Below the pieces are notes generated by a model. That model had not been told where the DNA came from and did no database searches. It saw only the letters and a list, made by a program, of their open reading frames with translations. A program made the position numbers and the translations under genes. Of a DNA stretch of 64,000 nucleotides, positions 1-64,000 are shown one piece after another. Position 1 is the stretch's first letter, and the number at the start of each line of letters is the position of its first letter. Location of the stretch: contig DASYAE010000209.1 in NCBI GenBank assembly GCA_036501535.1, positions 1 through 64,000 of the forward strand. Reading direction: 5' to 3'. Source of the DNA: Actinocrinis sp. (GTDB taxonomy: Bacteria; Actinomycetota; Actinomycetes; Streptomycetales; Catenulisporaceae).

Positions 1-107
1 GTTCCCCGTTCCGCAGCTGCTGAGACCAGCTGCGGTCGCGGACGAGGCTTGTATGCCCGCGGCGGCCAGGAAGCCTGCCAGCAGGATCAGGGCGAGGGTC
101 AGTCTGT

Positions 108-878
108 TCAGCCGGTTTCGCACAGCGGGTCCGCCATCGAAGTCACCACATTGACCAGGAGCCAGGTGCCGTTCGGGAGGCTCTGGAAGTTATCGAGCCA
201 CAGCACATAGTTGTTCGAACCGGACGTGTTCTGTCCGGCAGCGTTGCTGGAGATCGTGAGCGGCTTCGTCGCGCTCGCATCCTCACAGGCTTCGTATGTC
301 GCGATGGTCCCGGCGGTGTTGAGCTTCACCGTGCGGTTGAAGAGATGGTCGGTCCCGGTGGGCCGCTGTCCCTTCGACTTCCAGGAGCTCACCGTCTGTG
401 ACATGGTCGCGTAGGCCGCCCCGCTGGTCCACGTGGTGAAGTTCGGATCACCGGCGTTCCCCTGGCTGATCGCCTCCATGTACGACATCCACTGGTAGCC
501 GGCGTCGGTCAGCACGGCGTTCTGGGTGGCGTCCGAGGTCGTGTCCGGGTCGATCACGACGTGGAGGTCGGCGGGGATGTCGAAGGTGGGGCCGGTCGAC
601 GAGGAACTCGGGCTCGGCGAGGGGTCTTTCGACGCGTGGGCGGTCGGGGAGGACTTCGGCAGGGCGGCGTTGGGCTGCTGGGTGGCTGAGCACCCTGACA
701 GGGTTAGTGCGCCGAGTGCGCCGAGCGCCGCCAGCGCGGCGGTGGTCCGCCTGGGTGCGGCGAGCTTCGCGGGCCCTGGTCCTGGTCCTGGCCCTGGTGC
801 CTTGGTCGCGTCGCCCGGGCCGGCGAACCATGCACGGCAGCGGTGATCACGGTGGTGTCGCCGGGGCATATGATCCAC
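108..878 (-). CDS. putative secreted lipoprotein (hypothetical)
   Basis: 256-aa ORF with a signal peptide ending in lipobox L-S-G-C, then a Pro/Ser-rich linker (SPSPSSSS) and a non-repetitive ordered C-terminal domain. It is divergent from the tad locus. No family recognised. Confidence 0.55.
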   Translation of the reverse strand: MDHMPRRHHRDHRCRAWFAGPGDATKAPGPGPGPGPAKLAAPRRTTAALAALGALGALTLSGCSATQQPNAALPKSSPTAHASKDPSPSPSSSSTGPTFDIPADLHVVIDPDTTSDATQNAVLTDAGYQWMSYMEAISQGNAGDPNFTTWTSGAAYATMSQTVSSWKSKGQRPTGTDHLFNRTVKLNTAGTIATYEACEDASATKPLTISSNAAGQNTSGSNNYVLWLDNFQSLPNGTWLLVNVVTSMADPLCETG

Positions 879-1273
879 CTCCCCAATTCGCTTCCGCCGG
901 CGCGCGGGACCGGCGTGCGGTGCAGGGCCGCGTCACGGCCTGCTCCGTCCTGCTCCTCTTACCCTCTACCCTTACCCACCCCGCCGCTGTGCGGCGCCGT
1001 CCGAAGCCATCGGCATCGGATCGTAGCCGTCCGATCTCTCTTCGCATAGACGTCGAAAGCGAATCGCGATGTACCTCACGTGCATCGTCCTTCGCACCAC
1101 GGCCGGCACGACCCCCTGCCGCTACTCCTCTACCCGACGAGACATCAGTTCTATACATCCGTAACGGTCGTCACGAAGATTTCGCTATCTGGGTGTTCGT
1201 CAGGCCTGTTCCTGGCCGTTACTGTGCGAGTACTATCGGCGTCTGTCCGGGACCGCGGGACACTGCATGACCG

Positions 1274-2107
1274 GTGTGCGAACCGCTTCCAACTGCCGGG
1301 AGCCATGACAAAACGATGAAAACCGTAGACAACGGCATGACACCGGGCGGCGGAGGCGGCGGCGGGTGGAAGCCGTCCGGCTCGATGATCCGGAACCGCG
1401 GTGAGTCCAGGGGTCCCTATGCCGGGACCGCGGCCGGGGCGCCCCCACCCGTCTCGCCCGGCGGACGCGTCCCCTCGGTGCCGCGGGAGCGCAAGCCCGC
1501 GATGGCCGCGCTCGGCCTGCTGCTCGTGGTGGTCGGCGTGCTGGCGTCGGTTTATCTGCAACAGAGCTCACAGCACCGGGTCGGCGTGGTCGAGATCAGC
1601 CATACCGTGGCCGCCGGACAGCCCATCACCGGCTCCGACATCAGCGAGGCCATGGTCGCCATCGACCCGAACATCGTCTATGTGACCTGGGCTCAGCGCG
1701 CCGACCTGTTCGCCCACTTCAGCGCCGCCACCACGCTGGTGCCCGGAACGCTGCTGGTGGCCAACATGGTCACGAGCGCTTCGCCGATCCCGGGCGGCGA
1801 CGAGATAGCCGGCGTCAACCTCAAGGACGGCAACTACCCGGACGGCATCCAGGCCGGTGACACGGTGTCCGGCTACTACGTCTCGAACAAGAACGGCGAC
1901 ACGACCGGGACCCAGTACATGGGCGACGGATTCACCTCGCCGCCGATGTTCTCCAAAGTCGAGGTCTATTCGGTCGGCCAACTGGGAACCTCCGGATCAG
2001 TGGACGTTTCGCTGGTCCTGCCGCAGTCGCTGGTGGCCGCCGCGGTTCAAGCGGCCTCAGGAGGGAACCTCGTACTCGTGTTCGACAAGCACACCCCCGG
2101 CTCATAA
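1274..2107 (+). CDS. cpaB: Flp pilus assembly protein CpaB/RcpC-like (SAF-domain protein)
   Basis: Arg-rich N-terminus, one TM helix (MAALGLLLVVVGVLASVYL), then a SAF-like segment (VVEISHTVAAGQPITGSDISEAMVAID). It is the first gene of the tad operon. The start is ambiguous: in-frame Met codons occur at 1274, 1316, 1337, 1385 and 1502. Confidence 0.7.
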   Translation: MCEPLPTAGSHDKTMKTVDNGMTPGGGGGGGWKPSGSMIRNRGESRGPYAGTAAGAPPPVSPGGRVPSVPRERKPAMAALGLLLVVVGVLASVYLQQSSQHRVGVVEISHTVAAGQPITGSDISEAMVAIDPNIVYVTWAQRADLFAHFSAATTLVPGTLLVANMVTSASPIPGGDEIAGVNLKDGNYPDGIQAGDTVSGYYVSNKNGDTTGTQYMGDGFTSPPMFSKVEVYSVGQLGTSGSVDVSLVLPQSLVAAAVQAASGGNLVLVFDKHTPGS

Positions 2108-2333
2108 TGCTGACGAGACCGATTAACCCGGCGGATTCAGCGGAACGGAGACCATAGCGGTACATCCCCACCCGCCGTGCCCCAGCGTCGCAGTACCCTG
2201 AGCAAGGCGGGCCGCGCCGCCGCGGCGCGGCGCACGGCGCGCAGCCCGGGGCGACCCGGACGGCGAGGGGCCCGACGCCCCGAACGGACGGAACGGAAGC
2301 ACCGCACCGCACAAGGGGGCAGGGAGCCGGATC

Positions 2334-3914
2334 ATGGCGCTGATCATCGTGGCCGGAGACAAAGGGTCTCCGGGCGTCACCACCGCGGCGGTGGCCCTCG
2401 CCGCGGCGTGGCCGCGCCACGCGATCCTCGCCGAGTGCGACCCGCACGGCGGCGACCTGGTCTACCGTCTCGCCGCGGAGCAGGGCGGCCCGCTGGATCC
2501 GAACACCGGCCTGCTGTCCGTCGCCATCGCCGCCCGGCGCGGCTTCGACGCGCGCGCCATCCCGCAGCACCTGCAGCGCGTGCACGGCGGCCTCGACGTC
2601 CTGGTCGGCCTCGGCACCGCGGAGCAGGCCGCCGCGGTCACCGGGCAGTGGTCCCGGCTGGCCCGCGCCTTCGACCAGTTCGCCGCGCTGCCCGAGGGCG
2701 GCGACGTGATCGCGGACTGCGGCCGGGTCGGCCCCTCGTCCCCGGCGCTGGAGCTGATGCCGCACGCCGCGCTGGTACTGCTGATCGCGCGCGCCGACGC
2801 CGAACAGGTGGCGCACGTGCGGGACCGCGCCAACGGCCTTTCCCAGGCGCTGCACGGCAACCAGGGCGCGACCGCCTCGATCGCCCGGCCGCCGATCGGC
2901 GTCGTGCTCATCGCGAAGCACCGCGAGGCGAAGAAGGTCGCGCACCAGGTCGGCGACCTGCTGTCGGCGACGGCTGGGGGAGCCGAGGTGCTCGGCGTGC
3001 TCGCGGAGGATCCGGAGGGCGCCGCAGCGCTCTGCGGCAGGGTGCACGCGCGGGTGGACAAGTCGCTGCTGATGCGCTCCGCCCGCGATCTGGCGAATTC
3101 GGTGACGGCGCGATACGCGCTGCTCCGGCAGCAGCCGCCGGCTGCGGCTGCGCACACTGCGCCTCCGCGCAGCTCTGCTCCCGGGGCCGGTCCGGCGGCG
3201 TCGGCCGCGGCCGCACAGTCTTATCAGTACCCTTCGGCGCATGCGGCGGCATCGTCTGGCGCGCCGCCGCCTTCCGCGGCCGAGACCACGGCGCCGATGC
3301 CGCCTATCCGTGACGCCTATGCCCCGCCGGTCGCACCGATATATAGCGCGCCGCAGCCGTGGTCGGCCGACCAGCAGTCGTATCAGTACTCACAGCGGCC
3401 GCAGTACGGACAGCAGTCGGCGCAGCCGCAGCATCAGTCGCGATACCCCCAGTACCCGCAGAGCGCGGCGAATTATTACCAGGACCAGGCTCAGCCTCAG
3501 GGGCAGTCCCAGGCGCAGAATCATGCGGCGCATCAGCCGCCGACCGCTGCGCAGACCCCGGCTACCGTCACGCTGACGCCCAAGCTGCAGCCGCAGCAGC
3601 CCCAGCAGCCTCACCAGCCCCAGTCCCAGCCGGAGCCGGCAGACGGGTGGCCGATCCGAGACGCCGTACCCACCACCGCCTCGGCCGCGGCCTCACCTGC
3701 CTCCCCACCTGCCCCCCAGCCCCAGCTGAACCTCGAGCCCGAGCCTGCGCCCGCAGCACACACACCCGAGCCCGCGATCTCCGCCGAAGACCCCGCCGAG
3801 CCCTCCGCGGCGCCCGCGGCCCCCGACCGATCCTCGACCCCTGACTCCGACGTCGCGGACCTCGCCGACGCCGCGCCGGTCTCCACCGGGTCCGGCGGGA
3901 CGGTGCAGCCCTGA
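2334..3914 (+). CDS. tadZ: TadZ/CpaE-like ParA/MinD-fold pilus localisation protein with a long Gln/Tyr/Pro-rich disordered C-terminal tail
   Basis: N-terminus MALIIVAGDKGSPGVTTAAVALAAA is a degenerate deviant Walker A (KGSPGVTT lacks the second Lys), typical of TadZ. It sits between cpaB and tadA. The last ~250 aa are low complexity with QSYQY/QPQ repeats. The stop overlaps the tadA start by 1 nt. Confidence 0.7.
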   Translation: MALIIVAGDKGSPGVTTAAVALAAAWPRHAILAECDPHGGDLVYRLAAEQGGPLDPNTGLLSVAIAARRGFDARAIPQHLQRVHGGLDVLVGLGTAEQAAAVTGQWSRLARAFDQFAALPEGGDVIADCGRVGPSSPALELMPHAALVLLIARADAEQVAHVRDRANGLSQALHGNQGATASIARPPIGVVLIAKHREAKKVAHQVGDLLSATAGGAEVLGVLAEDPEGAAALCGRVHARVDKSLLMRSARDLANSVTARYALLRQQPPAAAAHTAPPRSSAPGAGPAASAAAAQSYQYPSAHAAASSGAPPPSAAETTAPMPPIRDAYAPPVAPIYSAPQPWSADQQSYQYSQRPQYGQQSAQPQHQSRYPQYPQSAANYYQDQAQPQGQSQAQNHAAHQPPTAAQTPATVTLTPKLQPQQPQQPHQPQSQPEPADGWPIRDAVPTTASAAASPASPPAPQPQLNLEPEPAPAAHTPEPAISAEDPAEPSAAPAAPDRSSTPDSDVADLADAAPVSTGSGGTVQP

Positions 3915-5212
3915 TGGACCACGCTCTCGTCAAGCAACTGCGGCAGGAGGTCGGCGACCGGATCGCCGAACAGCGCCGGATCGACCAACTCTCCGGCATG
4001 CTGCCGATGAACCCGGAGGACGAGCGGCAGTTCGGCCGCGCCGTCATCGGCCAGGTGCTCGAGGAGCACGCGCGCAGCGAGGTCACCGCCGGCCGCATGC
4101 CGCCGAACGCGGCCGAGGAGGAGGCGCTCGCCGCCGGGGTGCACGCCGCGCTGTTCGGGGTCGGCCGGCTCCAGCCGCTGCTGGACGACCCCAACATCGA
4201 GAACATCGACGTCAACGGCTGCGACCGGGTCTTCATCTCGTACGCCGACGGGCGCGAGGTGATGAGCGAGCCGGTGGCCGAGTCGGACGCCGAGCTGATC
4301 GAGCTGGTCCAGATCCTCGGCGCCTACTCGGGCCTGTCCTCCCGCCCGTTCGACTCGGCCAACCCGCAGCTCGACCTGCGCCTGCCGGACGGCTCGCGGC
4401 TCTCCGCGGTGATGGACGTGACCCGCCGCCCGGCCATCTCGATCCGGCGCGCCCGACTCGGCAAGGTGTTCGTCAGCGACCTGGTCGGCAACGGCACGCT
4501 GGTGCCCGAGGTGGCCTCCTGCCTGTCCGCGATGGTCGGCGCGCGCAAGAACGTGATGCTCGCCGGGTCCACCAACGCCGGCAAGACGACGCTGCTGCGC
4601 GCGCTGGCCAACGAGATCCAGCCGAACGAGCGCCTGGTCACCGTGGAGCGGGCGCTGGAGCTCGGCCTGGACCAGTTCCCCGAGCTGCACCCGAACTCGG
4701 TCGCGCTCGAGGAGCGGTTGCCCAACTCCGAGGGCGTCGGCGCGATCAGCATGGCCGAGCTGGTGCGCCGCTCGCTGCGGATGAACCCGTCCCGGGTGAT
4801 CGTCGGCGAGGTGCTCGGCGACGAGATCGTCACCATGCTCAACGCGATGTCGCAGGGCAACGACGGCTCGCTGTCCACGATCCACGCGAACTCCTCGCTC
4901 GAGGTGTTCAACCGGATCTCCACCTACGCGCTGCAGGCGAACGAACGGCTCCCGGTCGAGGCCTCGCACATGCTCATCGCCGGCGCGATCGACTTCGTGG
5001 TCTTCATCGAGAAGCGCAACGATTACAGCCGCGGCGGCACCCTGCGCCGCTTCGTCTCCTCCGTGCGCGAGGTCAACGGCGTCGACGGCCGGGTGCTGTC
5101 CTCCGAGGTGTTCGCGCCGGGGCTGGACGGCCGGGCGGTGGCCCACTCGCCGATCGCCTGCCTCGACGAGCTCGTCGCGCACGGCTATGTACCCAGCGGA
5201 TTGTGGCGGTGA
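3914..5212 (+). CDS. tadA: TadA/CpaF type II/IV secretion ATPase for the Flp pilus
   Basis: Walker A GSTNAGKTT, plus the conserved secretion-ATPase segments RVIVGEV and NDGSLSTIHANS. 432 aa. Confidence 0.9.
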   Translation: MDHALVKQLRQEVGDRIAEQRRIDQLSGMLPMNPEDERQFGRAVIGQVLEEHARSEVTAGRMPPNAAEEEALAAGVHAALFGVGRLQPLLDDPNIENIDVNGCDRVFISYADGREVMSEPVAESDAELIELVQILGAYSGLSSRPFDSANPQLDLRLPDGSRLSAVMDVTRRPAISIRRARLGKVFVSDLVGNGTLVPEVASCLSAMVGARKNVMLAGSTNAGKTTLLRALANEIQPNERLVTVERALELGLDQFPELHPNSVALEERLPNSEGVGAISMAELVRRSLRMNPSRVIVGEVLGDEIVTMLNAMSQGNDGSLSTIHANSSLEVFNRISTYALQANERLPVEASHMLIAGAIDFVVFIEKRNDYSRGGTLRRFVSSVREVNGVDGRVLSSEVFAPGLDGRAVAHSPIACLDELVAHGYVPSGLWR

Positions 5213-6199
5213 GTGGAATTGCCGGCTGATGCGTACCTGACGCAGAACACCGCCGCGGCCATCCTGGTCGGCGCGATGGTCGGCGGTGGCCTCGTGCTCA
5301 CGGTCGCGGCCCTGATCGGCTGGCGCGCGAAGCCGAAGAGCCCGAACCGCGCCACCGCCGTCATCCTGCGCCGCCTCGGCCGGCGCGGGATCATCGCCCT
5401 GCTGATGGGCGTGGTCGTCGGCGTGGCCAGCGGATGGGTGGTGCTCGGCCTCGGCGCGGTCGCGCTGATCATGTTCTGGGACGAGCTGTTCGGCGGCGCG
5501 GGCAGCGAGCGGCTCGCGGTGCGCCGGGTCGAGGCGCTGGCCCTGTGGACCGAGTCGCTGCGGGACACCATCGCCGGCGCGGTCGGCCTCGAGCAGGCGA
5601 TCCCGGCCTCGGCCCGCGGCGCCGACCCGGTGCTGCGCGTCCACCTCAACGCCCTGCTCGACCGGCTGCGCGGCCGGATGCCGATGCCCGAGGCGCTGCA
5701 GATGCTGGCCGACGACCTCGACGACGCCGCGGCCGACCTGGTCATCGCGGCCCTGATCCTCAACTCCAAGCTGCGCGGGCCGGGCCTGCGCGACGTGCTC
5801 AGCGCGCTGGCCGCCTCGGCCCGCGAGGAGGTCGAGGTGCGCCAGCGGGTCATCGCCAGCCGGGCCGGGACCCGCCGCTCGGTGCAGATCATCGTCGCCG
5901 TCGTGGTCGTCTTCATGCTCGGCATGGCGCTGTTCAACAGCAGCTTCGTGGCCCCGTACAGCACCTTCCTGGGCGAGGTCGTGCTGGTCATCGTGATCGG
6001 GCTGTTCGCGATCGGCTTCTTCTGGCTGCGCCGGCTGGCCAAGGTGGAGACCCCGGCCCGGTTCCTGGTCGGCTCCGGGACGGCGGCCGGATCGCGGTCC
6101 GCGGCGGACCAGGCCGCCGCGCGCGCCGCCCATCCCGGCGCGACCGAGCTGATGGCGCCGGCCGGCTCGCCGCCCTACACCCGTCGCGGAGGACGCTGA
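5213..6199 (+). CDS. tadB: TadB (type II secretion F-domain inner-membrane platform protein)
   Basis: GTG start immediately after the tadA stop. Several TM helices and a T2SSF-like central segment. The operon position fits tadB. Confidence 0.75.
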   Translation: MELPADAYLTQNTAAAILVGAMVGGGLVLTVAALIGWRAKPKSPNRATAVILRRLGRRGIIALLMGVVVGVASGWVVLGLGAVALIMFWDELFGGAGSERLAVRRVEALALWTESLRDTIAGAVGLEQAIPASARGADPVLRVHLNALLDRLRGRMPMPEALQMLADDLDDAAADLVIAALILNSKLRGPGLRDVLSALAASAREEVEVRQRVIASRAGTRRSVQIIVAVVVVFMLGMALFNSSFVAPYSTFLGEVVLVIVIGLFAIGFFWLRRLAKVETPARFLVGSGTAAGSRSAADQAAARAAHPGATELMAPAGSPPYTRRGGR

Positions 6200-7098
6200 T
6201 GCTCACCGAGATCTTCCTGGGCGTGTGCGTGGGCTTCGGCCTGTTCGTGATCGCCCGGGCCCTGATACCGGACCGGATGGGCGCGGCCGCCCGGGTCGCC
6301 CAGATCGACGCGTTGCGCGAGCTCGGCCGGTTCGGCGCGCCGGCCCCGGAGGACGCCGGCGGCATGCGGGACCGGCTCGGCCGGCGGCTGGCCGAGATGT
6401 TCGCCCGGTACGGCTGGGAGATGCGCAGCGTGCGCGCCGACCTGTACGTGCTGCAGCGCTCCTGGCAGCGGCTGCTGGTGACCAAGTTCGGGCTGGCCGT
6501 CACCGGGTTCCTGATCGGCCCGCTGCTGTTCGCCGCCGCGCTCGAGGTCGGCATCCGCGTCAACCCGTTCATTCCGCTGTGGGTCGCGCTCGCCCTGGCC
6601 GCGGTGTTCTTCATGCTGCCCGACCTGGAGGTGCGCCGGGACGCCGACGCGAAGCGGCTGGACCTGCGCCGGATCATCGCCGCCTATCTCGACCTGGTCG
6701 CGATGAACCTGGCCGGCGGCCGCGGCCTGCCCGAGGCGCTGACCGCCGCGGCCGAGATCAGCGAGGGCGACGGCCTCGGCCGGATCCGGGACTGCCTGGC
6801 CGAGGCCCGGCTCTCCGGCACCCAGCAGTGGGCCGCCCTCGGCCGGCTAGGCTCCGACCTCGGCATCAAGGAACTGACGGATCTGGGCACCGCACTGGCG
6901 CTGGTCGCGGACGACGGCGCCAAGGTGCGCGCCTCGCTGTCCGCCCGCGCGGAGACCATGCGCAAGCGGGAGCTGGCCGACCTGGAGGGCAAGGCCGGCG
7001 CGCGCTCGCAGTCCATGCTGGTGGCCCAGATGTTCCTGTGCCTGGGCTTCATGGTCTTCATCCTCTTCCCGGCCGTCATGCGCCTGGCGGAGCTGTGA
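6199..7098 (+). CDS. tadC: TadC (type II secretion F-domain inner-membrane platform protein)
   Basis: The ATG overlaps the tadB stop (TGATG). N-terminal TM helix MLTEIFLGVCVGFGLFVIA and C-terminal TM helices. The track ORF 5434..7098 is an out-of-frame upstream extension and is not the real gene. Confidence 0.75.
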   Translation: MLTEIFLGVCVGFGLFVIARALIPDRMGAAARVAQIDALRELGRFGAPAPEDAGGMRDRLGRRLAEMFARYGWEMRSVRADLYVLQRSWQRLLVTKFGLAVTGFLIGPLLFAAALEVGIRVNPFIPLWVALALAAVFFMLPDLEVRRDADAKRLDLRRIIAAYLDLVAMNLAGGRGLPEALTAAAEISEGDGLGRIRDCLAEARLSGTQQWAALGRLGSDLGIKELTDLGTALALVADDGAKVRASLSARAETMRKRELADLEGKAGARSQSMLVAQMFLCLGFMVFILFPAVMRLAEL

Positions 7099-7209
7099 CG
7101 GCCGCGGCCGCGACCGGCCTGGGGCCGCCGGTCCCGGCGAGCGGGGCCGACACCATGGACGACGCGGACGACGACGCTGCGAATTACATCAAAGGAGGTA
7201 CAACCGAAC

Positions 7210-7446
7210 ATGAGAGCCTTGATGAACGGGCTTCGCGCCCGATCGGACCGGGTGCGGTCCGGAGACCGGAGGCAGCGCGGCGCATCGGCGGTCGAGTGGG
7301 TGGTGATCTCCTTCATCCTCGTCATGATCGTCACCGCGGTCGGCGTCATCCTCTACAAGGCGCTGGACACGACCGCCACGAACACCGCGAACTGCATCCA
7401 GAACGCGAACCCGAGCGGCTCCGGCTGCTCCACCGGCGGAGGCTGA
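7210..7446 (+). CDS. flp: Flp family prepilin
   Basis: 78 aa. A basic leader ends in RQRG followed by ASAVEW, a class-III signal-peptide G/XXXXE[YFW] motif. A hydrophobic helix (VVISFILVMIVTAVGVILY) follows, then a short Cys-containing tail. Confidence 0.7.
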   Translation: MRALMNGLRARSDRVRSGDRRQRGASAVEWVVISFILVMIVTAVGVILYKALDTTATNTANCIQNANPSGSGCSTGGG

Positions 7447-7901
7447 CCGCACCGCACGGCTCCGATCGCCGCGGCGCCCGCGCGCGGGGCGACCGGCTCG
7501 AGCGCCAGCGCGGCGTCTCGGCGATCGAGTTCGTGCTGCTCACCCCGATCCTGTTCGTGCTGATCTTCAGCACGGTGCAGTTCGCGCTGTACTTCTTCGC
7601 CCGGCACGTCGTGCAGACGGCGACCCAGGAGGCGCTCAACACCGCGCGCGACGAGGCGGCGGCGCCCGGCGTGGACTGGCGGGGCGACACGCAGGCCACC
7701 GGGCTGCGCTGGATCCAGAACCTCGCGCCGAGCCTGGTGACGTCCCCGACGGTGGATCCCCCGGTGCTGTCCTCGCAGGACGGTGTCGAGACGGTCCAGG
7801 TGACGATCACGGCGAAGGTCCCGTCGTGGCTCGGCACGATCACGGTGACCCAGACGGCGACCGGACCGGTCGAGCAGTTCTACTCGGACACAGGCGATTG
7901 A
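7443..7901 (+). CDS. tadE: TadE-like pseudopilin (start codon uncertain)
   Basis: The frame reads ...RGDRLERQRG VSAIEFVLLTPILFVLIFSTVQFALYFF..., a G/xSAIEF processing motif plus a hydrophobic segment. I found no in-frame ATG, GTG or TTG between the flp stop and the motif. The 5' coordinate is a placeholder (CTG at 7443). Confidence 0.5.
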   Translation: MTAPHGSDRRGARARGDRLERQRGVSAIEFVLLTPILFVLIFSTVQFALYFFARHVVQTATQEALNTARDEAAAPGVDWRGDTQATGLRWIQNLAPSLVTSPTVDPPVLSSQDGVETVQVTITAKVPSWLGTITVTQTATGPVEQFYSDTGD

Positions 7902-7923
7902 GGGGATGAGGGGAGGAACGACG

Positions 7924-8403
7924 ATGAAGCACCCGGCGGCCGGTGGTCATGCGTCACCCTCGACGCTGCGCCGCAGGCTGCTGCTTGTACCTCGTGCATC
8001 AGATAAGCGGCAGAGCGGCATGTCTACGATCGAGGTCGTCCTCTGGACGCCTATCATCGTCGGCTTCTTCATGCTGATCGTCGCGTTCGGATTCCTCGTC
8101 AACTCCTATGGGGACATCCAGAACGCGGCCAGCGACGCCGCGCGGGCCGGCTCGCTCCAGCGCGACCCCGTCTCCGCGCAGAACGCCGCGCTGGCCGCCG
8201 CGCAGGCCGATCTGCCGACGCAGTGCGTCGGCGGGCCGGCCGTCTCGCCGGACGAGAACGCATTCGCCGCCGGCAACCTCTACACGATTCAGCTGACCTG
8301 CACGGTCAGCCTCGGCGGCCTCGACTGGTTCCAGATCGGCGACAAGACGTTCACCGTCACCGCATCGGCTCCGCTCGACGCGTTCCGGAGGTCGACGCCA
8401 TGA
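7924..8403 (+). CDS. tadE: TadE/TadF-like pseudopilin
   Basis: Leader ...DKRQSG followed by MSTIEVVLWTPIIVGFFMLIVAFGFLV. The ATG at 7924 has a GGGGAGGAA ribosome-binding site about 7 nt upstream; ATG 7906 is an alternative start. Confidence 0.7.
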   Translation: MKHPAAGGHASPSTLRRRLLLVPRASDKRQSGMSTIEVVLWTPIIVGFFMLIVAFGFLVNSYGDIQNAASDAARAGSLQRDPVSAQNAALAAAQADLPTQCVGGPAVSPDENAFAAGNLYTIQLTCTVSLGGLDWFQIGDKTFTVTASAPLDAFRRSTP

Positions 8404-8957
8404 GCGCGGCAGGCAGCGCGAGGCGCCTTTGGAGCGGCTGCATTGCAGCGCTCGGGCAAAGGCTGCGCGCCCCGGCGCGGCGCGGCCGCGAGCGCGGCAC
8501 CTTCTCCATCGCCGTCGTCATCTGGGTGCTGATGACCGTCGTGCTCGGCGCCTTCGTGGTGGACGGCGGCCTGTCGATCAGCGAGCGGGAGCGGGCCGGC
8601 GACCTCGCCCAGCAGGCCGCCCGCGCGGTCGCGAACTTCCTCGACACGAACGACCTGCGCACCGGCACGATCGTGATCGACTTCAACGCCGACGGCAGCT
8701 GCAACCAGGACGAGCAGCACACGGTGCTCCAGCTGCTGGAGGCCGACGGCCTCCAGGACACCGACCTGCTCTACTGCGGCCGGAATCCGGCCGACAACGG
8801 CGAGACCACGACGATGGACAACGGGGTCCCCGTGCAGGTCCCGGACATCATGGTCACGATCAACGTTCCGTACTCGCCGCTGTTCACCGGCATGTTCTAC
8901 AAGGGAAAAGTCTCTGTAACCGCATCAGCCACCGCCTATCCCGAGCCCGGGATCTAA
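8400..8957 (+). CDS. tadG: TadG-like pilus assembly protein (TadE/G N-terminal domain)
   Basis: The ATG overlaps the preceding stop (ATGA). N-terminus ...RERG TFSIAVVIWVLMTVVLGAFVVDGGLSIS matches the TadE/G-like N-terminal module. 185 aa. Confidence 0.7.
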   Translation: MSAAGSARRLWSGCIAALGQRLRAPARRGRERGTFSIAVVIWVLMTVVLGAFVVDGGLSISERERAGDLAQQAARAVANFLDTNDLRTGTIVIDFNADGSCNQDEQHTVLQLLEADGLQDTDLLYCGRNPADNGETTTMDNGVPVQVPDIMVTINVPYSPLFTGMFYKGKVSVTASATAYPEPGI

Positions 8958-8979
8958 GCCGCGGAGAGCGAGGAAAGCC

Positions 8980-11900
8980 ATGACCAACACCCTGAAATCC
9001 CCGCCGCGCGGCGGCGGACCCGAGCGGGGCCGCCCGGGAACGCGGCCGGACCCGTGGACTCCGCAGCCGATCCGGATCAAGCACCGCCGCACCACGCGGG
9101 ACGTGATGCGCGGCCTCGGCGCGTTCGCGGCCCTGGCGGTGATCATCGTCGGCATCCCGCTGGCGCTGGTGCGCTACATCGGCTGGCCGCTGCCGCACCA
9201 CTGGCCGAACTCCGGCATGTTCGACCAGCCGATCACCACGCAGGTCGTGCTCAACGCGCTGGCCGTGATCGTCTGGCTGGCCTGGGCCCAGTTCGCCGCC
9301 TGCGTCGTGGTCGAGCTGGTGGCGGCGATCCGCGGGGTCGGCATGCCGGCGAAGGTGCCCGCGGCCGGGCCGAGCCAGTTCCTGGCCCGACAGCTGATCG
9401 CCGCGCTGCTGATGATCACTGCGTCGGCGGCGTCGTTCGTGCCCAGCCTCTCGCGGCTCGGCGCACAGACGACCCCGACGCTTCCGCACGCCGGCGGCCC
9501 ACCTTCGGTGACAGCGCCCTATACACCGGGCTCTGCCTTACCGACCTCTCCCGCAGGCACATCGTCGGGCATTTCTTCATCCGCCTCACCGAGCTCCTCG
9601 GCAGCTTCGTCGCTGCCTGCGGTGCGGTACTCGTCGTCCCCGACCGTCTCCGCGACCGGTTCGACGACGGGTTTTTACACCAGCTCGCCGACCGTCATCC
9701 CGCCGCCCAACAGCACGCTGGTGTCGCCGCCCGGCGGTGACGCGACGAAGGTCTACACCGTCGAGGCGCCCGAGGGCCTGCACCACGACACGCTGTGGGG
9801 CATCGCGGAGCGCTACCTCGGCGACGGCCGCCGCTACCCGGAGATCTTCGACCTCAACAAGGACCGGGTGCAGCCGGACGGGTCGATGCTCACCAACGCC
9901 TCGCTCATCCGGCCGGGCTGGATCCTGGTGCTGCCGGCCGACGCCAGCGGCCCCGGCCTGATCACCGAGCTGTCCCCGGCGCCGTCCACACCGCCCGCCC
10001 CGCCACCCGCCACGTCGACGCAGCCCCCGGGCGCTTCCACGCCGCCGCCGTCGAATTCGCCCAGCCCGCTGCCGTCGGCGTCCCAGCAGCCTCCGTCCCC
10101 GAGTGCATCTGCGCATCCGTCACCGTCGTCCTCGCCAACGCACAAGCCGACAGCTGCGCCTAGTGCGAGCGCATCGGCTACACACACGCCGTCAGCCCCT
10201 GCGTCTCACACGGCCTCAGCTGTCGCCTCGTCAGCTCAGCCCAGCAGTCAGGCGCCCATGATCGCGGCGCCCGCGGTCGCTGGCTCGGTCTCGACACCCA
10301 CGCCGTCTCCGAGCACGGGATCCACAGATCCGTCGACGCCCTCCGCACCGCCGACGCAGCCGCCGAGCAGCAGCCCGTCCGCGCCCACACAACCGTCGCC
10401 GACCGGCCTTACGCCGGTGCCGACCGTCTCAGTGCCGCCTATCAGCACTCCGCCGCCTACCGCTCCGCCTTCCGCCACAAGCCCAACCGGTGATCCCTCG
10501 GGCGCGACCCCCTCCGCGTCGCCCACGACGCAGCCGGCGATCGCCCTCGGGGCCGGGAACTCCCCGCTCGCGCTGCCGCCCGGCCCGTCCAGCCCGCCCG
10601 CCCCGGCGAGCTCCGGCTCGCACCGCGGATCCCACGCACCGGAGGAGAGCCAGCCGCCTTCGGCGGACAACCGGCTGCTCTACGGCCTCGCCGGCGCCCC
10701 CCTGCTCGCCGCGGGACTGCTCAAGGCACTGGGCCGACAGCGGCGGCGGCAGCTTTGGTACCGCGCCTTCGGATCGCGGCCGGTAACCGCCTCGGGCGAC
10801 GGCGCCGTCGCCGAGGAGTCGATCCGCATCGGCGCCGGCGAGGACGAGGTCTGGTTCCTCGACCTGGCCCTGCGCGGCCTGGCCGCCGCGCTCGCCGCCG
10901 AGGAGCGCTCCGCGCCCGACGCGATCGGCCTGCGGCTGAGCGACGGGGGCGTCGAACTCCTGCTGGCCCACCGCGCCGACCCGGACGACCCGGACGACCC
11001 CTCAGGCGCGCCGCCGGGGCCGTGGCGGCTCTCGAAGGACGGCCGCGCCTGGTTCTTCCCGCGCCCGCGGATCCGCGACACCGACCCGGAGGCCGCTCGG
11101 CGCAGGTTCTCGCCCTACCCGGGCATGGTCAGCATCGGCGTCGCCGAGCCGGGCTCGGACGGCGCTCCCGGCCAGGACCGGATCATGGTCGACCTCGAAG
11201 AGGCGCGCGGCATCGTCGCCGTCGAGGGCCCGGACGACCTGCGCCGCGCCTTCGTCGCGGCGCTCGCCGTGGAGCTGGCCACCAACTCCTGGTCGGACCG
11301 GATGACGGTCACCCTGGTCGGCTTCCCCGGCGACCTGACGCCGCTGGCCCCGGCCCGGATCAAGCACGTCGCGACGCTCGACGAGGTCCTGCCCGCGGTC
11401 GAGGCCGAGGCCGCCGCCCGCAGCGCCGCGCTGAACGCCGCCGGGCTCGGCTCCGTGCTCGAGGGCCGCTGCCGGGCGAGCCACGCCAGCTCGTTCCCGC
11501 CGCACTTCGTCCTGGTCGCCGAGGAGCCGCATCCGGCGATCCTCGCGCGACTCACCGAGACGGTGGTCACGGCCAAGCGCGTCGGCATGGGCTTCGTCGT
11601 CGCAGGCGCGGCCGTGGCGGCTGCGCTTAGCGCGGCACGTGGCATAGGGCTGGCGCTGGCGCGCAGTAGGAACGTCGAAGCCGCCGAGCCTGATGCTGAG
11701 GACGGCGAAGGTGAGGGCATGAAGAGCAGTGCGTCGGCGCGGGCGTCGGCCGCACGGGGCGGGGCCTCCTCTGCCGGCGCGCCGACCTGGCATCTCGTTC
11801 TCGATGACACAGGACGCGTGACCGTGCCCACGCTCGGGCTCACCGCGGAGGCGCAGGTCCTGCCGGCCGATCAGTATCGTGCTGTCATCGCCCTTTTCCG

Positions 11901-12987
11901 ATCGGTGTGTGAGACCGAGGGCACGCGTATCGAGCCTCCGCGTATCCACTCGTCGCAGCCTGCGATAGCCAGCCATCCGTACAAGGCGGGTCCGCCCACG
12001 CTGCGCAACGGAGCACCGCCCGCCTCACTGCTGCCGCCGAACGCCCCTGCGGCCACGAGTCCCGCCGCCGCGTCCGCGCTCTCCCCGGTCCGATCGCCGC
12101 TTGCGCCTAACGCCCCGTCATTGGCCGGCGCGGCTGCGTCGTCATCGTCCTCGTCGGGCTTCTCCTCAGCCGCAGCCGAGTCCGTCGGCTATTCCGGACC
12201 GCTGCCTGACGACCCGCCAGCCGTGTACGTAACGCTCCTCGGCGCATTAGGCGTCAACGGTGCGCGGCCGATCGCCCCGGACCGCGAGCTGCTGCTTCGT
12301 GAAGCGCTCGTCTTCCTGCTCAACCACCGCGACGGCGTGCACCCGCGGGTCCTGGCCGCCGCGCTGTGGCCGCGCGGCGCAAGCGCGGACGTCGCCGAGG
12401 CCACGTTCGCCCGTCTGGCCGCCTGGCTCGGCACCGACGCGGACGGCCGCGCCAACCTCGAGGCCGACGTGGACGGCCGGCTCTGCCTGGGCCGCCACGT
12501 GTGGTCCGACTGGGACCGCTTCCAGGCGCTCGTGTCCCGCGCGCTGTACGACGGCTCGATCGCGAGCGAGCGCGACCGCGCGGAGCTGCTGGCCACCGCG
12601 CTCGGGCTGGTGCGCGGGCCGTTCCTGGACGACCGGGAGCCGGGGCACTACGCCTGGCTCGCCTACGAGACCGCGGAATCGCAGATCCCGGCGTTCATCG
12701 CGGACACGGCGCTGCGCCTGGCCGACGCGATGGTGGCGATCGGCGACGCAGAGGCCGCCATCGCCTCGATCAAGGCCGGCATGCTCGGCAGCCCGGACGA
12801 CGAGGAGCTGTGGCGCGGCCTTCTGCGCGCCACCGCGGCCACCGGCGACGTCGAGCGCCTGACCGGCGCGATCGAGGGCCTGTGCAAGCGCACCTGGTAC
12901 GTCCACGGTGTGGAAGGGCTCAACCCGCGCACCGAGTCGCTGGTCGACGAGCTGCTGCCGAGCTGGCGCGACCTCGTCTCGGTCTGA
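8980..12987 (+). CDS. large membrane-anchored LysM- and BTAD-domain protein
   Basis: 1335 aa with a GAGGAAAG ribosome-binding site upstream. Two predicted TM helices (aa ~45-70 and ~90-120). A LysM-like segment (YTVEAPEGLHHDTLWGIAERYLGDGRRYPEIFDLNKDRV...GWILVLP, nt ~9750-9925). A Pro/Ser/Thr/Ala linker of about 330 aa (nt ~9930-10930). An unassigned central region. The C-terminal ~260 aa resemble the bacterial transcriptional activator domain of SARP/AfsR regulators, with no recognisable wHTH DNA-binding domain. Confidence 0.75.
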   Translation: MTNTLKSPPRGGGPERGRPGTRPDPWTPQPIRIKHRRTTRDVMRGLGAFAALAVIIVGIPLALVRYIGWPLPHHWPNSGMFDQPITTQVVLNALAVIVWLAWAQFAACVVVELVAAIRGVGMPAKVPAAGPSQFLARQLIAALLMITASAASFVPSLSRLGAQTTPTLPHAGGPPSVTAPYTPGSALPTSPAGTSSGISSSASPSSSAASSLPAVRYSSSPTVSATGSTTGFYTSSPTVIPPPNSTLVSPPGGDATKVYTVEAPEGLHHDTLWGIAERYLGDGRRYPEIFDLNKDRVQPDGSMLTNASLIRPGWILVLPADASGPGLITELSPAPSTPPAPPPATSTQPPGASTPPPSNSPSPLPSASQQPPSPSASAHPSPSSSPTHKPTAAPSASASATHTPSAPASHTASAVASSAQPSSQAPMIAAPAVAGSVSTPTPSPSTGSTDPSTPSAPPTQPPSSSPSAPTQPSPTGLTPVPTVSVPPISTPPPTAPPSATSPTGDPSGATPSASPTTQPAIALGAGNSPLALPPGPSSPPAPASSGSHRGSHAPEESQPPSADNRLLYGLAGAPLLAAGLLKALGRQRRRQLWYRAFGSRPVTASGDGAVAEESIRIGAGEDEVWFLDLALRGLAAALAAEERSAPDAIGLRLSDGGVELLLAHRADPDDPDDPSGAPPGPWRLSKDGRAWFFPRPRIRDTDPEAARRRFSPYPGMVSIGVAEPGSDGAPGQDRIMVDLEEARGIVAVEGPDDLRRAFVAALAVELATNSWSDRMTVTLVGFPGDLTPLAPARIKHVATLDEVLPAVEAEAAARSAALNAAGLGSVLEGRCRASHASSFPPHFVLVAEEPHPAILARLTETVVTAKRVGMGFVVAGAAVAAALSAARGIGLALARSRNVEAAEPDAEDGEGEGMKSSASARASAARGGASSAGAPTWHLVLDDTGRVTVPTLGLTAEAQVLPADQYRAVIALFRSVCETEGTRIEPPRIHSSQPAIASHPYKAGPPTLRNGAPPASLLPPNAPAATSPAAASALSPVRSPLAPNAPSLAGAAASSSSSSGFSSAAAESVGYSGPLPDDPPAVYVTLLGALGVNGARPIAPDRELLLREALVFLLNHRDGVHPRVLAAALWPRGASADVAEATFARLAAWLGTDADGRANLEADVDGRLCLGRHVWSDWDRFQALVSRALYDGSIASERDRAELLATALGLVRGPFLDDREPGHYAWLAYETAESQIPAFIADTALRLADAMVAIGDAEAAIASIKAGMLGSPDDEELWRGLLRATAATGDVERLTGAIEGLCKRTWYVHGVEGLNPRTESLVDELLPSWRDLVSV

Positions 12988-13125
12988 TCCGCGACCGCGA
13001 AGCAGCGTCCGCTCGCATGCACCGATAAAGCGAGCGGACGGGGTAATCGTCGGCACACGGGGTACCCGGTGTCCGCGAGGTATGGAGACAGGACTGGTAA
13101 CCGGTCTTCGATTAGGGTGCGTTGA

Positions 13126-13989
13126 GTGAACGGCTTCACAGCGGTGGTTACGGATTCGACGGCCTGCCTATCGCCCTCCAGGGCGGCAGCCGCCGGGATC
13201 ACCGTCGTGCCGCTGCAGGTCGTGGTGGCCACCGAGTCGTTCCCCGAGGGCACGGCGCAGGCTCGGACGGCTCTGATGGAGGCGCTGCGCAAGCGCCAGC
13301 CGGCCACCACCTCCCGGCCCGGGCCGGAGCAGTTCGCGGACTGCTATCGGCGGCTCGCCGAGGCCGGGGCGGCCGGCATCGTCTCGGTCCACCTGTCCGG
13401 AGACCTCTCCGCGACCTACGAATCGGCCCTGCTCGCCGCGGCCGGCGCGCCGGTCCCGGTCGAGGTCGTCGACTCCCGGTCGGTCGCGATGGGCCTCGGC
13501 TTCGCCGCGCTCGCGGCCGCCGACGCCGCCCGACAGGGCGAGACCGCGGCGGTCTGCGCCGTCGCGGCGGCCAAACGAGCGACGATGACGTCTGCCTTCT
13601 TCTATGTCGACACGCTCGAATACCTCCGCCGGGGTGGCCGCATCGGTTCGGCGAGAGCCGTGCTCGGCTCGGCCCTCGCGGTGAAGCCGCTACTGCATTT
13701 GGTGGATGGTCAGGTCGAGCTCCTGGAGAAGGCCCGTACCGCGCAGCGTGGTATCGCCCGACTCGAGCAGGTCGTCCTGGAGCGCGCAGGACAGGACGCC
13801 GTGGACATAGCGGTCCACCACCTCGCCTCGCTCCCGCGGGCCGAACTCCTCGCCGAGCGCCTGCGCTCCCAGCTGCCGAGCGCCGCCTCGGCCGACGGGG
13901 AGCTGACGGTCTCCGAAGTCGGCGCAGTCATCGGCGCCCACGTCGGCCCCGGCGTCCTCGGCGTCGTCATCGCGCCTCGGCTGCCGTAG
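13126..13989 (+). CDS. DegV family fatty-acid-binding protein
   Basis: N-terminus AVVTDSTACLSP and overall DegV-like length and pattern (about 287 aa). The start is GTG at 13126 or GTG at 13144. Confidence 0.75.
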   Translation: MNGFTAVVTDSTACLSPSRAAAAGITVVPLQVVVATESFPEGTAQARTALMEALRKRQPATTSRPGPEQFADCYRRLAEAGAAGIVSVHLSGDLSATYESALLAAAGAPVPVEVVDSRSVAMGLGFAALAAADAARQGETAAVCAVAAAKRATMTSAFFYVDTLEYLRRGGRIGSARAVLGSALAVKPLLHLVDGQVELLEKARTAQRGIARLEQVVLERAGQDAVDIAVHHLASLPRAELLAERLRSQLPSAASADGELTVSEVGAVIGAHVGPGVLGVVIAPRLP

Positions 13990-14151
13990 ATCCGTCGCAT
14001 CGCCTGGCGCGCCGCCGCGCGTTCGTCACTCCCGCCCGCGATCTTCGCTTCCGCTGCTTCGCGCCCTCTCGCGATCGAGTTATCCACAGGGCTTTTCCAC
14101 AGATTTCAGAAAACATCTGACATCTCCGGCAGCATTGCTTACCGTCGATGT

Positions 14152-15453
14152 GTGGTCACATTTCGTGATCGAAACCATCGAGGGAGTCTGATGTCAGTAT
14201 ACGATCAAGAAGTCAGCAATGATCGATCCCTGTTAAACAATATCGATCGTACGTTGACTGTCTCTCGCGACGGCAACGAACACTACTCTTCACCGCCGCC
14301 AGAAAATGACCACGAACAGCACGCTCGTGACGAGCCTGTTGATGGCAATGAAGAAGAGCATGAGTCATCTGACGAGGATATCCATAGCCATTCACGTGAC
14401 AGAAAAACGAGCGGGCGCGGCCACGATGGACCGGACTACCCGAGCGCTCTCTGGGGTCGAGTCCCGCCCGAGTCCCGTGCGTTCAAAGCCGCGGCGCGCA
14501 CCGGATATCGACCTGGCGACGATTGGCGCGATCTGCCCCGAGATCCACGGATCGGTCCCCATCCACGCCCAACCCGCCCGCGCGAAGATCATCCACTCGC
14601 CCTGATGCGCGAGCGGGCGGGCCACTGGCTCGATGATCATCTGCCGGCCACGCTACAGGGGCGCTGGCGGCTTGATCGGCGCACCGGCATCATCCTCGCC
14701 ACCGCGCTGACAGCCGTAGCCGTGCTGTTCGGCGGCTGGGAGCTGTTCCGCGACCGCACCGAACAAGTCACCGGGACGCGACTGATCAGCACGGGACAGC
14801 ACGGCCGCCACGACGACGACACCAGCGGCAGCAGCAGCGGCAGTAGTAGCACGCATAGTCATCACAGCCACTTCGATGATGGCGAATCCGGCATGAATCA
14901 GGATGATCCAATGACTATGCCGAACGCCTCCGAAGATGCATCAGGCGGCGCCGATTCAGCCGACAGCGCTGACGGATCGGGGTCCGGCCACGCTCTCGGC
15001 GCCGGGCGGCCGCCGATCATCGTCGATGTCGAAGGCAAGGTCGCCAGACCCGGCGTGCAGCGCCTGCCGGCCGGATCCCGGGTCCAGGACGCGGTGCGCG
15101 CCGCCGGCGGAGCGCTGGCCGGGGCCGACCTGGCGCCGCTGAACCAGGCCCGCGTCCTGAACGACGGCGAGCAGGTCGTCGTCGGCGCCCCGCAGGATCC
15201 GGCCGCGGCCGCCTCGCCGACCGGACCCCACGCCAAGGCGCGTGGCAAGCAGCAGGTCTCCGAGCCCGTGCACTTGAACTCGGCCACCGTCGACCAGCTC
15301 GAACAGCTGCCCGGGGTCGGCCCGGCGATGGCGCAGCGCATCCTCGACTGGCGTACCGAGCACGGCGGCTTCGCGACCGTCGAGCAGCTACGCGAAGTGC
15401 GCGGGCTCGGCGGCCAGCGATTCGCCGCCCTGAGCCGGTGGATCCAGCTGTGA
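14152..15453 (+). CDS. comEA: competence protein ComEA (SLBB + helix-hairpin-helix DNA-binding)
   Basis: C-terminus LNSATVDQLEQLPGVGPAMAQRILDWRTEHGGFATVEQLREVRGLGGQRFAAL is a tandem HhH ComEA motif. An upstream SLBB-like segment (IIVDVEGKVARPGVQRLPAGSRVQDAVRAAGG) and one TM helix. The first ~90 codons lie in an unusually AT-rich patch, so the true start may be later (for example Met at ~14596). Confidence 0.8.
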   Translation: MVTFRDRNHRGSLMSVYDQEVSNDRSLLNNIDRTLTVSRDGNEHYSSPPPENDHEQHARDEPVDGNEEEHESSDEDIHSHSRDRKTSGRGHDGPDYPSALWGRVPPESRAFKAAARTGYRPGDDWRDLPRDPRIGPHPRPTRPREDHPLALMRERAGHWLDDHLPATLQGRWRLDRRTGIILATALTAVAVLFGGWELFRDRTEQVTGTRLISTGQHGRHDDDTSGSSSGSSSTHSHHSHFDDGESGMNQDDPMTMPNASEDASGGADSADSADGSGSGHALGAGRPPIIVDVEGKVARPGVQRLPAGSRVQDAVRAAGGALAGADLAPLNQARVLNDGEQVVVGAPQDPAAAASPTGPHAKARGKQQVSEPVHLNSATVDQLEQLPGVGPAMAQRILDWRTEHGGFATVEQLREVRGLGGQRFAALSRWIQL

Positions 15454-17216
15454 GACGCCGCCCGAAGCAGCCAGATCTCCGCCTTCTGCTGCCGGTCGCG
15501 GCGGCGTGGGCGGCGGCCGCCCTCGGCGTGGCCGAGCCGCCGCTGCTGACCGCCCTCGCCTCGCTGGCACTGGCCACAGCTGCGGCGATCCACCTGATCG
15601 CGTCTCAGCGCAGAGAACGCCACCGCAGATCGCCGCCCGGCGCCATTGCGCGGCTGCCGGGCCTGACTCCGACCCCGATCACACCCTCGGCAGGCCTTTG
15701 GCCCTCCTGGCCGCTGCGTCCTCAACCTGCCGGGCACCCTCGACCTGCCGGACAGCCTCGATTTGCCGGGATTAACCTCCAACCGGAACCGCGGCACTCA
15801 GGGGTCTGCATGATCCTGCTGATCTCCGCGGTCCTGGGCGTGTCCGCCGCCGTGCACGCCGCAGCGGTGTCCAGCGGCCCCGTGGCGAGCCTCGCCGCGC
15901 GCTCCACATACGTCGACAGCATGCTGACTGTGGCCGGCGACCCGCGGCGGATCGCTGCCGCGCCGGACAGGCACCGGCCGGCGCTCGCGGTGCTTCCCGT
16001 TCGCATCACCGAGATCGTCACCGGCGACGGGACCGCTTATCGCGTAGGCGTCTCGGCCACGGTCCTGGCCAGGCTCACGCCGAGTTCATCGCCGCCGCCC
16101 ACCGCGGCCACAGCGTCCTGGCTCGGGCTCCTGCCCTCCGAACACGTCGCGGTCCGCGGCAAGCTGGTCCCGCCGAAGCCCGGCACCCAGGACGGCGCGA
16201 CGATCCTCGCCGACCGGCCGCCCGTCCTCGTCAGCGGCCCGTCGACCATGCAGGCGACAGCCGGCGCGCTGCGCGCGGACCTGCGCGACGCGACCTCCGG
16301 CCTGCCCGCCGACCCGGCCGGAGTGCTGCCCGCCCTGGCCGTCGGCGACACCGGCCGCGAGCCGCCCGACGTCGCCGAGGCGTTCAAACGCACGGGGCTG
16401 ACATACCTCACCGTGGCCTCCGGCGAGAACCTGATGTTCCTCACCGGAGCCCTGTTGCCCGCCGCACGCCGGCTAGGAATGCGCGGCCGCGCCCTCACCG
16501 GCCTCGGATTCCTGATCATCCTCGGGTTCACCGTGCTGGCCCGGCCGGGTCCGCCGATGGTGCGCGCCACCGTCATGTCGCTCATCGGCAGCGCCGCCGC
16601 CCTCTTCGGCCGCCGGTGCCGGGCGCTGCCGGTGATGGCCGCCGCCGCGCTGGTCCTCCTGCTGTTCAACCCTTGGCTCGCTCGCGCCTACGGCTTCGCG
16701 CTGTCCGTCGCCGCCACCGCCGGGCTGCTCATCGCCGCCCCCGGCTGGTTCGCCCGGCTGCTCGACCGCGGCGTCCCGGGCTGGATGGCCGGTCCGGCCG
16801 CGGTCACCGCCGCCTGCGAGGTGTTCTGCGAGCCGCTGCTGGTCACCTTCACCGGCTCGCTGCCCTTGCTCGCCGTCCCGGCCAACATCCTCGCTGCGCC
16901 CGCCGCGCCGCCGGCCACCGTGCTCGGCGTCCTCGCGATGGCCGGGTATGCGCTCTGGCCCCCGCTCGGCCGCCTGTTCGCCTGGGTCGGCCAGTGGCCG
17001 GTGCGCTGGATCTGCCTGGTGGCACGCGTCAGTGCCGGTATACCCGGAGCCGCGATCGGCTGGCCTCGAGGGCCGGCCGGATGCCTGATCCTGCTCGGCG
17101 CATACGTGATCTTCGCGGTCCTTTGGAGCCGGTGGGCACAGCGGGCGCGATCGCGCCGACAGCTCGCACAGCGCCGAAAAGGCACGAATCGGTTACAGCG
17201 TAGTCAAGTGGTATAG
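15438..17216 (+). CDS. comEC: ComEC/Rec2 N-terminal part (DUF4131 + competence channel domain), terminated by an in-frame TAG
   Basis: 592 aa, polytopic membrane protein with the ComEC competence-domain pattern (...LTYLTVASGENLMFLTG...). It ends with TAG at 17214-17216 in the same frame as the downstream MBL ORF. Confidence 0.75.
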   Translation: MDPAVRRRPKQPDLRLLLPVAAAWAAAALGVAEPPLLTALASLALATAAAIHLIASQRRERHRRSPPGAIARLPGLTPTPITPSAGLWPSWPLRPQPAGHPRPAGQPRFAGINLQPEPRHSGVCMILLISAVLGVSAAVHAAAVSSGPVASLAARSTYVDSMLTVAGDPRRIAAAPDRHRPALAVLPVRITEIVTGDGTAYRVGVSATVLARLTPSSSPPPTAATASWLGLLPSEHVAVRGKLVPPKPGTQDGATILADRPPVLVSGPSTMQATAGALRADLRDATSGLPADPAGVLPALAVGDTGREPPDVAEAFKRTGLTYLTVASGENLMFLTGALLPAARRLGMRGRALTGLGFLIILGFTVLARPGPPMVRATVMSLIGSAAALFGRRCRALPVMAAAALVLLLFNPWLARAYGFALSVAATAGLLIAAPGWFARLLDRGVPGWMAGPAAVTAACEVFCEPLLVTFTGSLPLLAVPANILAAPAAPPATVLGVLAMAGYALWPPLGRLFAWVGQWPVRWICLVARVSAGIPGAAIGWPRGPAGCLILLGAYVIFAVLWSRWAQRARSRRQLAQRRKGTNRLQRSQVV

Positions 17217-17414
17217 ACATCTTCGATCTGCAGGGGGTACGAATATGAACCGGCAACCACGGAGCGAGAACCGGCGACGGAACGAGCACGCGGGCACGGA
17301 GATCGGAGGGGAATTTTCGAGTCCAGCCCCTCCTGGACCCTCCGCCCGCCCGCCCGCCCGCCCGCACGCGGCTCGCGCGGGCGGCCGCGGCGGATCCTGA
17401 TCGCGATCTGCGGT

Positions 17415-18644
17415 TTGCTCGCGGCCGGGGCCGCCGCCTGGACCTGCGCGTCTGGCAGCTGGTCCGTCGGACAGGCGGCCCCCGGACGCCCCCATCTCGG
17501 ACCCTGCCTGCTCGGGCGCTGCCTCTACGGACCCGGCTCCACATCCGCCGCCTGGCCGCCGTCCACCTGGTCTCTCGCCGTCTGCGATGTAGGTCAGGGT
17601 GACGCGCTGCTGCTCCACGTCGGTCCGGCGACCGCGGTGGCCGTGGACACCGGCCCGGATCCGGCCCGCGAGGACGCGTGTCTGCGCCGGTTCCAGATCA
17701 CCAAGCTGCCGCTGGTCGTCCTGACCCACTTCCACGCCGACCACATCGGCGGGCTGCCCGGGGCGCTGCGCGGCCGCAAGGTGGACGAGATCGAGACCAC
17801 GGACACCGATACGCCGCCCTACGGGGCCAAGGAGGTCCGAGCCGAGGCGGCCGCGGCGAGGATTCCGGTCCACCGCGTCGCACCCGGCGAGCGCCGCCGC
17901 TACGGCCCGATCAGCTGGCACGTGCTGTGGCCGGACGGCTCGGCGTTCCCGCCCGACTCAGGGCCCGACGACGCGATCATGGACCGCATGCCCGGGATGG
18001 GTCCCGGGCCGTCCGGCGACGCTGACGGCTCGGGACCCAACAACACCTCCATCGTCATGGCCGTGACCGTCGCCGAACCGCGCGGCGGCCTGCACATCCT
18101 GCTCACCGGCGACATCGAGTCCCCGGTCCAGCAGGCGCTGCTGGACGGCCCGGCGCGCGGCGAACTGCGCGCCGACGTCCTCAAGGTCCCGCACCACGGC
18201 AGCGCCAACCAGGCGCCCGGATTCATCGGCGCGGTCGACCCGGTCGTCACCGTGATCTCCGTCGGCCGCGGCAACCCCTACCACCAGCCCGCCTTCAAGG
18301 CGATGCGCCTGATGAGCTCCGACGGCGCCCGCCTCTACCGCACCGACCTGGACGGCGACGTGGCCATCGGCATGGCCGCCGGATCCGGTGCCAAGCCTGA
18401 TTACGGCAGCGCAGTCGAAAGCTCGGGCACCGCGATCACGGTGTCCGGACAGCACGGCGACGGTGCGGACCCGGCCGCCGTCGAGGCAGAGGCATCCGCC
18501 ACCGCCGGCAGCTCGTCCTCGTCCCACGGCTATGGCCGTAGCCGCAATCGAGGCCATCGTGCCCATGGCACCCACGGTCGTCGGGAGGACAGTGGAGGTG
18601 ACGAGGGCTACGGCGCCGGCAGCTACCCGCCCGCGCCCTCCTGA
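17415..18644 (+). CDS. comEC: ComEC C-terminal metallo-beta-lactamase-fold domain (same frame as the upstream part)
   Basis: Contains LAVCDVGQGDALLL and VVLTHFHADHIGGL (MBL HxHxDH motif) and ...LKVPHHGS. No stop separates it from 17217 in frame 0. The track start is TTG. Confidence 0.7.
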   Translation: MLAAGAAAWTCASGSWSVGQAAPGRPHLGPCLLGRCLYGPGSTSAAWPPSTWSLAVCDVGQGDALLLHVGPATAVAVDTGPDPAREDACLRRFQITKLPLVVLTHFHADHIGGLPGALRGRKVDEIETTDTDTPPYGAKEVRAEAAAARIPVHRVAPGERRRYGPISWHVLWPDGSAFPPDSGPDDAIMDRMPGMGPGPSGDADGSGPNNTSIVMAVTVAEPRGGLHILLTGDIESPVQQALLDGPARGELRADVLKVPHHGSANQAPGFIGAVDPVVTVISVGRGNPYHQPAFKAMRLMSSDGARLYRTDLDGDVAIGMAAGSGAKPDYGSAVESSGTAITVSGQHGDGADPAAVEAEASATAGSSSSSHGYGRSRNRGHRAHGTHGRREDSGGDEGYGAGSYPPAPS

Positions 18645-18747
18645 CCCCTGCCCCCGGCGCCCCGCGAACTGCGCTGCGTCTGGTCCGCCACCGCCACCAC
18701 CAGCGAACCCGGCCCCCTGTCGCCGACAGCCTTTAGGATCGTTGACC

Positions 18748-20940
18748 ATGCAACCTCCCGTAGCGAAGACCGTGCCGCACGAGCGGGTCCACCACGCCGA
18801 CGTGGTCGACGACCCCTACGCCTGGCTGGCCGACAAGCAGGACGAGGCGGTCCTCGAGTACCTCAGGGCGGAGAACGCCTACACCGAGGACCGCACCTCC
18901 GGCCAGGCAGCGCTGCGCGAGGAGATCTTCCAGGAGATCAAGCGCGCCACCCAGGAGACCGACCTGTCGGTCCCCTCCCGCAAGGGCGACTGGTGGTACT
19001 ACAGCCGCACCCAGGAGGGCCGCCAATACCCGGTGCACTGCCGGCTGCGCGCCGACGGCGACCTGCCGCCCGCGGTGCCCGAGGACGGCTCCGCGCTGCC
19101 CGGCGAGGCGGTGCTGCTCGACGGGAACGAGCTGGCCGAGGGGCACGGCTTCTTCGCGCTGGGCACCTTCGACGTCTCCCCGGACGGCGGCCTGCTGGCT
19201 TACTCGGTCGACTTCGCCGGCGACGAGCGCTTCACGCTCAAGATCAAGGATCTGCGCACCGGCGCGGAGCTGGCCGACGAGATCCCGAACACCGGCTACG
19301 GCTCGGCCTGGTCGCTGGACGGCTCGACGCTGTTCTACCTGACCGTGGACGAGGCCTGGCGGCCCTACCGGGTGCACCGGCATGCGGTCGGCACGCCGGT
19401 GGCCGAGGACGAGACCGTCTTCGAGGAGCCGGACGAGCGCTTCTGGGTCGGCATAGGGCTTACCCGCAGCGAGCGCTACCTGGTGGTCAGCGCCGACTCG
19501 AAGATCACCAGCGAGGTGCGGCTGCTCGACTCGGCCGACCCGCGCGGCGAGTTCGTCGTGGTCGCCCCGCGCGAGACCGGGGTCGAATACTCCGTCGACC
19601 ACTGGTTCGACGCCGATGCCGAGGCCGGTGCCGCGGCCGGCGACCTCCTGCTGGTGCTGCACAACCGCGGCGGCCGGGAGAACTTCGAGCTGGCCCTCGC
19701 CGACCCGCCCAAGCCGGGAGAGTGGACGCCGCTGATCGAGCACCGCGCGGACACCCGCCTGCTGGCAGCCGAGGCCTTCGCCGACCACGTCGTGGTCGAA
19801 TACCGTCGCAACGGGCTGACCGGCCTGGCCGTCCACCCGGTCCGGGACGGGCGGCCGGCCCCCGCGGGCACCCCGATCACGTTCGACGAGCCGCTCTACA
19901 CCGTCGACAGCGGCGACAACCCCGAGTTCCGCACCGGCCGGCTGCGGCTCGGATACACCTCGCTGGTCACCCCCTCCACCGTCTACGACTACGACCTGGC
20001 CACCGGCCGGCTCGACCTGCTCAAGCGGCAGCCGGTGCTCGGCGGCTTCGATCCGGAGCAGTACGAGCAGCGGCGCCTTTGGGCCGCCGCGGCCGACGGC
20101 ACCCGAGTGCCGATCTCGCTCGTGCACCGCAAGGGGGTCGCGGCCGACGGCACCGCGCCCGCCGTGCTCTACGGCTACGGCTCGTATGAGGCCTCGATGG
20201 ACCCCTACTTCTCGGTAGCCCGGCTCAGCCTGCTGGACCGCGGATTCGTCTTCGCCGTCGCGCACGTCCGCGGCGGCGGCGAGATGGGGCGCCGCTGGTA
20301 CGAGGACGGCAAGCTGCTGAACAAGCGCAACACCTTCACCGACTTCGCGGCCTGCGCCCGGCAGCTGGTGGCCGAGGGCTGGACCAGCGCCGAGCGGCTC
20401 ATCGCCCGCGGCGGCTCGGCCGGCGGGCTGCTGATGGGCGCGGCCGCCAACATCGCGCCGGAGTGCTTCCGCGGCATCCTGGCCGAGGTCCCGTTCGTCG
20501 ACGCGCTCAACACGATCCTCGACCCCTCGCTGCCGCTGACCGTGGTGGAGTGGGAGGAATGGGGCAACCCCCTCGAATCCGAGGACGTATATCGGTACAT
20601 GAAGTCCTACAGCCCCTACGAGAACATCGCGCCGCGCGGCGCCGATTCGGCGGCGATGCGCGGGGGAGCGGCGCCCGGCTACCCGGCGATCCTGGCGACC
20701 ACCAGCCTGAACGACACCCGGGTCCAGTACCACGAGCCGGCCAAGTGGATCGCCCGGCTGCGGGCCGTCGCGCCCGGCGGCGACTACCTGCTCAAGACCG
20801 AGATGGAGGCGGGCCACGGCGGCCGCTCGGGGCGGTACGACGCCTGGCGCGAGGAGGCCTTCAACCTGGCCTGGGCCATCACCGTCGTCGGCGGTCCGGA
20901 CCGGCTGCCCTCCGGCGGGGCCGCGCCGGGGCGGGACTGA
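18748..20940 (+). CDS. ptrB: oligopeptidase B / prolyl oligopeptidase family S9 serine peptidase
   Basis: N-terminal beta-propeller region and a C-terminal peptidase domain with GGSAGGLLMG (catalytic Ser) and a downstream catalytic His (EAGHGG). ATG at 18748; the track ORF 18388 is an upstream extension overlapping comEC. Confidence 0.85.
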   Translation: MQPPVAKTVPHERVHHADVVDDPYAWLADKQDEAVLEYLRAENAYTEDRTSGQAALREEIFQEIKRATQETDLSVPSRKGDWWYYSRTQEGRQYPVHCRLRADGDLPPAVPEDGSALPGEAVLLDGNELAEGHGFFALGTFDVSPDGGLLAYSVDFAGDERFTLKIKDLRTGAELADEIPNTGYGSAWSLDGSTLFYLTVDEAWRPYRVHRHAVGTPVAEDETVFEEPDERFWVGIGLTRSERYLVVSADSKITSEVRLLDSADPRGEFVVVAPRETGVEYSVDHWFDADAEAGAAAGDLLLVLHNRGGRENFELALADPPKPGEWTPLIEHRADTRLLAAEAFADHVVVEYRRNGLTGLAVHPVRDGRPAPAGTPITFDEPLYTVDSGDNPEFRTGRLRLGYTSLVTPSTVYDYDLATGRLDLLKRQPVLGGFDPEQYEQRRLWAAAADGTRVPISLVHRKGVAADGTAPAVLYGYGSYEASMDPYFSVARLSLLDRGFVFAVAHVRGGGEMGRRWYEDGKLLNKRNTFTDFAACARQLVAEGWTSAERLIARGGSAGGLLMGAAANIAPECFRGILAEVPFVDALNTILDPSLPLTVVEWEEWGNPLESEDVYRYMKSYSPYENIAPRGADSAAMRGGAAPGYPAILATTSLNDTRVQYHEPAKWIARLRAVAPGGDYLLKTEMEAGHGGRSGRYDAWREEAFNLAWAITVVGGPDRLPSGGAAPGRD

Positions 20941-20945
20941 CCGCG

Positions 20946-21938
20946 ATGCCCGCGGCCAAAGCCGCGGCCGGCGGCCAGCCGGGCCGGCGCGCGGACCAGC
21001 TCCCGCCGCCGCTGACCCTGGTGACCGGCCCGGAGGAGTTCCTTACCGAGCGGGCGATCGCCGCGGTGGTCGCCGCCGCCCGGGCCGCGGACCCCGGCGT
21101 CGAGATCTGCGACCTGCCGCCCGGCGGGCCGGAGCCGGGCGGCTTCGCCGAGCTGGTCTCGCCGTCCCTGTTCGGCGAGGCCAAGGTGGTGATCCTGCGC
21201 GGGATCCAGGACCTCGCCGCCGGGCAGGCCGAGGAGATCAAGCGGTATCTGGCCGACCCGGCGGAGCAGATCGTGCTGGTGCTGACCCACCCCGGCGGCG
21301 CCAAAGGAAAGGCGCTGCTCGACGCGGTGCGCAAGCTCAAGCCGCAGATCGTGGACTGCCCAAAGCCGACCAAGCCGGCCGAGCGGATCGCGTTCCTCAC
21401 CGGCGAGTTCCGCCGGGCCAAGCGCGCTGTCACCGACGAGGCGGCGCAGGTGGTCTGCGACGCGGTCGGCTCCGGGCTGCGCGAGCTGGCCGCCGCGGCC
21501 GACCAGCTGATAGCCGACACCGAGGGCACCGTCGACGAGGCCGCGGTCCGCCAGTACTACGGCGGCCAGGCCGAGGCCTCCGGCTTCACCATCGCCGACC
21601 TGGCCGTCGAGGGCCGCCTCGGCGAGGCGCTGAGCCAGCTGCGCTTCGCCCTCGACACCGGCGTCGCCTCGGTGCTCGTCGTCAGCGCCCTGGCATCCAG
21701 CGTGCGGCAGATCGGGAAGGTCGCCTCGGCCGGCCGGGACACCCAGGACCTCGGCCTGCCGCCGTGGCGGATAGAGAAGATCCGCCGCCAGGCCCGCGGC
21801 TGGAACCCGGACCGGCTCTCCGCCGCCCTGCGCGCCGTCGCCACCGCCGACGCCGCGGTCAAGGGCGCGGCCGCCGACGCCGGCTACGCCCTGGAGAAGT
21901 GCCTCGTGGAGATCAGCGCCGCTCGCAGTGCCCGCTGA
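20946..21938 (+). CDS. holA: DNA polymerase III subunit delta
   Basis: 330 aa. LTLVTGPEEFL...KVVIL... matches the HolA N-terminal pattern. The comEA-comEC-holA order is conserved. Confidence 0.8.
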   Translation: MPAAKAAAGGQPGRRADQLPPPLTLVTGPEEFLTERAIAAVVAAARAADPGVEICDLPPGGPEPGGFAELVSPSLFGEAKVVILRGIQDLAAGQAEEIKRYLADPAEQIVLVLTHPGGAKGKALLDAVRKLKPQIVDCPKPTKPAERIAFLTGEFRRAKRAVTDEAAQVVCDAVGSGLRELAAAADQLIADTEGTVDEAAVRQYYGGQAEASGFTIADLAVEGRLGEALSQLRFALDTGVASVLVVSALASSVRQIGKVASAGRDTQDLGLPPWRIEKIRRQARGWNPDRLSAALRAVATADAAVKGAAADAGYALEKCLVEISAARSAR

Positions 21939-21941
21939 CAC

Positions 21942-21967
21942 AGCGCAGTCAGACAGCGCAGTCAGAC
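21942..21967. repeat. tandem direct repeat 2 x 13 nt (AGCGCAGTCAGAC) within a TGAC/GTCAG-rich intergenic region
   Basis: agcgcagtcagac agcgcagtcagac, flanked by further ctgac/gtcag/ccctgac motifs between the holA stop and the SPFH gene. Confidence 0.6.
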
Positions 21968-22088
21968 GCACCGCGCCCTGACTCCGCCCTGACGCAGTGC
22001 CCGCAAACCCGGCACCCACCGGCACAGCGCACTCTGACACAGCACCCGTCGACGGCCGGCGTCCCGTTCGCCTGCACTTGCGCTAGCT

Positions 22089-23801
22089 TTGCGTGTCACC
22101 AATCCCGTTGCGCGGCCATTCTCAGGGGGCACAGTGAGTTCGTCGAACGCGTATCTGAGCCAGGTGGTTCGGGAACAGGCGTCGCTGGAGGAGGATCTGC
22201 GCCGCCGGGGCGCGCGGCCCGCTGTCGCGGTCGCGGTCGACACGGACGGAATCGAGCTGTACGAGCAGCCCGCTGCCGCGCCGCCGCCTCCAGGCAAGCC
22301 GGCCGCCCCGGGGGGTCCGGCGCCCCGCCGGCAACTGGACATGATGTCAGGTATGCGCGGCGGATTCGGCGAGGGCGGCCGTGCGCCGGACAGCACGGCA
22401 TCGGCGCCCGCGGTCCAGGTGCGGATCACCGGGACCTGGCGGCGGCGCACCGTGCTGGTCCCGCCGAACGCCTTCGTCGTGCACACCCGGCGCGGCCGGG
22501 CCGAGCCGCTGCACCTGGGCGTGGGCATCTCGTTCCGGTTCAACCCGGTCACCGACACTTTCCTGGTGGTGCCCGGCGCCACGCAGACCATCCTGATCAG
22601 CGCGCACTGCATCTGCCGTGAGCTGCAGGGGATCCTGGTGCAGGCCTACGTCCAGTGGATCATCCACGACTTCGCCACCGCCTACCGCAGGCTCGACTTC
22701 AGCGATCCCGACGAGCCGATGCGGCTGGTCAACATCCAGCTGCGGGAACAGGCCGAGGCCGCGATCAAGGACAAGGTCGCCACCATGGCCGTGCGCGACG
22801 TGCTCAGCGACAAGCAGCCGATCATCGAGGAGCTCACCTCGCGGCTGCGCGCGGTGGCCGAGGGCGAGCACGACTCGGACCAGGGCCTCGGCCTGCGCAT
22901 CGTCACCGTGCAGATCAAGGAGGCCGTCGTCAGCTCCGGCGCGCTGTGGGAGAACCTGCAGAAGCCGTACCGCTCCGAGCAGCAGCGAATAGCCAGGCTG
23001 GCGGAGCTGGAGGCGAACCAGGCGGTCTCCGAGCAGGAACTGGCGGCCGGCCGGCTGACCGAGACCCGCCGGCTGGAGAACGAGCGGCAGCTCGCCGAGC
23101 TGCGCGACCAGAACGCCGCCGTGCTGTTCGACCGCGAGGCGGCGGAGGCGCTGCGCAGGGACGAGCGGCGGCACGAGGACGCCCGCGCGGTCGGCGAGCT
23201 GGAGAAGCAGACGGCGCTGCGCCGGCTGCGGCTCGAGGGCGAGCAGCGGGCCGCCACGCTGGAGCAGCAGCGCCAGCTGGCCGAGCTCGAGGCCCAGGAC
23301 GCCGCGCGGGCCTTCGACCGGACCGCCGCGGAGAGCCTGCGCCGCTCCGAGCGCGAGCACATCGACGCACAGGCGGTGGCCGAACTGGACCAGCGCAACA
23401 CCCTGCACGCGCTGCAGATGGAGCGCGACCGGCAGTCCGCCGAGCTGGAGACCGGACGGATGCGGTCGGTCGCCGAGTACGAGGTCAGCCGCCTGGCGCT
23501 GGACGGGGAGCTGGCGCTGGCCGCCTACCGGGCCGAGTCCGAGCACCAGCGCACCCAGCTGACCCTGGACGTCGAGCGCTCCCGCGCCGAGATCGAGAAC
23601 AACCGCACCCCGGCCAGCATCAACGCCCGCCTGGTGGCCGAGCTGCCGCAGATCGTGGAGCGGATGCCGGCGCCGGCCGAGATCCGGTCGGTGACCATCG
23701 GCGGGACCGACCGCAGCACCGCGGCCGGCCTGATCGCCGAGCTCGCCGGAGTGCTCGGCGCGCTTCGCACCGCGCTGGACCAGCCGGCGCAGCGGGAGTA
23801 G
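22089..23801 (+). CDS. SPFH/band-7 (flotillin-like) protein with a long charged coiled-coil C-terminal region
   Basis: SPFH-like core (FVVHTRRGRAEPLHLGVGISFRFNPVTDTFLVVPGATQTILISAHCI...YVQWIIHD) followed by ~300 aa of E/R/A/Q-rich heptad-like sequence containing an internal ~45-aa tandem duplication. The start is uncertain (TTG 22089, ATG ~22340). Confidence 0.7.
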   Translation: MRVTNPVARPFSGGTVSSSNAYLSQVVREQASLEEDLRRRGARPAVAVAVDTDGIELYEQPAAAPPPPGKPAAPGGPAPRRQLDMMSGMRGGFGEGGRAPDSTASAPAVQVRITGTWRRRTVLVPPNAFVVHTRRGRAEPLHLGVGISFRFNPVTDTFLVVPGATQTILISAHCICRELQGILVQAYVQWIIHDFATAYRRLDFSDPDEPMRLVNIQLREQAEAAIKDKVATMAVRDVLSDKQPIIEELTSRLRAVAEGEHDSDQGLGLRIVTVQIKEAVVSSGALWENLQKPYRSEQQRIARLAELEANQAVSEQELAAGRLTETRRLENERQLAELRDQNAAVLFDREAAEALRRDERRHEDARAVGELEKQTALRRLRLEGEQRAATLEQQRQLAELEAQDAARAFDRTAAESLRRSEREHIDAQAVAELDQRNTLHALQMERDRQSAELETGRMRSVAEYEVSRLALDGELALAAYRAESEHQRTQLTLDVERSRAEIENNRTPASINARLVAELPQIVERMPAPAEIRSVTIGGTDRSTAAGLIAELAGVLGALRTALDQPAQRE

Positions 23802-23912
23802 CCAGAGGGAATAAGGACCCTCAAACAGCAGGGCGGCGGGGACCCGCTCGCGCGCTCGATCCGCGCGAGGGACGTCCCCACCGCCCTCAGCTTGTGAGCA
23901 GTGTGCGAACGC

Positions 23913-23932
23913 GGGGCCGGAACCGGCCCCGG
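23913..23932. terminator. GC hairpin between convergent genes (putative bidirectional terminator)
   Basis: ggggccgg aacc ccggcccc is a perfect 8-bp stem with a 4-nt loop, between the SPFH gene (+) and rpsT (-). Confidence 0.45.
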
Positions 23933-23961
23933 AACCCGGCCTGGTCAGGCCCGGCTCGGAC

Positions 23962-24234
23962 TCAGGCCGGCTGGCCCATCTTGTTGACCTGCTTGGCCAG
24001 CGCCGACTTGCGGTTGGCCGCCTGGTTGCGGTGGATCACGCCCTTGGACACGGCCTTGTCCAGCTGACGGGACGCGGCGCGGGCCATCTCCTGGGCCTTG
24101 GCCGGGTCGCCGGACTCGACCGCCTCGCGGGTCTTGCGCACCGCGGTCTTCAGCGAGGACTTGATCGACTGGTTGCGCCGGCGCGCCTTCTCGTTCGTCT
24201 TGATCCGCTTGATCTGCGACTTGATGTTCGCCAC
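23962..24234 (-). CDS. rpsT: 30S ribosomal protein S20
   Basis: The protein (M)[33 protein letters not shown]... is the canonical S20 N-terminus. GTG start with an AAGAGG ribosome-binding site about 5 nt upstream. The track ORF 23962..24885 is an upstream over-extension. Confidence 0.9.
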
Positions 24235-24586
24235 GTAAAGCCTCTTCAACTTCCGGTCGGTGGTTACGAGCGCGGCTGACCCGGCCGGACCGGCCGGGGT
24301 GCGCGGCGTCTCATGGTGTGACCACCTCCGGGGCCGCGGTCCGGCCGATTCCCGGTGGACCGCGCCCGGCGCAGACCCGGCCGGGCCGGATCCGCTGGGC
24401 AACGCCGCGCGGCTGCGGAGTTCAGGGGCTTCGAATTGCACCGACACCCACCCCGCAGGCTGCGCAGCCGCCCACTCTACCAGCGCGGTTGCCCGCCCCG
24501 GAAATCGCGCGGCGGCGGCGCGGGCGAAACGGGCCCCGCGCGCGAAATAGGATGGGTCGACCCGACCAGGCGAATGGAATTCTCCA

Positions 24587-26452
24587 GTGCCCTCGCTCCC
24601 CCCGAACAGCGTCCCGCAGCCGTCCCGCACGGACCCGGCGCTGATCCGCAACTTCTGCATCATCGCGCACATCGACCACGGCAAGTCCACCCTGGCCGAC
24701 CGGATGCTGCAGCTGACCGGCGTGGTCGACGAGCGGCAGATGCGCGCCCAGTACCTCGACCGGATGGACATCGAGCGCGAGCGCGGCATCACCATCAAGT
24801 CGCAGGCGGTCCGGCTGCCCTGGCGCTTCGACGACCGGACGCACATCCTCAACCTGATCGACACCCCCGGCCACGTGGACTTCACCTACGAGGTCTCCCG
24901 CTCGCTGGCCGCCTGTGAGGGGGCCGTCCTCCTGGTCGACGCCGCACAGGGGATCGAGGCGCAGACTCTGGCGAACCTGTACATGGCGCTGGAGAACGAT
25001 ATGACGATCATCCCGGTGCTCAACAAGATCGACCTGCCGGCCGCGCAGCCGGAGAAGTACGCGGCCGAGCTCGCACGGCTCATCGGCGTCGAGCCGGAAG
25101 AGGTGCTGCGCGTCTCCGGCAAGACCGGGCACGGCGTGCCGGAGCTGCTCGACCACGTCGTGCGCACCGTGCCGGCGCCGGCCGGCGCCCCGGACGGCAA
25201 GGCCAGGGCGATGATCTTCGACTCGGTCTACGACTCCTACCGCGGCGTGGTCACCTACGTCCGGGTGATCGACGGCCGGCTGACCAAGCGCGAGCGCATC
25301 CTGATGATGTCGACCGGCGCGACCCACGAGCTGCTGGAGATCGGCGTGATCTCGCCCGAGCCGATCCCGTCCGACGGCCTCGGCGCGGGCGAGGTCGGCT
25401 ACCTGATCACCGGCGTGAAGGACGTGCGCCAGTCGAAGGTCGGAGACACCGTCACCTCGCAGAACAAGGGCGCGACCGAGGCGCTGAGCGGGTACAAGGA
25501 CCCGAAGCCGATGGTGTTCTCCGGGCTGTACCCGATCGACGGCTCGGACTACCCGAACCTGCGCGACGCGCTGGACAAGCTGCGGCTCAACGACGCGGCG
25601 CTGGTCTACGAGCCGGAGACCTCGGCCGCGCTGGGCTTCGGCTTCCGGGTCGGCTTCCTCGGCCTGCTGCACCTGGAGATCATCCGGGAGCGGCTCGAGC
25701 GCGAGTTCGCCCTCGACCTCATCGCCACCGCGCCGAACGTGGTCTACCGGGTGGTGATGGAGAACGGCCAGGAGCACGTCGTCACCAACCCCAGCGAGTT
25801 CCCCTCCGACGGCAAGATCGCCGAGGTGTACGAGCCGGTGGTGCGGGCCACCGTGCTCGCCCCGTCCGACTACATCGGCGCGATCATGGACCTGTGCCAG
25901 TCCCGGCGCGGCGCGCTGCTCGGCATGGACTACCTGTCCGAGGACCGGGTCGAGCTGCGCTACACGATGCCGCTCGGCGAGATCATCTTCGACTTCTTCG
26001 ACGCGCTGAAGTCGCGCACCCGCGGCTACGCCTCGCTCGACTACGAGGCGACCGGCGAGCAGCTGGCCGACCTGGTCAAGGTGGACATCCTGCTGCACGG
26101 CGAGAAGGTCGACGCCTTCTCCGCGATCGTGCACAAGGACCGGGCCTACGGGTACGGCGTGCGGATGGCCGAGCGGCTCAAGGAGCTGATCCCGCGGCAG
26201 CAGTTCGAGGTGCCGATCCAGGCCGCGATCGGGGCCCGGGTGATCGCCCGCGAGTCGGTCCGGGCCATGCGCAAGGACGTGCTGGCCAAGTGCTACGGCG
26301 GCGACATCACCCGCAAGCGCAAGCTGCTGGAGAAGCAGAAGGAGGGCAAGAAGCGGATGAAGATGGTCGGCCGGGTCGAGGTCCCGCAGGAGGCGTTCAT
26401 CGCCGCGCTGTCCTCCGATTCCGAGCCGTCCGCGGGCAGCGCGCGCAAGTGA
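24587..26452 (+). CDS. lepA: elongation factor 4 (LepA)
   Basis: [20 protein letters not shown] (G1 motif), DTPGHVDF and NKIDLP. The length is about 620 aa. Confidence 0.92.
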
Positions 26453-26503
26453 GCCTGGCGCGCCGCCTCTTTTTATCCGCCGATAGCCCTGTACCTCAAG
26501 CCG

Positions 26504-27754
26504 ATGTCGGCCGGGGCTGAGAGAATCCCTCCCGTGCCCTCTGCCCTGCCCCCCGGCGAACCGGTCCCCGACGACGGCGCCCTGCCTGCCGAGGCCCGCG
26601 ACGCCTTCGGCCGGCGGCCGTTCGGGTTCTACATCCACGTGCCCTACTGCGCCAGCCGCTGCGGGTACTGCGACTTCAACACGTACACCGCGTCCGAGCT
26701 GGGCGGCGGCGCCTCGCAGGCCTCGTACGCGCAGGCCGCGATCGCCGAGATCCGGCAGGCCCGCAAGGTGCTCGGCGACCGGTACGTGCCGGTGGAGACC
26801 GTGTTCTTCGGCGGCGGCACCCCGACCCTGCTGCCGGCCGCGGACCTGCGGGCGATCCTCAAGGCGGTGCGCGACGAGTTCGGGCTCGACGCCACCGCCG
26901 AGGTCACCACGGAGGCGAACCCCGAGTCGGTGGACGAGGGCTACCTCGTCACGCTGGCCGAGGGCGGGTTCAACCGGATCTCGCTCGGCATGCAGTCGGC
27001 CCGGTCGCACGTGCTGGGGGTGCTGGACCGCAAGCACACCCCGGGCCGGGCCGAGCAGTGCGTGCGCTGGGCCTACGACGCCGGGTTCGAACAGGTGAAC
27101 CTCGACCTGATCTACGGCACGCCCGGCGAGACCGAGGACGACTGGCGCGCCTCGCTCGAAGCGGTCGTCGGCGCCTACCCCGACCACGTCTCCGCCTACT
27201 CGCTCATCGTCGAGCCGGGCACCCGGCTGGCGGCCCGGATCAAGCGCGGCGAGCTGCCCGGCATCGACGAGGACGTACACGCCGACCGGTACCTGGCCGC
27301 CGACGAGGTGCTCTCGCAGGCGGGCTACCGCTGGTACGAGGTCTCCAACTGGTCCGTCTCGGACGAGTCGCGCTGCCGGCACAACCTGCTCTACTGGACC
27401 GGCGCGGACTGGTGGGGCGTCGGGCCGGGCGCGCACAGCCACGTGGCCGGGGTCCGCTGGTGGAACGTGAAGCACCCGGCCGCCTACGCCGAGCGGCTGG
27501 CCGCGGGCCGTTCGCCGGGCCACGCCAGGGAGCTGCTGGCGCCGCAGGACCGCCGGTTCGAGCGCATCCTGCTGGAGCTGCGCCTGGCCGACGGGCTCGA
27601 CCTCGGCGTGCTCACGCCGTCCGCCCGCGCCGCCGCCGGCCGCGCGGTCGGCGACGGGCTGCTCGAACAGCTCCCGTTCGCCGACGGTCACGCCGTGCTG
27701 ACCCTGCAGGGACGGCTGCTCGCCGATGCGCTGGTACGGGACCTGACGGACTGA
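26504..27754 (+). CDS. hemW: radical SAM heme chaperone HemW (HemN-like coproporphyrinogen III oxidase family)
   Basis: FYIHVPYCASRCGYCDF is the CxxxCxxC radical-SAM cluster motif, with a HemN/HemW-like C-terminus. The lepA-hemW adjacency is typical. Confidence 0.85.
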   Translation: MSAGAERIPPVPSALPPGEPVPDDGALPAEARDAFGRRPFGFYIHVPYCASRCGYCDFNTYTASELGGGASQASYAQAAIAEIRQARKVLGDRYVPVETVFFGGGTPTLLPAADLRAILKAVRDEFGLDATAEVTTEANPESVDEGYLVTLAEGGFNRISLGMQSARSHVLGVLDRKHTPGRAEQCVRWAYDAGFEQVNLDLIYGTPGETEDDWRASLEAVVGAYPDHVSAYSLIVEPGTRLAARIKRGELPGIDEDVHADRYLAADEVLSQAGYRWYEVSNWSVSDESRCRHNLLYWTGADWWGVGPGAHSHVAGVRWWNVKHPAAYAERLAAGRSPGHARELLAPQDRRFERILLELRLADGLDLGVLTPSARAAAGRAVGDGLLEQLPFADGHAVLTLQGRLLADALVRDLTD

Positions 27755-27788
27755 CGGCGCTTCGTGCCTCACCGGGGTCACCTACAGA

Positions 27789-27810
27789 CGTCCGTAGGTG
27801 CCGCGCGTCC
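27789..27810. terminator. imperfect 22-nt palindrome/hairpin between convergent hemW and the DUF3097 gene
   Basis: cacctacagacgtccgtaggtg has arms CACCTAC/GTAGGTG around a GACGTC core with one mismatched pair. Confidence 0.35.
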
Positions 27811-27840
27811 GCGCATTTGGCGGATCTCGAACCCCTGGTC

Positions 27841-28746
27841 TCACACCCCAGTCACGAAATCGATCAGCGCCTCGACCCGGCCGAGCAGCTCCGGCTCCAG
27901 GTCCTTGAAGGACGAGACCGCGCCGAGGATGCGAGGCCAGGCCGCCCGCGGTTCGAGCGGCCAGCCCGGATCCTTGCGGTGCAGCCGCTCGCAGACGCCA
28001 GCCTTCCACTCCTCCGTGCGCGGCACCCGCGGCCAGGCGTCGAAGCCGAGCGCGGACGGTCTGACGGCCTGCCAGATGTCCACATAGGGGTGGCCGAGCA
28101 CGAGAACGGCGTCCTCCCGGCCGCGCTGCACCTGCTGCGCGACTCGAGTCTCCTTGGAGTTGGCCACCATGTGGTCCACCAGGACGCCTAGTCGTCGGCT
28201 TGGACCCGGGTCGAAGGCCTCGACGATGCCGGGCAGCTCGTCGACGCCGTCGAGCAGCTGCACCACCACGCCCTCGATCCGCAGGTCGTCGCCCCAGACC
28301 CGCTCGACCAGCTCGGCGTCGTGCTTGCCCTCCACGTAGATCCGGCTCTCCCGGGCGGTCCGCGCCCGGAGGCCCGTCACGGCCCGCGACCCGGACGCCG
28401 TGCGCGTCGTCGCCGCGGCCGCGCCTACTGTCGCTGCGGGCTGCGGCCGGACCAGGACCACCGGCGCACCGTCCAGGTGGAAGCCGGGGCCCAGCGGGAA
28501 GACCCGGCGCTTGGCGAAGCGGTCCTCCAGGGTGACCGTGTAGCCGCCCGGCGTCTTCTCCACCCGGACCACCGCCCCGCAGAACCCCGTGGTCACCTCC
28601 TCGACCACCAGCCCGGACGCGGCCTCGACCTCCGGCAGCGGCCGCGCGCCGCGCCCCGGCCGCGGCAGGTCCCGCGGGCCGAAGCCGCTGTCCCAGATCC
28701 GGCCGCCGGTCCTGCCGCCGGTCCGGTCCGTCCGATCAATACCCAT
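27841..28746 (-). CDS. conserved actinobacterial protein (DUF3097-like)
   Basis: 301 aa starting at MGIDRTDR. The C-terminus ...[34 protein letters not shown]... resembles the conserved protein found between hemW and hrcA in Streptomyces. The track ORF extends to 29094 across the CIRCE element, which I discount. Confidence 0.65.
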
Positions 28747-28867
28747 GCCCACACACGCTATCGGCCGCCGGCCGCCTCGGCGCCGCGCCCACCTGGTTTT
28801 TCCGCGTTCCGGTGAACATCGCCTGAAGACTCTCCGCGGGTCCGGCCTTACACTGGAGGGTGAGCCG

Positions 28868-28894
28868 CTGGCACTCGTTCTTCCGGAGTGCCAA
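28868..28894. promoter_or_regulatory. CIRCE element (HrcA operator) upstream of hrcA-dnaJ
   Basis: CTGGCACTC-N9-GAGTGCCAA versus the consensus TTAGCACTC-N9-GAGTGCTAA. It carries the GGCACTC/GAGTGCC variant seen in high-GC Gram-positives and lies about 88 nt upstream of the hrcA ATG. Confidence 0.7.
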
Positions 28895-28981
28895 GCGGCC
28901 CGCGAACGGCTCGAAACGGTCGGAGCGCGGCGGGCTGCTCCACCGCCGCGGCAGCGCCCGGAAGGTGGAGGTGTACACGCG

Positions 28982-30073
28982 ATGGCGGACGATCCGCGTT
29001 CCGCGCCCCGGCAGGGCGAGCCGGCGCAGCCCGAGCCCCGCCGCCCCGAGGACCCACGGCTCGACCGCCGCCGGCTCGACGTGCTGCGCGCCATCGTCCA
29101 GGACTACGTCGCCACCCAGGAGCCGGTCGGCTCGAAGGCCCTGGTCGAACGGCACAACCTGGGCGTCTCGCCGGCCACCATACGCAACGACATGGCAGCC
29201 CTCGAAGAGGAGGGCTACATCCACCAGCCGCACACCAGCGCCGGCCGGGTGCCCACCGACAAGGGCTACCGGCTGTTCGTCGACCGGCTCGCCTCGGTCA
29301 AGCCGCTCTCCTCGGCCGAGCGCAGCGCGATCTACGCCTTCCTCGAGGGCGCGGTCGACCTCGACGACGTGGTGGCCCGCACGGTCCGGCTGCTGGCCCA
29401 GATAACGCGGCAGGTCGCCGTGGTGCAGTACCCGTCGCTGTCCCGGTCCGCGGTCCGGCACGTCGAGCTGGTCTTGATCGCGCCGAGCCGGGTCATGCTG
29501 GTGCTGATCACCGACACCGGGCGGGTCGAGCAGCGGATCGCGGAGACCGCGCCGGCCACCGAGCAGTCCCTGGCCGAGCTGCGCGCCCGGCTCAATGCCC
29601 TGATCGTGGGCCGGCGGCTGGCCGAGGTGCCGGCCCGGCTGGCCGACTTCGGCGAGCAGTTCCAGCCGGACGACCGGGCGGTCGCGCGGACCCTGGCCGC
29701 GGTGCTGATGGACGCGGTCGTGGAGCAGCGCGAGGAGCGGGTCATGCTCGGCGGCACGGCCAACCTGACCAGGTTCCGGCAGGACTTCCCGGACACCATC
29801 GGCCCGGTGCTCGAGGCGCTGGAGGAGCAGATGGTGCTGCTCAAGCTGCTCGGCGAGACCACCGGCCCGTCCATGCTCACGGTCCGGATCGGGCACGAGA
29901 CCGGGTACGAGGAGCTGGCCTCGACATCCCTCGTGGCCAGCGGATACGGCCGGGACGGCGACGCGGTGGCCCAGCTCGGCGTGCTCGGCCCGACCAGGAT
30001 GGATTATCCGGGCACCATGGGGGCGGTCTCGGCCGTTGCCAGATATGTGGGCAGGGTCCTCGATGAGGCGTGA
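28982..30073 (+). CDS. hrcA: heat-inducible transcription repressor HrcA
   Basis: [66 protein letters not shown] is the highly conserved HrcA N-terminus. ATG at 28982 leaves a ~25-aa Pro/Arg-rich extension, so the true start could be non-canonical and later. Confidence 0.88.
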
Positions 30074-30227
30074 CCCCCGCTCAACCGGGTGGCGTAGCCT
30101 TGACCGGGCTGGAGTACGCGGCGCGCGAGCCGGCGCCGCGCCCGCTCGGCCCGGTCAGGTTCATCAAGGGCGCCGGCTATCCGGCTTCCTAGCTCAGGCG
30201 ACGTCCTAGATCCGGCTGGAGTTTCGA

Positions 30228-31361
30228 GTGGCGACCGATTATTACGCGGTCCTCGGGGTGCGGCGCGACGCGACGCAGGAGGAGATCAAGAAGGCCTACC
30301 GCCGCCTGGCCCGAGAACTGCACCCGGACGTGAACCCGGACCCGGAGACGCAGGACCGGTTCAAGGAGATCGGGCTGGCCTACGAGGTGCTGTCCGACCC
30401 GCAGAAGCGCCAGGTCTACGACATCGGCGGCGACCCGACCCGGACCACCTCCGCGGCCGGGGCCGGCGGCGGGTTCGGCGCCGGGTTCGCGTTCAGCGAC
30501 ATCATGGACGCCTTCTTCGGCGGCGGCGCCTCGCGCGGCCCGCGCTCGCGGGTGCGCCGGGGCCAGGACGCGCTGATCCGGGTCGAGATCGACCTGCGCG
30601 ACGCGGCGTTCGGCGCCCAGCGCGACATCCAGGTGGACACCGCCGTGGTCTGCCCGACCTGCAACGGCGACGGCGCGGCGCCCGGCACCTCCCCGATCAC
30701 CTGCGACATGTGCCGCGGCCGGGGCGAGGTCTCCCAGGTGACCCGCTCGTTCCTGGGCCAGGTGATGACCTCGCGGCCGTGCCCGCAGTGCCAGGGGTAC
30801 GGCACGGTCGTGCCGAGCCCTTGCGTGGAGTGCGCCGGCGACGGCCGGGTGCGCACCCGCCGCACGCTGACCGTGAAGATCCCGCCGGGCGTGGACAACG
30901 GCACCCGGATCCAGCTGGCCGGCGAGGGCGAGGTCGGCCCGGGCGCGGGCCCGGCCGGCGACCTGTACATCGAGATCGTCGAGGAGCCGCACGCGATCTT
31001 CCAGCGCCGCGGCGACGACCTGCACTGCACCGTGACGCTGCCGATGACCGCGGCGGCCCTGGGCACCAAGATCGCGCTGGAGACCCTGGACGGCCCGAGC
31101 GACCTGGACATCCGGCCGGGCACCCAGTCCGGCCAGTCCATCACGCTGCGCGGGCGCGGGATCCAGCACCTGCGCGGCACCACCCGCGGCGACCTGGTGG
31201 TGCACGTGGACGTGTCGACGCCGAAGAACCTGGACACCGAGCAGGAGGACCTGCTGCGCAAGCTGGCCCGGCTGCGCGGCGAGGAGCGCCCGTCCGGCCA
31301 GTTCGCGCCCGGGCAGCAGCGGCTGTTCTCCCGGATCAAGGACGCCATCAACAACCGCTGA
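30228..31361 (+). CDS. dnaJ: molecular chaperone DnaJ
   Basis: J-domain DYYAVLGV...HPDVNPD, a G/F-rich region, four CxxCxGxG zinc-finger repeats and a C-terminal substrate-binding domain. Confidence 0.92.
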
Positions 31362-31405
31362 GGCCGATCGGCGCGCGTTGAGGGACCCATAAGGACACTG
31401 CCACC

Positions 31406-32182
31406 GTGACCACCGCCCCCGTCTTCCGCGCCGACCGCGCGGCGCTGGCCGACGCCGCGCGGTCCGGAGCGGCGGTCCGGCTGGACGGGCCCGAGGGGCG
31501 GCACGCCGCGCTGGTGCGCCGGCTGCGGCCGGGGGAGCGGGTGGACCTGACCGACGGCGCGGGCGCGCTGGCCCGCTGCACGGTGCGCCGGGCCGACGGC
31601 GCCGCGCTGGACCTCGACGTCGTCGAGTTCGCCGAGCTGCCCGCGCCGGAGCCGCGGATCACGGTGGTGCAGGCGCTGGCCAAGGGCGACCGGGGCGAGA
31701 CCGCGGTGGAGACGATGACCGAGGTCGGCGTCGACGCGATCGTGCCGTGGAGCGCGGGCCGGTCCGTCGCCCAGTGGCACGGGGACCGCGGCGCCCGCTC
31801 GCTCGGCCGGTGGCGGGCCGCCGCGGCCGAGGCGGCCAAGCAGGCCCGGCGGGTCTGGTGGCCCGAGGTGGCCGAGGAGCACACCACCGCCGAGGCGGCG
31901 AAGCTGCTCGCCGGCGCCGGCCTGGCCGTCGTGCTGCACGAGAGCGCCGAGACCGCGCTGACCGCCGTGCCGATGAGAGACGCGCAGATGACGGACCCGC
32001 CACCGGCCGGCGGGATCGTCCTGGTCGTCGGCCCCGAGGGCGGCATCGGCCCGGACGAGCTGGACCGCTTCGCCGAGGCCGGCGCGGTCCGCTGCCGGCT
32101 CGGTCCCACGGTCCTGCGCACCTCGACCGCCGGGACCGTGGCCGCCGCGCTGCTGCTCGCCCGCGTCGGCCGCTGGTCCTGA
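31406..32182 (+). CDS. rsmE: 16S rRNA (uracil1498-N3)-methyltransferase RsmE
   Basis: 258 aa. PUA-like N-terminus and a SPOUT-like C-terminus (VLVVGPEGGIGPDEL). The dnaJ-rsmE synteny is conserved. Confidence 0.8.
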   Translation: MTTAPVFRADRAALADAARSGAAVRLDGPEGRHAALVRRLRPGERVDLTDGAGALARCTVRRADGAALDLDVVEFAELPAPEPRITVVQALAKGDRGETAVETMTEVGVDAIVPWSAGRSVAQWHGDRGARSLGRWRAAAAEAAKQARRVWWPEVAEEHTTAEAAKLLAGAGLAVVLHESAETALTAVPMRDAQMTDPPPAGGIVLVVGPEGGIGPDELDRFAEAGAVRCRLGPTVLRTSTAGTVAAALLLARVGRWS

Positions 32183-32223
32183 CCGGTCCTTACCGGTCCT
32201 GACGCGTGCGGCTCGAAGCCGCG

Positions 32224-32775
32224 TCAGCCGCAGTACTTGGCGGTGTACGTGTCCGTCTCCCAGTGCTGGTAGAAGACATGCGCGGTGCCCTCGACGCAGT
32301 CGCCGTGCGCGGCGGGCACCGAGGCCGACCAGAAGTCCGGGCCGCCGCCGCCGTCGGCGAACGTGGCGGGGCCGTCGATGGCGTCCTTGGTCACGTCGAA
32401 GACGGCCAGCCCGATGCTGTACGGCGTGGCGCTGTGGCGGAACTGGAGCCAGGGGAACGCGTAGCCGTAGTAGGCGCGGCAGTCCGGCGAGTAGTACAGC
32501 TTCACCGAGAAGCTGGTCGTGCCGTTGTAGTACGCGTATGCGGTGGAGCCCACCTGGTGCGCGTCGGAGCAGGGAGCTGACGAGGGGATCATCGTGTGCC
32601 GCTCCTGCGGCGTCGGCGCGGCGTCAGAGGGCTGCGGCGGGGCCGCGCGGACCGCGGCGGCGGCGGACGGCGAGTCGTCCGCCGCAGTGTGCTGGTTGGT
32701 GGCGGGGGCCATGGCGAGTACGGCCGCGATCGCCGTGGCGGCGACGGCGTGGACGGCGAAGCGTTCCACAGGCAT
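32224..32775 (-). CDS. secreted hypothetical protein (signal peptide, Cys/Tyr-rich)
   Basis: Starts MPVERFAVHAVAATAIAAVLAMAPA (signal peptide). The mature part is Tyr/Cys-rich (YYNGTTSFSVKLYYSPDCRAYYGYAFPW...). No family recognised. The track start 32823 is probably an upstream extension. Confidence 0.5.
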   Translation of the reverse strand: MPVERFAVHAVAATAIAAVLAMAPATNQHTAADDSPSAAAAVRAAPPQPSDAAPTPQERHTMIPSSAPCSDAHQVGSTAYAYYNGTTSFSVKLYYSPDCRAYYGYAFPWLQFRHSATPYSIGLAVFDVTKDAIDGPATFADGGGGPDFWSASVPAAHGDCVEGTAHVFYQHWETDTYTAKYCG

Positions 32776-32908
32776 TTCTCCGGATCTTCCGGGCGTGAGC
32801 GGGGTGGGCGCACATCTGATCACTTTTCAGAACGAATCGGAACGGTACACAGTCACGCACCCGTCAGAGCGCTTAGGATCGGTCCGACCTGACGGAAAGG
32901 ACCCATAC

Positions 32909-33367
32909 GTGGTAGCCGACGGCATCGGTTCGAGCGAATCCGCGACCCCGGGGGCAACCATCCCGGCCGGTACGACAGTCGGTGCGCAACACGTCTCCGA
33001 CCCGCAGTGCCTGTTCTGCCGGATCGTCGCCGGGCAGATCCCGGCCACGGTCGTGCGCGAAAGCGAGCACTTCCTGGCCTTCCGCGACATCGCCCCGCAG
33101 GCGCCCACGCACGTCCTGGTCATCCCGAAGACGCACGGCTACCGCGACGTGGGCGAGCTGGCAGCGGGCAACCCGCAGCTCGCCGCGGCGCTGCTGGCCG
33201 AGGGCGCCGAGGTGGCGTGGCAGGAGGGGCTGCCCGAGCACGCCGACGTCGGCGGGTACCGGTTCGTCCTCAACTCCGGCGACGCGGCCGGCCAGACCGT
33301 CTACCACGTGCACCTGCACGTGCTCGGCGGCGACGCGCTCGGCCACTTCGGCAGCGCGCCGCACTGA
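32909..33367 (+). CDS. HIT (histidine triad) family protein
   Basis: QCLFCRIVAGQIPATVV...VYHVHLHVLGG (HxHxHxx motif). The proposed GTG start at 32909 follows a GGAAAGGA ribosome-binding site. The track ORF 32543 overlaps the minus-strand gene and is rejected as the start. Confidence 0.75.
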   Translation: MVADGIGSSESATPGATIPAGTTVGAQHVSDPQCLFCRIVAGQIPATVVRESEHFLAFRDIAPQAPTHVLVIPKTHGYRDVGELAAGNPQLAAALLAEGAEVAWQEGLPEHADVGGYRFVLNSGDAAGQTVYHVHLHVLGGDALGHFGSAPH

Positions 33368-33519
33368 TCCGATGTCAGGAAGTCGCCCGCGAGCGGACTG
33401 CCGGCGTGCTGCGCCGGGAACAATTCCCACGAGTTGAGACGTGGTCCACAGGTACGATGGAACACGTCAACATCCGGCAACGACAGAAGGCGTGATTCGG
33501 GGCCACAGCGGCCCGGCCC

Positions 33520-34716
<1,197 letters not shown>

Positions 34717-34860
34717 GCGTCCCGGTGGAGCGCGTTGCGGGGTTGCGCGACGCGGGCGGCCGCCGTGGCAGGCCGCACCGGCGGTAGGCTTTCCGCCGCC
34801 TGTTCCCGCTGCTCGGCGGGAGCGGGGCCGCCCGCGAACCGAAGTGGGATGATCCCTAGC

Positions 34861-35367
34861 ATGTCGATCGATATCAACAACGAGTCCGGCGAGGACGTCG
34901 ACGAGTCCGCCATCGTCGCCCTGGCCAGGTTCGTGCTGGACAAGATGGGCATCCACCCGCTCGCCGAGCTGTCCATCCTGCTGGTCGACACCGCCGCGAT
35001 GGAGCAGCTGCACATCCAGTGGATGGACGAGCCCGGACCGACCGACGTGCTCTCGTTCCCGATGGACGAGCTGCGCCCGTCCCGCGCCGAGGACGAGAAC
35101 GAGCCCACCCCGGGCCTGCTCGGCGACGTGGTGCTGTGCCCGGAGGTGGCCGCCAAGCAGGGCGAGGCGGCCGGCCACTCCACCGCCGACGAGCTGCACA
35201 TGCTGACCGTGCACGGCATCCTGCACCTGCTCGGCTACGACCACGCCGAGCCGGACGAGCGCACCGAGATGTTCGGGTTGCAGGGCGAGCTGCTGGCCCG
35301 CTGGCGCGAGCAGGGCGGCGCGGGCGGGGCGCCGCCGGCCGGCCCCGAACCGGACGACGGGCGCTGA
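34861..35367 (+). CDS. ybeY: rRNA maturation RNase YbeY
   Basis: [11 protein letters not shown] zinc-binding motif. ATG at 34861 (MSIDINNE); the track ORF 34735 is an upstream extension. Confidence 0.88.
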
Positions 35368-35369
35368 GC

Positions 35370-36875
35370 GTGAGCGCCGCGGCGTCCTGGCCGCTGCTCG
35401 GCGCGGCCGCCTCGGTGGCCGTCGCGGGCCTGGCCGCTTGCGTCGAGTCGGCGCTCGGCCGGATCTCCGGCGTGCGGGCCGAGGAGCTGCTGGCGCAGGG
35501 CGTGCGCGGCGCGGCCCGGATAGTGCGGCTGACCGCCGACCCGGCCCGGTATGTGAACCTGCTGCTGCTGATCCGGGTCAGCGGCGAGATGGCGGCCGCG
35601 GTCCTGGTCGCCATGGTGTGCGTCTCGGCCTGGCGGCTGACCTGGGGCGCGGGCCTCCTCGCGGCCGGCTCGATGATCGTGGTCTCCTACATCGCGGTCG
35701 GCGTCATGCCGCGCACCCTCGGCCGCCGGCACGCCGAGGCCATCGCGGCGACCGGCGGCGCGGTGCTGCTGCCGCTCTCGACCGTGCTCGGCCCGCTGGC
35801 CCGCGGCCTGATCCTGGTGGGCAACGCGCTGACCCCGGGCCGGGGCTTCCGCGAGGGGCCGTTCGCCACCGAGGCGGAGCTGCGCGCGCTGATCGACATC
35901 GCGGAGCAGAACAGCGAGATCGAGGCGGCCGAGCGGCGGATGGTGCACTCGGTCTTCGAGCTCGGCGACACCCTGGTGCGCGAGGTGATGGTGCCGCGCA
36001 CCGAGATGGTCTCCATCGAGCGCGCCAAGACCCTGCGCCAGGCCCTCTCGCTGGCGCTGCGCAGCGGCTTCTCCCGGATCCCGGTGACCGGGCAGGACGA
36101 GGACGACGTGGTCGGCATCGTCTACCTCAAGGACCTGGCCAGCCGGCTGCACGAGGACTTCGCCGCAGACGGCGCCGGCGCCGGCGTCGGCACCAGCACC
36201 GCCACCGGCACCGGCGGCAGCCGGGACGCGCTCGGCGACCTGGTCGGCACCGTGATGCGGCAGGCCACCTTCGTGCCGGACTCGAAGCACGCCGACGACC
36301 TGCTGCGCGACATGCAGGCGCAGCGCATCCACCTGGCGATCGTGATCGACGAGTACGGCGGCACCGCGGGCCTGGTCACCATCGAGGACATCCTCGAGGA
36401 GATCGTCGGGGAGATCACCGACGAGTACGACACCGGCCGGCCCGAGGTGGAGTGGCTCGGCCGCCCCGGGGACGCGGCCGAGGGCGCCCGGGTCTCCGCC
36501 CGGTTCGGCCTCGACCAGCTCGGCGAGCTGTTCGGCCGGGACCTCGAGGACGAGGACGTGGACACGGTGGGCGGGCTGCTGGCCAAGCAGCTGGGCAAGG
36601 TGCCGATCCCGGGCGCGCGGGCCGACGTGGCCGGGCTGCGGCTGATCGCCGAGTCCCCGGAGGGCCGGCGGCGCCGGATCGGTACGATCGTGGTCCAGCT
36701 GGCGAAGACCGCCGACGGCGGCGCGGGCGGGTTCGGCCGCGGCCGTGACGGCGCGGGCGTGCGCGACATCGTGAACGGCACCGACGAGGCCGCGCGCGAC
36801 CGGGACCGGGACTGGGATCGGGACCGGGAGCGCGATACCGCGAAGGCCGACGACGAGGCGCGCGGCGAGGACTGA
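35370..36875 (+). CDS. hemolysin-family DUF21-CBS-CorC/HlyC transporter-associated protein
   Basis: GTG start 3 nt after the ybeY stop. N-terminal 4-TM DUF21-like region, a CBS pair (VREVMVPRTEMVSIE...GIVYLKDL) and a C-terminal CorC_HlyC-like segment. The track ORF 35019 is out of frame. Confidence 0.82.
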   Translation: MSAAASWPLLGAAASVAVAGLAACVESALGRISGVRAEELLAQGVRGAARIVRLTADPARYVNLLLLIRVSGEMAAAVLVAMVCVSAWRLTWGAGLLAAGSMIVVSYIAVGVMPRTLGRRHAEAIAATGGAVLLPLSTVLGPLARGLILVGNALTPGRGFREGPFATEAELRALIDIAEQNSEIEAAERRMVHSVFELGDTLVREVMVPRTEMVSIERAKTLRQALSLALRSGFSRIPVTGQDEDDVVGIVYLKDLASRLHEDFAADGAGAGVGTSTATGTGGSRDALGDLVGTVMRQATFVPDSKHADDLLRDMQAQRIHLAIVIDEYGGTAGLVTIEDILEEIVGEITDEYDTGRPEVEWLGRPGDAAEGARVSARFGLDQLGELFGRDLEDEDVDTVGGLLAKQLGKVPIPGARADVAGLRLIAESPEGRRRRIGTIVVQLAKTADGGAGGFGRGRDGAGVRDIVNGTDEAARDRDRDWDRDRERDTAKADDEARGED

Positions 36876-36921
36876 CGAGGAACGGCTGAGTCGGAGTGGT
36901 GGCGGCGGAGAAGATGGCGGA

Positions 36922-37299
36922 GTGATGGCTGAGACGCAGGGCGCTGCGGGCGCCGGCGGGGAGCGGGAGCTCGGCCCGGAGGACGCGAAGATCGTCACCC
37001 TGGCCCGCGCGGCCCGGGCCCGGATCGGTGCGGCAGAGGGCGCCGCGGTGCGTGACAGTACCGGCCGAACCTACGCTGCCGCGACCGTCGAGTTGCCCGC
37101 GCTCAAGCTGTCCGCGCTGGAGGTGGCCGTGGCGATGGCGGCCGCGGCCGGGGCCGACGGGCTCGAGGCCGCCGCGGTGGTCTCCGCGGCGCCGGCGGCC
37201 GAGGCGCTCGCCGACGACCGGATCGCCCCGGCCCGCGACCTCTCCGTCGGGGCCGTGTTCCTGGCCGCGCTCGACGGCACGGTCGTCGCCACGCGCTGA
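36922..37299 (+). CDS. hypothetical protein (Ala-rich, 125 aa)
   Basis: ORF between the CBS gene and the LCP gene. The sequence is Ala-rich with no signal peptide or motif I recognise. Coding status is moderately likely given its position in a conserved operon. Confidence 0.45.
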   Translation: MMAETQGAAGAGGERELGPEDAKIVTLARAARARIGAAEGAAVRDSTGRTYAAATVELPALKLSALEVAVAMAAAAGADGLEAAAVVSAAPAAEALADDRIAPARDLSVGAVFLAALDGTVVATR

Positions 37300-37398
37300 G
37301 CGATAGGTCCGTCGCCAGTAGGTAACACCGCTGCTACGGTCCGGGTCCGGCCCTTCGTCCCCGGCCCCCAGAGCAACCGGTCGGGTTACCTTGGCTGG

Positions 37399-38748
37399 GT
37401 GAGTACTGACGGTTCGGACCGCTTCTACGGCAAGCCGGCAGGTGAGCCGCCGTCGGCTGACGGCGGCTCACCTGCCGGGCCCGCCTCGTGGCAGTCGCCG
37501 CGGTCGGCCCCGCCGGAGACGCCCCCGGCGCGGTCCTACAAGCCCTCGAAGCCCACCAAGCCGCCCAAGCCGCTGCCTTCCGCGCGGCCGCTGTCCCTGC
37601 AGCCCACGGATCGCGGCTACGGCGGCTTCGACACGGCCGGCCCGCCGCCGTTCGACGCGGGGAGGACGGCCGAGGACTTCGACGCGTATCCGCCCCAGCC
37701 GCCGGCCTCGACCCGCCCGCCGGTCAGGCCGAAGCCGCCGCGCCGCCGCCGGCACTGGCTGCGCACCGCGCTCTACACGCTGCTCGCGCTGGTGCTGGTG
37801 TTCACCGGGACCGTGATCGGCACCTGGTTCTGGGCGAACGGCAAGCTCCAGCACGTCGGCGCGATCAGCGACTACCCGAACCGGCCGGCCCAGGGCGCGG
37901 GCACGAACTGGCTGATCGTCGGCTCGGACAGCCGCTCGAACCTGTCCTCGGATCAGCAGCAGCAGTACCACGTCGGGGCCGACCAAGGGCTCAACACCGA
38001 CACCATGCTGCTGTTCCACTACGGCAAGAGCGGCCCCGACCTGATCTCGATCCCGCGCGACTCCTACGTGACCATCCCGGCGTACACCGACTCCAGCGGG
38101 GTCCAGCACGCGGCCAGCAAGAACAAGATCAACTCGGCCTACTCGGACGGCGGGGTCCAGCTGCTGATCGAGACCGTGGAGATGGCCACCGGCGTGCACA
38201 TCGACAACTACGTCGAGATCGGCTTCCTCGGCGTGGTCAACGTTGTCAACTCGGTCGGCGGCGTGCCGATCTGCCTCTCCGCGCCGGTCGCGGACAGCCA
38301 CTCCGGGGCGAACCTGCCGGCCGGCTGCCAGACCCTGAACGGCACCCAGGCGCTGGAGTACGTGCGCACCCGCTACTCGCTGCCCAACTCGGACATCAGC
38401 CGGATGTCCGACCAGCAGGCGTTCATCAAGGCCGTGGCCAAGCAGGCGCTGCGCCCGGGCGTGGTTTTCGACCCGTTCTCGCTCTACCCGTTCCTCGGCT
38501 CGACCCTCGACGCCATCGCGGTGGACAACGGCACCTCGCTGTGGGACCTGACCCAGCTCGCCCGGCACTTCAAGGGCGTGGTCGGCAACGGCGGCACGGT
38601 CGGCACGATGCCGATCGCGGACGAGGGCTACGAGGTGAGCGGCATCGGCTCGGCGGTGCTGCTGGACAGCAGCCGGATGCAGCAGGTCGGCACCGCGATC
38701 AACCAGGACCAGGCGATCCCGGCCGGGCTGTTGAACTACCTCGGCTGA
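37399..38748 (+). CDS. LytR-CpsA-Psr (LCP) family cell-envelope phosphotransferase
   Basis: A Pro-rich cytoplasmic N-terminus and a TM helix, then an LCP catalytic region (NWLIVGSDSR...TDTMLLFHY...ISIPRDSYV...IDNYVEIGFLG...GTQALEYVRTRYS). GTG start. Confidence 0.85.
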   Translation: MSTDGSDRFYGKPAGEPPSADGGSPAGPASWQSPRSAPPETPPARSYKPSKPTKPPKPLPSARPLSLQPTDRGYGGFDTAGPPPFDAGRTAEDFDAYPPQPPASTRPPVRPKPPRRRRHWLRTALYTLLALVLVFTGTVIGTWFWANGKLQHVGAISDYPNRPAQGAGTNWLIVGSDSRSNLSSDQQQQYHVGADQGLNTDTMLLFHYGKSGPDLISIPRDSYVTIPAYTDSSGVQHAASKNKINSAYSDGGVQLLIETVEMATGVHIDNYVEIGFLGVVNVVNSVGGVPICLSAPVADSHSGANLPAGCQTLNGTQALEYVRTRYSLPNSDISRMSDQQAFIKAVAKQALRPGVVFDPFSLYPFLGSTLDAIAVDNGTSLWDLTQLARHFKGVVGNGGTVGTMPIADEGYEVSGIGSAVLLDSSRMQQVGTAINQDQAIPAGLLNYLG

Positions 38749-38775
38749 CGGCGTGGGCGCCGGCCCGCCCGGCGC

Positions 38776-39477
38776 TTAGCCGCGGATCGCGGCGATCAGG
38801 GAGAGCACGGCGAGCACGGCCATCACCAGGGCCGCCGCGCGCACGATCCAGGCCAGCGGCAGGACCCGCAGCAGGGCCCTGCCGCCGAGTATCGCCAGCA
38901 GGGCGACCGAGCAGAGCCCGGCCAGCGCGCCGACGCCGATGTCCAGCCAGTCGTACTTGGCCGCCAGGTTGGCGGTGACGACCTGGGTCAGGTCGCCGAA
39001 CTCGGCCACGGCGATCACGGTGAAGCTGGTCAGCAGCGCCCGCCAGGCGGTCGCCGGGGCCGGCTGCTGCGCGGCCTGGTCGCCGGTGCGCCCGCCGCCG
39101 GCCGGCTCGGGGTCCGCGGCGCCGTGCCGCAGCAGCAGCGCGGCGCCGGCCAGGAAGAGGGCCGCGACCACGGCCTCCAGGGTGCGCTGCGGCAGCAGCC
39201 CGAGCAGCGAGCCGGCCGCCACGGCGATGCAGACCTGCACGGCGAATCCGGCGGCGGCGCCGACGAAGACGAGCTGCGGCCGGTACCGGGTGGCCAGCAC
39301 CAGGGTCGCCAGCGCGGTCTTGTCCGGCAGCTCGGCGAGGAAGACCACCGCGAAGGCGGTGCCGACGATCCCTGGTTCCACGGCCCGTGGCGTCCTGTTC
39401 TGCCGATGCTGCGGCGATCGGAAGAGTGCCGGCGGGGCGGCCCGGCCGGAGACGGAGAGCCGCCCCGGCCTGATCAT
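38776..39477 (-). CDS. GDT1/TMEM165 (UPF0016) family membrane protein, putative cation/H+ transporter
   Basis: Two E-x-G-D-[KR]-[ST] motifs (ELPDKT and EFGDLT), each followed by hydrophobic helices. An alternative GTG start at 39381 would remove a 32-aa Arg-rich extension. Confidence 0.75.
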   Translation of the reverse strand: MIRPGRLSVSGRAAPPALFRSPQHRQNRTPRAVEPGIVGTAFAVVFLAELPDKTALATLVLATRYRPQLVFVGAAAGFAVQVCIAVAAGSLLGLLPQRTLEAVVAALFLAGAALLLRHGAADPEPAGGGRTGDQAAQQPAPATAWRALLTSFTVIAVAEFGDLTQVVTANLAAKYDWLDIGVGALAGLCSVALLAILGGRALLRVLPLAWIVRAAALVMAVLAVLSLIAAIRG

Positions 39478-39605
39478 CCGGCGATCGGATCAGCTTAATG
39501 CGGCGGGCGATCCCGGGATGCCGATTTCCTGATCCGCACAGTGGTTGATTCGCACAGCGCCTGATCCGCAGTGCCTGACCCGCACAGTGCCTGACCCGCG
39601 GTGCC

Positions 39606-39938
39606 TCAGTTTCCGTACAGGCCGCGCTTGAGTGCCAGCATGCCGATGATGGCCGCCGCGATCAGCACGCCCACCAGCGCGGCCACCCAGAACGGTGCGC
39701 CCTCCTGCATCGCGATGATCAGCACGATCACGCCCACGCCCGCGGAGGGCGCGACGCTGGTCCACAGCGCGAGGCTGGGGCGCTCCTTCTTCGGCTTCGC
39801 CGAGGACCCGGCGGTCTTCTGCCGTGCCGCTGCCTGCTCCCCGCCCGCCACGGCGCGCTGCGCGGCGGCGGCCTGGCGGGTGGCCCTGTTCTTCTTCGCC
39901 CGGTTCCGATCGGCGGGGCGCGCGGACTTGGTCGGCAT
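39606..39938 (-). CDS. small membrane protein (hypothetical)
   Basis: MPTKSARPADRNRAKKNRATRQAAAAQRAVAGG... is a basic N-terminus followed by two hydrophobic helices (VGVIVLIIAMQEGAPFWVAALVGVLIAAAIIGMLAL). 110 aa. Confidence 0.5.
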   Translation of the reverse strand: MPTKSARPADRNRAKKNRATRQAAAAQRAVAGGEQAAARQKTAGSSAKPKKERPSLALWTSVAPSAGVGVIVLIIAMQEGAPFWVAALVGVLIAAAIIGMLALKRGLYGN

Positions 39939-40513
39939 GGGCCGAGCGTAGGCGAGTCCGGGCCGCGGCAACAGTGGTCCAGACCGGATCGGACCGCTCG
40001 GACGGCGCCGGCCCGGGCGGGGCGGCTCGCGCACCCCGGAAACCCCCCACAAAAGCCATCGCCGCATCGGTGCGGCGATGCGGCGATGTTCTTCCTTATT
40101 CAGTTCTCTTCCACCGTTCGGACTCAGGGGCCGGACGGTGGGGAACCAGGGCTCCGGTGGTATCGATCGAACCTCCGAGGCCCACCCTCAAGACCAGAGC
40201 GTGGCCGAGATCACGAGATTTGTCAACTCGCGCAACAAAACTCGGGGGCGGCTTCCGGGTCGAAACGGCCGGCGTCGGGGTGCGCCCGCCGGGTCCGCCC
40301 GGCACTGCCCGCGCGCCCCGAGGCTGCCGGGGCCGGATCCGCGCAGGCAGACCGCATGCAGGCGGGGTGCCCGGCGCCTGGTGCGGTCTTTGCGGTTTTC
40401 TCACCGCTCCCGCTGGTTTCTCTCAGGATCTTCGGCTACGTTGGCGTAACTTACGGTGCCGTAAGGTACCGCGCGCCATCCGCCATCCGCCCGCCAGCAC
40501 GTCAGGAGCTGTT

Positions 40514-41503
40514 GTGCCCCAGACCACGACCGACCCGCGGCCCGAGCCGGCCGCGCCGCCGGCGAAGCCCGGATACACCGAGACCGCGCTGCTGCACGAA
40601 CTCGAGCCGGTGGTCGAGCACAATCTGAACCGCCACCTGAGCAGCGCCCGGGAGTGGTTCCCGCACGAGTACGTCCCGTGGAGCGAGGGCGCCGACTTCG
40701 ACGGGCCGCTCGGCGGCCGGGCCTGGGAGGTGGAGCAGTCCCGGCTGGACGAGACCGCGCGCACCTCGATGATCCTGAACCTGCTGACCGAGGACAACCT
40801 GCCGAGCTACCACCACGAGATCTCCCGGCTGTTCGGCCGGGACGGCGCCTGGGGCACCTGGGTGCACCGCTGGACCGCCGAGGAGGGCCGGCACGGCATC
40901 GCGATCCGCGACTACCTGCTGACCACCCGCGCGGTGGACCCGGTCGCGCTGGAGCGGGCCCGGATGACACACATGTCCACCGGCTACGACTCGGTGCACG
41001 CGCACCACGCGGTCAACGCGATCGCCTACGTCTCGTTCCAGGAGCTGGCCACCCGGATCTCGCACCGCAACACCGGCGCCTACTCCGGCGAGCCGCTCTG
41101 CGACCAGCTGCTGGCCAAGATCGCCAACGACGAGAACCTGCACATGGTCTTCTATCGCAACCTGCTGAGCGCGTCCCTGGAGATCGCGCCGGACCAGACC
41201 ATGGCCGCGGTGCTCGACGTGGTCAAGCGGTTCGAGATGCCGGGCGCGACGGTGGAGAACTACACCCGCAAATCGGTGCAGATCGCCCTTGCCGGGATCT
41301 ACAATCTGCGCATCCACCGGGACGAGGTGCTGATGCCGGTGCTGCGCAGCGTCAAGGTCTTCGAGCGCACCGGGTTCGGCGCCGAGGGCGAGCGGGACCG
41401 CGAGGAGCTCGCCGCCGTGCTCGAGGCGCTGGACTCCGCGGCCGCCCGGTTCGAGGAGAAGCGCGCCGCGTACCTCGCCCGCAAGGCAGACCGAAACGCC
41501 TGA
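40514..41503 (+). CDS. desA: acyl-ACP (stearoyl-ACP-type) fatty acid desaturase
   Basis: Di-iron ligand motifs TAEEGRHG and ANDENLHM (E-E-x-R-H / D-E-x-x-H) and an overall soluble desaturase pattern. GTG at 40514 with AGGAG 6 nt upstream. The track ORF 39824 is an upstream extension. Confidence 0.82.
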   Translation: MPQTTTDPRPEPAAPPAKPGYTETALLHELEPVVEHNLNRHLSSAREWFPHEYVPWSEGADFDGPLGGRAWEVEQSRLDETARTSMILNLLTEDNLPSYHHEISRLFGRDGAWGTWVHRWTAEEGRHGIAIRDYLLTTRAVDPVALERARMTHMSTGYDSVHAHHAVNAIAYVSFQELATRISHRNTGAYSGEPLCDQLLAKIANDENLHMVFYRNLLSASLEIAPDQTMAAVLDVVKRFEMPGATVENYTRKSVQIALAGIYNLRIHRDEVLMPVLRSVKVFERTGFGAEGERDREELAAVLEALDSAAARFEEKRAAYLARKADRNA

Positions 41504-41609
41504 TCAGGCGCCGGTTTTGGATCTGCGGCATAACAATAATCACTTATCAATATTCACCCATAAGGCGCTGTCCATCATAACCCCGGCGGCCCTGACGGTG
41601 TTCTAGGGG

Positions 41610-41640
41610 AAGGCGGATCTCTCCGATCCGCCTTTTCCCT
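41610..41640 (+). terminator. hairpin plus T-tract downstream of desA
   Basis: aaggcggatc tctcc gatccgcctt is a perfect 10-bp stem with a 5-nt loop, followed by TTTCCCT. Confidence 0.5.
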
Positions 41641-41661
41641 CCACTGATCAGGTGAGGTCCC

Positions 41662-42990
41662 ATGTACGACACGGCCAAGCGAAGCCTGGCCTTCACGGTC
41701 GCGACAGGCGGGCTGCTGTTGGCGGGCGCCGGTTACACGCCGGTGCAGGCGGCTTCGGGCCAGGGCCCGGCGCCGGATCCGGCGCCAGGAGCAGGCTCGG
41801 CGGCGCAGAGCACCGTGCAGGGCTCCGGCGGACTGCTGAGCGGCAACACCCTGCAGATCCCGCTCAACCTCGGCCTCAACCTGTGCGGCAACCAGGTCGC
41901 CGCGGCGGCCGCTGAGGACACGGTGCACGGCACCAAGTGCGCCGAGACCGGCGGCGCCTCGGCCGTCTCCGGCACCGCCCATTCCGGCGGAGTCCTGTCC
42001 GGCAACACCCTGCAGGTCCCGGTCAGCATCCCGGTGAACCTCTGCGGCAACCAGGTGGTCGCCGCCGGCGAGGGGAACGTCGCGGCCGGCGCCAAGTGCG
42101 CCACCGGCGGCCGGGCCTCGTCCGGCGCGCACGCCGCCTCGGTCACCGACCGGTCCGGCGGCCTCGTCTCCGGCAACACGTTCCAGGCCCCGGTCTCCGT
42201 CCCGATCGAGCTGTGCGGCAACCAGGCCGTCGTCGCGGGCGTGGAGAACCTCGTCGCGGGCGCGCACTGCAGCGGCGGCTCCCGGCCCGGCCGCGAATCC
42301 GGCGGCGGCGCCACGGCCACCTCGGTGACCGTCCGCTCCGGCGGCGCCCTCTCCGGCAACACGGTCCAGACGCCTATCACCGTGCCGGTGGAGATCTGCG
42401 GCAACCAGGTCGCGGTCGCCAGCGTGCACGACGGGGTGTTCGGCACGGTCTGCGAGGCGCCGGCCGGGCCCGGCACCGCGGCGAAGAGCGTGACGATCGG
42501 CTCGGGCGGCCTCGTCTCCGGCAACACCTTCGCCGTGCCGATCGACGTGCCGGTCGACATCTGCAACCTGCAGGTGGCCGCGGTCACCAAGAAGCTGAAG
42601 GACAGCGACGGCGTGTGCGTCAGCGGACGGATGATTCCGCCTGCGCCGCTGCAGGGACCGCCTCCGCCTCCGCCGCCGTTCACCCCTCCCACCACCCCGC
42701 CGACGTCGCCCACCACGCCGCCTACATCGCCTACCACGCCGCCGACGTCGCCCACGACGCCGCCTGTGTCGCCGACCACCACGGTCCCCACGACTCCGGG
42801 CACGCCGCCCTCGCCGCCGGTGCATCCGAACGCGCCGCTGCCCCCCGCGCCGCACAGCAGTGCGCCGACGCCTCCGTGCACGCCGGTCCCCGCGACCACC
42901 GGCGGCGCGATGGCCGCCCTCGGGGCCGGCGGCGCCGCGCTCGCCAGCCTTAGCCCGCGTCGGCGGTCCCGCCGCAAGGCGAAGTCGTAG
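41662..42990 (+). CDS. multi-domain chaplin-like surface protein (5 chaplin domains, Pro/Thr linker, C-terminal cell-wall sorting signal)
   Basis: Signal peptide ...PVQA. Five ~40-aa repeats of G-[GL]-L-S-G-N-T-x-Q-x-P-x-x-x-P-x-[NE]-[LI]-C-G-N-Q-[VA]...G-x-x-C, the chaplin/DUF320 pattern with 2 Cys per domain. Then (TPPTSPT)n linker repeats. Then ...VPATTGG followed by a hydrophobic stretch and an RRRSRRKAKS tail. An AT-rich putative promoter precedes it (41520-41570). Confidence 0.75.
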   Translation: MYDTAKRSLAFTVATGGLLLAGAGYTPVQAASGQGPAPDPAPGAGSAAQSTVQGSGGLLSGNTLQIPLNLGLNLCGNQVAAAAAEDTVHGTKCAETGGASAVSGTAHSGGVLSGNTLQVPVSIPVNLCGNQVVAAGEGNVAAGAKCATGGRASSGAHAASVTDRSGGLVSGNTFQAPVSVPIELCGNQAVVAGVENLVAGAHCSGGSRPGRESGGGATATSVTVRSGGALSGNTVQTPITVPVEICGNQVAVASVHDGVFGTVCEAPAGPGTAAKSVTIGSGGLVSGNTFAVPIDVPVDICNLQVAAVTKKLKDSDGVCVSGRMIPPAPLQGPPPPPPPFTPPTTPPTSPTTPPTSPTTPPTSPTTPPVSPTTTVPTTPGTPPSPPVHPNAPLPPAPHSSAPTPPCTPVPATTGGAMAALGAGGAALASLSPRRRSRRKAKS

Positions 42991-43135
42991 GCCGCGACAG
43001 AGGTCCGATAAGCGAATGAGAGGGTGGATTCCACGTGGTGTGGAATCCACCCTCTTATTTCGTGGCAGAAGGTAGTATGGCGCCGCCAGTCTCGGGGACG
43101 GACCGCATCGGCCGCGCAGCCGAAGGAGAGCCCGC

Positions 43136-43927
43136 ATGCTCGACGACGCCCCCGCGGCGGACCCCCGACCCGACAGTGCCCTGATGACCGGGCCGTCCGG
43201 GCCGGAGCCGCCGCCACCGCATCCGACCGCGCCACCGCATCCCGCCGCGCCGCCGCGCTGGTCCCGCGCGCTGTCCGTGACCGGCGAGCTGCTGATCACC
43301 CTCGGCGTGCTCATCGGGCTCTTCGTCGCCTACGAGCTGTGGTGGACCAACATCACCGCCGACCGGCAGATCAAGCAGAACTCCGCGGCGCTGCTGCACC
43401 GGTGGGAGGCCGCGCCGTCCGCGCCGAGCGACGCGATCCCGGTCGGCCAGTCGTTCGGCTTCCTGTACATCCCCGCCTTCGGCCCCGGATGGCGGGCCCT
43501 GATCATGCAGGGCACCGACCGGTACAAGGTGCTCAACACCGGCGCCGTCGGCCACTACACCGATCCGGCCTCCGCCTACCCCTGGGACCCGGCCGGCGAC
43601 TTCGCGGTGGCCGGGCACCGGGACGGCCACGGCATGATCTTCCGCGACCTCGACAAGCTCTCGCCCGGCGACGACGTCTACGTGGAGACCCAATACGGCT
43701 GGTACGTCTACCGGCTCGACCGCGAGGCGCCCTCGGTCCCGATGACGGATATCGGCGCGGTCGCCCCGATCCCGGCCGGCTCCGCCTACACCGCGCCCGG
43801 CCGCTACATCACGATGACCACGTGCACGCCGATCTACGTCGACACCAGCCGGCTGGTCTGGTGGGGCCACCTGATCGAGCAGACCCCGCGCGACCGGGTC
43901 CCGGCCGGAGTGACCCCGTCCGGCTGA
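43136..43927 (+). CDS. srtE: class E sortase
   Basis: Pro-rich N-terminus, a TM anchor and a sortase domain with catalytic His (VAGHRDGHG), TLxTC-type Cys (YITMTTCTP) and a C-terminal Arg. It lies directly downstream of the sorting-signal protein. Confidence 0.8.
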   Translation: MLDDAPAADPRPDSALMTGPSGPEPPPPHPTAPPHPAAPPRWSRALSVTGELLITLGVLIGLFVAYELWWTNITADRQIKQNSAALLHRWEAAPSAPSDAIPVGQSFGFLYIPAFGPGWRALIMQGTDRYKVLNTGAVGHYTDPASAYPWDPAGDFAVAGHRDGHGMIFRDLDKLSPGDDVYVETQYGWYVYRLDREAPSVPMTDIGAVAPIPAGSAYTAPGRYITMTTCTPIYVDTSRLVWWGHLIEQTPRDRVPAGVTPSG

Positions 43928-43952
43928 GCGGTCGACGCCGCGTCAGCACTGC

Positions 43953-45662
43953 TCAGTGCCGCTCGCTGCGCAGGTCGAGCCGTCGCAGCACCTTGTCGAC
44001 CAGCGCGGGGTCCACGTCCGGCTCGGCGCGGGCCGCGTACATCTCCCGGCGGGCCGCCGCGATCATCTCCTGCTCGACCCGGCGGGCCGCGTGCACGTCG
44101 TCGCGCCGCCGCCGGGCCTCCGCGCGCAGCTCGTCGTCCACCTGGTCCGGGGTGTTGATCGCCAGCCGGACGTGCTCGCGCCCGGCCAGCCGCTCGTACA
44201 CCCCGTCCGGCAGGTCCCCGGTCTCGGCCAGCTCGTCCAGCCGGACCAGCTCCGCCCTGGCCACCCGCAGCCACAGCTGCCGCTCGGCCTCCTCGCGCAC
44301 CCGGTCGTCCGCGCCGACCCGCAGCAGCCGGACCAGCACCGGCAGCGTGAGGCCCTGGACCACCAGGGTGAACAGCACCACGACGAAGGCGGTGAACAGG
44401 ATCTGCTCGCGGCCCGGGAAGGCCGCGCCGCCGTCCACCGTGAGCGGGACGGCGAGCGCGAGGGCGACCGTCGCCACGCCGCGCATCCCGGCCCACCACA
44501 TGACGACGGTCTCCTGCCAGGAGATCGGCGCCTCGACCCCCGGCTCGTCCTCGTCGTCGGCCTCGACATCGGCCTCGACCTCGGCTCCGGCCTCGTCCGC
44601 GCTCTCGCCGTCCGGCCCGGCCGCGCCCCCCGCCTCGCCCGGGGGCGCCTGCGCGGCCGCGCGGGCCGTCCGCCGCCGCTCGAGCCGCTTGCTCAGCCAG
44701 CCGGCCGGAAGCAGCCACAGCAGCCTGACGACTACCACCACGCCGACGATCGTCATCGCGTCGCCGAGCTGCGCGGTCCACCGGTCGCCCACCTCGTCCA
44801 CCACCGAGTGCAGCTCCTGGCCGATCAGGCCGAAGGCGAAGCCGGTGACCAGCAGCTCCACGATGTCCCAGAACGCGGTGCCGACCAGCCGGTACGCCAC
44901 GTCGTCGGCATCGGTCCGGTCGGACAGGTAGAGCCCGCACAGCAGCACCGACAGCACGCCGGAGCCGTGCAGCTGGTCCGCGATCACGTAGGCCGCGTAG
45001 GGAATCAGCAGGGTGAGCGCGACCTGGAGCGTGGCGTCGCCGAGGAAGCCCATCAGCCGCGCCGCGATCCAGCCGGTGGCCAGGCCGATCACGATCGCGG
45101 TGACCGCGGACAGGGCCAGGTCCGCCAGCGCGACCGGGGTCGAGAAGTGGCCGCTCACCACCGCCTGCACCGCGACGCTGTAGATGACGATCGCGGTGAC
45201 GTCGTTGAACAGCCCCTCGGTCTCCAGGATGGAGATCAGCCGGCGCGGCAGCCCCACGTCGCCGGCCACCGCCACCGCGGCCACCGGGTCCGGCGGCGAG
45301 GCCAGCGCGCCGAGCAGCACCGCGGCCGCCAGCGGCACCCCCGGCGCCAGCTCCCGGAAGGCCGCCGCCACGGCCGCCGTGCTGACCAGCACCAGGATCA
45401 CCGCGAGCAGCAGGATGGCCTGCCAGATCGCCTTGAACTGCCGCCAGTGCGTGCGCCGCGCGGCCGCGAACAGCAGCGGCGGCAGCACCAGCGGCAGGAT
45501 CAGCTCCGGCTCGATGCTCGGGTTCGGGATGCTCGGGATCAGCGCGAGGCCGACCCCGAACACCGTCATCAGCACCGGGGCGGGCAGCCCGAGCCGCGCG
45601 CTCACCGGCACCGAGAGGATCGTCGCGAGGAAGACGACGAACAGGAGGGTGAGCTGCGTCAT
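43953..45662 (-). CDS. Na+/H+ antiporter, CPA1/NhaP type, with a regulatory C-terminal domain
   Basis: 569 aa. About 12 TM helices with CPA1-like segments (TEGLFNDVTAIV, ...ASPPDPVAAV...), an acidic insert and a charged cytoplasmic C-terminus. Confidence 0.8.
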   Translation of the reverse strand: MTQLTLLFVVFLATILSVPVSARLGLPAPVLMTVFGVGLALIPSIPNPSIEPELILPLVLPPLLFAAARRTHWRQFKAIWQAILLLAVILVLVSTAAVAAAFRELAPGVPLAAAVLLGALASPPDPVAAVAVAGDVGLPRRLISILETEGLFNDVTAIVIYSVAVQAVVSGHFSTPVALADLALSAVTAIVIGLATGWIAARLMGFLGDATLQVALTLLIPYAAYVIADQLHGSGVLSVLLCGLYLSDRTDADDVAYRLVGTAFWDIVELLVTGFAFGLIGQELHSVVDEVGDRWTAQLGDAMTIVGVVVVVRLLWLLPAGWLSKRLERRRTARAAAQAPPGEAGGAAGPDGESADEAGAEVEADVEADDEDEPGVEAPISWQETVVMWWAGMRGVATVALALAVPLTVDGGAAFPGREQILFTAFVVVLFTLVVQGLTLPVLVRLLRVGADDRVREEAERQLWLRVARAELVRLDELAETGDLPDGVYERLAGREHVRLAINTPDQVDDELRAEARRRRDDVHAARRVEQEMIAAARREMYAARAEPDVDPALVDKVLRRLDLRSERH

Positions 45663-45827
45663 GCCCCGACGATATGACGCCGGATGGAGGGATTGCCCGG
45701 TCCGCGCCGATGAGGCCGTCGACTACCTGACGTTCCGCGGGCCGCGGAGGATCTGGTTGACGCCGCCGCGACGCACTACGCTTCCTGACATAACGTCGGG
45801 TTCTGACGGACGAACACGGGGCGGGCC

Positions 45828-46138
45828 ATGTCCGGCGACACTGCGAATGCGGGTCCTGATACAGAGGATGGCCTCGGCGCGGCGGGCGTCCCGTCGCAGC
45901 GGCCGGACCCGAATGCGCCGTGGGATTCGCTGCTCTCGACCCAGCAGTTCGCCGCCCTCGTCGGCGTGGGGTTCGATCCGGTCGGGCAGGTCTGCGGCAC
46001 GACCGTGGTGCATCTGGGCTATGCCAGCCGCGCAGGCAAGTGTTCGGGCTCGTATGGATACACGCCGCGGACCGACCTCGCCTCCGTGGCCGGCGGGCCG
46101 TTCGGCGTCCTGCGCCGGAAGCTCTACGGGGTGCGTAG
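45828..46138 (+). pseudogene. N-terminal fragment of a YbjQ/DUF74-like protein, with a possible frameshift into the next ORF
   Basis: The frame-0 ORF begins with plausible protein sequence (…LLSTQQFAALVGVGFDPVGQVCGTTVVHLGY…) but continues for ~130 codons of Arg/Ser/Pro-rich, GC-driven nonsense. The ordered continuation (RSFTALVRDTRRDAREQLEREVAAVGAHGVVVDAMAL…GTAIV) is in frame +2 (ORF 46157..46738). Confidence 0.35.
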
Positions 46139-46156
46139 GAGGCGCTCGCCCGGGCG

Positions 46157-46738
46157 GTGCAGGACTTCGCCAGGCTGCTGCGGTCCGGCTGGGTTCCCGC
46201 GGCGCTGGTCTTCGGCATCGCGCTCGGCGCGCGGCACGACGACATGCACACCCGCGAGGAGACCCGCCGATTCACGGTCGCCGACCGCGAGGTGCGCAGC
46301 TTCACGGCGCTGGTCAGGGATACCCGCCGGGACGCGAGGGAGCAGCTGGAGCGGGAGGTCGCGGCCGTCGGCGCCCACGGGGTCGTCGTCGACGCGATGG
46401 CGCTGCAGATCAGCGAGCGGGAATGCCCGGCCTTCGAAGGCGTTCGCGACCACGTGGCCGTCTCGACGATCCTCGGGACCGCGATCGTCTCGTTCAGCCG
46501 GTCTCCGCTCGTCGCGGGGCCCGCACCGCTGACGATCATGCACCTCGGATCTTCGCCCTCGATCGCACCGTCGATCGCGCCGCCCGGCAGTGTCCGGTCC
46601 GAGGAGGCCCGGTCCGAGCTGCCGCCTCTGCTCGAGGGCCGTTTCCTCGACCGCTTCCGGGCCGCGCGGATCGCCCGGCCCGCCTCCGTCGCCGGTGTGT
46701 CGATCAGCGATCCGACGGCGGGCGCGAGAAAAGAGTGA
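46157..46738 (+). CDS. YbjQ/DUF74-like putative heavy-metal-binding-fold protein (C-terminal part; possibly the continuation of 45828..)
   Basis: GTG start. ...AVGAHGVVVDAMALQISERECPAFEGVRDHVAVSTILGTAIV resembles the C-terminal half of YbjQ-family domains. An Ala/Pro/Ser-rich tail follows. Confidence 0.45.
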   Translation: MQDFARLLRSGWVPAALVFGIALGARHDDMHTREETRRFTVADREVRSFTALVRDTRRDAREQLEREVAAVGAHGVVVDAMALQISERECPAFEGVRDHVAVSTILGTAIVSFSRSPLVAGPAPLTIMHLGSSPSIAPSIAPPGSVRSEEARSELPPLLEGRFLDRFRAARIARPASVAGVSISDPTAGARKE

Positions 46739-47120
46739 CCAGGAGCGTGAGGAGCGCGGCAGGTGGTTAGGCAGCCGGCGCGCCGGTCCGCCTTCACGTG
46801 CGATTTGACGTCTTTCATCATCTTGAAAATCAAGTATCGAATATCTGAAGCAGTATCCGCGCACTCCCGACATGCCTGTTCGACGATCTTCGACGAGACG
46901 GCCGCCGGCCTTCGATCCGGGGCCGACGGCCGCCCGGAGCGGCCAGGTGGACAGCGTTCCTGAACAGGTTTATCCCGTGACCAGGCGGCCGTTCTGCGGC
47001 CGCCCGCCCTGCCGCGAGCGTCCCGGCGCCCGGCGCTGACAGTGTCGCGCGCACCACGGCCGTCCCGGCCGCCCCCGTGCGGCGGGTGCACCAGGTCAAC
47101 GCGACCACGAGGAATCATTC

Positions 47121-49301
47121 ATGACCCACTATCAGGCAAGACCCCGCACACGCCGGCGGGCCGTCGTCTGGCTGGGCGCAGCCGTGCTCGGCGGCGCGCT
47201 GTGCGCGGCGACCGGCACCGTCCCCGCCGAGGCCGCCACGTCGTCCGCCACGGTCACCGTCAACGCCACCTCCGGCCTGGGCACCGTCCCGGCCAACGCG
47301 GTCGGCTTGAACACCGCCGTCTACGACAGCGACATGAACGACACCGCCATCGCGGGCCTGCTCAAGTCCGCGGGCATCAATGCGCTGCGCTACCCCGGCG
47401 GCTCGTACTCGGACATCTACAACTGGCAGACCAACGTCGCCCAGGGCGGGTTCGACGCGCCGAACACGAGTTTCGCCAACTTCATGGGCACCGCCCAGGG
47501 CGCCGGCGCCAGCCCGATCATCACGGTCAACTACGGCACCGGCACCACGGCCCTGGCCTCCGCCTGGGTGCAGAACGCCGACGTGACCAACAACTACGGG
47601 ATCAAGTACTGGGAGATCGGCAACGAGGTCTACGGCAACGGCACCTACGGCGCCAACTGGGAGACCGACAGCCACTGCGAGACCTCCGCGGGCGGCCCCC
47701 CGGTCACCGTCGGCAGCGAGCCGTCGCAGACCTATGGCTGCGGGCCCTCCACGTACGCCTCCAACGTGCTCAGCTACATGACCGCGATGAAGGCCGTCGA
47801 CCCGAACATCAAGGTCTGCGCCATCGTCACCACGCCGGGCTTCTGGCCGGACAACGTGACCAACGCGACCACCAGCCCCGAGTCGTGGAACCAGACCGTG
47901 CTCGCCGCGCTCGGCTCGAAGGTCGACTGCGTCATCGTGCACTACTACCCGGCCCAGAGCACCGACTCCACGGCGAGCATGCTGTCCGACACGAGCGACA
48001 TCCCGGGCATCATGTCCACCCTGCGCAGCGAACTGAGCTCGTACGGCGGCCTGTCGTCCTCCGCGGCCTCCGCGGTGCCGGTCCTGGTGACCGAGACGAA
48101 CCCGCAGGTCGACCCGGACACGCAGCCCGGCGCCCTGTTCGCCGCCGACCTGTACACGACCTGGATGGAGAACGGCGCGGCCAACGTGGACTGGTGGGAC
48201 GAGCACAACGGCCCCGGCAGCTTCACCCCGACCACCGTCGACGGCGCGCAGGACTACGGCGACTACGGCATGTTCTCCGACGCCGCCAACAACAGCGGCG
48301 TGACCGAGCCGGCCGCGGACACGCCGTTCGAGTCCTACTACGCGGTCGAGATGCTGACCAAGCTCGAGGCGTCCGGCGACGAGATGGTCACCAGCACCTC
48401 GAGCAACTCGCTGCTGCGGGTGCACGCGGTGCGCCGGGCCGACGGGCATCTCGCGATCCTGATCGACAACGAGGACCCGTCGAACTCGTACTCGGTGGGG
48501 CTGAGCTACAGCAGCTTCACCCCGAGCGGCAACCCGACGGTCTACACGCTCGGCGCCAACGGCACCTCGATCACCAGCGCGACCGGCAGCTCGACCAGCT
48601 CGGTGACCGTCGCGCCGTACACGCTGACCGTGGTGGACCTGCCGGGCAGCGGCGGCACCGGCGTCACCGCGCCGGGCGCCCCGGGCAAGCCGACCGTCTC
48701 GAACCTGGTGTCGAGCACGTCGAGCAACACCTCGGGCACCGCGACGCTGACCTGGACCGCCGCGGCGGCGGGCACCAACGCGGTCGCCAAGTACAACGTC
48801 TACCAGGAGACCAGCGGCGGCGGCACCACGCTGACCGGGACGACCACCGGCCTCTCGCTCAACCTCACCGGGCTGACTATCGGCGCCAGCTATACGTATG
48901 ACGTGGTCGCCGTCGATACGCAGGGCAATACCTCGCTGCCGTCGACACCGGTCACGTTCACCGTGCCTCCACCCGCCAATGCCAGCTGCGCGGTGACGTA
49001 CACCATCAGCAGCAGTTGGCCCGGCGGCTTCGGGGCGAACGTCACCCTGACGAACAACGGCTCCACGGCCATCAGCAACTGGACGCTCACCTTCGCCTTC
49101 CCGGCGAGCGGCGAGACGGTCAGCGACGGCTGGGACGGCACGTGGACGCAGAGCGGGCAGAACGTCACCGTGGTGAACGCCGGATGGAACGGGACGCTGA
49201 ACGCGAGCGGCGGATCGACCTCGATCGGCTTCAACGGGTCCGACACCGGGCTCGACACGGCGCCGACCGTGTTCTTCATCAACGGCAACGTCTGTTCATA
49301 G
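47121..49301 (+). CDS. secreted clan GH-A glycoside hydrolase with Fn3 and C-terminal CBM2 carbohydrate-binding module
   Basis: Tat/Sec-like signal (RTRRRAVVWLGAAVLGGALCAA). Catalytic (beta/alpha)8-type region with ALRYPGGSYSD and IKYWEIGNEVYG (a clan GH-A NE acid/base motif). An Fn3-like module (~aa 500-600). C-terminal CBM2 (CAVTYTISSSWPGGFGANVTLTNNGS...WNGTL...GFNGS...VCS). Confidence 0.8.
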   Translation: MTHYQARPRTRRRAVVWLGAAVLGGALCAATGTVPAEAATSSATVTVNATSGLGTVPANAVGLNTAVYDSDMNDTAIAGLLKSAGINALRYPGGSYSDIYNWQTNVAQGGFDAPNTSFANFMGTAQGAGASPIITVNYGTGTTALASAWVQNADVTNNYGIKYWEIGNEVYGNGTYGANWETDSHCETSAGGPPVTVGSEPSQTYGCGPSTYASNVLSYMTAMKAVDPNIKVCAIVTTPGFWPDNVTNATTSPESWNQTVLAALGSKVDCVIVHYYPAQSTDSTASMLSDTSDIPGIMSTLRSELSSYGGLSSSAASAVPVLVTETNPQVDPDTQPGALFAADLYTTWMENGAANVDWWDEHNGPGSFTPTTVDGAQDYGDYGMFSDAANNSGVTEPAADTPFESYYAVEMLTKLEASGDEMVTSTSSNSLLRVHAVRRADGHLAILIDNEDPSNSYSVGLSYSSFTPSGNPTVYTLGANGTSITSATGSSTSSVTVAPYTLTVVDLPGSGGTGVTAPGAPGKPTVSNLVSSTSSNTSGTATLTWTAAAAGTNAVAKYNVYQETSGGGTTLTGTTTGLSLNLTGLTIGASYTYDVVAVDTQGNTSLPSTPVTFTVPPPANASCAVTYTISSSWPGGFGANVTLTNNGSTAISNWTLTFAFPASGETVSDGWDGTWTQSGQNVTVVNAGWNGTLNASGGSTSIGFNGSDTGLDTAPTVFFINGNVCS

Positions 49302-49331
49302 CCTCGATCAGCGGTCCCTGACACCGTTTGA

Positions 49332-49376
49332 CACTGCGGGCCGGAGCGGCGGGATCCGTCGCCCCGGCCCGCAGTG
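49332..49376. terminator. strong GC hairpin between convergent glycoside hydrolase and copA (bidirectional terminator)
   Basis: cactgcgggccgg and ccggcccgcagtg form perfect 13-bp arms with a 19-nt loop. Confidence 0.5.
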
Positions 49377-49388
49377 CTCAGCCGGTGC

Positions 49389-51806
49389 TCAGCCGGCGTC
49401 CGGCCGGAACCGGCGCAGCCGCAGGCTGTTGGAGACCACGAACACCGAGGAGCCGGCCATCGCGGCCCCCGCGATCAGAGGGCTGAGCAGGCCGGCGGCG
49501 GCCAGCGGCAGCGCGGCCAGGTTGTAGGCGAAGGCCCAGAACAGGTTGCCCTCGATCACCGCGAGGGTGCGCCGGGCCAGCCGGATCGCGTCGGCCGCGC
49601 AGCGCAGGTCGCCGCGCACCAGGGTCAGGTCGGCCGCCTCGATCGCCGCGTCGGTCCCGGTGCCCATCGCCAGGCCGAGATCGGCGCCGGCCAGCGCGGC
49701 CGCGTCGTTCACCCCGTCGCCGACCATCGCGACGGTCCGGCCCTCCCGCTGCAGCCGGGCCACCTCCGCGGCCTTCTGCTCCGGCTGCACCCCCGCGACG
49801 ACCCGCTCGATGCCGACCTCGGCGGCGATCGCCCGCGCGGCGGCCGGATTGTCGCCGGTCAGCAGGACCGGCTTGAGGCCCAGCGCGCGCAGCCGGCGCA
49901 CCGCCTCGGCGGAGGTCGGCTTCACCGTGTCCGAGACCACCAGGACGCCGCGCACCGCGCCGTCCCAGCCGACCGCGACGACCGTGCGGCCCTCGCCCTC
50001 GGCCGCGTCCCGCGCCTCGGCCAGCGCCGGCGGCAGACCGGCAGCCGAGCCCAGCCCGAACTCGCCCGGCCGCCCGACGAAGACGTCGAACTTCCGCGCG
50101 CCGTCAACGCCGTCAACGCCGCCAGCGCCGTCGCAGTCCTCGACCACCCCGCGCACCCCGAGCCCGGCCCGGCCGGCGAAGTCGCGGACCCGGGGCAGCG
50201 CGCCCGCCGCCTGCGCCCGGGCGGCCTTGGCGACCGCGGCGCCGATCGGGTGTTCGGAGGCGGCCTCGACGGCACCGGCGAGCCGCAGCACCCGCGCCGG
50301 ATCCTCGCCCGGCGCCGCGGCGACCGAGACCAGCGCCATCGCGCCGGTGGTCACCGTGCCGGTCTTGTCCAGCAGGACCGTGTCGATCCGCCGGGTCGAC
50401 TCGAGCGCTTGCGGGCCCTTGATCAGGATGCCGAGCTGCGCGCCGCGGCCGGTGCCGACCAGCAGCGCGGTCGGGGTGGCCAGGCCCAGCGCGCAGGGGC
50501 AGGCGATGATCAGCACGGCCACCGCCGCGGAGAAGGCCCGCCCCGAGCCGCCGCCGGCCAGCAGCCACCCGGCCGCGGTCGCCGCCGCGGCCGCCAGCAC
50601 CAGCGGCACGAAGACCGCGGCGACCCGGTCGGCCAGCCGCTGCACCGCGGCCTTGCCCGACTGCGCCTCGACCACCAGCCGGGTGATCTGCGCCAGCCGG
50701 GTGTCCTCGCCGACCCGGCCGGCCCGCACCACGAGCCGGCCGCCGAGGTTCACCGTGGCGCCGGTCACCGCCGCGCCGGGGGAGACCTCGATCGGGCTGC
50801 TCTCCCCGGTCAGCAGGCTCGCGTCGATCGCCGACGAGCCCTCGACGACCACGCCGTCCGCGGCGATCTTCTCGCCGGGGCGGACCAGGAACAGGTCGTC
50901 CACCGCCAGGCGGGCGGCCGGAATACGCACCTCGTGCCCGTCACGCAGCACCGCGACGTCCTTGGCTCCCAGATGCAGCAGTGCCTCCAGCGCCGCGCCC
51001 GACCGGCGCTTGGCCCGCGCCTCGAAGTAGCGCCCGGCCAGCAGGAACACGATCACGGCCGACGCGGCCTCGAAGTAGGTCTGGCCGCCGGCCGATCCGC
51101 GGTCGATGAAGGCGAACGGCATCCGCATCCCGATCCGCCCCGCGCCGCCGAAACAGAGCGCGTACAAGGACCAGGAGTAGGCGGCCAGCGTGCCGAGGCT
51201 GATCAGCGTGTCCATCGTCGCGGCGCCGTGCCGCAGGTTGGTCCACGCGGCCCGGTGGAACGGCAGGCCGGCCCAGAACACCACCGCGGTGGCCAGGACC
51301 AGCGAGAGCCACTGCCAGCCGGGGAACTGCAGCGCGGGAACCATCCCGGTGGCGACCGTCGGGCCCGCGAGCACGGCGGCCGCGGTGAGGCGCCGGCGCA
51401 GCCTCGCGGCAGTCCCGTCTGCGTCGGCGCCGTGGTCCGACCGGTCACCGGTATCCACAGGGGCGGCGCCGTATCCGGCCGTGCGCACGGCCTCGATCAG
51501 ATCCGAGACGGCGACGTCCGGCGCGTGCTCCACCGCCGCCTGCTCGGTCGCGAAGTTGACCGTCGCGGTGACCCCGTCGAGCCGGTTGAGCCGGCGCTCG
51601 ATCCTGGTCGCGCACGCGGCGCACGTCATCCCGACGATGTCGAGGCGCGTCCGTACGGGTGACTGGCCGGGGTGGGCCGTCAGGCTGATCTCCAGCTGCC
51701 TCGGTGTTGCCGCACGGGTCCGCTCGGGGCCCGGCTCGCTGTTCGTCGTCGTCTTCGTCGTCACCGCTCTGTCCCCGCTCATCGAATCCGCATCACGAAC
51801 GCACAA
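49389..51806 (-). CDS. copA: copper-translocating P1B-type ATPase
   Basis: N-terminal HMA domain GMTCAACATRIE, CPC in TM6 (IIACPCALGLATP), DKTGT phosphorylation site, HP and GDGVNDAAAL. The start may instead be Met at 51782, which avoids the 14-nt overlap with csoR. Confidence 0.9.
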   Translation of the reverse strand: MCVRDADSMSGDRAVTTKTTTNSEPGPERTRAATPRQLEISLTAHPGQSPVRTRLDIVGMTCAACATRIERRLNRLDGVTATVNFATEQAAVEHAPDVAVSDLIEAVRTAGYGAAPVDTGDRSDHGADADGTAARLRRRLTAAAVLAGPTVATGMVPALQFPGWQWLSLVLATAVVFWAGLPFHRAAWTNLRHGAATMDTLISLGTLAAYSWSLYALCFGGAGRIGMRMPFAFIDRGSAGGQTYFEAASAVIVFLLAGRYFEARAKRRSGAALEALLHLGAKDVAVLRDGHEVRIPAARLAVDDLFLVRPGEKIAADGVVVEGSSAIDASLLTGESSPIEVSPGAAVTGATVNLGGRLVVRAGRVGEDTRLAQITRLVVEAQSGKAAVQRLADRVAAVFVPLVLAAAAATAAGWLLAGGGSGRAFSAAVAVLIIACPCALGLATPTALLVGTGRGAQLGILIKGPQALESTRRIDTVLLDKTGTVTTGAMALVSVAAAPGEDPARVLRLAGAVEAASEHPIGAAVAKAARAQAAGALPRVRDFAGRAGLGVRGVVEDCDGAGGVDGVDGARKFDVFVGRPGEFGLGSAAGLPPALAEARDAAEGEGRTVVAVGWDGAVRGVLVVSDTVKPTSAEAVRRLRALGLKPVLLTGDNPAAARAIAAEVGIERVVAGVQPEQKAAEVARLQREGRTVAMVGDGVNDAAALAGADLGLAMGTGTDAAIEAADLTLVRGDLRCAADAIRLARRTLAVIEGNLFWAFAYNLAALPLAAAGLLSPLIAGAAMAGSSVFVVSNSLRLRRFRPDAG

Positions 51807-52080
51807 GCCGCGCGATCGCGTCGTTGGCCTCCTTGACCCTCGCCGCCGCGTTCTCCCCGCCTTCGGCGATCGCGCCGGCCACGCAGTGCCCGATGTGCTC
51901 TTCCAACAGGCCCAGCGCCACCGACTCCAGGGCCCGGTTCACCGCGGAGATCTGGGTGAGGATGTCTATGCAGTACTTGTCCTCGTCGACCATCCGCTGC
52001 AGGCCCCTGACCTGACCCTCGATCCGGCGGAGCCGTTTGAGGTAGTCGTCCTTGCGCCCGGCGTATCCGTACTGCCCCAT
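51793..52080 (-). CDS. csoR: copper-sensing transcriptional repressor CsoR
   Basis: 95 aa. RLRRIEGQVRGLQRMVDEDKYCIDILTQI...HIGHCV is a CsoR/RcnR fold with Cys-His-Cys Cu(I) ligands. It is co-oriented immediately upstream of copA. Confidence 0.88.
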   Translation of the reverse strand: MGQYGYAGRKDDYLKRLRRIEGQVRGLQRMVDEDKYCIDILTQISAVNRALESVALGLLEEHIGHCVAGAIAEGGENAAARVKEANDAIARLVRS

Positions 52081-52120
52081 CCGCGTCTCCTGTGTCTGTG
52101 TCCGGCACCCGCACCAAACT

Positions 52121-52137
52121 ATACCCCCCTATGGTAT
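52121..52137. promoter_or_regulatory. candidate CsoR operator (GC-centred pseudo-palindrome ATACC-N7-GGTAT)
   Basis: atacccccctatggtat lies 41-57 nt upstream of the csoR start on the coding side. It resembles reported actinobacterial CsoR boxes of the ATACCC...GGGTAT type. Confidence 0.5.
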
Positions 52138-52381
52138 CTGCCCAGGCCGCCCGGCGCAGCCCGGAGCCGCAACGCAACCTGTGGCGGCCTTCCGGCGTCT
52201 CCACTTCCGGCGGCACCCGGCCGCGGCCTGCCGCGCCGCCGGGCCGAGCGGCGTAACCTGAGCACCAGGCGCACCGGTGAAGGACAAGTTCCGCATCGCG
52301 GGCGCCTGTGTGCGTCGTGGTTTTGGTCCGTCATGGCGTTGGCTGACTGACGAGTGTGCGAAAGGCGGCGAGCGGAACCGG

Positions 52382-53797
52382 ATGCGCGACTATCTGATGG
52401 TCCTGGCCGTCGCGTTCGCCGTGACGTACCTGACGACCGGCCCGATCAGGGTCGCCGGCATCCGCTTCGGCGCGATGACGGCGCTGCGCGAGCGCGACGT
52501 GCACAAGGTGCCCACCCCGCGCCTCGGCGGCCTGGCGATGTACCTCGGCATGCTCGCCGCGCTCGCCTTCGCCGACCACACCCCGATGCTGCAGCAGTGG
52601 GTCTTCGTCGAGTCGCCGACGGTCCGCGCCCTGCTGTGGGGATCGGGCCTGCTGATGGTGATCGGCGTGATCGACGACCGCTGGGGCGTCGACGCGTTCA
52701 TCAAGCTCGCCGGCCAGGCCCTGGCCGCCTCGGTGATGGTGCTCAACGGCGTGTACATCACCTGGTTGCCGATCCCCGGGATCGGCGTGCTCCAGCTGGA
52801 CCAGAACACCGCCGACGTGGTCTCGATCCTGATCGTGGTCGTCATGATCAACGCGGTCAACTTCGTGGACGGGCTCGACGGCCTGGCCGCCGGCATGGTG
52901 GCGATCGCCGCGCTGGCGTTCTTCGTCTTCGACTACCGGCTCTGGTACGGGTACCAGATCTCCGGCGCCGCGCCCTCGGTCATGGTCGCCGCCATCGTGG
53001 TCGGGATGTGTGCCGGATTCCTGTGCCACAACTGGAACCCGGCCCGGATCTTCATGGGCGACTCCGGCGCCATGCTGCTCGGCCTGCTGCTCGCCGCGAC
53101 CTTCCTGCTGATCGGCCAGGTCGACCCGGACCAGGTCTCGGCCGCGGCCGGATCGCAGACCAGCGCCACGCACAAGACCCTCGCCTTCTACATCCCGCTG
53201 GTGCTGCCGCTCTCCTGCCTGGCACTGCCGATCATGGACATGGTGATGGCGGTGGTCCGGCGCACCCGGGCCGGCCGCTCCCCGTTCTCCGCGGACGCCC
53301 AGCACCTGCACCACCGGCTGCTGCAGATCGGCCACTCGACCCGTCGCGCGGTGCTGATCATGTACGTGTGGGCGGCGCTGATCTGCGCGCTGGTCCTGTG
53401 GGTCACGGTCACCCCGGCGCACCGCGCGCCGATCGAGGTCGCCATGGTGGCGCTCGTCGCGGCGATGGTCTTCCTGCTGCTGCCCAGAGCCCGCAAGCAC
53501 ATCGACGACCGGGCCGCCAGGATCGGGCGCGGCATCGGGGAATTCGGGCCGTCCGGGGGCGGGCGCCGCGGCCGGCGGCATGTACCCACGGTGCAGGTCC
53601 AGTCGCCCGACGCAGCCGAACCGGCCGAGGCGCACCCGGAACCGGGCCGTGCGGCGTCGGATGCGGCGCTCTGGCGCGCGGCTCCGCCGACCGCCGCGGC
53701 TACAGATCCACCGGACTTCGCACACAGCGCGGCTCGAGACAGGCGCCCCGGCGGGGACGCGCACAGCGACTCGGCCCCCCCGTGGCGAGGCGTCTGA
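52382..53797 (+). CDS. wecA: glycosyltransferase family 4 / MraY-like polyprenyl-phosphate N-acetylhexosamine-1-phosphate transferase (WecA/Rfe-like)
   Basis: MRDYLMVLAVAFAVTYLTT...VPTPRLGGLAMY...VIDDRWGV...NAVNFVDGLDGLAAG...HNWNPARIFMGDSGAMLLG are MraY/WecA motifs. It sits at the conserved position upstream of the atp operon. A ~110-aa Ala/Pro-rich C-terminal tail. The track ORF start 52277 is probably an extension. Confidence 0.82.
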   Translation: MRDYLMVLAVAFAVTYLTTGPIRVAGIRFGAMTALRERDVHKVPTPRLGGLAMYLGMLAALAFADHTPMLQQWVFVESPTVRALLWGSGLLMVIGVIDDRWGVDAFIKLAGQALAASVMVLNGVYITWLPIPGIGVLQLDQNTADVVSILIVVVMINAVNFVDGLDGLAAGMVAIAALAFFVFDYRLWYGYQISGAAPSVMVAAIVVGMCAGFLCHNWNPARIFMGDSGAMLLGLLLAATFLLIGQVDPDQVSAAAGSQTSATHKTLAFYIPLVLPLSCLALPIMDMVMAVVRRTRAGRSPFSADAQHLHHRLLQIGHSTRRAVLIMYVWAALICALVLWVTVTPAHRAPIEVAMVALVAAMVFLLLPRARKHIDDRAARIGRGIGEFGPSGGGRRGRRHVPTVQVQSPDAAEPAEAHPEPGRAASDAALWRAAPPTAAATDPPDFAHSAARDRRPGGDAHSDSAPPWRGV

Positions 53798-53916
53798 CCT
53801 GGTATCGGGTTCGCCGCAACCGAATACGCCGATTGCCGCCAACCGCTTGTCGATCCGTCGGCACAGTGTGCGTGATCTAAGCCACCCCGACCCGGTAAAG
53901 ACGCGCACTGTTACTT

Positions 53917-54468
53917 GTGATAGGTTTCACGAGCGTAAGGCGAATCGTTCGGCAGGAGAGCGAATCCTTACCACCCGACCGAACTTGTGACCCCACGAAG
54001 CGACTTGACGGAGCCACAACAATGCAGGCCGATGACGTCCGTGCGCTACGGCAATGTGCCGTGACGACCGCGGCTGTCGGCGTTGCCGGGGCCGCCGTCG
54101 GCGCCGTGGCGGACGGTGGTAAAGGCGTCCTCGGAGCCGTCATCGCCCTCGCGGTGGTGAACGCCTTCTTCCTGATCTCCTTCGCGGCGATGCGCCGCGC
54201 GGCGCGGGCCGGCCTCCAGGCCATGATGCCCACCGCGCTCGGCACCTATCTCGCCAAGATCATTGTCCTGATCGCGCTGGTGGCCCTGTTCCGCGACAGC
54301 ACCGTCTTCAACGGCCGCGTGTTCGGCCTGACCGCGGTGGCCTGCGTGCTGGCCTGGACCGGCGCGCAGGTGCGGCTGTGGATGACCGACCGGACCTTCC
54401 GGCTCGACCCGGTGCCGGCCGCCGCGCCGGCCCTGGCCCCGTCGAAGCCGAACGCCGGAGAGCTGTGA
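53917..54468 (+). CDS. hypothetical membrane protein upstream of atpI
   Basis: Three to four hydrophobic helices (VTTAAVGVAGAAVGAV..., VIALAVVNAFFLISFAAM, IIVLIALVALF, LTAVACVLAWTG). Alternative start ATG 54022. The position matches the small conserved membrane protein between rfe and atpB in actinobacteria. Confidence 0.5.
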   Translation: MIGFTSVRRIVRQESESLPPDRTCDPTKRLDGATTMQADDVRALRQCAVTTAAVGVAGAAVGAVADGGKGVLGAVIALAVVNAFFLISFAAMRRAARAGLQAMMPTALGTYLAKIIVLIALVALFRDSTVFNGRVFGLTAVACVLAWTGAQVRLWMTDRTFRLDPVPAAAPALAPSKPNAGEL

Positions 54469-54592
54469 TCCGCCGTGACCCACACGCCGCGCCGCGCCGC
54501 CTCCCGGATCAGCCATCGGGCCCGGCCCGGCCACGCGCTGCGGCGTCGGCGCGGGGCGGAGCTGTGCCGCGAGCACACCGGCGCGCGCACCG

Positions 54593-54925
54593 GTGCGGGC
54601 GATGAGCCCGACGACCCGGCCCGCGGCTGAGACTCCGGCCGACCCGTCCGGCCGCGGCGCCGAACGATCCGCGCGGCCCGCAGACGCGGTCCGGCCCGGA
54701 ACCCCCGACGAGCACGAGCAGCGCGCCGCCGCCCGCCAGAACGACGTGGCGATGTGGGGGATCGTGGGCCACATGGCCTCCGCGCTGACCGTCTACGGCG
54801 GCCTCGGCTACCTGCTCGGCCGGCTGACCGGCCACCCGATCCTGTTGTTGTTCGGCGCCCTGTTCGGCTTGGTCCTGTCGCTCGGCTACACGATCTACAC
54901 GGCCAACAAGAACATGCCGAAGTGA
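54593..54925 (+). CDS. atpI: ATP synthase protein I (AtpI/AtpZ-like)
   Basis: Two TM helices (MWGIVGHMASALTVYGGLGYLLG, ILLLFGALFGLVLSLGYTIY) directly upstream of atpB. The true start may be the internal Met at ~54752. Confidence 0.6.
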   Translation: MRAMSPTTRPAAETPADPSGRGAERSARPADAVRPGTPDEHEQRAAARQNDVAMWGIVGHMASALTVYGGLGYLLGRLTGHPILLLFGALFGLVLSLGYTIYTANKNMPK

Positions 54926-55090
54926 AGCACGGCGTCCGCGGCCCGGCCGCGGCGCGGCACCGGACGGCCCCGCGCAGGCGGGCCCGGCCGGGGCCCGGCG
55001 CCGCGCCGGCAGCGCCCACGAGCCCAGCACCACAGACCCCAGACACCATGAGACGGCGAGTCAGCCCCCGCCCGCCGAAGGAGTGAACCG

Positions 55091-55903
55091 GTGAGTACCA
55101 CGGCAACCGCGAGCACCGTGCTCGCCTCCGGCTGCCATCTGTTCTCCGGGTGCCCTTTCCCCGCACCCAGCGCCGACAGCTTCGTGTTCAGCCCGCTGTT
55201 CAAGATCGGCGGCTTCGGCTTCACCTGGCCGATGCTGCTGTGCCTGATCGCCTCCGCCAGCGTTTGCGTGTTCTTCTTCACCGCGTTCCGCGCGCCGAAG
55301 CTGGTGCCGCGCGGCGCGCAGAACGTCGGCGAGCTCGGCTACCTGTTCATCCGGGATCAGATCGCCCGGCCGATGATCGGCGAGCAGGGGGACACCTTCG
55401 TGCCCTTCCTGTTCTCGCTGTTCTTCTTCATCTGGACGATGAACCTGATGGAGATCATCCCGATCGCGGCGTTCCCGGTGACCTCGAAGATCGCCTTCCC
55501 GATGTCCCTGGTGGCCATGGTGTACGTCACCTACTGGTTCCAGGCGATCAAGCACTACGGCTTCTTCGGCTTCCTGCGCTCGATCATCCCGTCCGGCGTT
55601 CCCGTCGGGGTGCTGGTCCTGCTGGTCCCGGTCGAGTGGCTCAGGGTCCTGGTGATCCAGCCGTTCACCCTGACCATCCGGCTGTTCGCGAACATGTTCT
55701 CCGGGCACCTGCTGGTGGCCGTGTTCGTCGCGGCCACCTGGTACCTGGCCAGCGCCTCCATCGGCGCGCTGTTCTCGGCCGGCTCCGCGGTCATGATCGT
55801 GGTGATCACCGGCTTCGAGATGGTCATCCAGGCGCTGCAGGCGTTCATCTTCACCATGCTCACCGCGCAGTACATCGGCGAGTCGCACGCGGCCGGCCAC
55901 TGA
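55091..55903 (+). CDS. atpB: F0F1 ATP synthase subunit a
   Basis: LTIRLFANMFSGHLLV (conserved Arg region) and 5-6 TM helices. GTG start. Confidence 0.92.
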   Translation: MSTTATASTVLASGCHLFSGCPFPAPSADSFVFSPLFKIGGFGFTWPMLLCLIASASVCVFFFTAFRAPKLVPRGAQNVGELGYLFIRDQIARPMIGEQGDTFVPFLFSLFFFIWTMNLMEIIPIAAFPVTSKIAFPMSLVAMVYVTYWFQAIKHYGFFGFLRSIIPSGVPVGVLVLLVPVEWLRVLVIQPFTLTIRLFANMFSGHLLVAVFVAATWYLASASIGALFSAGSAVMIVVITGFEMVIQALQAFIFTMLTAQYIGESHAAGH

Positions 55904-55986
55904 CCGTGCCGGCCCCGCGCGGCCTTCGCGCACCAACCACAAGCCAACCGGTGGAAAGCCCTCCGGTTCGACCCGAAGGAAAGTAA

Positions 55987-56238
<252 letters not shown>

Positions 56239-56268
56239 GCCGCCCCCGGACAGCCAGGGAGGCACCCC

Positions 56269-56865
56269 GTGAGCGCAAAAGTCGTATATCTCGCCGACGC
56301 GAACCCGATCGTCCCGGACTGGCAGGAGATGGCCTTCGGCGCGGCCGCCTTCGTCATCGTCTTCTTCTTCCTGTATCGCAAGGTCCTGCCGAACATCCGC
56401 CGGATCCTGCAGGAGCGGGCCGAGGCGATCGAGGGCGGGCTGACCAAGGCCGAGGCCGCGCAGGCCGAGGCCGAGCGGATCCGGTCCGAGTTCACCCAGC
56501 GGCTCGCCGAGTCCCGGCACGAGGCGGCCGAGCTGCGGGCCAAGGCCCAGGCCGAGGGCGCGGCGCTGGTGGACAAGGCGCGCGAGGAGGCCAACCGGCA
56601 GCGCGAGTCGATCGTCGCCGCGGGACGGGCGCAGTTGGCCGCCGACCGCAACGCCGCGGTCGCGGTGCTGCGCTCGGACCTGGGCAAGCTCGCGGTCGAG
56701 CTGGCCGACCGGATCGTCGGGGAGCGGGCCGCTGATCCGGCCCTGCAGGAGCGGATCGTGGACCGCTTCCTGGACGACCTCGACAGCCGGCTCGGCGAGC
56801 GCGGCCCGGCGGCCCGGCCGGTCGCCGCCGGCTCCGGGCCGGCCGAGCCGGAACAGGCCGGCTGA
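56269..56865 (+). CDS. atpF: F0F1 ATP synthase subunit b
   Basis: An N-terminal TM helix then a long Ala/Glu/Arg-rich coiled coil. GTG start. Confidence 0.9.
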   Translation: MSAKVVYLADANPIVPDWQEMAFGAAAFVIVFFFLYRKVLPNIRRILQERAEAIEGGLTKAEAAQAEAERIRSEFTQRLAESRHEAAELRAKAQAEGAALVDKAREEANRQRESIVAAGRAQLAADRNAAVAVLRSDLGKLAVELADRIVGERAADPALQERIVDRFLDDLDSRLGERGPAARPVAAGSGPAEPEQAG

Positions 56866-57674
56866 TGCGCGGCGCGAGTCGGGAGTCGCTCGAGCAGGCC
56901 CGCGAGGCGCTGGCCGCGCTGACCTCGGTCGGCTCCACCGACCTGACCGCCCTGTCCGACGACCTGGCCGCGATCGGCGCCGCCGTGGACGGCAACGTCG
57001 CGCTGCGCCGGCTGCTCAGCGACCCGGCCCGGCCCGGCGACGCGCGCGCCGCCCTGATCGGCGACCTGCTGCGCGGCAAGGTCGGCGACCCGGCGCTGGA
57101 CCTGGTCTCCGGCGTGGTGCGGTCCCGCTGGGCCGGCCCGCGCGACCTGGCCGACGCGCTGGACGTGCTGGCCACCGAGGCCGAGCTGGCGCTGGCCGAG
57201 AAGGCCGGGGCGCTGGACGCGGTGGAGGACGACCTGTTCCGGTTCGGCCGGATCCTGGCCGCGGAGCCCGAGCTGGCCTCGGCGCTCTCCGAGCGCATCC
57301 CGGCCGCGCAGCGCACCTCGCTGATCGACTCGCTGCTGGCCGGCAAGGCGAACCCGTCCTCGCTGCGGCTGATCCGCCGGCTGGTCGGCGCCCCGCGCGG
57401 CCGCTCGGTGACCGCCGGCGTCGAGGAGCTCAACCAGATCGCCGCGGAGCGCCGCCAGCGGCTCACCGCGCTGGTCATCGCCGCGGTGCCGCTGACCGAG
57501 GCGCAGCGCGACCGGCTGGCCCGGATCCTGACCCGGTCCTACGGCCGGCAGGTGCGGCTTAACGTGGAACTGGACGAAAAGCTCGTCGGAGGACTGACCG
57601 TCCGCATTGGGGACGATTTCATCGACGGCTCGCTCTCCGGCCGGATCGCCGAGGCCGCCCGCACCGCGTCGTGA
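56865..57674 (+). CDS. atpH: F0F1 ATP synthase subunit delta
   Basis: 269 aa, OSCP/delta-like. The start overlaps the atpF stop (TGATG). Confidence 0.88.
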   Translation: MRGASRESLEQAREALAALTSVGSTDLTALSDDLAAIGAAVDGNVALRRLLSDPARPGDARAALIGDLLRGKVGDPALDLVSGVVRSRWAGPRDLADALDVLATEAELALAEKAGALDAVEDDLFRFGRILAAEPELASALSERIPAAQRTSLIDSLLAGKANPSSLRLIRRLVGAPRGRSVTAGVEELNQIAAERRQRLTALVIAAVPLTEAQRDRLARILTRSYGRQVRLNVELDEKLVGGLTVRIGDDFIDGSLSGRIAEAARTAS

Positions 57675-57754
57675 ACCCGTAACACCGAACACCGAACCAG
57701 GCAGCATTCGTGGGCGAGGGCCCGACACTGAACTTTGAGGAGTTAGGAAGACTC

Positions 57755-59395
57755 ATGACGGAGCTGACAATCCGTCCCGAGGAGATCCGGGACGCGCTGG
57801 AGCGCTTCGTCTCGTCGTACGAGCCTTCGGCCGCGAACGTCGACGAGATCGGTACCGTCACCGACGTCGGTGACGGCATCGCGCATGTCGAGGGGCTCCC
57901 CTCGGCGATGACGAACGAGCTGCTGAAGTTCGAGGACGGGACGCTGGGCATCGCCCTGAACCTCGACGTGCGCGAGATCGGCGTGGTCATCATGGGCGAC
58001 TACGCCGGCATCGAGGAGGGCCAGGCGGTCCGGCGCACCGGCGAGATCCTGTCCACCCCGGTCGGCGACAAGTTCCTCGGCCGGGTGGTGGACCCGCTCG
58101 GCGAGCCGATCGACGGGCTCGGCCCGATCGAGGCCGAGGGCCGGCGCATCCTCGAGCTGCAGGCCCCCACGGTCATGCAGCGCCAGGGCGTCAACGAGCC
58201 GCTGCAGACCGGCATCAAGGCCATCGACTCGATGACCCCGATCGGCCGCGGCCAGCGCCAGCTGATCATCGGCGACCGGCAGACCGGCAAGACCGCGATC
58301 TGCATCGACACCATCCTGAACCAGAAGGCCAACTGGGCCTCGGGCGACCCGGTGAAGCAGGTGCGCTGCATCTACGTGGCGATCGGGCAGAAGGGCTCGA
58401 CCATCGCCGCGGTGCGCCAGGCGCTGGAGGACAACGGCGCGCTGGAGTACACCACCATCGTGGCCTCCCCGGCCTCCGACGCGGCCGGCTTCAAGTACCT
58501 GGCCCCGTACACCGGCTCGGCCATCGGCCAGCACTGGATGTACGCCGGCAAGCACGTGCTGATCGTGTTCGACGACCTGTCCAAGCAGGCCGAGGCCTAC
58601 CGGGCCATGTCGCTGCTGCTGCGCCGCCCGCCGGGCCGCGAGGCCTACCCCGGCGACGTGTTCTACCTGCACTCCCGGCTGCTGGAGCGGTGCGCCAAGC
58701 TGTCCGACGACATGGGCTCCGGCTCGATGACCGGCCTGCCGATCGTGGAGACCAAGGCGAACGACATCTCCGCGTTCATCCCGACCAACGTCATCTCCAT
58801 CACCGACGGCCAGTGCTTCCTGGAGACCGACCTGTTCAACTCGGGCGTGCGCCCGGCGGTGAACGTCGGCACCTCGGTCTCCCGGGTCGGCGGCGCGGCG
58901 CAGGTGCGCGCGATGCGGCAGGTCTCCGGCTCGCTGCGGGTGGACCTGGCCCAGTTCCGCGACCTCGAGGCCTTTGCCGCCTTCGCCTCGGACCTCGACG
59001 ACGCCTCCAAGGCCCAGCTGGCCCGCGGCCAGCGCATGGTCGAGGTGCTCAAGCAGGGCCAGTACTCGCCGTACCCGGTCGAGGACCAGGTGGTGGCGAT
59101 CTGGGCGGGCACCTCCGGCGAGCTCGACGAGGTCCCGGCCGAGGACGTGCGGCGGTTCGAGCGCGAGCTGCTCGACCACCTCAAGTCGGCCCACGCGGAG
59201 ATCCTCACCAGCATCGCCACCACGTCCGAGAAGCTCTCGGACGACACGATCAACCTGCTGAAGTCCGCGGTCTCCGGGTTCAAGGACACCTTCGAGAAGG
59301 GCGACGGCACGCTGCTGCGCGGCGACGTGGCCGAGTCCCCGCTCGACCCGTCCGACGTCGGCCAGGAGAAGATCACCCGGCACGCGAAGGGCTGA
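57755..59395 (+). CDS. atpA: F0F1 ATP synthase subunit alpha
   Basis: GDRQTGKT Walker A, and ...[22 protein letters not shown].... ATG at 57755 with an AGGAAG ribosome-binding site; the track start 57710 is an extension. Confidence 0.95.
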
Positions 59396-61798
<2,403 letters not shown>

Positions 61799-61959
61799 GG
61801 AAGCCGGCGGGGGAGAGCGCCGCGCGCCGTCCGGAGCGCCCGGCGCGCCGCCGCCGGGCGGCCAGCTTCCGGAGCCGCCGCCCGATCCGCCGGGAGCGTG
61901 CCGGGCGGCGCGGATAGTTCGATAGTCTTTAGCCGAAGAAGCAGTGAAGGAGCCGCAGC

Positions 61960-62361
61960 ATGGCCGATCTGGAAGTGGCGCTGGTCGCGGCCGACCGCGA
62001 GGTGTGGTCCGGCCAGGCGTCCATCGTCGTGGCCAAGACGGTCGACGGCGACATCGGCATCAAGGCCGGGCACCAGCCGGTCATGTCCGTGCTGCAGACC
62101 TCGGTGGCCACCATCCGCACCGTGGACGAGGCCGGGCTGCCGGGCGAGAGCCTGACGGTCGCCCTGCACGGCGGGTTCATCTCGGTGGACTCCGACCGGG
62201 TCTCGCTGCTCGGCGAGGCCGTGGAGCTGTCCGACGAGATCGACGTGGCCCGGGCCGAGGACGCGCTGGCCCGGGCGCGGGCCGGCGAGTTCGGCGCCGA
62301 CTCCGAGGCGGCCGAGCAGCGGGCGCTGGTACGCCTGCGCGCGGCCGGGCGCGCGCAGTAA
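61960..62361 (+). CDS. atpC: F0F1 ATP synthase subunit epsilon
   Basis: 133 aa. N-terminal beta-sandwich (VALVAADREVWSGQASIVVAKTVDGDIGI) and a C-terminal helical hairpin. Confidence 0.9.
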   Translation: MADLEVALVAADREVWSGQASIVVAKTVDGDIGIKAGHQPVMSVLQTSVATIRTVDEAGLPGESLTVALHGGFISVDSDRVSLLGEAVELSDEIDVARAEDALARARAGEFGADSEAAEQRALVRLRAAGRAQ

Positions 62362-62471
62362 CACGGGAGAGATTGGCGAAGGCGATGTCGGTCAACGGAG
62401 CGCGGATGAGCAGAGGCGCGGCGCCGGCGGGCGCCGTGGTCGACGCCGTACGTCATCGGTGTCGGTGACCG

Positions 62472-63095
62472 ATGACGGCCGCGCTGACCGACCTGCTCGA
62501 GATCCTGGCCGTCCTCTGCCTTGCCTTCGTCTGCGCCATAGGGGTGCTGTTCGCCCGCCGGGTGACCATCCGCCGCCGCGGCGGGACCTTCGACTGCAGC
62601 CTGCGCCTGACCCCGCTGCCGGACGCCCCCAGAGGGCTGGCCCGGCAGGGTGAGGCGCGGGCTGCGGTGCGTTCCGGGGCGGGCGGCGCGGGACCGGCCG
62701 GGACCGGCGGCGGGGGCGGCGCCGAGGCGGAGAGCAGGATCGTCGCGCCGGCCGAGCGCGGCACCCGGGTCCCGTGGAGCGCTTCGGGCGTACGCGCCGG
62801 GCGCGGCTGGTCCTACGGCATAGCCCAGTACGAGAACGACCGGATCGACTGGTACCGGATCTTCTCCTACGCCTACCGGCCGGCGGCCGTGCTGACCCGC
62901 CGGGACCTCGAGGTGGTCTCCCGCCGCGAGGCCGTGGACGGCGAGGAGCTGGCGCTGTTCCCGGGCTGGACCATCGTGGAGTGCCGGTTCGGCTCCGGCC
63001 TGGTCGAGCTGGCCATGGCCCCGGACGCGCTGACCGGCTTCCTCTCCTGGCTCGAGGCGGCCCCGCCCGGCCAGGACGTCAACCGGGTGGCGTGA
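62472..63095 (+). CDS. conserved actinobacterial membrane-anchored protein (DUF2550-like) downstream of atpC
   Basis: N-terminal TM helix LLEILAVLCLAFVCAIGVLFA, and C-terminus ...WYRIFSYAYRPAAVLTRRDLEVVSRREAVDGEELALFPGWTIVECRF.... Its position after atpC matches the conserved actinobacterial gene. Confidence 0.65.
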   Translation: MTAALTDLLEILAVLCLAFVCAIGVLFARRVTIRRRGGTFDCSLRLTPLPDAPRGLARQGEARAAVRSGAGGAGPAGTGGGGGAEAESRIVAPAERGTRVPWSASGVRAGRGWSYGIAQYENDRIDWYRIFSYAYRPAAVLTRRDLEVVSRREAVDGEELALFPGWTIVECRFGSGLVELAMAPDALTGFLSWLEAAPPGQDVNRVA

Positions 63096-63262
63096 GCACG
63101 TGGCGTGAGCGCAGGCCACCGCTCCGCCGCACGCACGAATATCAACCCTGATGTGAATGCAGGCGCGCGCGAGCGCGCCGGGGGACATCCGCGCCGCACG
63201 CGCATCGGCACGGATACGAACGATCCGGGACGCGTCCGGGGAGGGCCGACACCAGGCCCGAC

Positions 63263-63278
63263 CGGAAACGTTTCCGGA
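63263..63278. promoter_or_regulatory. perfect 16-bp palindrome CCGGAAACGTTTCCGG, a LacI/GalR-type operator-like site
   Basis: Seen directly. Core GAAACGTTTC with a central CG, as in LacI-family operators. It lies about 630 nt upstream of the partial secreted-protein gene at the window end. Confidence 0.35.
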
Positions 63279-63912
63279 CCGCCTCCGCAGGGATTATCCG
63301 GATCCTGGTCGAGCGCGTCAATCCCCCCGTCCGCGGTCCCCGTCTGAGTGTGTCGCAGGATGCGTGGTCAGAGCCGCTGAGCAGAGCCTTCGCCGCCGGC
63401 GGAGGCGCGACCCCGGCGGCGCGCGGCCCGCACCGGCGGGAGCGAGCCTTGACACGCCCGAACCGCGGCAGTTCACTGAGCGCGTCCGAGGGCGCTCATC
63501 CAGCTCCAGCACCGACACCTGTTCGGCAGCTGCGACGGACGCCCACAGACCGGGAGCCGTGACGGCGCTCCGCCTCCCGTAACCGGTATGCCATGCCGAC
63601 GGTCAATCCGGCGGGCCGACATCCATGCGGTCCCCGCGCGTCCGGCTGCCGGTCCCTGTCCGACGACACCCTCGGCCGTGACCGCCGCGCTGTTCCGCGA
63701 CGGCGCCCCGGCCGGGCCAGCGCCCTGCGGCCGTGCCGTGCCCGGTCGCCCCGCCCCACCACGCAGTTCGTGTATTCCAGTTCGCATTCTCCACCGTCCG
63801 GTGGTCCCCTTCGGCCGCGCGGCGCGGATCATCCGCTCCCGGGACCGCGGTGACGCACGTGTCGCCGCGCCCGGGCACCGCCGCCGCGACCGGGAAAGGC
63901 AGAGCAGAAACC

Positions 63913-64000
63913 ATGATCAGACCCAGAAGGCCGTCGCCCCGCGGGCGGCACGGAATCGGCGCCGTCGTCGCTGTGGCGGCCCTGGTGCTCGGCGGCACGT
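63913..64000 (+). CDS. 5' end of a secreted protein gene (partial, runs off the window)
   Basis: ATG preceded by GGGAAAGGCAGAG. MIRPRRPSPRGRHGIGAVVAVAALVLGGT is a Tat/Sec-like signal peptide. Confidence 0.45.
   Translation, partial: MIRPRRPSPRGRHGIGAVVAVAALVLGGT

Follow-up and report, generated by a model that had tools for sequence, protein, structure and literature searches.

A predicted four-pass membrane protein with a divergent SARP module, encoded by the final gene of an actinobacterial tad operon, may be a wall-anchored hub of Tad pili

What is a protein labelled in the databases as a BTAD "putative transcriptional regulator" doing at the end of a pilus operon? In the window (the whole stretch of Actinocrinis sp. 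DNA analyzed, 64,000 nucleotides) the final gene of a tad operon (8980..12987; all features described here are on the + strand) was seen from its ORF and translation to encode a 1335-aa polytopic membrane protein of this kind. The protein family is present in hundreds of genomes, we found no functional study of it in the literature, and it may be an unrecognised component or regulator of Gram-positive Tad pili. The gene itself is real: the ORF is single and uninterrupted, an AGGAAAG ribosome-binding site lies just 5' of the ATG, GC3 reaches 0.88 over the gene as a whole and 0.90-1.00 within its folded parts, as compared to 0.74-0.75 in overlapping antisense ORFs, and a homology search gave 86 homologues with E down to 0. 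The first-pass annotation had considered that an undetected frameshift might split two genes here, a possibility that fails since in 76 of the 77 related loci the N- and C-terminal halves are encoded together in a single ORF.

The rest of the operon lies upstream (1274..8957; Pfam T2SSE, T2SSF, TadE and Tad). It comprises tadA (3914-5212; NCBIfam TadA-family ATPase), tadB (5213-6199), tadC (6199-7098), flp (7210-7446, whose translation shows the leader motif G/ASAVEW), two tadE-like genes (about 7443-7901, and 7906-8403) and a tadG-like gene (8400-8957), and starts with two weakly assigned ORFs, one possibly CpaB/RcpC-like (1274-2107; only SAF, E 0.063) and one TadZ-like (2334-3914; only BcsQ, E 0.0015). 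The tadG-like ORF passes Pfam PF13400 'Tad' at 30.3 against a cutoff of 22.3, which agrees with the earlier placement of our gene right after tadG. The operon also adjoins degV-comEA-comEC in the window.

Membership of the tad locus, suggested earlier from position, was confirmed across the 80 best related loci, which come from Catenulisporales, Streptomyces/Actinacidiphila and Actinomadura-type genera. The upstream gene order recurs there and matches that of the window, with same-strand genes for TadG-like (71 loci), TadE (70), TadC (67), TadB (64), TadA (62) and Flp (60) proteins. In 35 of the 80 the next gene, within ~60 nt, encodes a Peptidase_A24 prepilin peptidase, and these include all 7 Streptomyces loci whose 10-kb flank does not reach the upstream tad genes. 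Every informative locus among the best 80 had either upstream tad genes or the downstream peptidase gene, in three orders, and distant homologues (~27-31% identity) are also the terminal gene of tad loci, one of which lies on a contig that resembles a mobile element. The orthologue is set apart from tadG in many Streptomyces by a variable island of 1 to >10 kb, and therefore translational coupling with the pseudopilin genes does not occur there. Some actinobacteria have functional Tad pili although their clusters are without such a gene, as in the competence clusters of M. luteus (PMC4322843), and the protein is therefore an accessory of one Tad subtype rather than a core component.

Membrane topology was deduced from Kyte-Doolittle hydropathy and charge counts rather than with a dedicated topology predictor. 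The membrane anchor described earlier was borne out, as four hydrophobic segments rather than the smaller number first seen. The N-terminus (aa 1-44), with 11 Lys/Arg, is predicted to be cytoplasmic and precedes a membrane module (9115..9450) of TM1 (aa 46-64), TM2 (~aa 88-116) and TM3 (aa 136-157). TM2 carries the conserved motif WLAWAQF[TA]AC...E; in 23 diverse homologues W99, W102, A103, E112 and Q133 are invariant and Q104, F105 and C108 nearly so. Judged from conservation, invariant polar and aromatic residues such as W99, W102 and E112 appear to be more than a simple tether needs. The helix that had been overlooked, TM4 (aa 566-584, hydropathy peak 1.65), is followed by GRQRRRQ and a ~40-aa stalk (aa 585-625; 10675..10854 for the whole), and its region has the conserved motif LLAAGLL..LGR(R/Q)RR with an invariant R588. 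TM4 and the RQRRRQ after it are predicted to place everything downstream on the cytoplasmic side, and the BTAD domain therefore does not end an extracellular or wall-spanning chain.

Between TM3 and TM4 the predicted extracellular loop is held by the membrane at both ends, with a YgaU-type LysM domain (aa 257-322; 9748..9945) in its middle. Pfam LysM scores only 11.5-15 bits, below the 20.9 cutoff, but NCBIfam PRK11198 matches aa 268-320 (E 2.7e-5), the family profile matches the solved LysM protein 9g8s_T (E 1.3e-4), and Pfam LysM is detected at E<=1 in 17 of 30 relatives. It is also the best-conserved N-terminal block, with many invariant columns, and the LysM call can be kept although its Pfam match is sub-threshold. 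The single ~330-aa Pro/Ser/Thr linker reported earlier is rich in these residues as stated, but is in fact two linkers that flank LysM: linker 1 (aa 158-256; 9451..9747; S 24%, P 17%, T 15%), whose length differs among homologues, and linker 2 (aa 323-563; 9946..10668; P 24%, S 20%, A 15%, T 10%).

The central region, which had been said to match nothing, gave no sequence-level match in Pfam or PDB; its structure model (pLDDT 83.7), in contrast, has an FtsK/EccC/TcpA-type P-loop fold, found by two methods (aa 626-992; 10855..11955). A ~55-aa low-complexity insertion, roughly aa 900-953 and flanked by a hydrophobic stretch (aa 868-886), is specific to the window. Walker A is present in 0 of 322 family copies and no Walker B acid is conserved; the domain is a RecA-like fold that has lost its nucleotide-binding motifs, and motor activity is therefore not expected from the sequence. 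A third, predicted cytoplasmic flexible linker comes next (aa 993-1079, ~87 aa; 11956..12216; A 24%, S 20%, P 19%), in keeping with low pLDDT at the end of the model; at this point most homologues have a short segment only, and the linker of the window protein is far longer. The protein could in principle serve a Tad-like apparatus for secretion or killing, as its substrate receptor or coupling protein, and the EccC-like domain would then recognise T7SS-signal toxins. The best structural matches include EccC D2/D3 and DUF domains, a few Streptomyces islands encode a 1521-aa RHS toxin (L022:2724-7289) whose N-terminus is T7SS_signal/WXG100-like, and contact killing by a Tad-like apparatus is reported for Myxococcus (PMC8460266). 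However, a full-length RHS gene occurs in only ~5 of the 80 loci, in either orientation inside the hypervariable island, and is missing from the window and most loci, and the central domain lacks nucleotide-binding motifs, which makes this reading very improbable.

The core premise of the first-pass annotation was a BTAD domain without a DNA-binding domain, and this proved wrong, as the C-terminus is a full though divergent SARP module. The BTAD (TPR-like) domain itself (aa 1177-1310, together with a conserved C-terminal tail P.TE.L..EL.P; 12508..12984) was called correctly: Pfam BTAD scores 33.9-36.7 bits (33.9 for aa 1177-1290) against a cutoff of 22.1, and is found in 30 of 30 relatives. 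It is preceded by a divergent OmpR/SARP-type winged helix (wHTH, aa 1082-1176; 12223..12507), since the family profile aligns with EmbR (2fez) residues 11-222, wHTH included, at E 1.2e-5. This was further supported by an AlphaFold model of aa 1070-1335 (pLDDT 91), in which the wHTH is built as beta-sheet, alpha1, alpha2, alpha3 and hairpin, and by Foldseek, which aligned the model over ~260 columns with the EmbR and AfsR SARP modules (E 7e-8 to 3e-6, TM 0.62-0.68). Taken together, our results point to a four-pass protein with the LysM loop outside and a dead FtsK/EccC-type domain and divergent SARP module inside.

The holding or guiding of DNA at the pilus base, as a DNA-handling or coupling part of Tad-dependent uptake or transfer, would be one use for such an arrangement. 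The order of anchor, FtsK-like domain and winged helix is reminiscent of FtsK, SpoIIIE and Streptomyces TraB; the central domain has its top structural matches in FtsK, TcpA and EccC; some family members are on plasmids or mobile elements; the window operon has the com genes as neighbours; and M. luteus requires Tad pili for transformation (PMC4322843). The loss of Walker A and B would leave no motor, however, the acidic wHTH is of SARP/OmpR type and not of FtsK-gamma type, comEA/comEC adjoin only 6 of the 80 loci, and the gene is absent from the M. luteus competence clusters (PMC4322843). We regard this function as improbable.

To our knowledge, all SARP modules characterised so far are activators that bind DNA. 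A close rival to the reading we prefer, although somewhat doubtful, is a membrane-tethered one-component activator: the TM helices and/or the LysM loop would respond to the condition of the wall or to how much unassembled Flp pilin the membrane holds, the FtsK-like domain would drive signal-dependent oligomerisation, and the linker-borne module would bind DNA and recruit RNA polymerase to tad/flp or other promoters, or be freed by proteolysis as a ~260-aa small SARP. ToxR and CadC are known examples of wHTH activators bound to the membrane. The complete module superposes on EmbR and AfsR, has the size and domain order of a small SARP, follows a flexible linker and is better conserved than the rest of the protein (58% mean column identity, as compared to 49% for the N-terminal part and 42% for the central domain). 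The invariant polar residues of TM2 would suit a sensor, and there are precedents for intramembrane pilin sensing in PilS-PilR (PMC6058289) and in the Caulobacter Tad pilin that acts on a membrane kinase (PMC7196804); that Tad pili function elsewhere without the gene also fits a regulator (PMC4322843).

The wHTH has nevertheless diverged strongly. Pfam Trans_reg_C is absent at E<=1 from the window protein and 30 of 30 relatives, and it matches 1 of 23 homologues, a distant relative (E 9.4e-6). The recognition helix (helix 3, ~aa 1135-1151, SADVAEATFARLAAWLG) has a net charge of -1, as is the family median, and the whole wHTH has a family median of -2. Among the AfsR helix-3 DNA contacts (Q81, R87, T88, Y89, S91, R92, R94 and K95; PMC11301090) only the R92 equivalent is retained in the window protein (1 of 8, by-eye alignment), and in the profile alignment hydrophobic residues and His, with an invariant Glu after them, take the place of the phosphate-contact motif PKQR found in EmbR helix 1. 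SARP-type direct repeats were not seen in a shallow search of the conserved promoter of the operon and of the region upstream of flp. On the other side, R1139, R1145 and R1147 of helix 3 are kept in most family members, and most Streptomyces orthologues have three arginines in this helix. Concurrently, the activator has no necessary role for a wall-binding LysM on a ~340-aa linker or for a dead FtsK-type domain, and the divergence of the wHTH can be argued to oppose a purely DNA-binding role.

We therefore tentatively favour, with a probability of roughly 0.4, that the protein serves one Gram-positive Tad subtype as a wall-anchored hub or stator; the putative "wall-spanning scaffold or sensor" suggested at first remains a reasonable idea. 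The LysM loop would anchor the complex on peptidoglycan, and the conserved polar membrane helices would touch membrane parts of the machine, with the TadB/TadC platform, the prepilin peptidase and the pilins as candidates. The dead FtsK-like domain may oligomerise beneath the membrane like EccC, VirD4 and TcpA-type domains, as assumed from its fold only, and TadZ or TadA could dock on the ring so formed. The BTAD/wHTH module would act as an adaptor, and might also report machine state to transcription if DNA binding is kept. That the gene keeps its place behind the pseudopilin genes in 71 of the 80 loci speaks for the hub, as do the prepilin peptidase gene next to it in 35, the like position in distant homologues and on a P. 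acnes plasmid (PMC3666418), and the invariant residues of TM2, whereas the high conservation of the SARP module, the helix-3 arginines in Streptomyces and the Streptomyces island count against it.

The functional logic of the hub has parallels in other type IV filament machines. In PilMNOP and ExeA/GspA a cytoplasmic ring or NTPase-fold domain is coupled across the membrane to a wall-binding element; ExeA/GspA of the T2SS combines a cytoplasmic ATPase domain, a TM segment and a periplasmic peptidoglycan-binding domain, ExeA being an active AAA+ ATPase. The folds are unrelated to ours and the components are separate polypeptides, whereas here a single polypeptide would cover the roles of PilMNOP plus FimV or TsaP in diderm type IVa pili. 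FimV/HubP (PMC12918733) combines an external LysM with a membrane segment, long regions of low complexity and a cytoplasmic TPR domain at the C-terminus, and shares these traits and the pilus association with our protein. For FimV/HubP and TsaP this is analogy only, with no sequence or fold relationship seen: FimV belongs to diderm bacteria and has one TM with the N-terminus outside, whereas our protein has four, carries LysM on a loop and has extra FtsK-like and wHTH domains.

Within the FtsK-HerA clade, the likeness is especially to the membrane-proximal degenerate DUF domain of T7SS EccC/EssC. Identity to clade proteins is only 12-15%, the Walker A and conserved Walker B motifs of FtsK/SpoIIIE, EccC/EssC and TcpA/TraB are absent, there is one FtsK-like domain instead of three, and the wHTH is SARP-type, unlike theirs. 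The SARP activators AfsR, EmbR, ActII-ORF4 and DnrI likewise have a wHTH directly followed by BTAD over ~260 aa. Their module is soluble, N-terminal and found in the context of biosynthetic gene clusters, whereas ours is at the C-terminal end of a four-pass membrane protein in a pilus operon, with an acidic recognition helix, most AfsR DNA-contact residues replaced and Trans_reg_C undetectable. A described counterpart may be on a P. acnes plasmid, where a published table gives Pfam 'LysM, BTAD' for a tad-locus gene located behind three TadE genes (PMC3666418). This gene, PAGK_2369 of HL096PA1, resembles ours in its tad-locus position and two detectable domains; it was labelled 'TadB' without analysis, and its probable family membership is judged from domains and position only (PMC3666418).

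The ORF at 8980..12987 (+) lies in DNA of ~73% G+C, and at this composition long ORFs arise by chance on both strands. Two antisense ORFs, at 3611-6133 (-) (840 aa, across tadA/tadB) and 11002-11976 (-) (324 aa, across the focal gene), were rejected as high-GC artefacts on the basis of their codon positions (GC1 0.88-0.94, GC3 ~0.74). The forward ORF is a genuine gene despite the high GC. It translates without a stop into 1335 aa, its GC3 stands at 0.88 for the whole ORF and at 0.90-1.00 for its folded segments, as compared to 0.74-0.75 in the overlapping antisense ORFs, and a ribosome-binding site (AGGAAAG) is found immediately 5' of the ATG. The first-pass annotation had left room for two genes split by an undetected frameshift; this is excluded by the uniform coding GC3 and by the related loci, where the N- and C-terminal parts are within one ORF in 76 of 77.

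Among 5.8 billion proteins searched, 86 homologues of about 950-1340 aa were recovered, and one of these, from a metagenome, is 99.6% identical to the focal protein. The named relatives nearest to it belong to Actinocrinis, Actinospica, Catenulispora, Streptomyces and Actinacidiphila. When the central domain was used in an exhaustive phmmer search, 719 clusters at 50% identity were recovered, nearly all of them proteins of 900-1200 aa with the domain mid-protein; a profile of the central-domain alignment gave 11 hits in the 5.8-billion set, where low-complexity words probably swamped the candidates. At least 566 stretches encoding a relative were found in a scan of one genome per species, and the family extends over at least several hundred species genomes.

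The focal gene is the terminal member of a tad operon in which all genes are on the + strand: a possible CpaB-like gene (1274-2107, SAF only at E 0.063), a TadZ-like gene (2334-3914, weak BcsQ/ParA-type similarity only), tadA (3914-5212), tadB (5213-6199), tadC (6199-7098), flp (7210-7446, leader motif G/ASAVEW), two tadE-like genes (about 7443-7901 and 7906-8403) and a tadG-like gene (8400-8957, Pfam PF13400, 30.3 bits). The only matches of the focal protein were to BTAD, TPR and, weakly, LysM, and none of the known Tad-component models (T2SSE, T2SSF, TadE, Tad, Peptidase_A24, SAF and others) matched it. Since the T2SSE, T2SSF, TadE and Tad models fall on its neighbours instead, the protein is an additional component beside the known Tad parts.

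At the TadZ position the window has a gene for 526 aa, about twice the length of its counterparts elsewhere (about 245-285 aa), with no Pfam hit and a BcsQ/ParA-type NCBIfam match at E 0.0015. For tadA the best NCBIfam model was TIGR03819, 'TadA family conjugal transfer-associated ATPase', also known as the 'helicase/secretion neighbourhood' ATPase. The score of 225 is well under the cutoff of 373, and this suggests that the tad locus of the window is a paralogous subtype, distinct from the DEAH-helicase-adjacent locus of many actinobacteria. Between the flp stop (7446) and the prepilin motif RG/VSAIEF (~7512), the first tadE-like gene offers no ATG, GTG or TTG in frame; the candidate starts are CTG at 7392, 7425 and 7443 only, with GGAGG directly before 7443. 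This suggests either a start codon outside the canonical set or a wrongly placed boundary.

Upstream of the first operon gene (window about 1200-1273) the Catenulisporales share GAGTACTATC(G/A)GC, with TACTAT as the likely -10 and CTGTTC before it. At the same position a promoter-like element was seen in Streptomyces (GCGCCTTGAGGGG..GCTGATACGGTGC) and another in Actinomadura (CACCGAATCCATTGACGTG); the elements are clade-specific and were compared at equivalent positions in the related loci L001, L004 and L018. Because these conserved promoter-like elements lie just upstream, they suggest that the operon begins at the gene at 1274. Directly downstream of the focal gene are degV (13126-13989, Pfam DegV 249 bits), comEA (14152-15453) and comEC (15438-17216); a 332-aa ORF at 13122-14120 is in the wrong frame and was discarded for degV. 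This adjacency of degV, comEA and comEC occurs in six of the best 80 of at least 566 loci, all Actinocrinis/Actinospica-like. Natural transformation in M. luteus requires Tad pili (PMC4322843), and the tad plus degV-comEA-comEC neighbourhood may or may not be functional. No prepilin peptidase gene was found anywhere in the window.

The first-pass annotation had suggested from its position after tadG that the gene belongs to the tad locus, and the comparison across genomes bears this out. Among the best 80 of at least 566 loci the upstream neighbours recur with strand and order preserved, TadG-like in 71, TadE in 70, TadC in 67, TadB in 64, TadA in 62 and Flp in 60, in genera that include Catenulispora/Actinospica/Actinocrinis, Streptomyces/Actinacidiphila, Actinomadura/Spirillospora/Actinocorallia and Mangrovactinospora. 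Distant homologues are placed alike: three metagenomic ones of about 27-31% identity have the position seen in the window, the first being preceded by T2SSE, two T2SSF genes, a small Flp-like ORF, TadE and Tad, on a contig that also carries ParA, a DUF927 protein and a methylase, and the second being followed by Peptidase_A24. A Peptidase_A24 gene ~60 nt past the focal-gene stop was found in 35 of the same best 80 loci, all Streptomyces, and these 35 include all seven loci with tad genes beyond the 10-kb flank. A literature search for functional study of a LysM/BTAD/tad protein yielded only a table entry in a 2013 P. acnes genome paper, where a plasmid tad gene following three TadE genes is given as 'LysM, BTAD' and labelled TadB (PMC3666418). 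The family protein is a marker of one tad subtype rather than a core component of all Tad systems.

The tadG-like gene and the focal-gene orthologue are set apart in many Streptomyces by a hypervariable island of 1 to >10 kb (L022:1601-10001; also L028, L034 and other loci). In ~5 of the best 80 of at least 566 loci the island contains a gene for a 1521-aa RHS-repeat toxin, whose N-terminus is T7SS_signal/WXG100-like, together with a small downstream ORF; RHS fragments or homologues of the N-terminus occur in ~8 more loci in either orientation, and the other recurrent island ORFs mostly had no Pfam match. A role of the family in toxin coupling would draw on this RHS/T7SS-signal gene, but the toxin is present in too few loci to serve as a basis for function, and we regard such a role as a lesser reading with little support.

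The N-terminal half of the protein starts with a basic segment (11 Lys/Arg in residues 1-44), followed in the hydropathy profile by TM1 (46-64), a long TM2 (~88-116) and TM3 (136-157). TM2 carries the family signature WLAWAQF[TA]AC...E, in which W99, W102, A103 and E112 are invariant and Q104, F105 and C108 near-invariant across 23 diverse homologues. Then come a Ser/Pro/Thr linker (aa 158-256), a YgaU-type LysM (aa 257-322) and a second linker rich in Pro/Ser/Ala/Thr (aa 323-563), all predicted to be extracellular, and a fourth hydrophobic helix (aa 566-584), which is conserved family-wide and is followed by GRQRRRQ. This fourth helix was overlooked in the first reading of the sequence, and with it the part after residue 585 is predicted to be cytoplasmic. 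From hydropathy and the positive-inside rule we infer an N-in topology with four TM helices as the sole coherent arrangement, which would place the LysM and the P/S/T linkers outside and everything after 585 in the cytoplasm. The LysM domain proposed earlier was searched with HMMs and is upheld in part. Pfam PF01476 gave the focal protein 11.5-15 bits, below the gathering score of 20.9. Three lines speak for the domain: NCBIfam PRK11198 (YgaU LysM region) matches the focal protein at E 2.7e-5, the family profile matches a solved LysM protein, 9g8s_T, at E 1.3e-4, and PF01476 gives weak hits in relatives (E<=1 in 17 of 30, E<0.01 in 3 of 23).

The central region had earlier been described as matching nothing recognisable, and in terms of sequence this stands: residues 626-992 gave no match in Pfam (including FtsK_SpoIIIE), NCBIfam or PDB sequences, even with a 30-sequence profile, and the PDB-sequence profile search returned nothing below E = 1. 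It is through structure prediction only that the region could be assigned, to a RecA-like core of FtsK-type topology, for which Foldseek retrieved EccC, TcpA and FtsK (E about 2e-5). An active ATPase was considered and rejected. The Walker A motif GxxxxGK[ST] is absent from all 322 family domain copies, where its first glycine (G750) alone is conserved, and the Walker B acid is not conserved (position 848: E 91, A 75, G 25, D 22, V 20, T 15, in ~300 copies). Because the nucleotide-site motifs are gone, the predicted domain is best described as a pseudo-ATPase directly beneath the membrane, like the EccC DUF domain. Inside the FtsK-like domain, a hydrophobic stretch (aa 868-886) precedes a ~55-aa low-complexity insertion of Ala, Ser, Gly and acidic residues (roughly aa 900-953), which no aligned homologue has apart from the window protein and the metagenome twin with 99.6% identity. 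The structure model is unconfident over aa 868-953 (window about 11581-11840; pLDDT about 47-57).

An Ala/Ser/Pro linker (aa 993-1079) leads to the C-terminal module. The first-pass annotation had read this end as a BTAD domain without a DNA-binding domain; the HMM search agrees on the BTAD (PF03704, 33.9 bits against a cutoff of 22.1, present in 30 of 30 relatives), but the second half of the claim is contradicted by three lines of evidence, which place a winged helix N-terminal to the BTAD and complete a SARP module. Residues 1070-1335, searched as a 30-sequence profile, align with residues 11-222 of M. tuberculosis EmbR, covering wHTH and BTAD, at E 1.2e-5. The AlphaFold model (pLDDT 91.2) has a beta-sheet, alpha1, alpha2, alpha3 and a hairpin in the OmpR-type order and then the helical BTAD. 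With this model Foldseek retrieved EmbR and, from two RNA polymerase complexes, the SARP module of AfsR; the matches extend over about 260 columns (TM 0.62-0.68, E 7e-8 to 3e-6). The protein thus has the BTAD and OmpR-type wHTH of SARPs, but without a sequence match to Trans_reg_C (PF00486), which was absent at E<=1 from the window protein and all 30 relatives; a single distant relative (P0086) of 23 matched it.

The occurrence of a complete SARP module raises the possibility of a membrane-tethered activator that senses the pilin pool or the state of the wall and feeds back on transcription. The membrane helices that face the pilin and/or the LysM loop bound to the wall would do the sensing, the dead FtsK-type ring would serve for oligomerisation, and the C-terminal wHTH-BTAD would be the output, activating transcription directly at the membrane. 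With a mean column identity of 58%, vs 42% and 49% for the rest, the SARP module is better conserved than any other part, and focal-type genes are dispensable in other Tad systems, both of which favour this explanation, and pilin sensing has precedents in PilS-PilR and the Caulobacter Tad pilin signal (PMC6058289, PMC7196804). The DNA-binding signature, however, appears degraded. The recognition helix, SADVAEATFARLAAWLG, has a net charge of -1, as does the family median, and the median for the whole wHTH is -2. Helix 3 of AfsR contacts DNA through Q81, R87, T88, Y89, S91, R92, R94 and K95 (PMC11301090), and the window protein retains one of the eight, the R92 equivalent, in a by-eye alignment of RLRKAL with RLAAWL; most Streptomyces orthologues retain three arginines in this helix. 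Opposite the PKQR motif with which EmbR helix 1 starts, the alignment has a His and hydrophobic residues, and an invariant Glu comes next.

A second point against the activator comes from the promoters. In a shallow scan, no SARP-type direct repeats with 11- or 22-nt spacing were conserved upstream of the cpaB-like gene, tadZ, flp or the focal gene; these regions yielded only clade-specific -10/-35-like elements and trivial repeats. Repeats upstream of flp numbered 4.2 vs 1.05 in shuffles, but the mononucleotide control is weak and the excess carries no evidential weight. We regard the activator as a close rival of the hub reading given below, with a somewhat lower probability. If it were true, this would be the first membrane-integral SARP and a Gram-positive, one-component counterpart of PilS-PilR pilin sensing. 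The combination of an FtsK-type domain with a winged helix, and the comEA/comEC neighbourhood, could also speak for a role in DNA handling, which we rank among the lesser readings, with little support.

The reading that we tentatively favour, at a probability of roughly 40%, is that of a hub or stator anchored in the wall. What the analysis shows is the architecture, the absence of the ATPase motifs and the linkage to tad. In such a hub the LysM, carried on a long loop tethered at both ends, would fix the complex to the peptidoglycan, and the conserved polar TM helices would touch those parts of the machine that lie in the membrane. Like its homologues, the dead FtsK-type domain could form a ring or platform close to the membrane, and the TPR-like BTAD with the wHTH could serve as an adaptor.

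It is poorly understood how bacteria without an outer membrane anchor, align and regulate their Tad/Flp pili. To our knowledge such bacteria lack both a secretin and TadD, and in the window there is only a weak suggestion of an RcpC/CpaB-like protein. The family is a concrete candidate here, as its gene has a fixed place after the pseudopilin genes and, in many genomes, ahead of the prepilin peptidase gene, and by its predicted architecture would be physically able to link peptidoglycan, membrane and cytoplasm. For the SARP field, it presents the module outside antibiotic gene clusters and joined to a membrane protein. Public annotation names these proteins 'BTAD domain-containing putative transcriptional regulator' on the BTAD alone, a label that conceals three quarters of the protein. 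The individual domains and the machine are of known kinds; in the literature searched we found neither a protein combining a LysM loop, four TMs, a dead FtsK/EccC domain and a SARP module nor a fixed place for such a protein in a large subclass of actinobacterial tad loci. Taken together, our results identify a genuine, widespread and unstudied component, which could provide a missing envelope-anchoring or feedback element of Gram-positive Tad pili.

The predicted layout of the focal protein resembles that of FimV/HubP, which combine an outer LysM and a membrane segment with a TPR domain on the inner side (PMC12918733). FimV/HubP have a single TM, an acidic cytoplasmic region and a FimV TPR, whereas the focal protein has four TMs and no FimV-type Pfam hit, and we view the likeness as analogy and not as membership. 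The role proposed for the hub would resemble that of PilMNOP with FimV or TsaP in type IVa pili.

Follow-up and report, generated by a model that had tools for sequence, protein, structure and literature searches.

ComEC/Rec2 proteins, such as that of Bacillus subtilis (TIGR00361; Pfam DUF4131-Competence-Lactamase_B), carry the channel and the MBL nuclease domain on one polypeptide, which is the canonical DCL architecture. Phase variation driven by tetranucleotide repeats is known from the simple-sequence contingency loci of Haemophilus and Neisseria. The C-terminal domain of ComEC acts at the outer face of the cell (PMC8579336). ComEC profiles devoid of this domain, named C and DC, were described by Pimentel and Zhang (2018, PMC6299819), and ComEC proteins without MBL fusion are found in CPR (PMC6744442). 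According to surveys, about half of ComEC proteins have no nuclease domain, and degradation of the non-transforming strand was raised there as a question (PMC8579336, PMC6299819). In the literature we searched on ComEC without the C-terminal domain, an adjacent gene for a stand-alone domain is not mentioned.

We analysed a stretch of 64,000 nucleotides, further called the window, which contains comEA, the comEC channel and MBL genes, an S9 peptidase gene and holA as one cluster; its source is an uncultured, Actinocrinis-like actinobacterium belonging to the order Catenulisporales. In the lineage of the window, as in Actinocrinis, Actinospica and Catenulispora, the channel and the MBL domain are not placed on one polypeptide. 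The features of the locus are as follows.

14152..15453, forward strand: comEA, SLBB and helix-hairpin-helix DNA receptor (Pfam HHH_3, 3e-18; SLBB, 4e-10); this is the longest comEA ORF, and gene callers used later starts in relatives
15438..17216, forward strand: ComEC channel gene, N-terminal region and Competence domain, complete (Pfam, TIGR00361)
17217..17244, forward strand: intergenic spacer of 28 nt with Shine-Dalgarno-like AGGGGG at 17232-17237 (sequence)
17245..17400, forward strand: true 5' end of the stand-alone MBL gene, here an ORF of 51 aa (starts of orthologues)
17342..17365, forward strand: (CCGC)6 tetranucleotide tract, site of the frameshift (alignments, TRF)
17394..17450, forward strand: coding sequence for the membrane anchor of the MBL protein, frame 0 (Kyte-Doolittle, alignment)
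17415..18644, forward strand: ORF of the MBL domain, 409 aa, TTG start, HEY3871524.1 (Pfam Lactamase_B)
18748..20940, forward strand: prolyl oligopeptidase (S9) gene (Pfam Peptidase_S9_N, 9e-99)
from about 20946, after the S9 gene: holA (DNA polymerase III delta)

Gene tables of related loci (designated L) indicated that comEA precedes the channel gene also in L081, L082, L164, L168 and L170, and that the S9 peptidase gene and holA are conserved neighbours (L082, L164). The neighbourhood of comEA and holA is the one pointer to orthology with transformation ComEC, and a role in natural transformation is putative. We found neither promoter-like nor terminator-like sites in 16900-17600. No Rfam family was identified at 17000-17600, where only sub-threshold, miRNA-like hairpin noise appeared, and the conserved segment 17182-17440 has no second copy elsewhere in the window.

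The distribution of domains was as the earlier note on this DNA had assigned it from the letters, with Competence in 15438..17216 and Lactamase_B downstream. The Competence domain (PF03772) matches residues 300-566 of the channel protein (3e-42). This protein scores above the TIGR00360 cut-off, covers TIGR00361 positions 112-359 and matches at its N-terminus an Actinocrinis orthologue of 552 aa; an exact look-up returned no identical protein on record. The downstream ORF contains Lactamase_B (1.6e-10, Pfam) and covers TIGR00361 positions 561-663, and the two genes of the window are two halves of this model. The MBL domain is homologous to the solved ComEC C-terminal domains 9vc6, 9ic4 and 30bt (protein P0001 of a relative used as a query), and the catalytic motifs DVGQGD, HFHADH and PHHGS are all present in the MBL ORF.

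Further, we compared the arrangement of both genes among relatives. The best 120 homologues listed had 289-652 aa and, in terms of Pfam domains, all were of the Lactamase_B family only; the named ones among those listed belong to Actinocrinis, Actinospica and Catenulispora. A gene with the Competence domain lies directly upstream of the MBL gene in L081, L082, L164-L167, L168, L170 and L001. The two genes are separated by 28 nt in L081, 41 nt in L082 and 2 nt in L001, and overlap by 8 nt in Actinospica robiniae (L168) and by 4 nt in Catenulispora sp. GP43 (L170); the sequence of the spacer, like its length, varies. No intact relative from the Catenulisporales has the channel gene and the MBL gene in one frame. 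Fused ComEC, with both domains in one frame and no stop between them, was observed in 78 of 79 loci of Streptomyces, Kitasatospora, Kribbella and Nocardioides, the exception being L004 with the two domains in different frames. The split arrangement was also detected in about 25 distant metagenome loci (one sample). On the basis of these comparisons, ComEC in the order Catenulisporales is encoded by two genes with separate starts, with the MBL protein predicted to have its own membrane anchor. A genuine split was among the readings proposed in the earlier note, and it held: the orthologues consist of two genes, each with a conserved start of its own, the very arrangement which the note had named as evidence against a nonsense mutation.

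The channel ORF is terminated by TAG at 17214-17216. The context of this stop, GGTATAG, is kept in L001, L081-L083 and L164-L167, and the relatives sharing it include an Actinocrinis at 64% identity. Since ComEC is normally built from two neighbouring genes in this group, a stop in the middle of ComEC is natural here. Judged by its conservation, TAG 17214-17216 is the ordinary stop of the channel gene and gives no signal of a pseudogene. The fission point corresponds to the short cytoplasmic loop between the last channel helix and the pre-MBL helix of fused ComEC.

The start of the MBL gene was demonstrated by comparison of orthologues. ATG 17245 (frame +1) has AGGGGG located 7 nt upstream and reaches TGA 17398-17400 after 51 aa, which confirms what had been noted about this codon, its upstream G-run and its stop. 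Proteins P0001, P0002, P0003, P0123, P0125 and P0126 start with (M/V)NRQPRSENRRRNEH... at the codon of ATG 17245 and run into the MBL domain. In P0001 the equivalent of ATG 17245 is the start of a protein of 463 aa, 100% identical downstream. The MBL gene is uninterrupted in a 99.6%-identical strain and in six further proteins of relatives (about 78-90% identical), with products of 463-492 aa. The anchor ILIAICGLLAAGAAAWTCA (17394..17450, frame 0) is cut off from ATG 17245 in the strain of the window. In P0001 it occupies residues 48-66 (Kyte-Doolittle 19-residue mean 2.11), it is preceded by a segment with 11 K+R vs 5 D+E, and it aligns with the transmembrane helix ahead of the MBL domain in fused Streptomyces ComEC. 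The intact protein from this start would begin with a cytoplasmic segment of positive charge, cross the membrane with one helix and carry its MBL nuclease domain on the outside. Across four lineages 359 codons are invariant at the amino acid level, with synonymous changes in 122 of them, and the gene otherwise appears to be under selection. We also considered the 335-aa gene calls of JGI as further frameshifted copies and rejected this, because L164 holds an intact ORF of 463 aa and the calls therefore reflect the gene caller only.

The lesion lies at codon 33 of the MBL gene. At 17342-17365 the window has a perfect 24-nt (CCGC)6, while the intact strain has CCGG(CCGC)3; alignments and lists of differences gave +8 nt and one G>C change. 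The insertion moves the MBL gene out of frame, and the ORF is disrupted by an indel which is not a multiple of three. The earlier note had placed a (CGCC)5 at 17343-17362; these letters are there, and the fuller perfect tract is (CCGC)6 (the TRF call was 17342-17369, period 4). Among the microsatellites of the 64 kb this tract is the longest, and we found no other of this kind in the window. Period-4 tracts of at least 24 nt occurred in 0 of 100 first-order Markov simulations (mean of 0.05 for at least 16 nt), so the tract is beyond chance. When we varied the number of units in silico, the MBL domain was reached only with 4, 7 or 10 units. With 6 units, as in the window, translation stops after 51 aa, and with 5 units after 117 aa. 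The frame is therefore restored by the loss of two units or the gain of one, and not by the loss of a single unit, which had been expected to link ATG 17245 with the MBL domain. From 17217 as far as 18644 frame 0 runs open, and it contains the MBL domain in the frame of the channel ORF, which agrees with the remark that TAG 17214-17216 is the sole frame-0 stop before this domain; this common frame is a coincidence caused by the 8-nt insertion. We observed no difference between the window and the intact allele in the alignment of 17366-18644. As secondary decay is absent, the frameshift is recent or the remnant is still used.

Programmed ribosomal frameshifting was considered and rejected, as all relatives are in frame and local folding is ordinary. 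By eye, the stretch 17342-17398 showed no heptamer of the X XXY YYZ type. When the RNA of 17200-17345, of 17275-17372 and of the segments in L081 and L082 that match the latter was folded, z ranged from -0.55 to +0.63 vs dinucleotide shuffles, and a structured RNA or a frameshift-stimulating hairpin is not supported.

The 8-nt insertion is present in several assemblies. L167 (Logan, SRR11833492) shows no difference from the window in 4743 nt, and L165 (JGI 3300036780), 4 SNPs away from the window, also has 6 units. Apart from the 8-nt indel, the window and L081 differ over 6.9 kb at 17 SNPs and by a single 1-nt indel, which is intergenic. At the level of assemblies, of which five were compared, the 4-unit length, i.e. 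CCGG(CCGC)3, goes with haplotype A (L081, L164) and 6 units with haplotype B (window, L167, L165), and the flanking SNPs, at 17291 and about 15 other sites, follow tract length without exception. L082 and L083 (~87% identical DNA) have the degenerate non-repeats CCGGCCGGCCGACCGG and CCGGCCGGCCGTACGG, and L166 has CCGG(CCGC)2CCGG. All three are of the short length, and relatives at 87-93% DNA identity have the length of the intact (ON) allele. The 6-unit allele is derived, since the distant L166, L082 and L083 carry the short length. A pattern scan of metagenome contigs across the repeat gave 0 matches, and a protein-guided scan gave nothing closer than 48% identity and no additional repeat alleles.

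We consider it probable that this is a split ComEC whose MBL gene was broken by a single, recent and stably inherited slippage. The CCGC tract, 33 codons into the gene, has grown from CCGG(CCGC)3 to (CCGC)6, and ribosomes starting at ATG 17245 leave the MBL frame and end at TGA 17398-17400 after 51 residues. The linkage to flanking SNPs and the presence of only two lengths speak more for a loss-of-function mutation that arose once and was inherited than for rapid phase variation. We infer a single event rather than a fast switch. The anchored nuclease would be absent or present only in traces, and the strain would be a loss-of-function variant with the channel gene intact. Residual protein could come from TTG 17415, from CTG 17397 (overlapping the TGA as CTGA) or from ATT 17313 in frame 0. 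As this OFF allele puts channel and MBL in one frame, a single-polypeptide ComEC could arise anew by rare readthrough of TAG 17214 or by a point mutation in this codon. Reversion is possible too, because the perfect 6-unit tract is more prone to slippage than its 3-unit ancestor.

According to the public annotation the gene would be functional, with the 409-aa protein from TTG 17415 (PGAP HEY3871524.1), or a product of reinitiation, serving as the ComEC nuclease. The TTG-start ORF is intact and holds all the catalytic motifs, and the TGA of the short ORF, which overlaps a CTG as CTGA, lies 15 nt ahead of TTG 17415. However, this TTG has no upstream Shine-Dalgarno sequence, and the annotated ORF (exact match P0121) corresponds to the 3' 88% of the real gene and misses the part for the cytoplasmic tail and for half the anchor. 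What it encodes has neither the charged N-region nor a complete anchor (7 of 19 residues are gone), and it has no membrane segment (best hydrophobic window 0.90 vs 2.11 in the intact protein). With the anchor lost, export to the outer face is unlikely. Wherever the product of a relative begins at the true start, the long N-terminus is kept, and we regard the annotated protein as an unlikely ComEC nuclease.

In another reading, suggested already by the earlier note, the locus is phase-variable. Slippage of CCGC would toggle the nuclease gene (ON with 4, 7 or 10 units, OFF with 5, 6, 8 or 9), giving mixed populations which differ in DNA uptake. The repeat is indeed the site of the lesion. The tract is perfect, the longest simple repeat in the 64 kb and far above chance, and at codon 33 it sits where such switches classically lie, near the start of the coding region; an ON and an OFF allele occur in 99.6%-identical strains, a gain of one unit would restore the MBL frame, and the gene downstream has not decayed. 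The unit arithmetic of that proposal was nevertheless wrong, and the pattern of alleles argues against a dedicated switch. Across five assemblies there are two lengths only, each fully tied to flanking SNPs, and exactly 6 units are retained on both distinguishable 6-unit backgrounds (window/L167 and L165). The repeat is not kept in the ~87%-identical L082 and L083, and L166 has its interrupted form. Because relatives at 87-93% share the ON length, and L082 and L083 have no repeat, the site is no conserved switch. The six intact proteins of relatives all have one length at the tract, with the in-frame 7-unit form not seen among them, and the window has no second such tract. A contingency locus is therefore improbable, and it seems quite improbable that a soil actinobacterium turns a ComEC nuclease subunit, encoded in trans, ON and OFF by strand slippage. 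If it were true, fission would let the nuclease toggle with the channel untouched, and cells that degrade the strand would live beside cells that do not in one population.

The insertion could also be an artefact of assembly or sequencing, with the intact 4-unit allele in the true genome, as the source is a metagenome-assembled genome (NCBI name of P0121: 'MAG TPA') and short GC-rich repeats are difficult to sequence. However, the 8-nt insertion recurs in an NCBI third-party-annotated MAG, in JGI and in Logan, three assemblies that may stem from related samples of one study, and L165 carries it on a background 4 SNPs away. One allele in three assemblies and on two backgrounds makes an assembly error very unlikely. 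The assemblies are not prone to indels, since the sole other indel vs the intact haplotype in 6.9 kb is intergenic. The sequencing error listed as one possibility in the earlier note thus lost most of its ground.

The weakest reading, in which a comEC for one polypeptide was interrupted when a point mutation made TAG 17214-17216, derives from the common frame of the channel and MBL parts in the window with TAG 17214 as the sole stop between them, and we rejected it as having practically no chance, because orthologues have a conserved two-gene arrangement: all relatives, the Actinocrinis at 64% identity among them, share the TAG with its context, the two parts are in different frames in intact relatives of the order, contrary to the one comEC frame assumed before, the MBL genes of relatives have their own start codons, some overlapping the upstream stop, and the frame-0 'linker' 17217-17341 is an out-of-frame reading of the conserved N-terminal peptide.

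In summary, a split ComEC with a recently broken MBL gene is mechanistically unsurprising; the frameshift is an ordinary slippage mutation, and the public 409-aa TTG-start model conceals it. Since the 'missing' nuclease is the next gene, with its own anchor, part of the question asked in the surveys may be an effect of annotation. The ComEC nuclease is clearly able to act in trans, or at any rate to be kept by selection in this form. Sister strains that differ in whether the nuclease gene is intact, with identical channels, are a natural experiment in the environment.

Compared with ComEC/Rec2, the locus has the same Competence and MBL domains, the HxHxDH and DVGQGD motifs, comEA upstream and holA downstream, and an MBL domain predicted outside, behind a transmembrane helix; unlike there, ComEC of the window is two genes, an S9 peptidase gene stands between comEC and holA, and the MBL gene is frameshifted. 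The channel protein alone would score without Lactamase_B, like ComEC devoid of the C-terminal domain, but here the domain is encoded by the very next gene. With the contingency loci of Haemophilus and Neisseria the window shares a perfect, early tetranucleotide tract in the 5' coding region, in which changes of unit number shift the frame, and ON and OFF lengths in near-identical strains. Unlike in those loci, the tract has only 6 units, its alleles are linked to SNPs instead of varying in length independently of background, and the repeat is not maintained in related species, being absent from ~87%-identical relatives. With ordinary frameshift pseudogenes and slippage loss-of-function alleles the locus has in common a repeat expansion by a non-multiple of three, an early stop and sister strains whose orthologues are intact. 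It differs from ordinary frameshift pseudogenes in that the window copy is free of secondary decay and the shift restores a common frame with the channel gene.

The comEC locus, with comEA upstream and an S9 peptidase downstream (Pfam), contains the following reading frames.

15438..17216, + strand: channel ORF (Pfam Competence, 3e-42), stop codon TAG at 17214-17216
From after the TAG at 17214-17216 up to 18644, + strand: open frame 0 with the metallo-beta-lactamase nuclease-like (MBL) domain (Pfam Lactamase_B)
ATG 17245 to TGA 17398-17400, + strand: short ORF of 51 aa in frame +1, with AGGGGG 7 nt before the ATG

The earlier note described a single comEC frame cut by an in-frame TAG. We found all of its elements in the sequence, namely the TAG, the open frame 0 with the MBL domain, ATG 17245, the stop at 17398-17400 and the CGCC/CCGC repeat at ~17343. 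The features were real, but the headline interpretation was wrong. ComEC is naturally split here, and the lesion is a frameshift in its second gene caused by ordinary slippage.

We observed that the 120 best listed homologues of the MBL ORF were all 289-652 aa long, with Pfam domains solely of the Lactamase_B family; the named organisms among them were Actinocrinis, Actinospica and Catenulispora. On their contigs a Competence-domain gene lies directly 5' and the MBL gene has its own start. The spacer is 28 nt in the close relative L081, 41 nt in L082 (~87% identical) and 2 nt in Actinocrinis L001. There is no spacer in Actinospica robiniae (L168) or Catenulispora sp. GP43 (L170), whose two genes share 8 nt and 4 nt, respectively. 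The channel stop is kept across relatives together with its GGTATAG context. A continuous ORF over both domains was present in 78/79 loci from Streptomyces, Kitasatospora, Kribbella, Nocardioides and allies. Alignment to fused proteins placed the fission point in a short cytoplasmic loop, after the last channel helix and ahead of the pre-MBL helix. Each of the two window genes matches one half of TIGR00361, and the MBL protein has matches to solved C-terminal domains of ComEC.

The remaining one of these 79, and the sole Streptomyces locus with Competence and MBL in different frames, was L004 (Streptomyces sp. CC228A, ~3850-4001). There the channel frame ends at 3876 and an open MBL frame runs from 2921. 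The cause may be a frameshift, or else an error of the assembly, which is a hybrid one.

The perfect tract is (CCGC)6 at 17342-17365 (TRF span 17342-17369), the longest microsatellite in the window; no period-4 tract of at least 24 nt appeared in 100 Markov simulations. P0001, the 463-aa MBL protein of L081, begins MNRQPRSENRRRNEH... at the equivalent of ATG 17245 and is 100% identical 3' of the repeat. P0002, P0003, P0123, P0125 and P0126 (~78-90% identical) also begin there. L081 and the window were 99.6% identical over 6.9 kb, differing by 17 SNPs, one 1-nt intergenic indel and, within the repeat, an indel of 8 nt, CCGG(CCGC)3 in L081 against (CCGC)6 in the window. The 6-unit allele is derived, since the site is short and degenerate in more distant relatives. 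When the gene was rebuilt with 2-10 units, ATG 17245 was joined to the MBL domain only at 4, 7 and 10 units. Loss of one unit, proposed earlier to fuse them, gives a 5-unit version that stops after 117 aa. In intact relatives of the order the two genes are in different frames. They share a frame in the window and in the 6-unit strains L165 and L167 because of the +8 and nothing else, and this coincidence gave the impression of a single ORF with a single stop. Long open off-frames are frequent at 72% GC.

The 6-unit allele was found in L167 (Logan, SRR11833492; 0 differences from the window in 4743 nt) and L165 (JGI 3300036780; 4 SNPs in 7008 nt), and the 4-unit allele in L081 (SRR11832711) and L164 (JGI 3300037258). 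In L165, 2/4 SNPs (16107 G>A, 19953 A>C) are common to the intact haplotype of L081 and L164, which hints at recombination between haplotypes or mixed-strain consensus sequences.

A phase-variable switch would fit a perfect tract near the gene start and sister strains with ON and OFF alleles. However, only two lengths occur in all, each bound to one SNP haplotype; the length is identical in two 6-unit backgrounds, the ~87%-identical relatives have no repeat at the site, and in-frame longer alleles were seen in 0/6 intact relatives. We therefore consider a switch improbable. A sequencing error, also raised earlier, or an assembly error is very unlikely, as the 6-unit allele recurs in assemblies from three sources and on two backgrounds.

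The slippage frameshift is masked in public annotation. The window's 409-aa TTG-start product (17415-18644) is an exact match to NCBI HEY3871524.1 ('MAG TPA ... Actinocrinis sp.'), where the frameshifted gene appears as an intact protein. JGI gene calls are 335 aa even where the allele is intact; we rejected these as further lesions, since L164 holds an intact 463-aa ORF and the length is a gene-caller choice.

In the intact protein, 47 mostly basic residues precede the hydrophobic segment ILIAICGLLAAGAAAWTCA (2.11, Kyte-Doolittle), which is followed by the MBL domain. The TTG-start product is missing 7 anchor residues as well as the basic segment; its best hydrophobic window is 0.90. Since the ComEC C-terminal domain works outside the membrane (PMC8579336), the strain, whose channel gene is intact, is, judging from sequence, probably without a working nuclease subunit. 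The MBL gene otherwise shows purifying selection within the clade, with synonymous changes in 122 of its 359 invariant residues. Because no further damage was found in the window copy compared with the other haplotype and assemblies, the frameshift would be recent.

The first 33 MBL codons (17246-17333) were DNA-identical in relatives ~87% identical overall, with an 88-nt perfect three-way run; conservation was noted also for 17190-17220 and 17388-17436. Amino-acid-invariant codons were unchanged in 30/31 cases in this 5' segment vs 186/300 in the remainder of the gene (Fisher p = 1.6e-5), which points to some putative nucleotide-level constraint. The segment is GC-poor (~57-60%) without GC3 bias: the usual frame-0 GC3 signal runs to ~17100 and resumes from ~17320, and 17140-17320 is equally GC-poor and aperiodic. 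It had no Rfam match and its folding energy was not unusual. With L082 and L083, the longest perfect three-way identity in the region compared was 105 nt (18733-18837), located where the S9 prolyl oligopeptidase gene begins.

Two other features lie elsewhere in the window.

41662-42990, + strand: chaplin ORF, 442 aa, five domains (Pfam ChpA-C, 4.6e-65, 5 stretches)
40883-40950, - strand: ASdes (Rfam RF01781), full-length match, 83.3 bits vs gathering score 40

Tandem repeats of 159 nt and 183 nt (41824-42474) lie within the chaplin ORF. Long chaplins of Streptomyces have two chaplin domains. ASdes was described as a family in Mycobacterium tuberculosis; the match here is in an Actinocrinis-like genome.

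The two-gene layout was also present in ~25 distant metagenome loci (within L115-L148; 25-39% identity to the MBL domain). In L116 (1213-3388) and L122 (1278-3328), the two examined by eye, the genes overlap and the MBL proteins start with their own hydrophobic helix. Split ComEC thus seems widespread. ComEC with or without the MBL domain is treated in Pimentel & Zhang 2018 (PMC6299819), Silale et al. 2021, a 2025 NAR study and Meheust et al. 2019, and the passages located in these papers do not mention an adjacent stand-alone MBL gene. Genomes with a split ComEC are scored by surveys as being without the nuclease domain.
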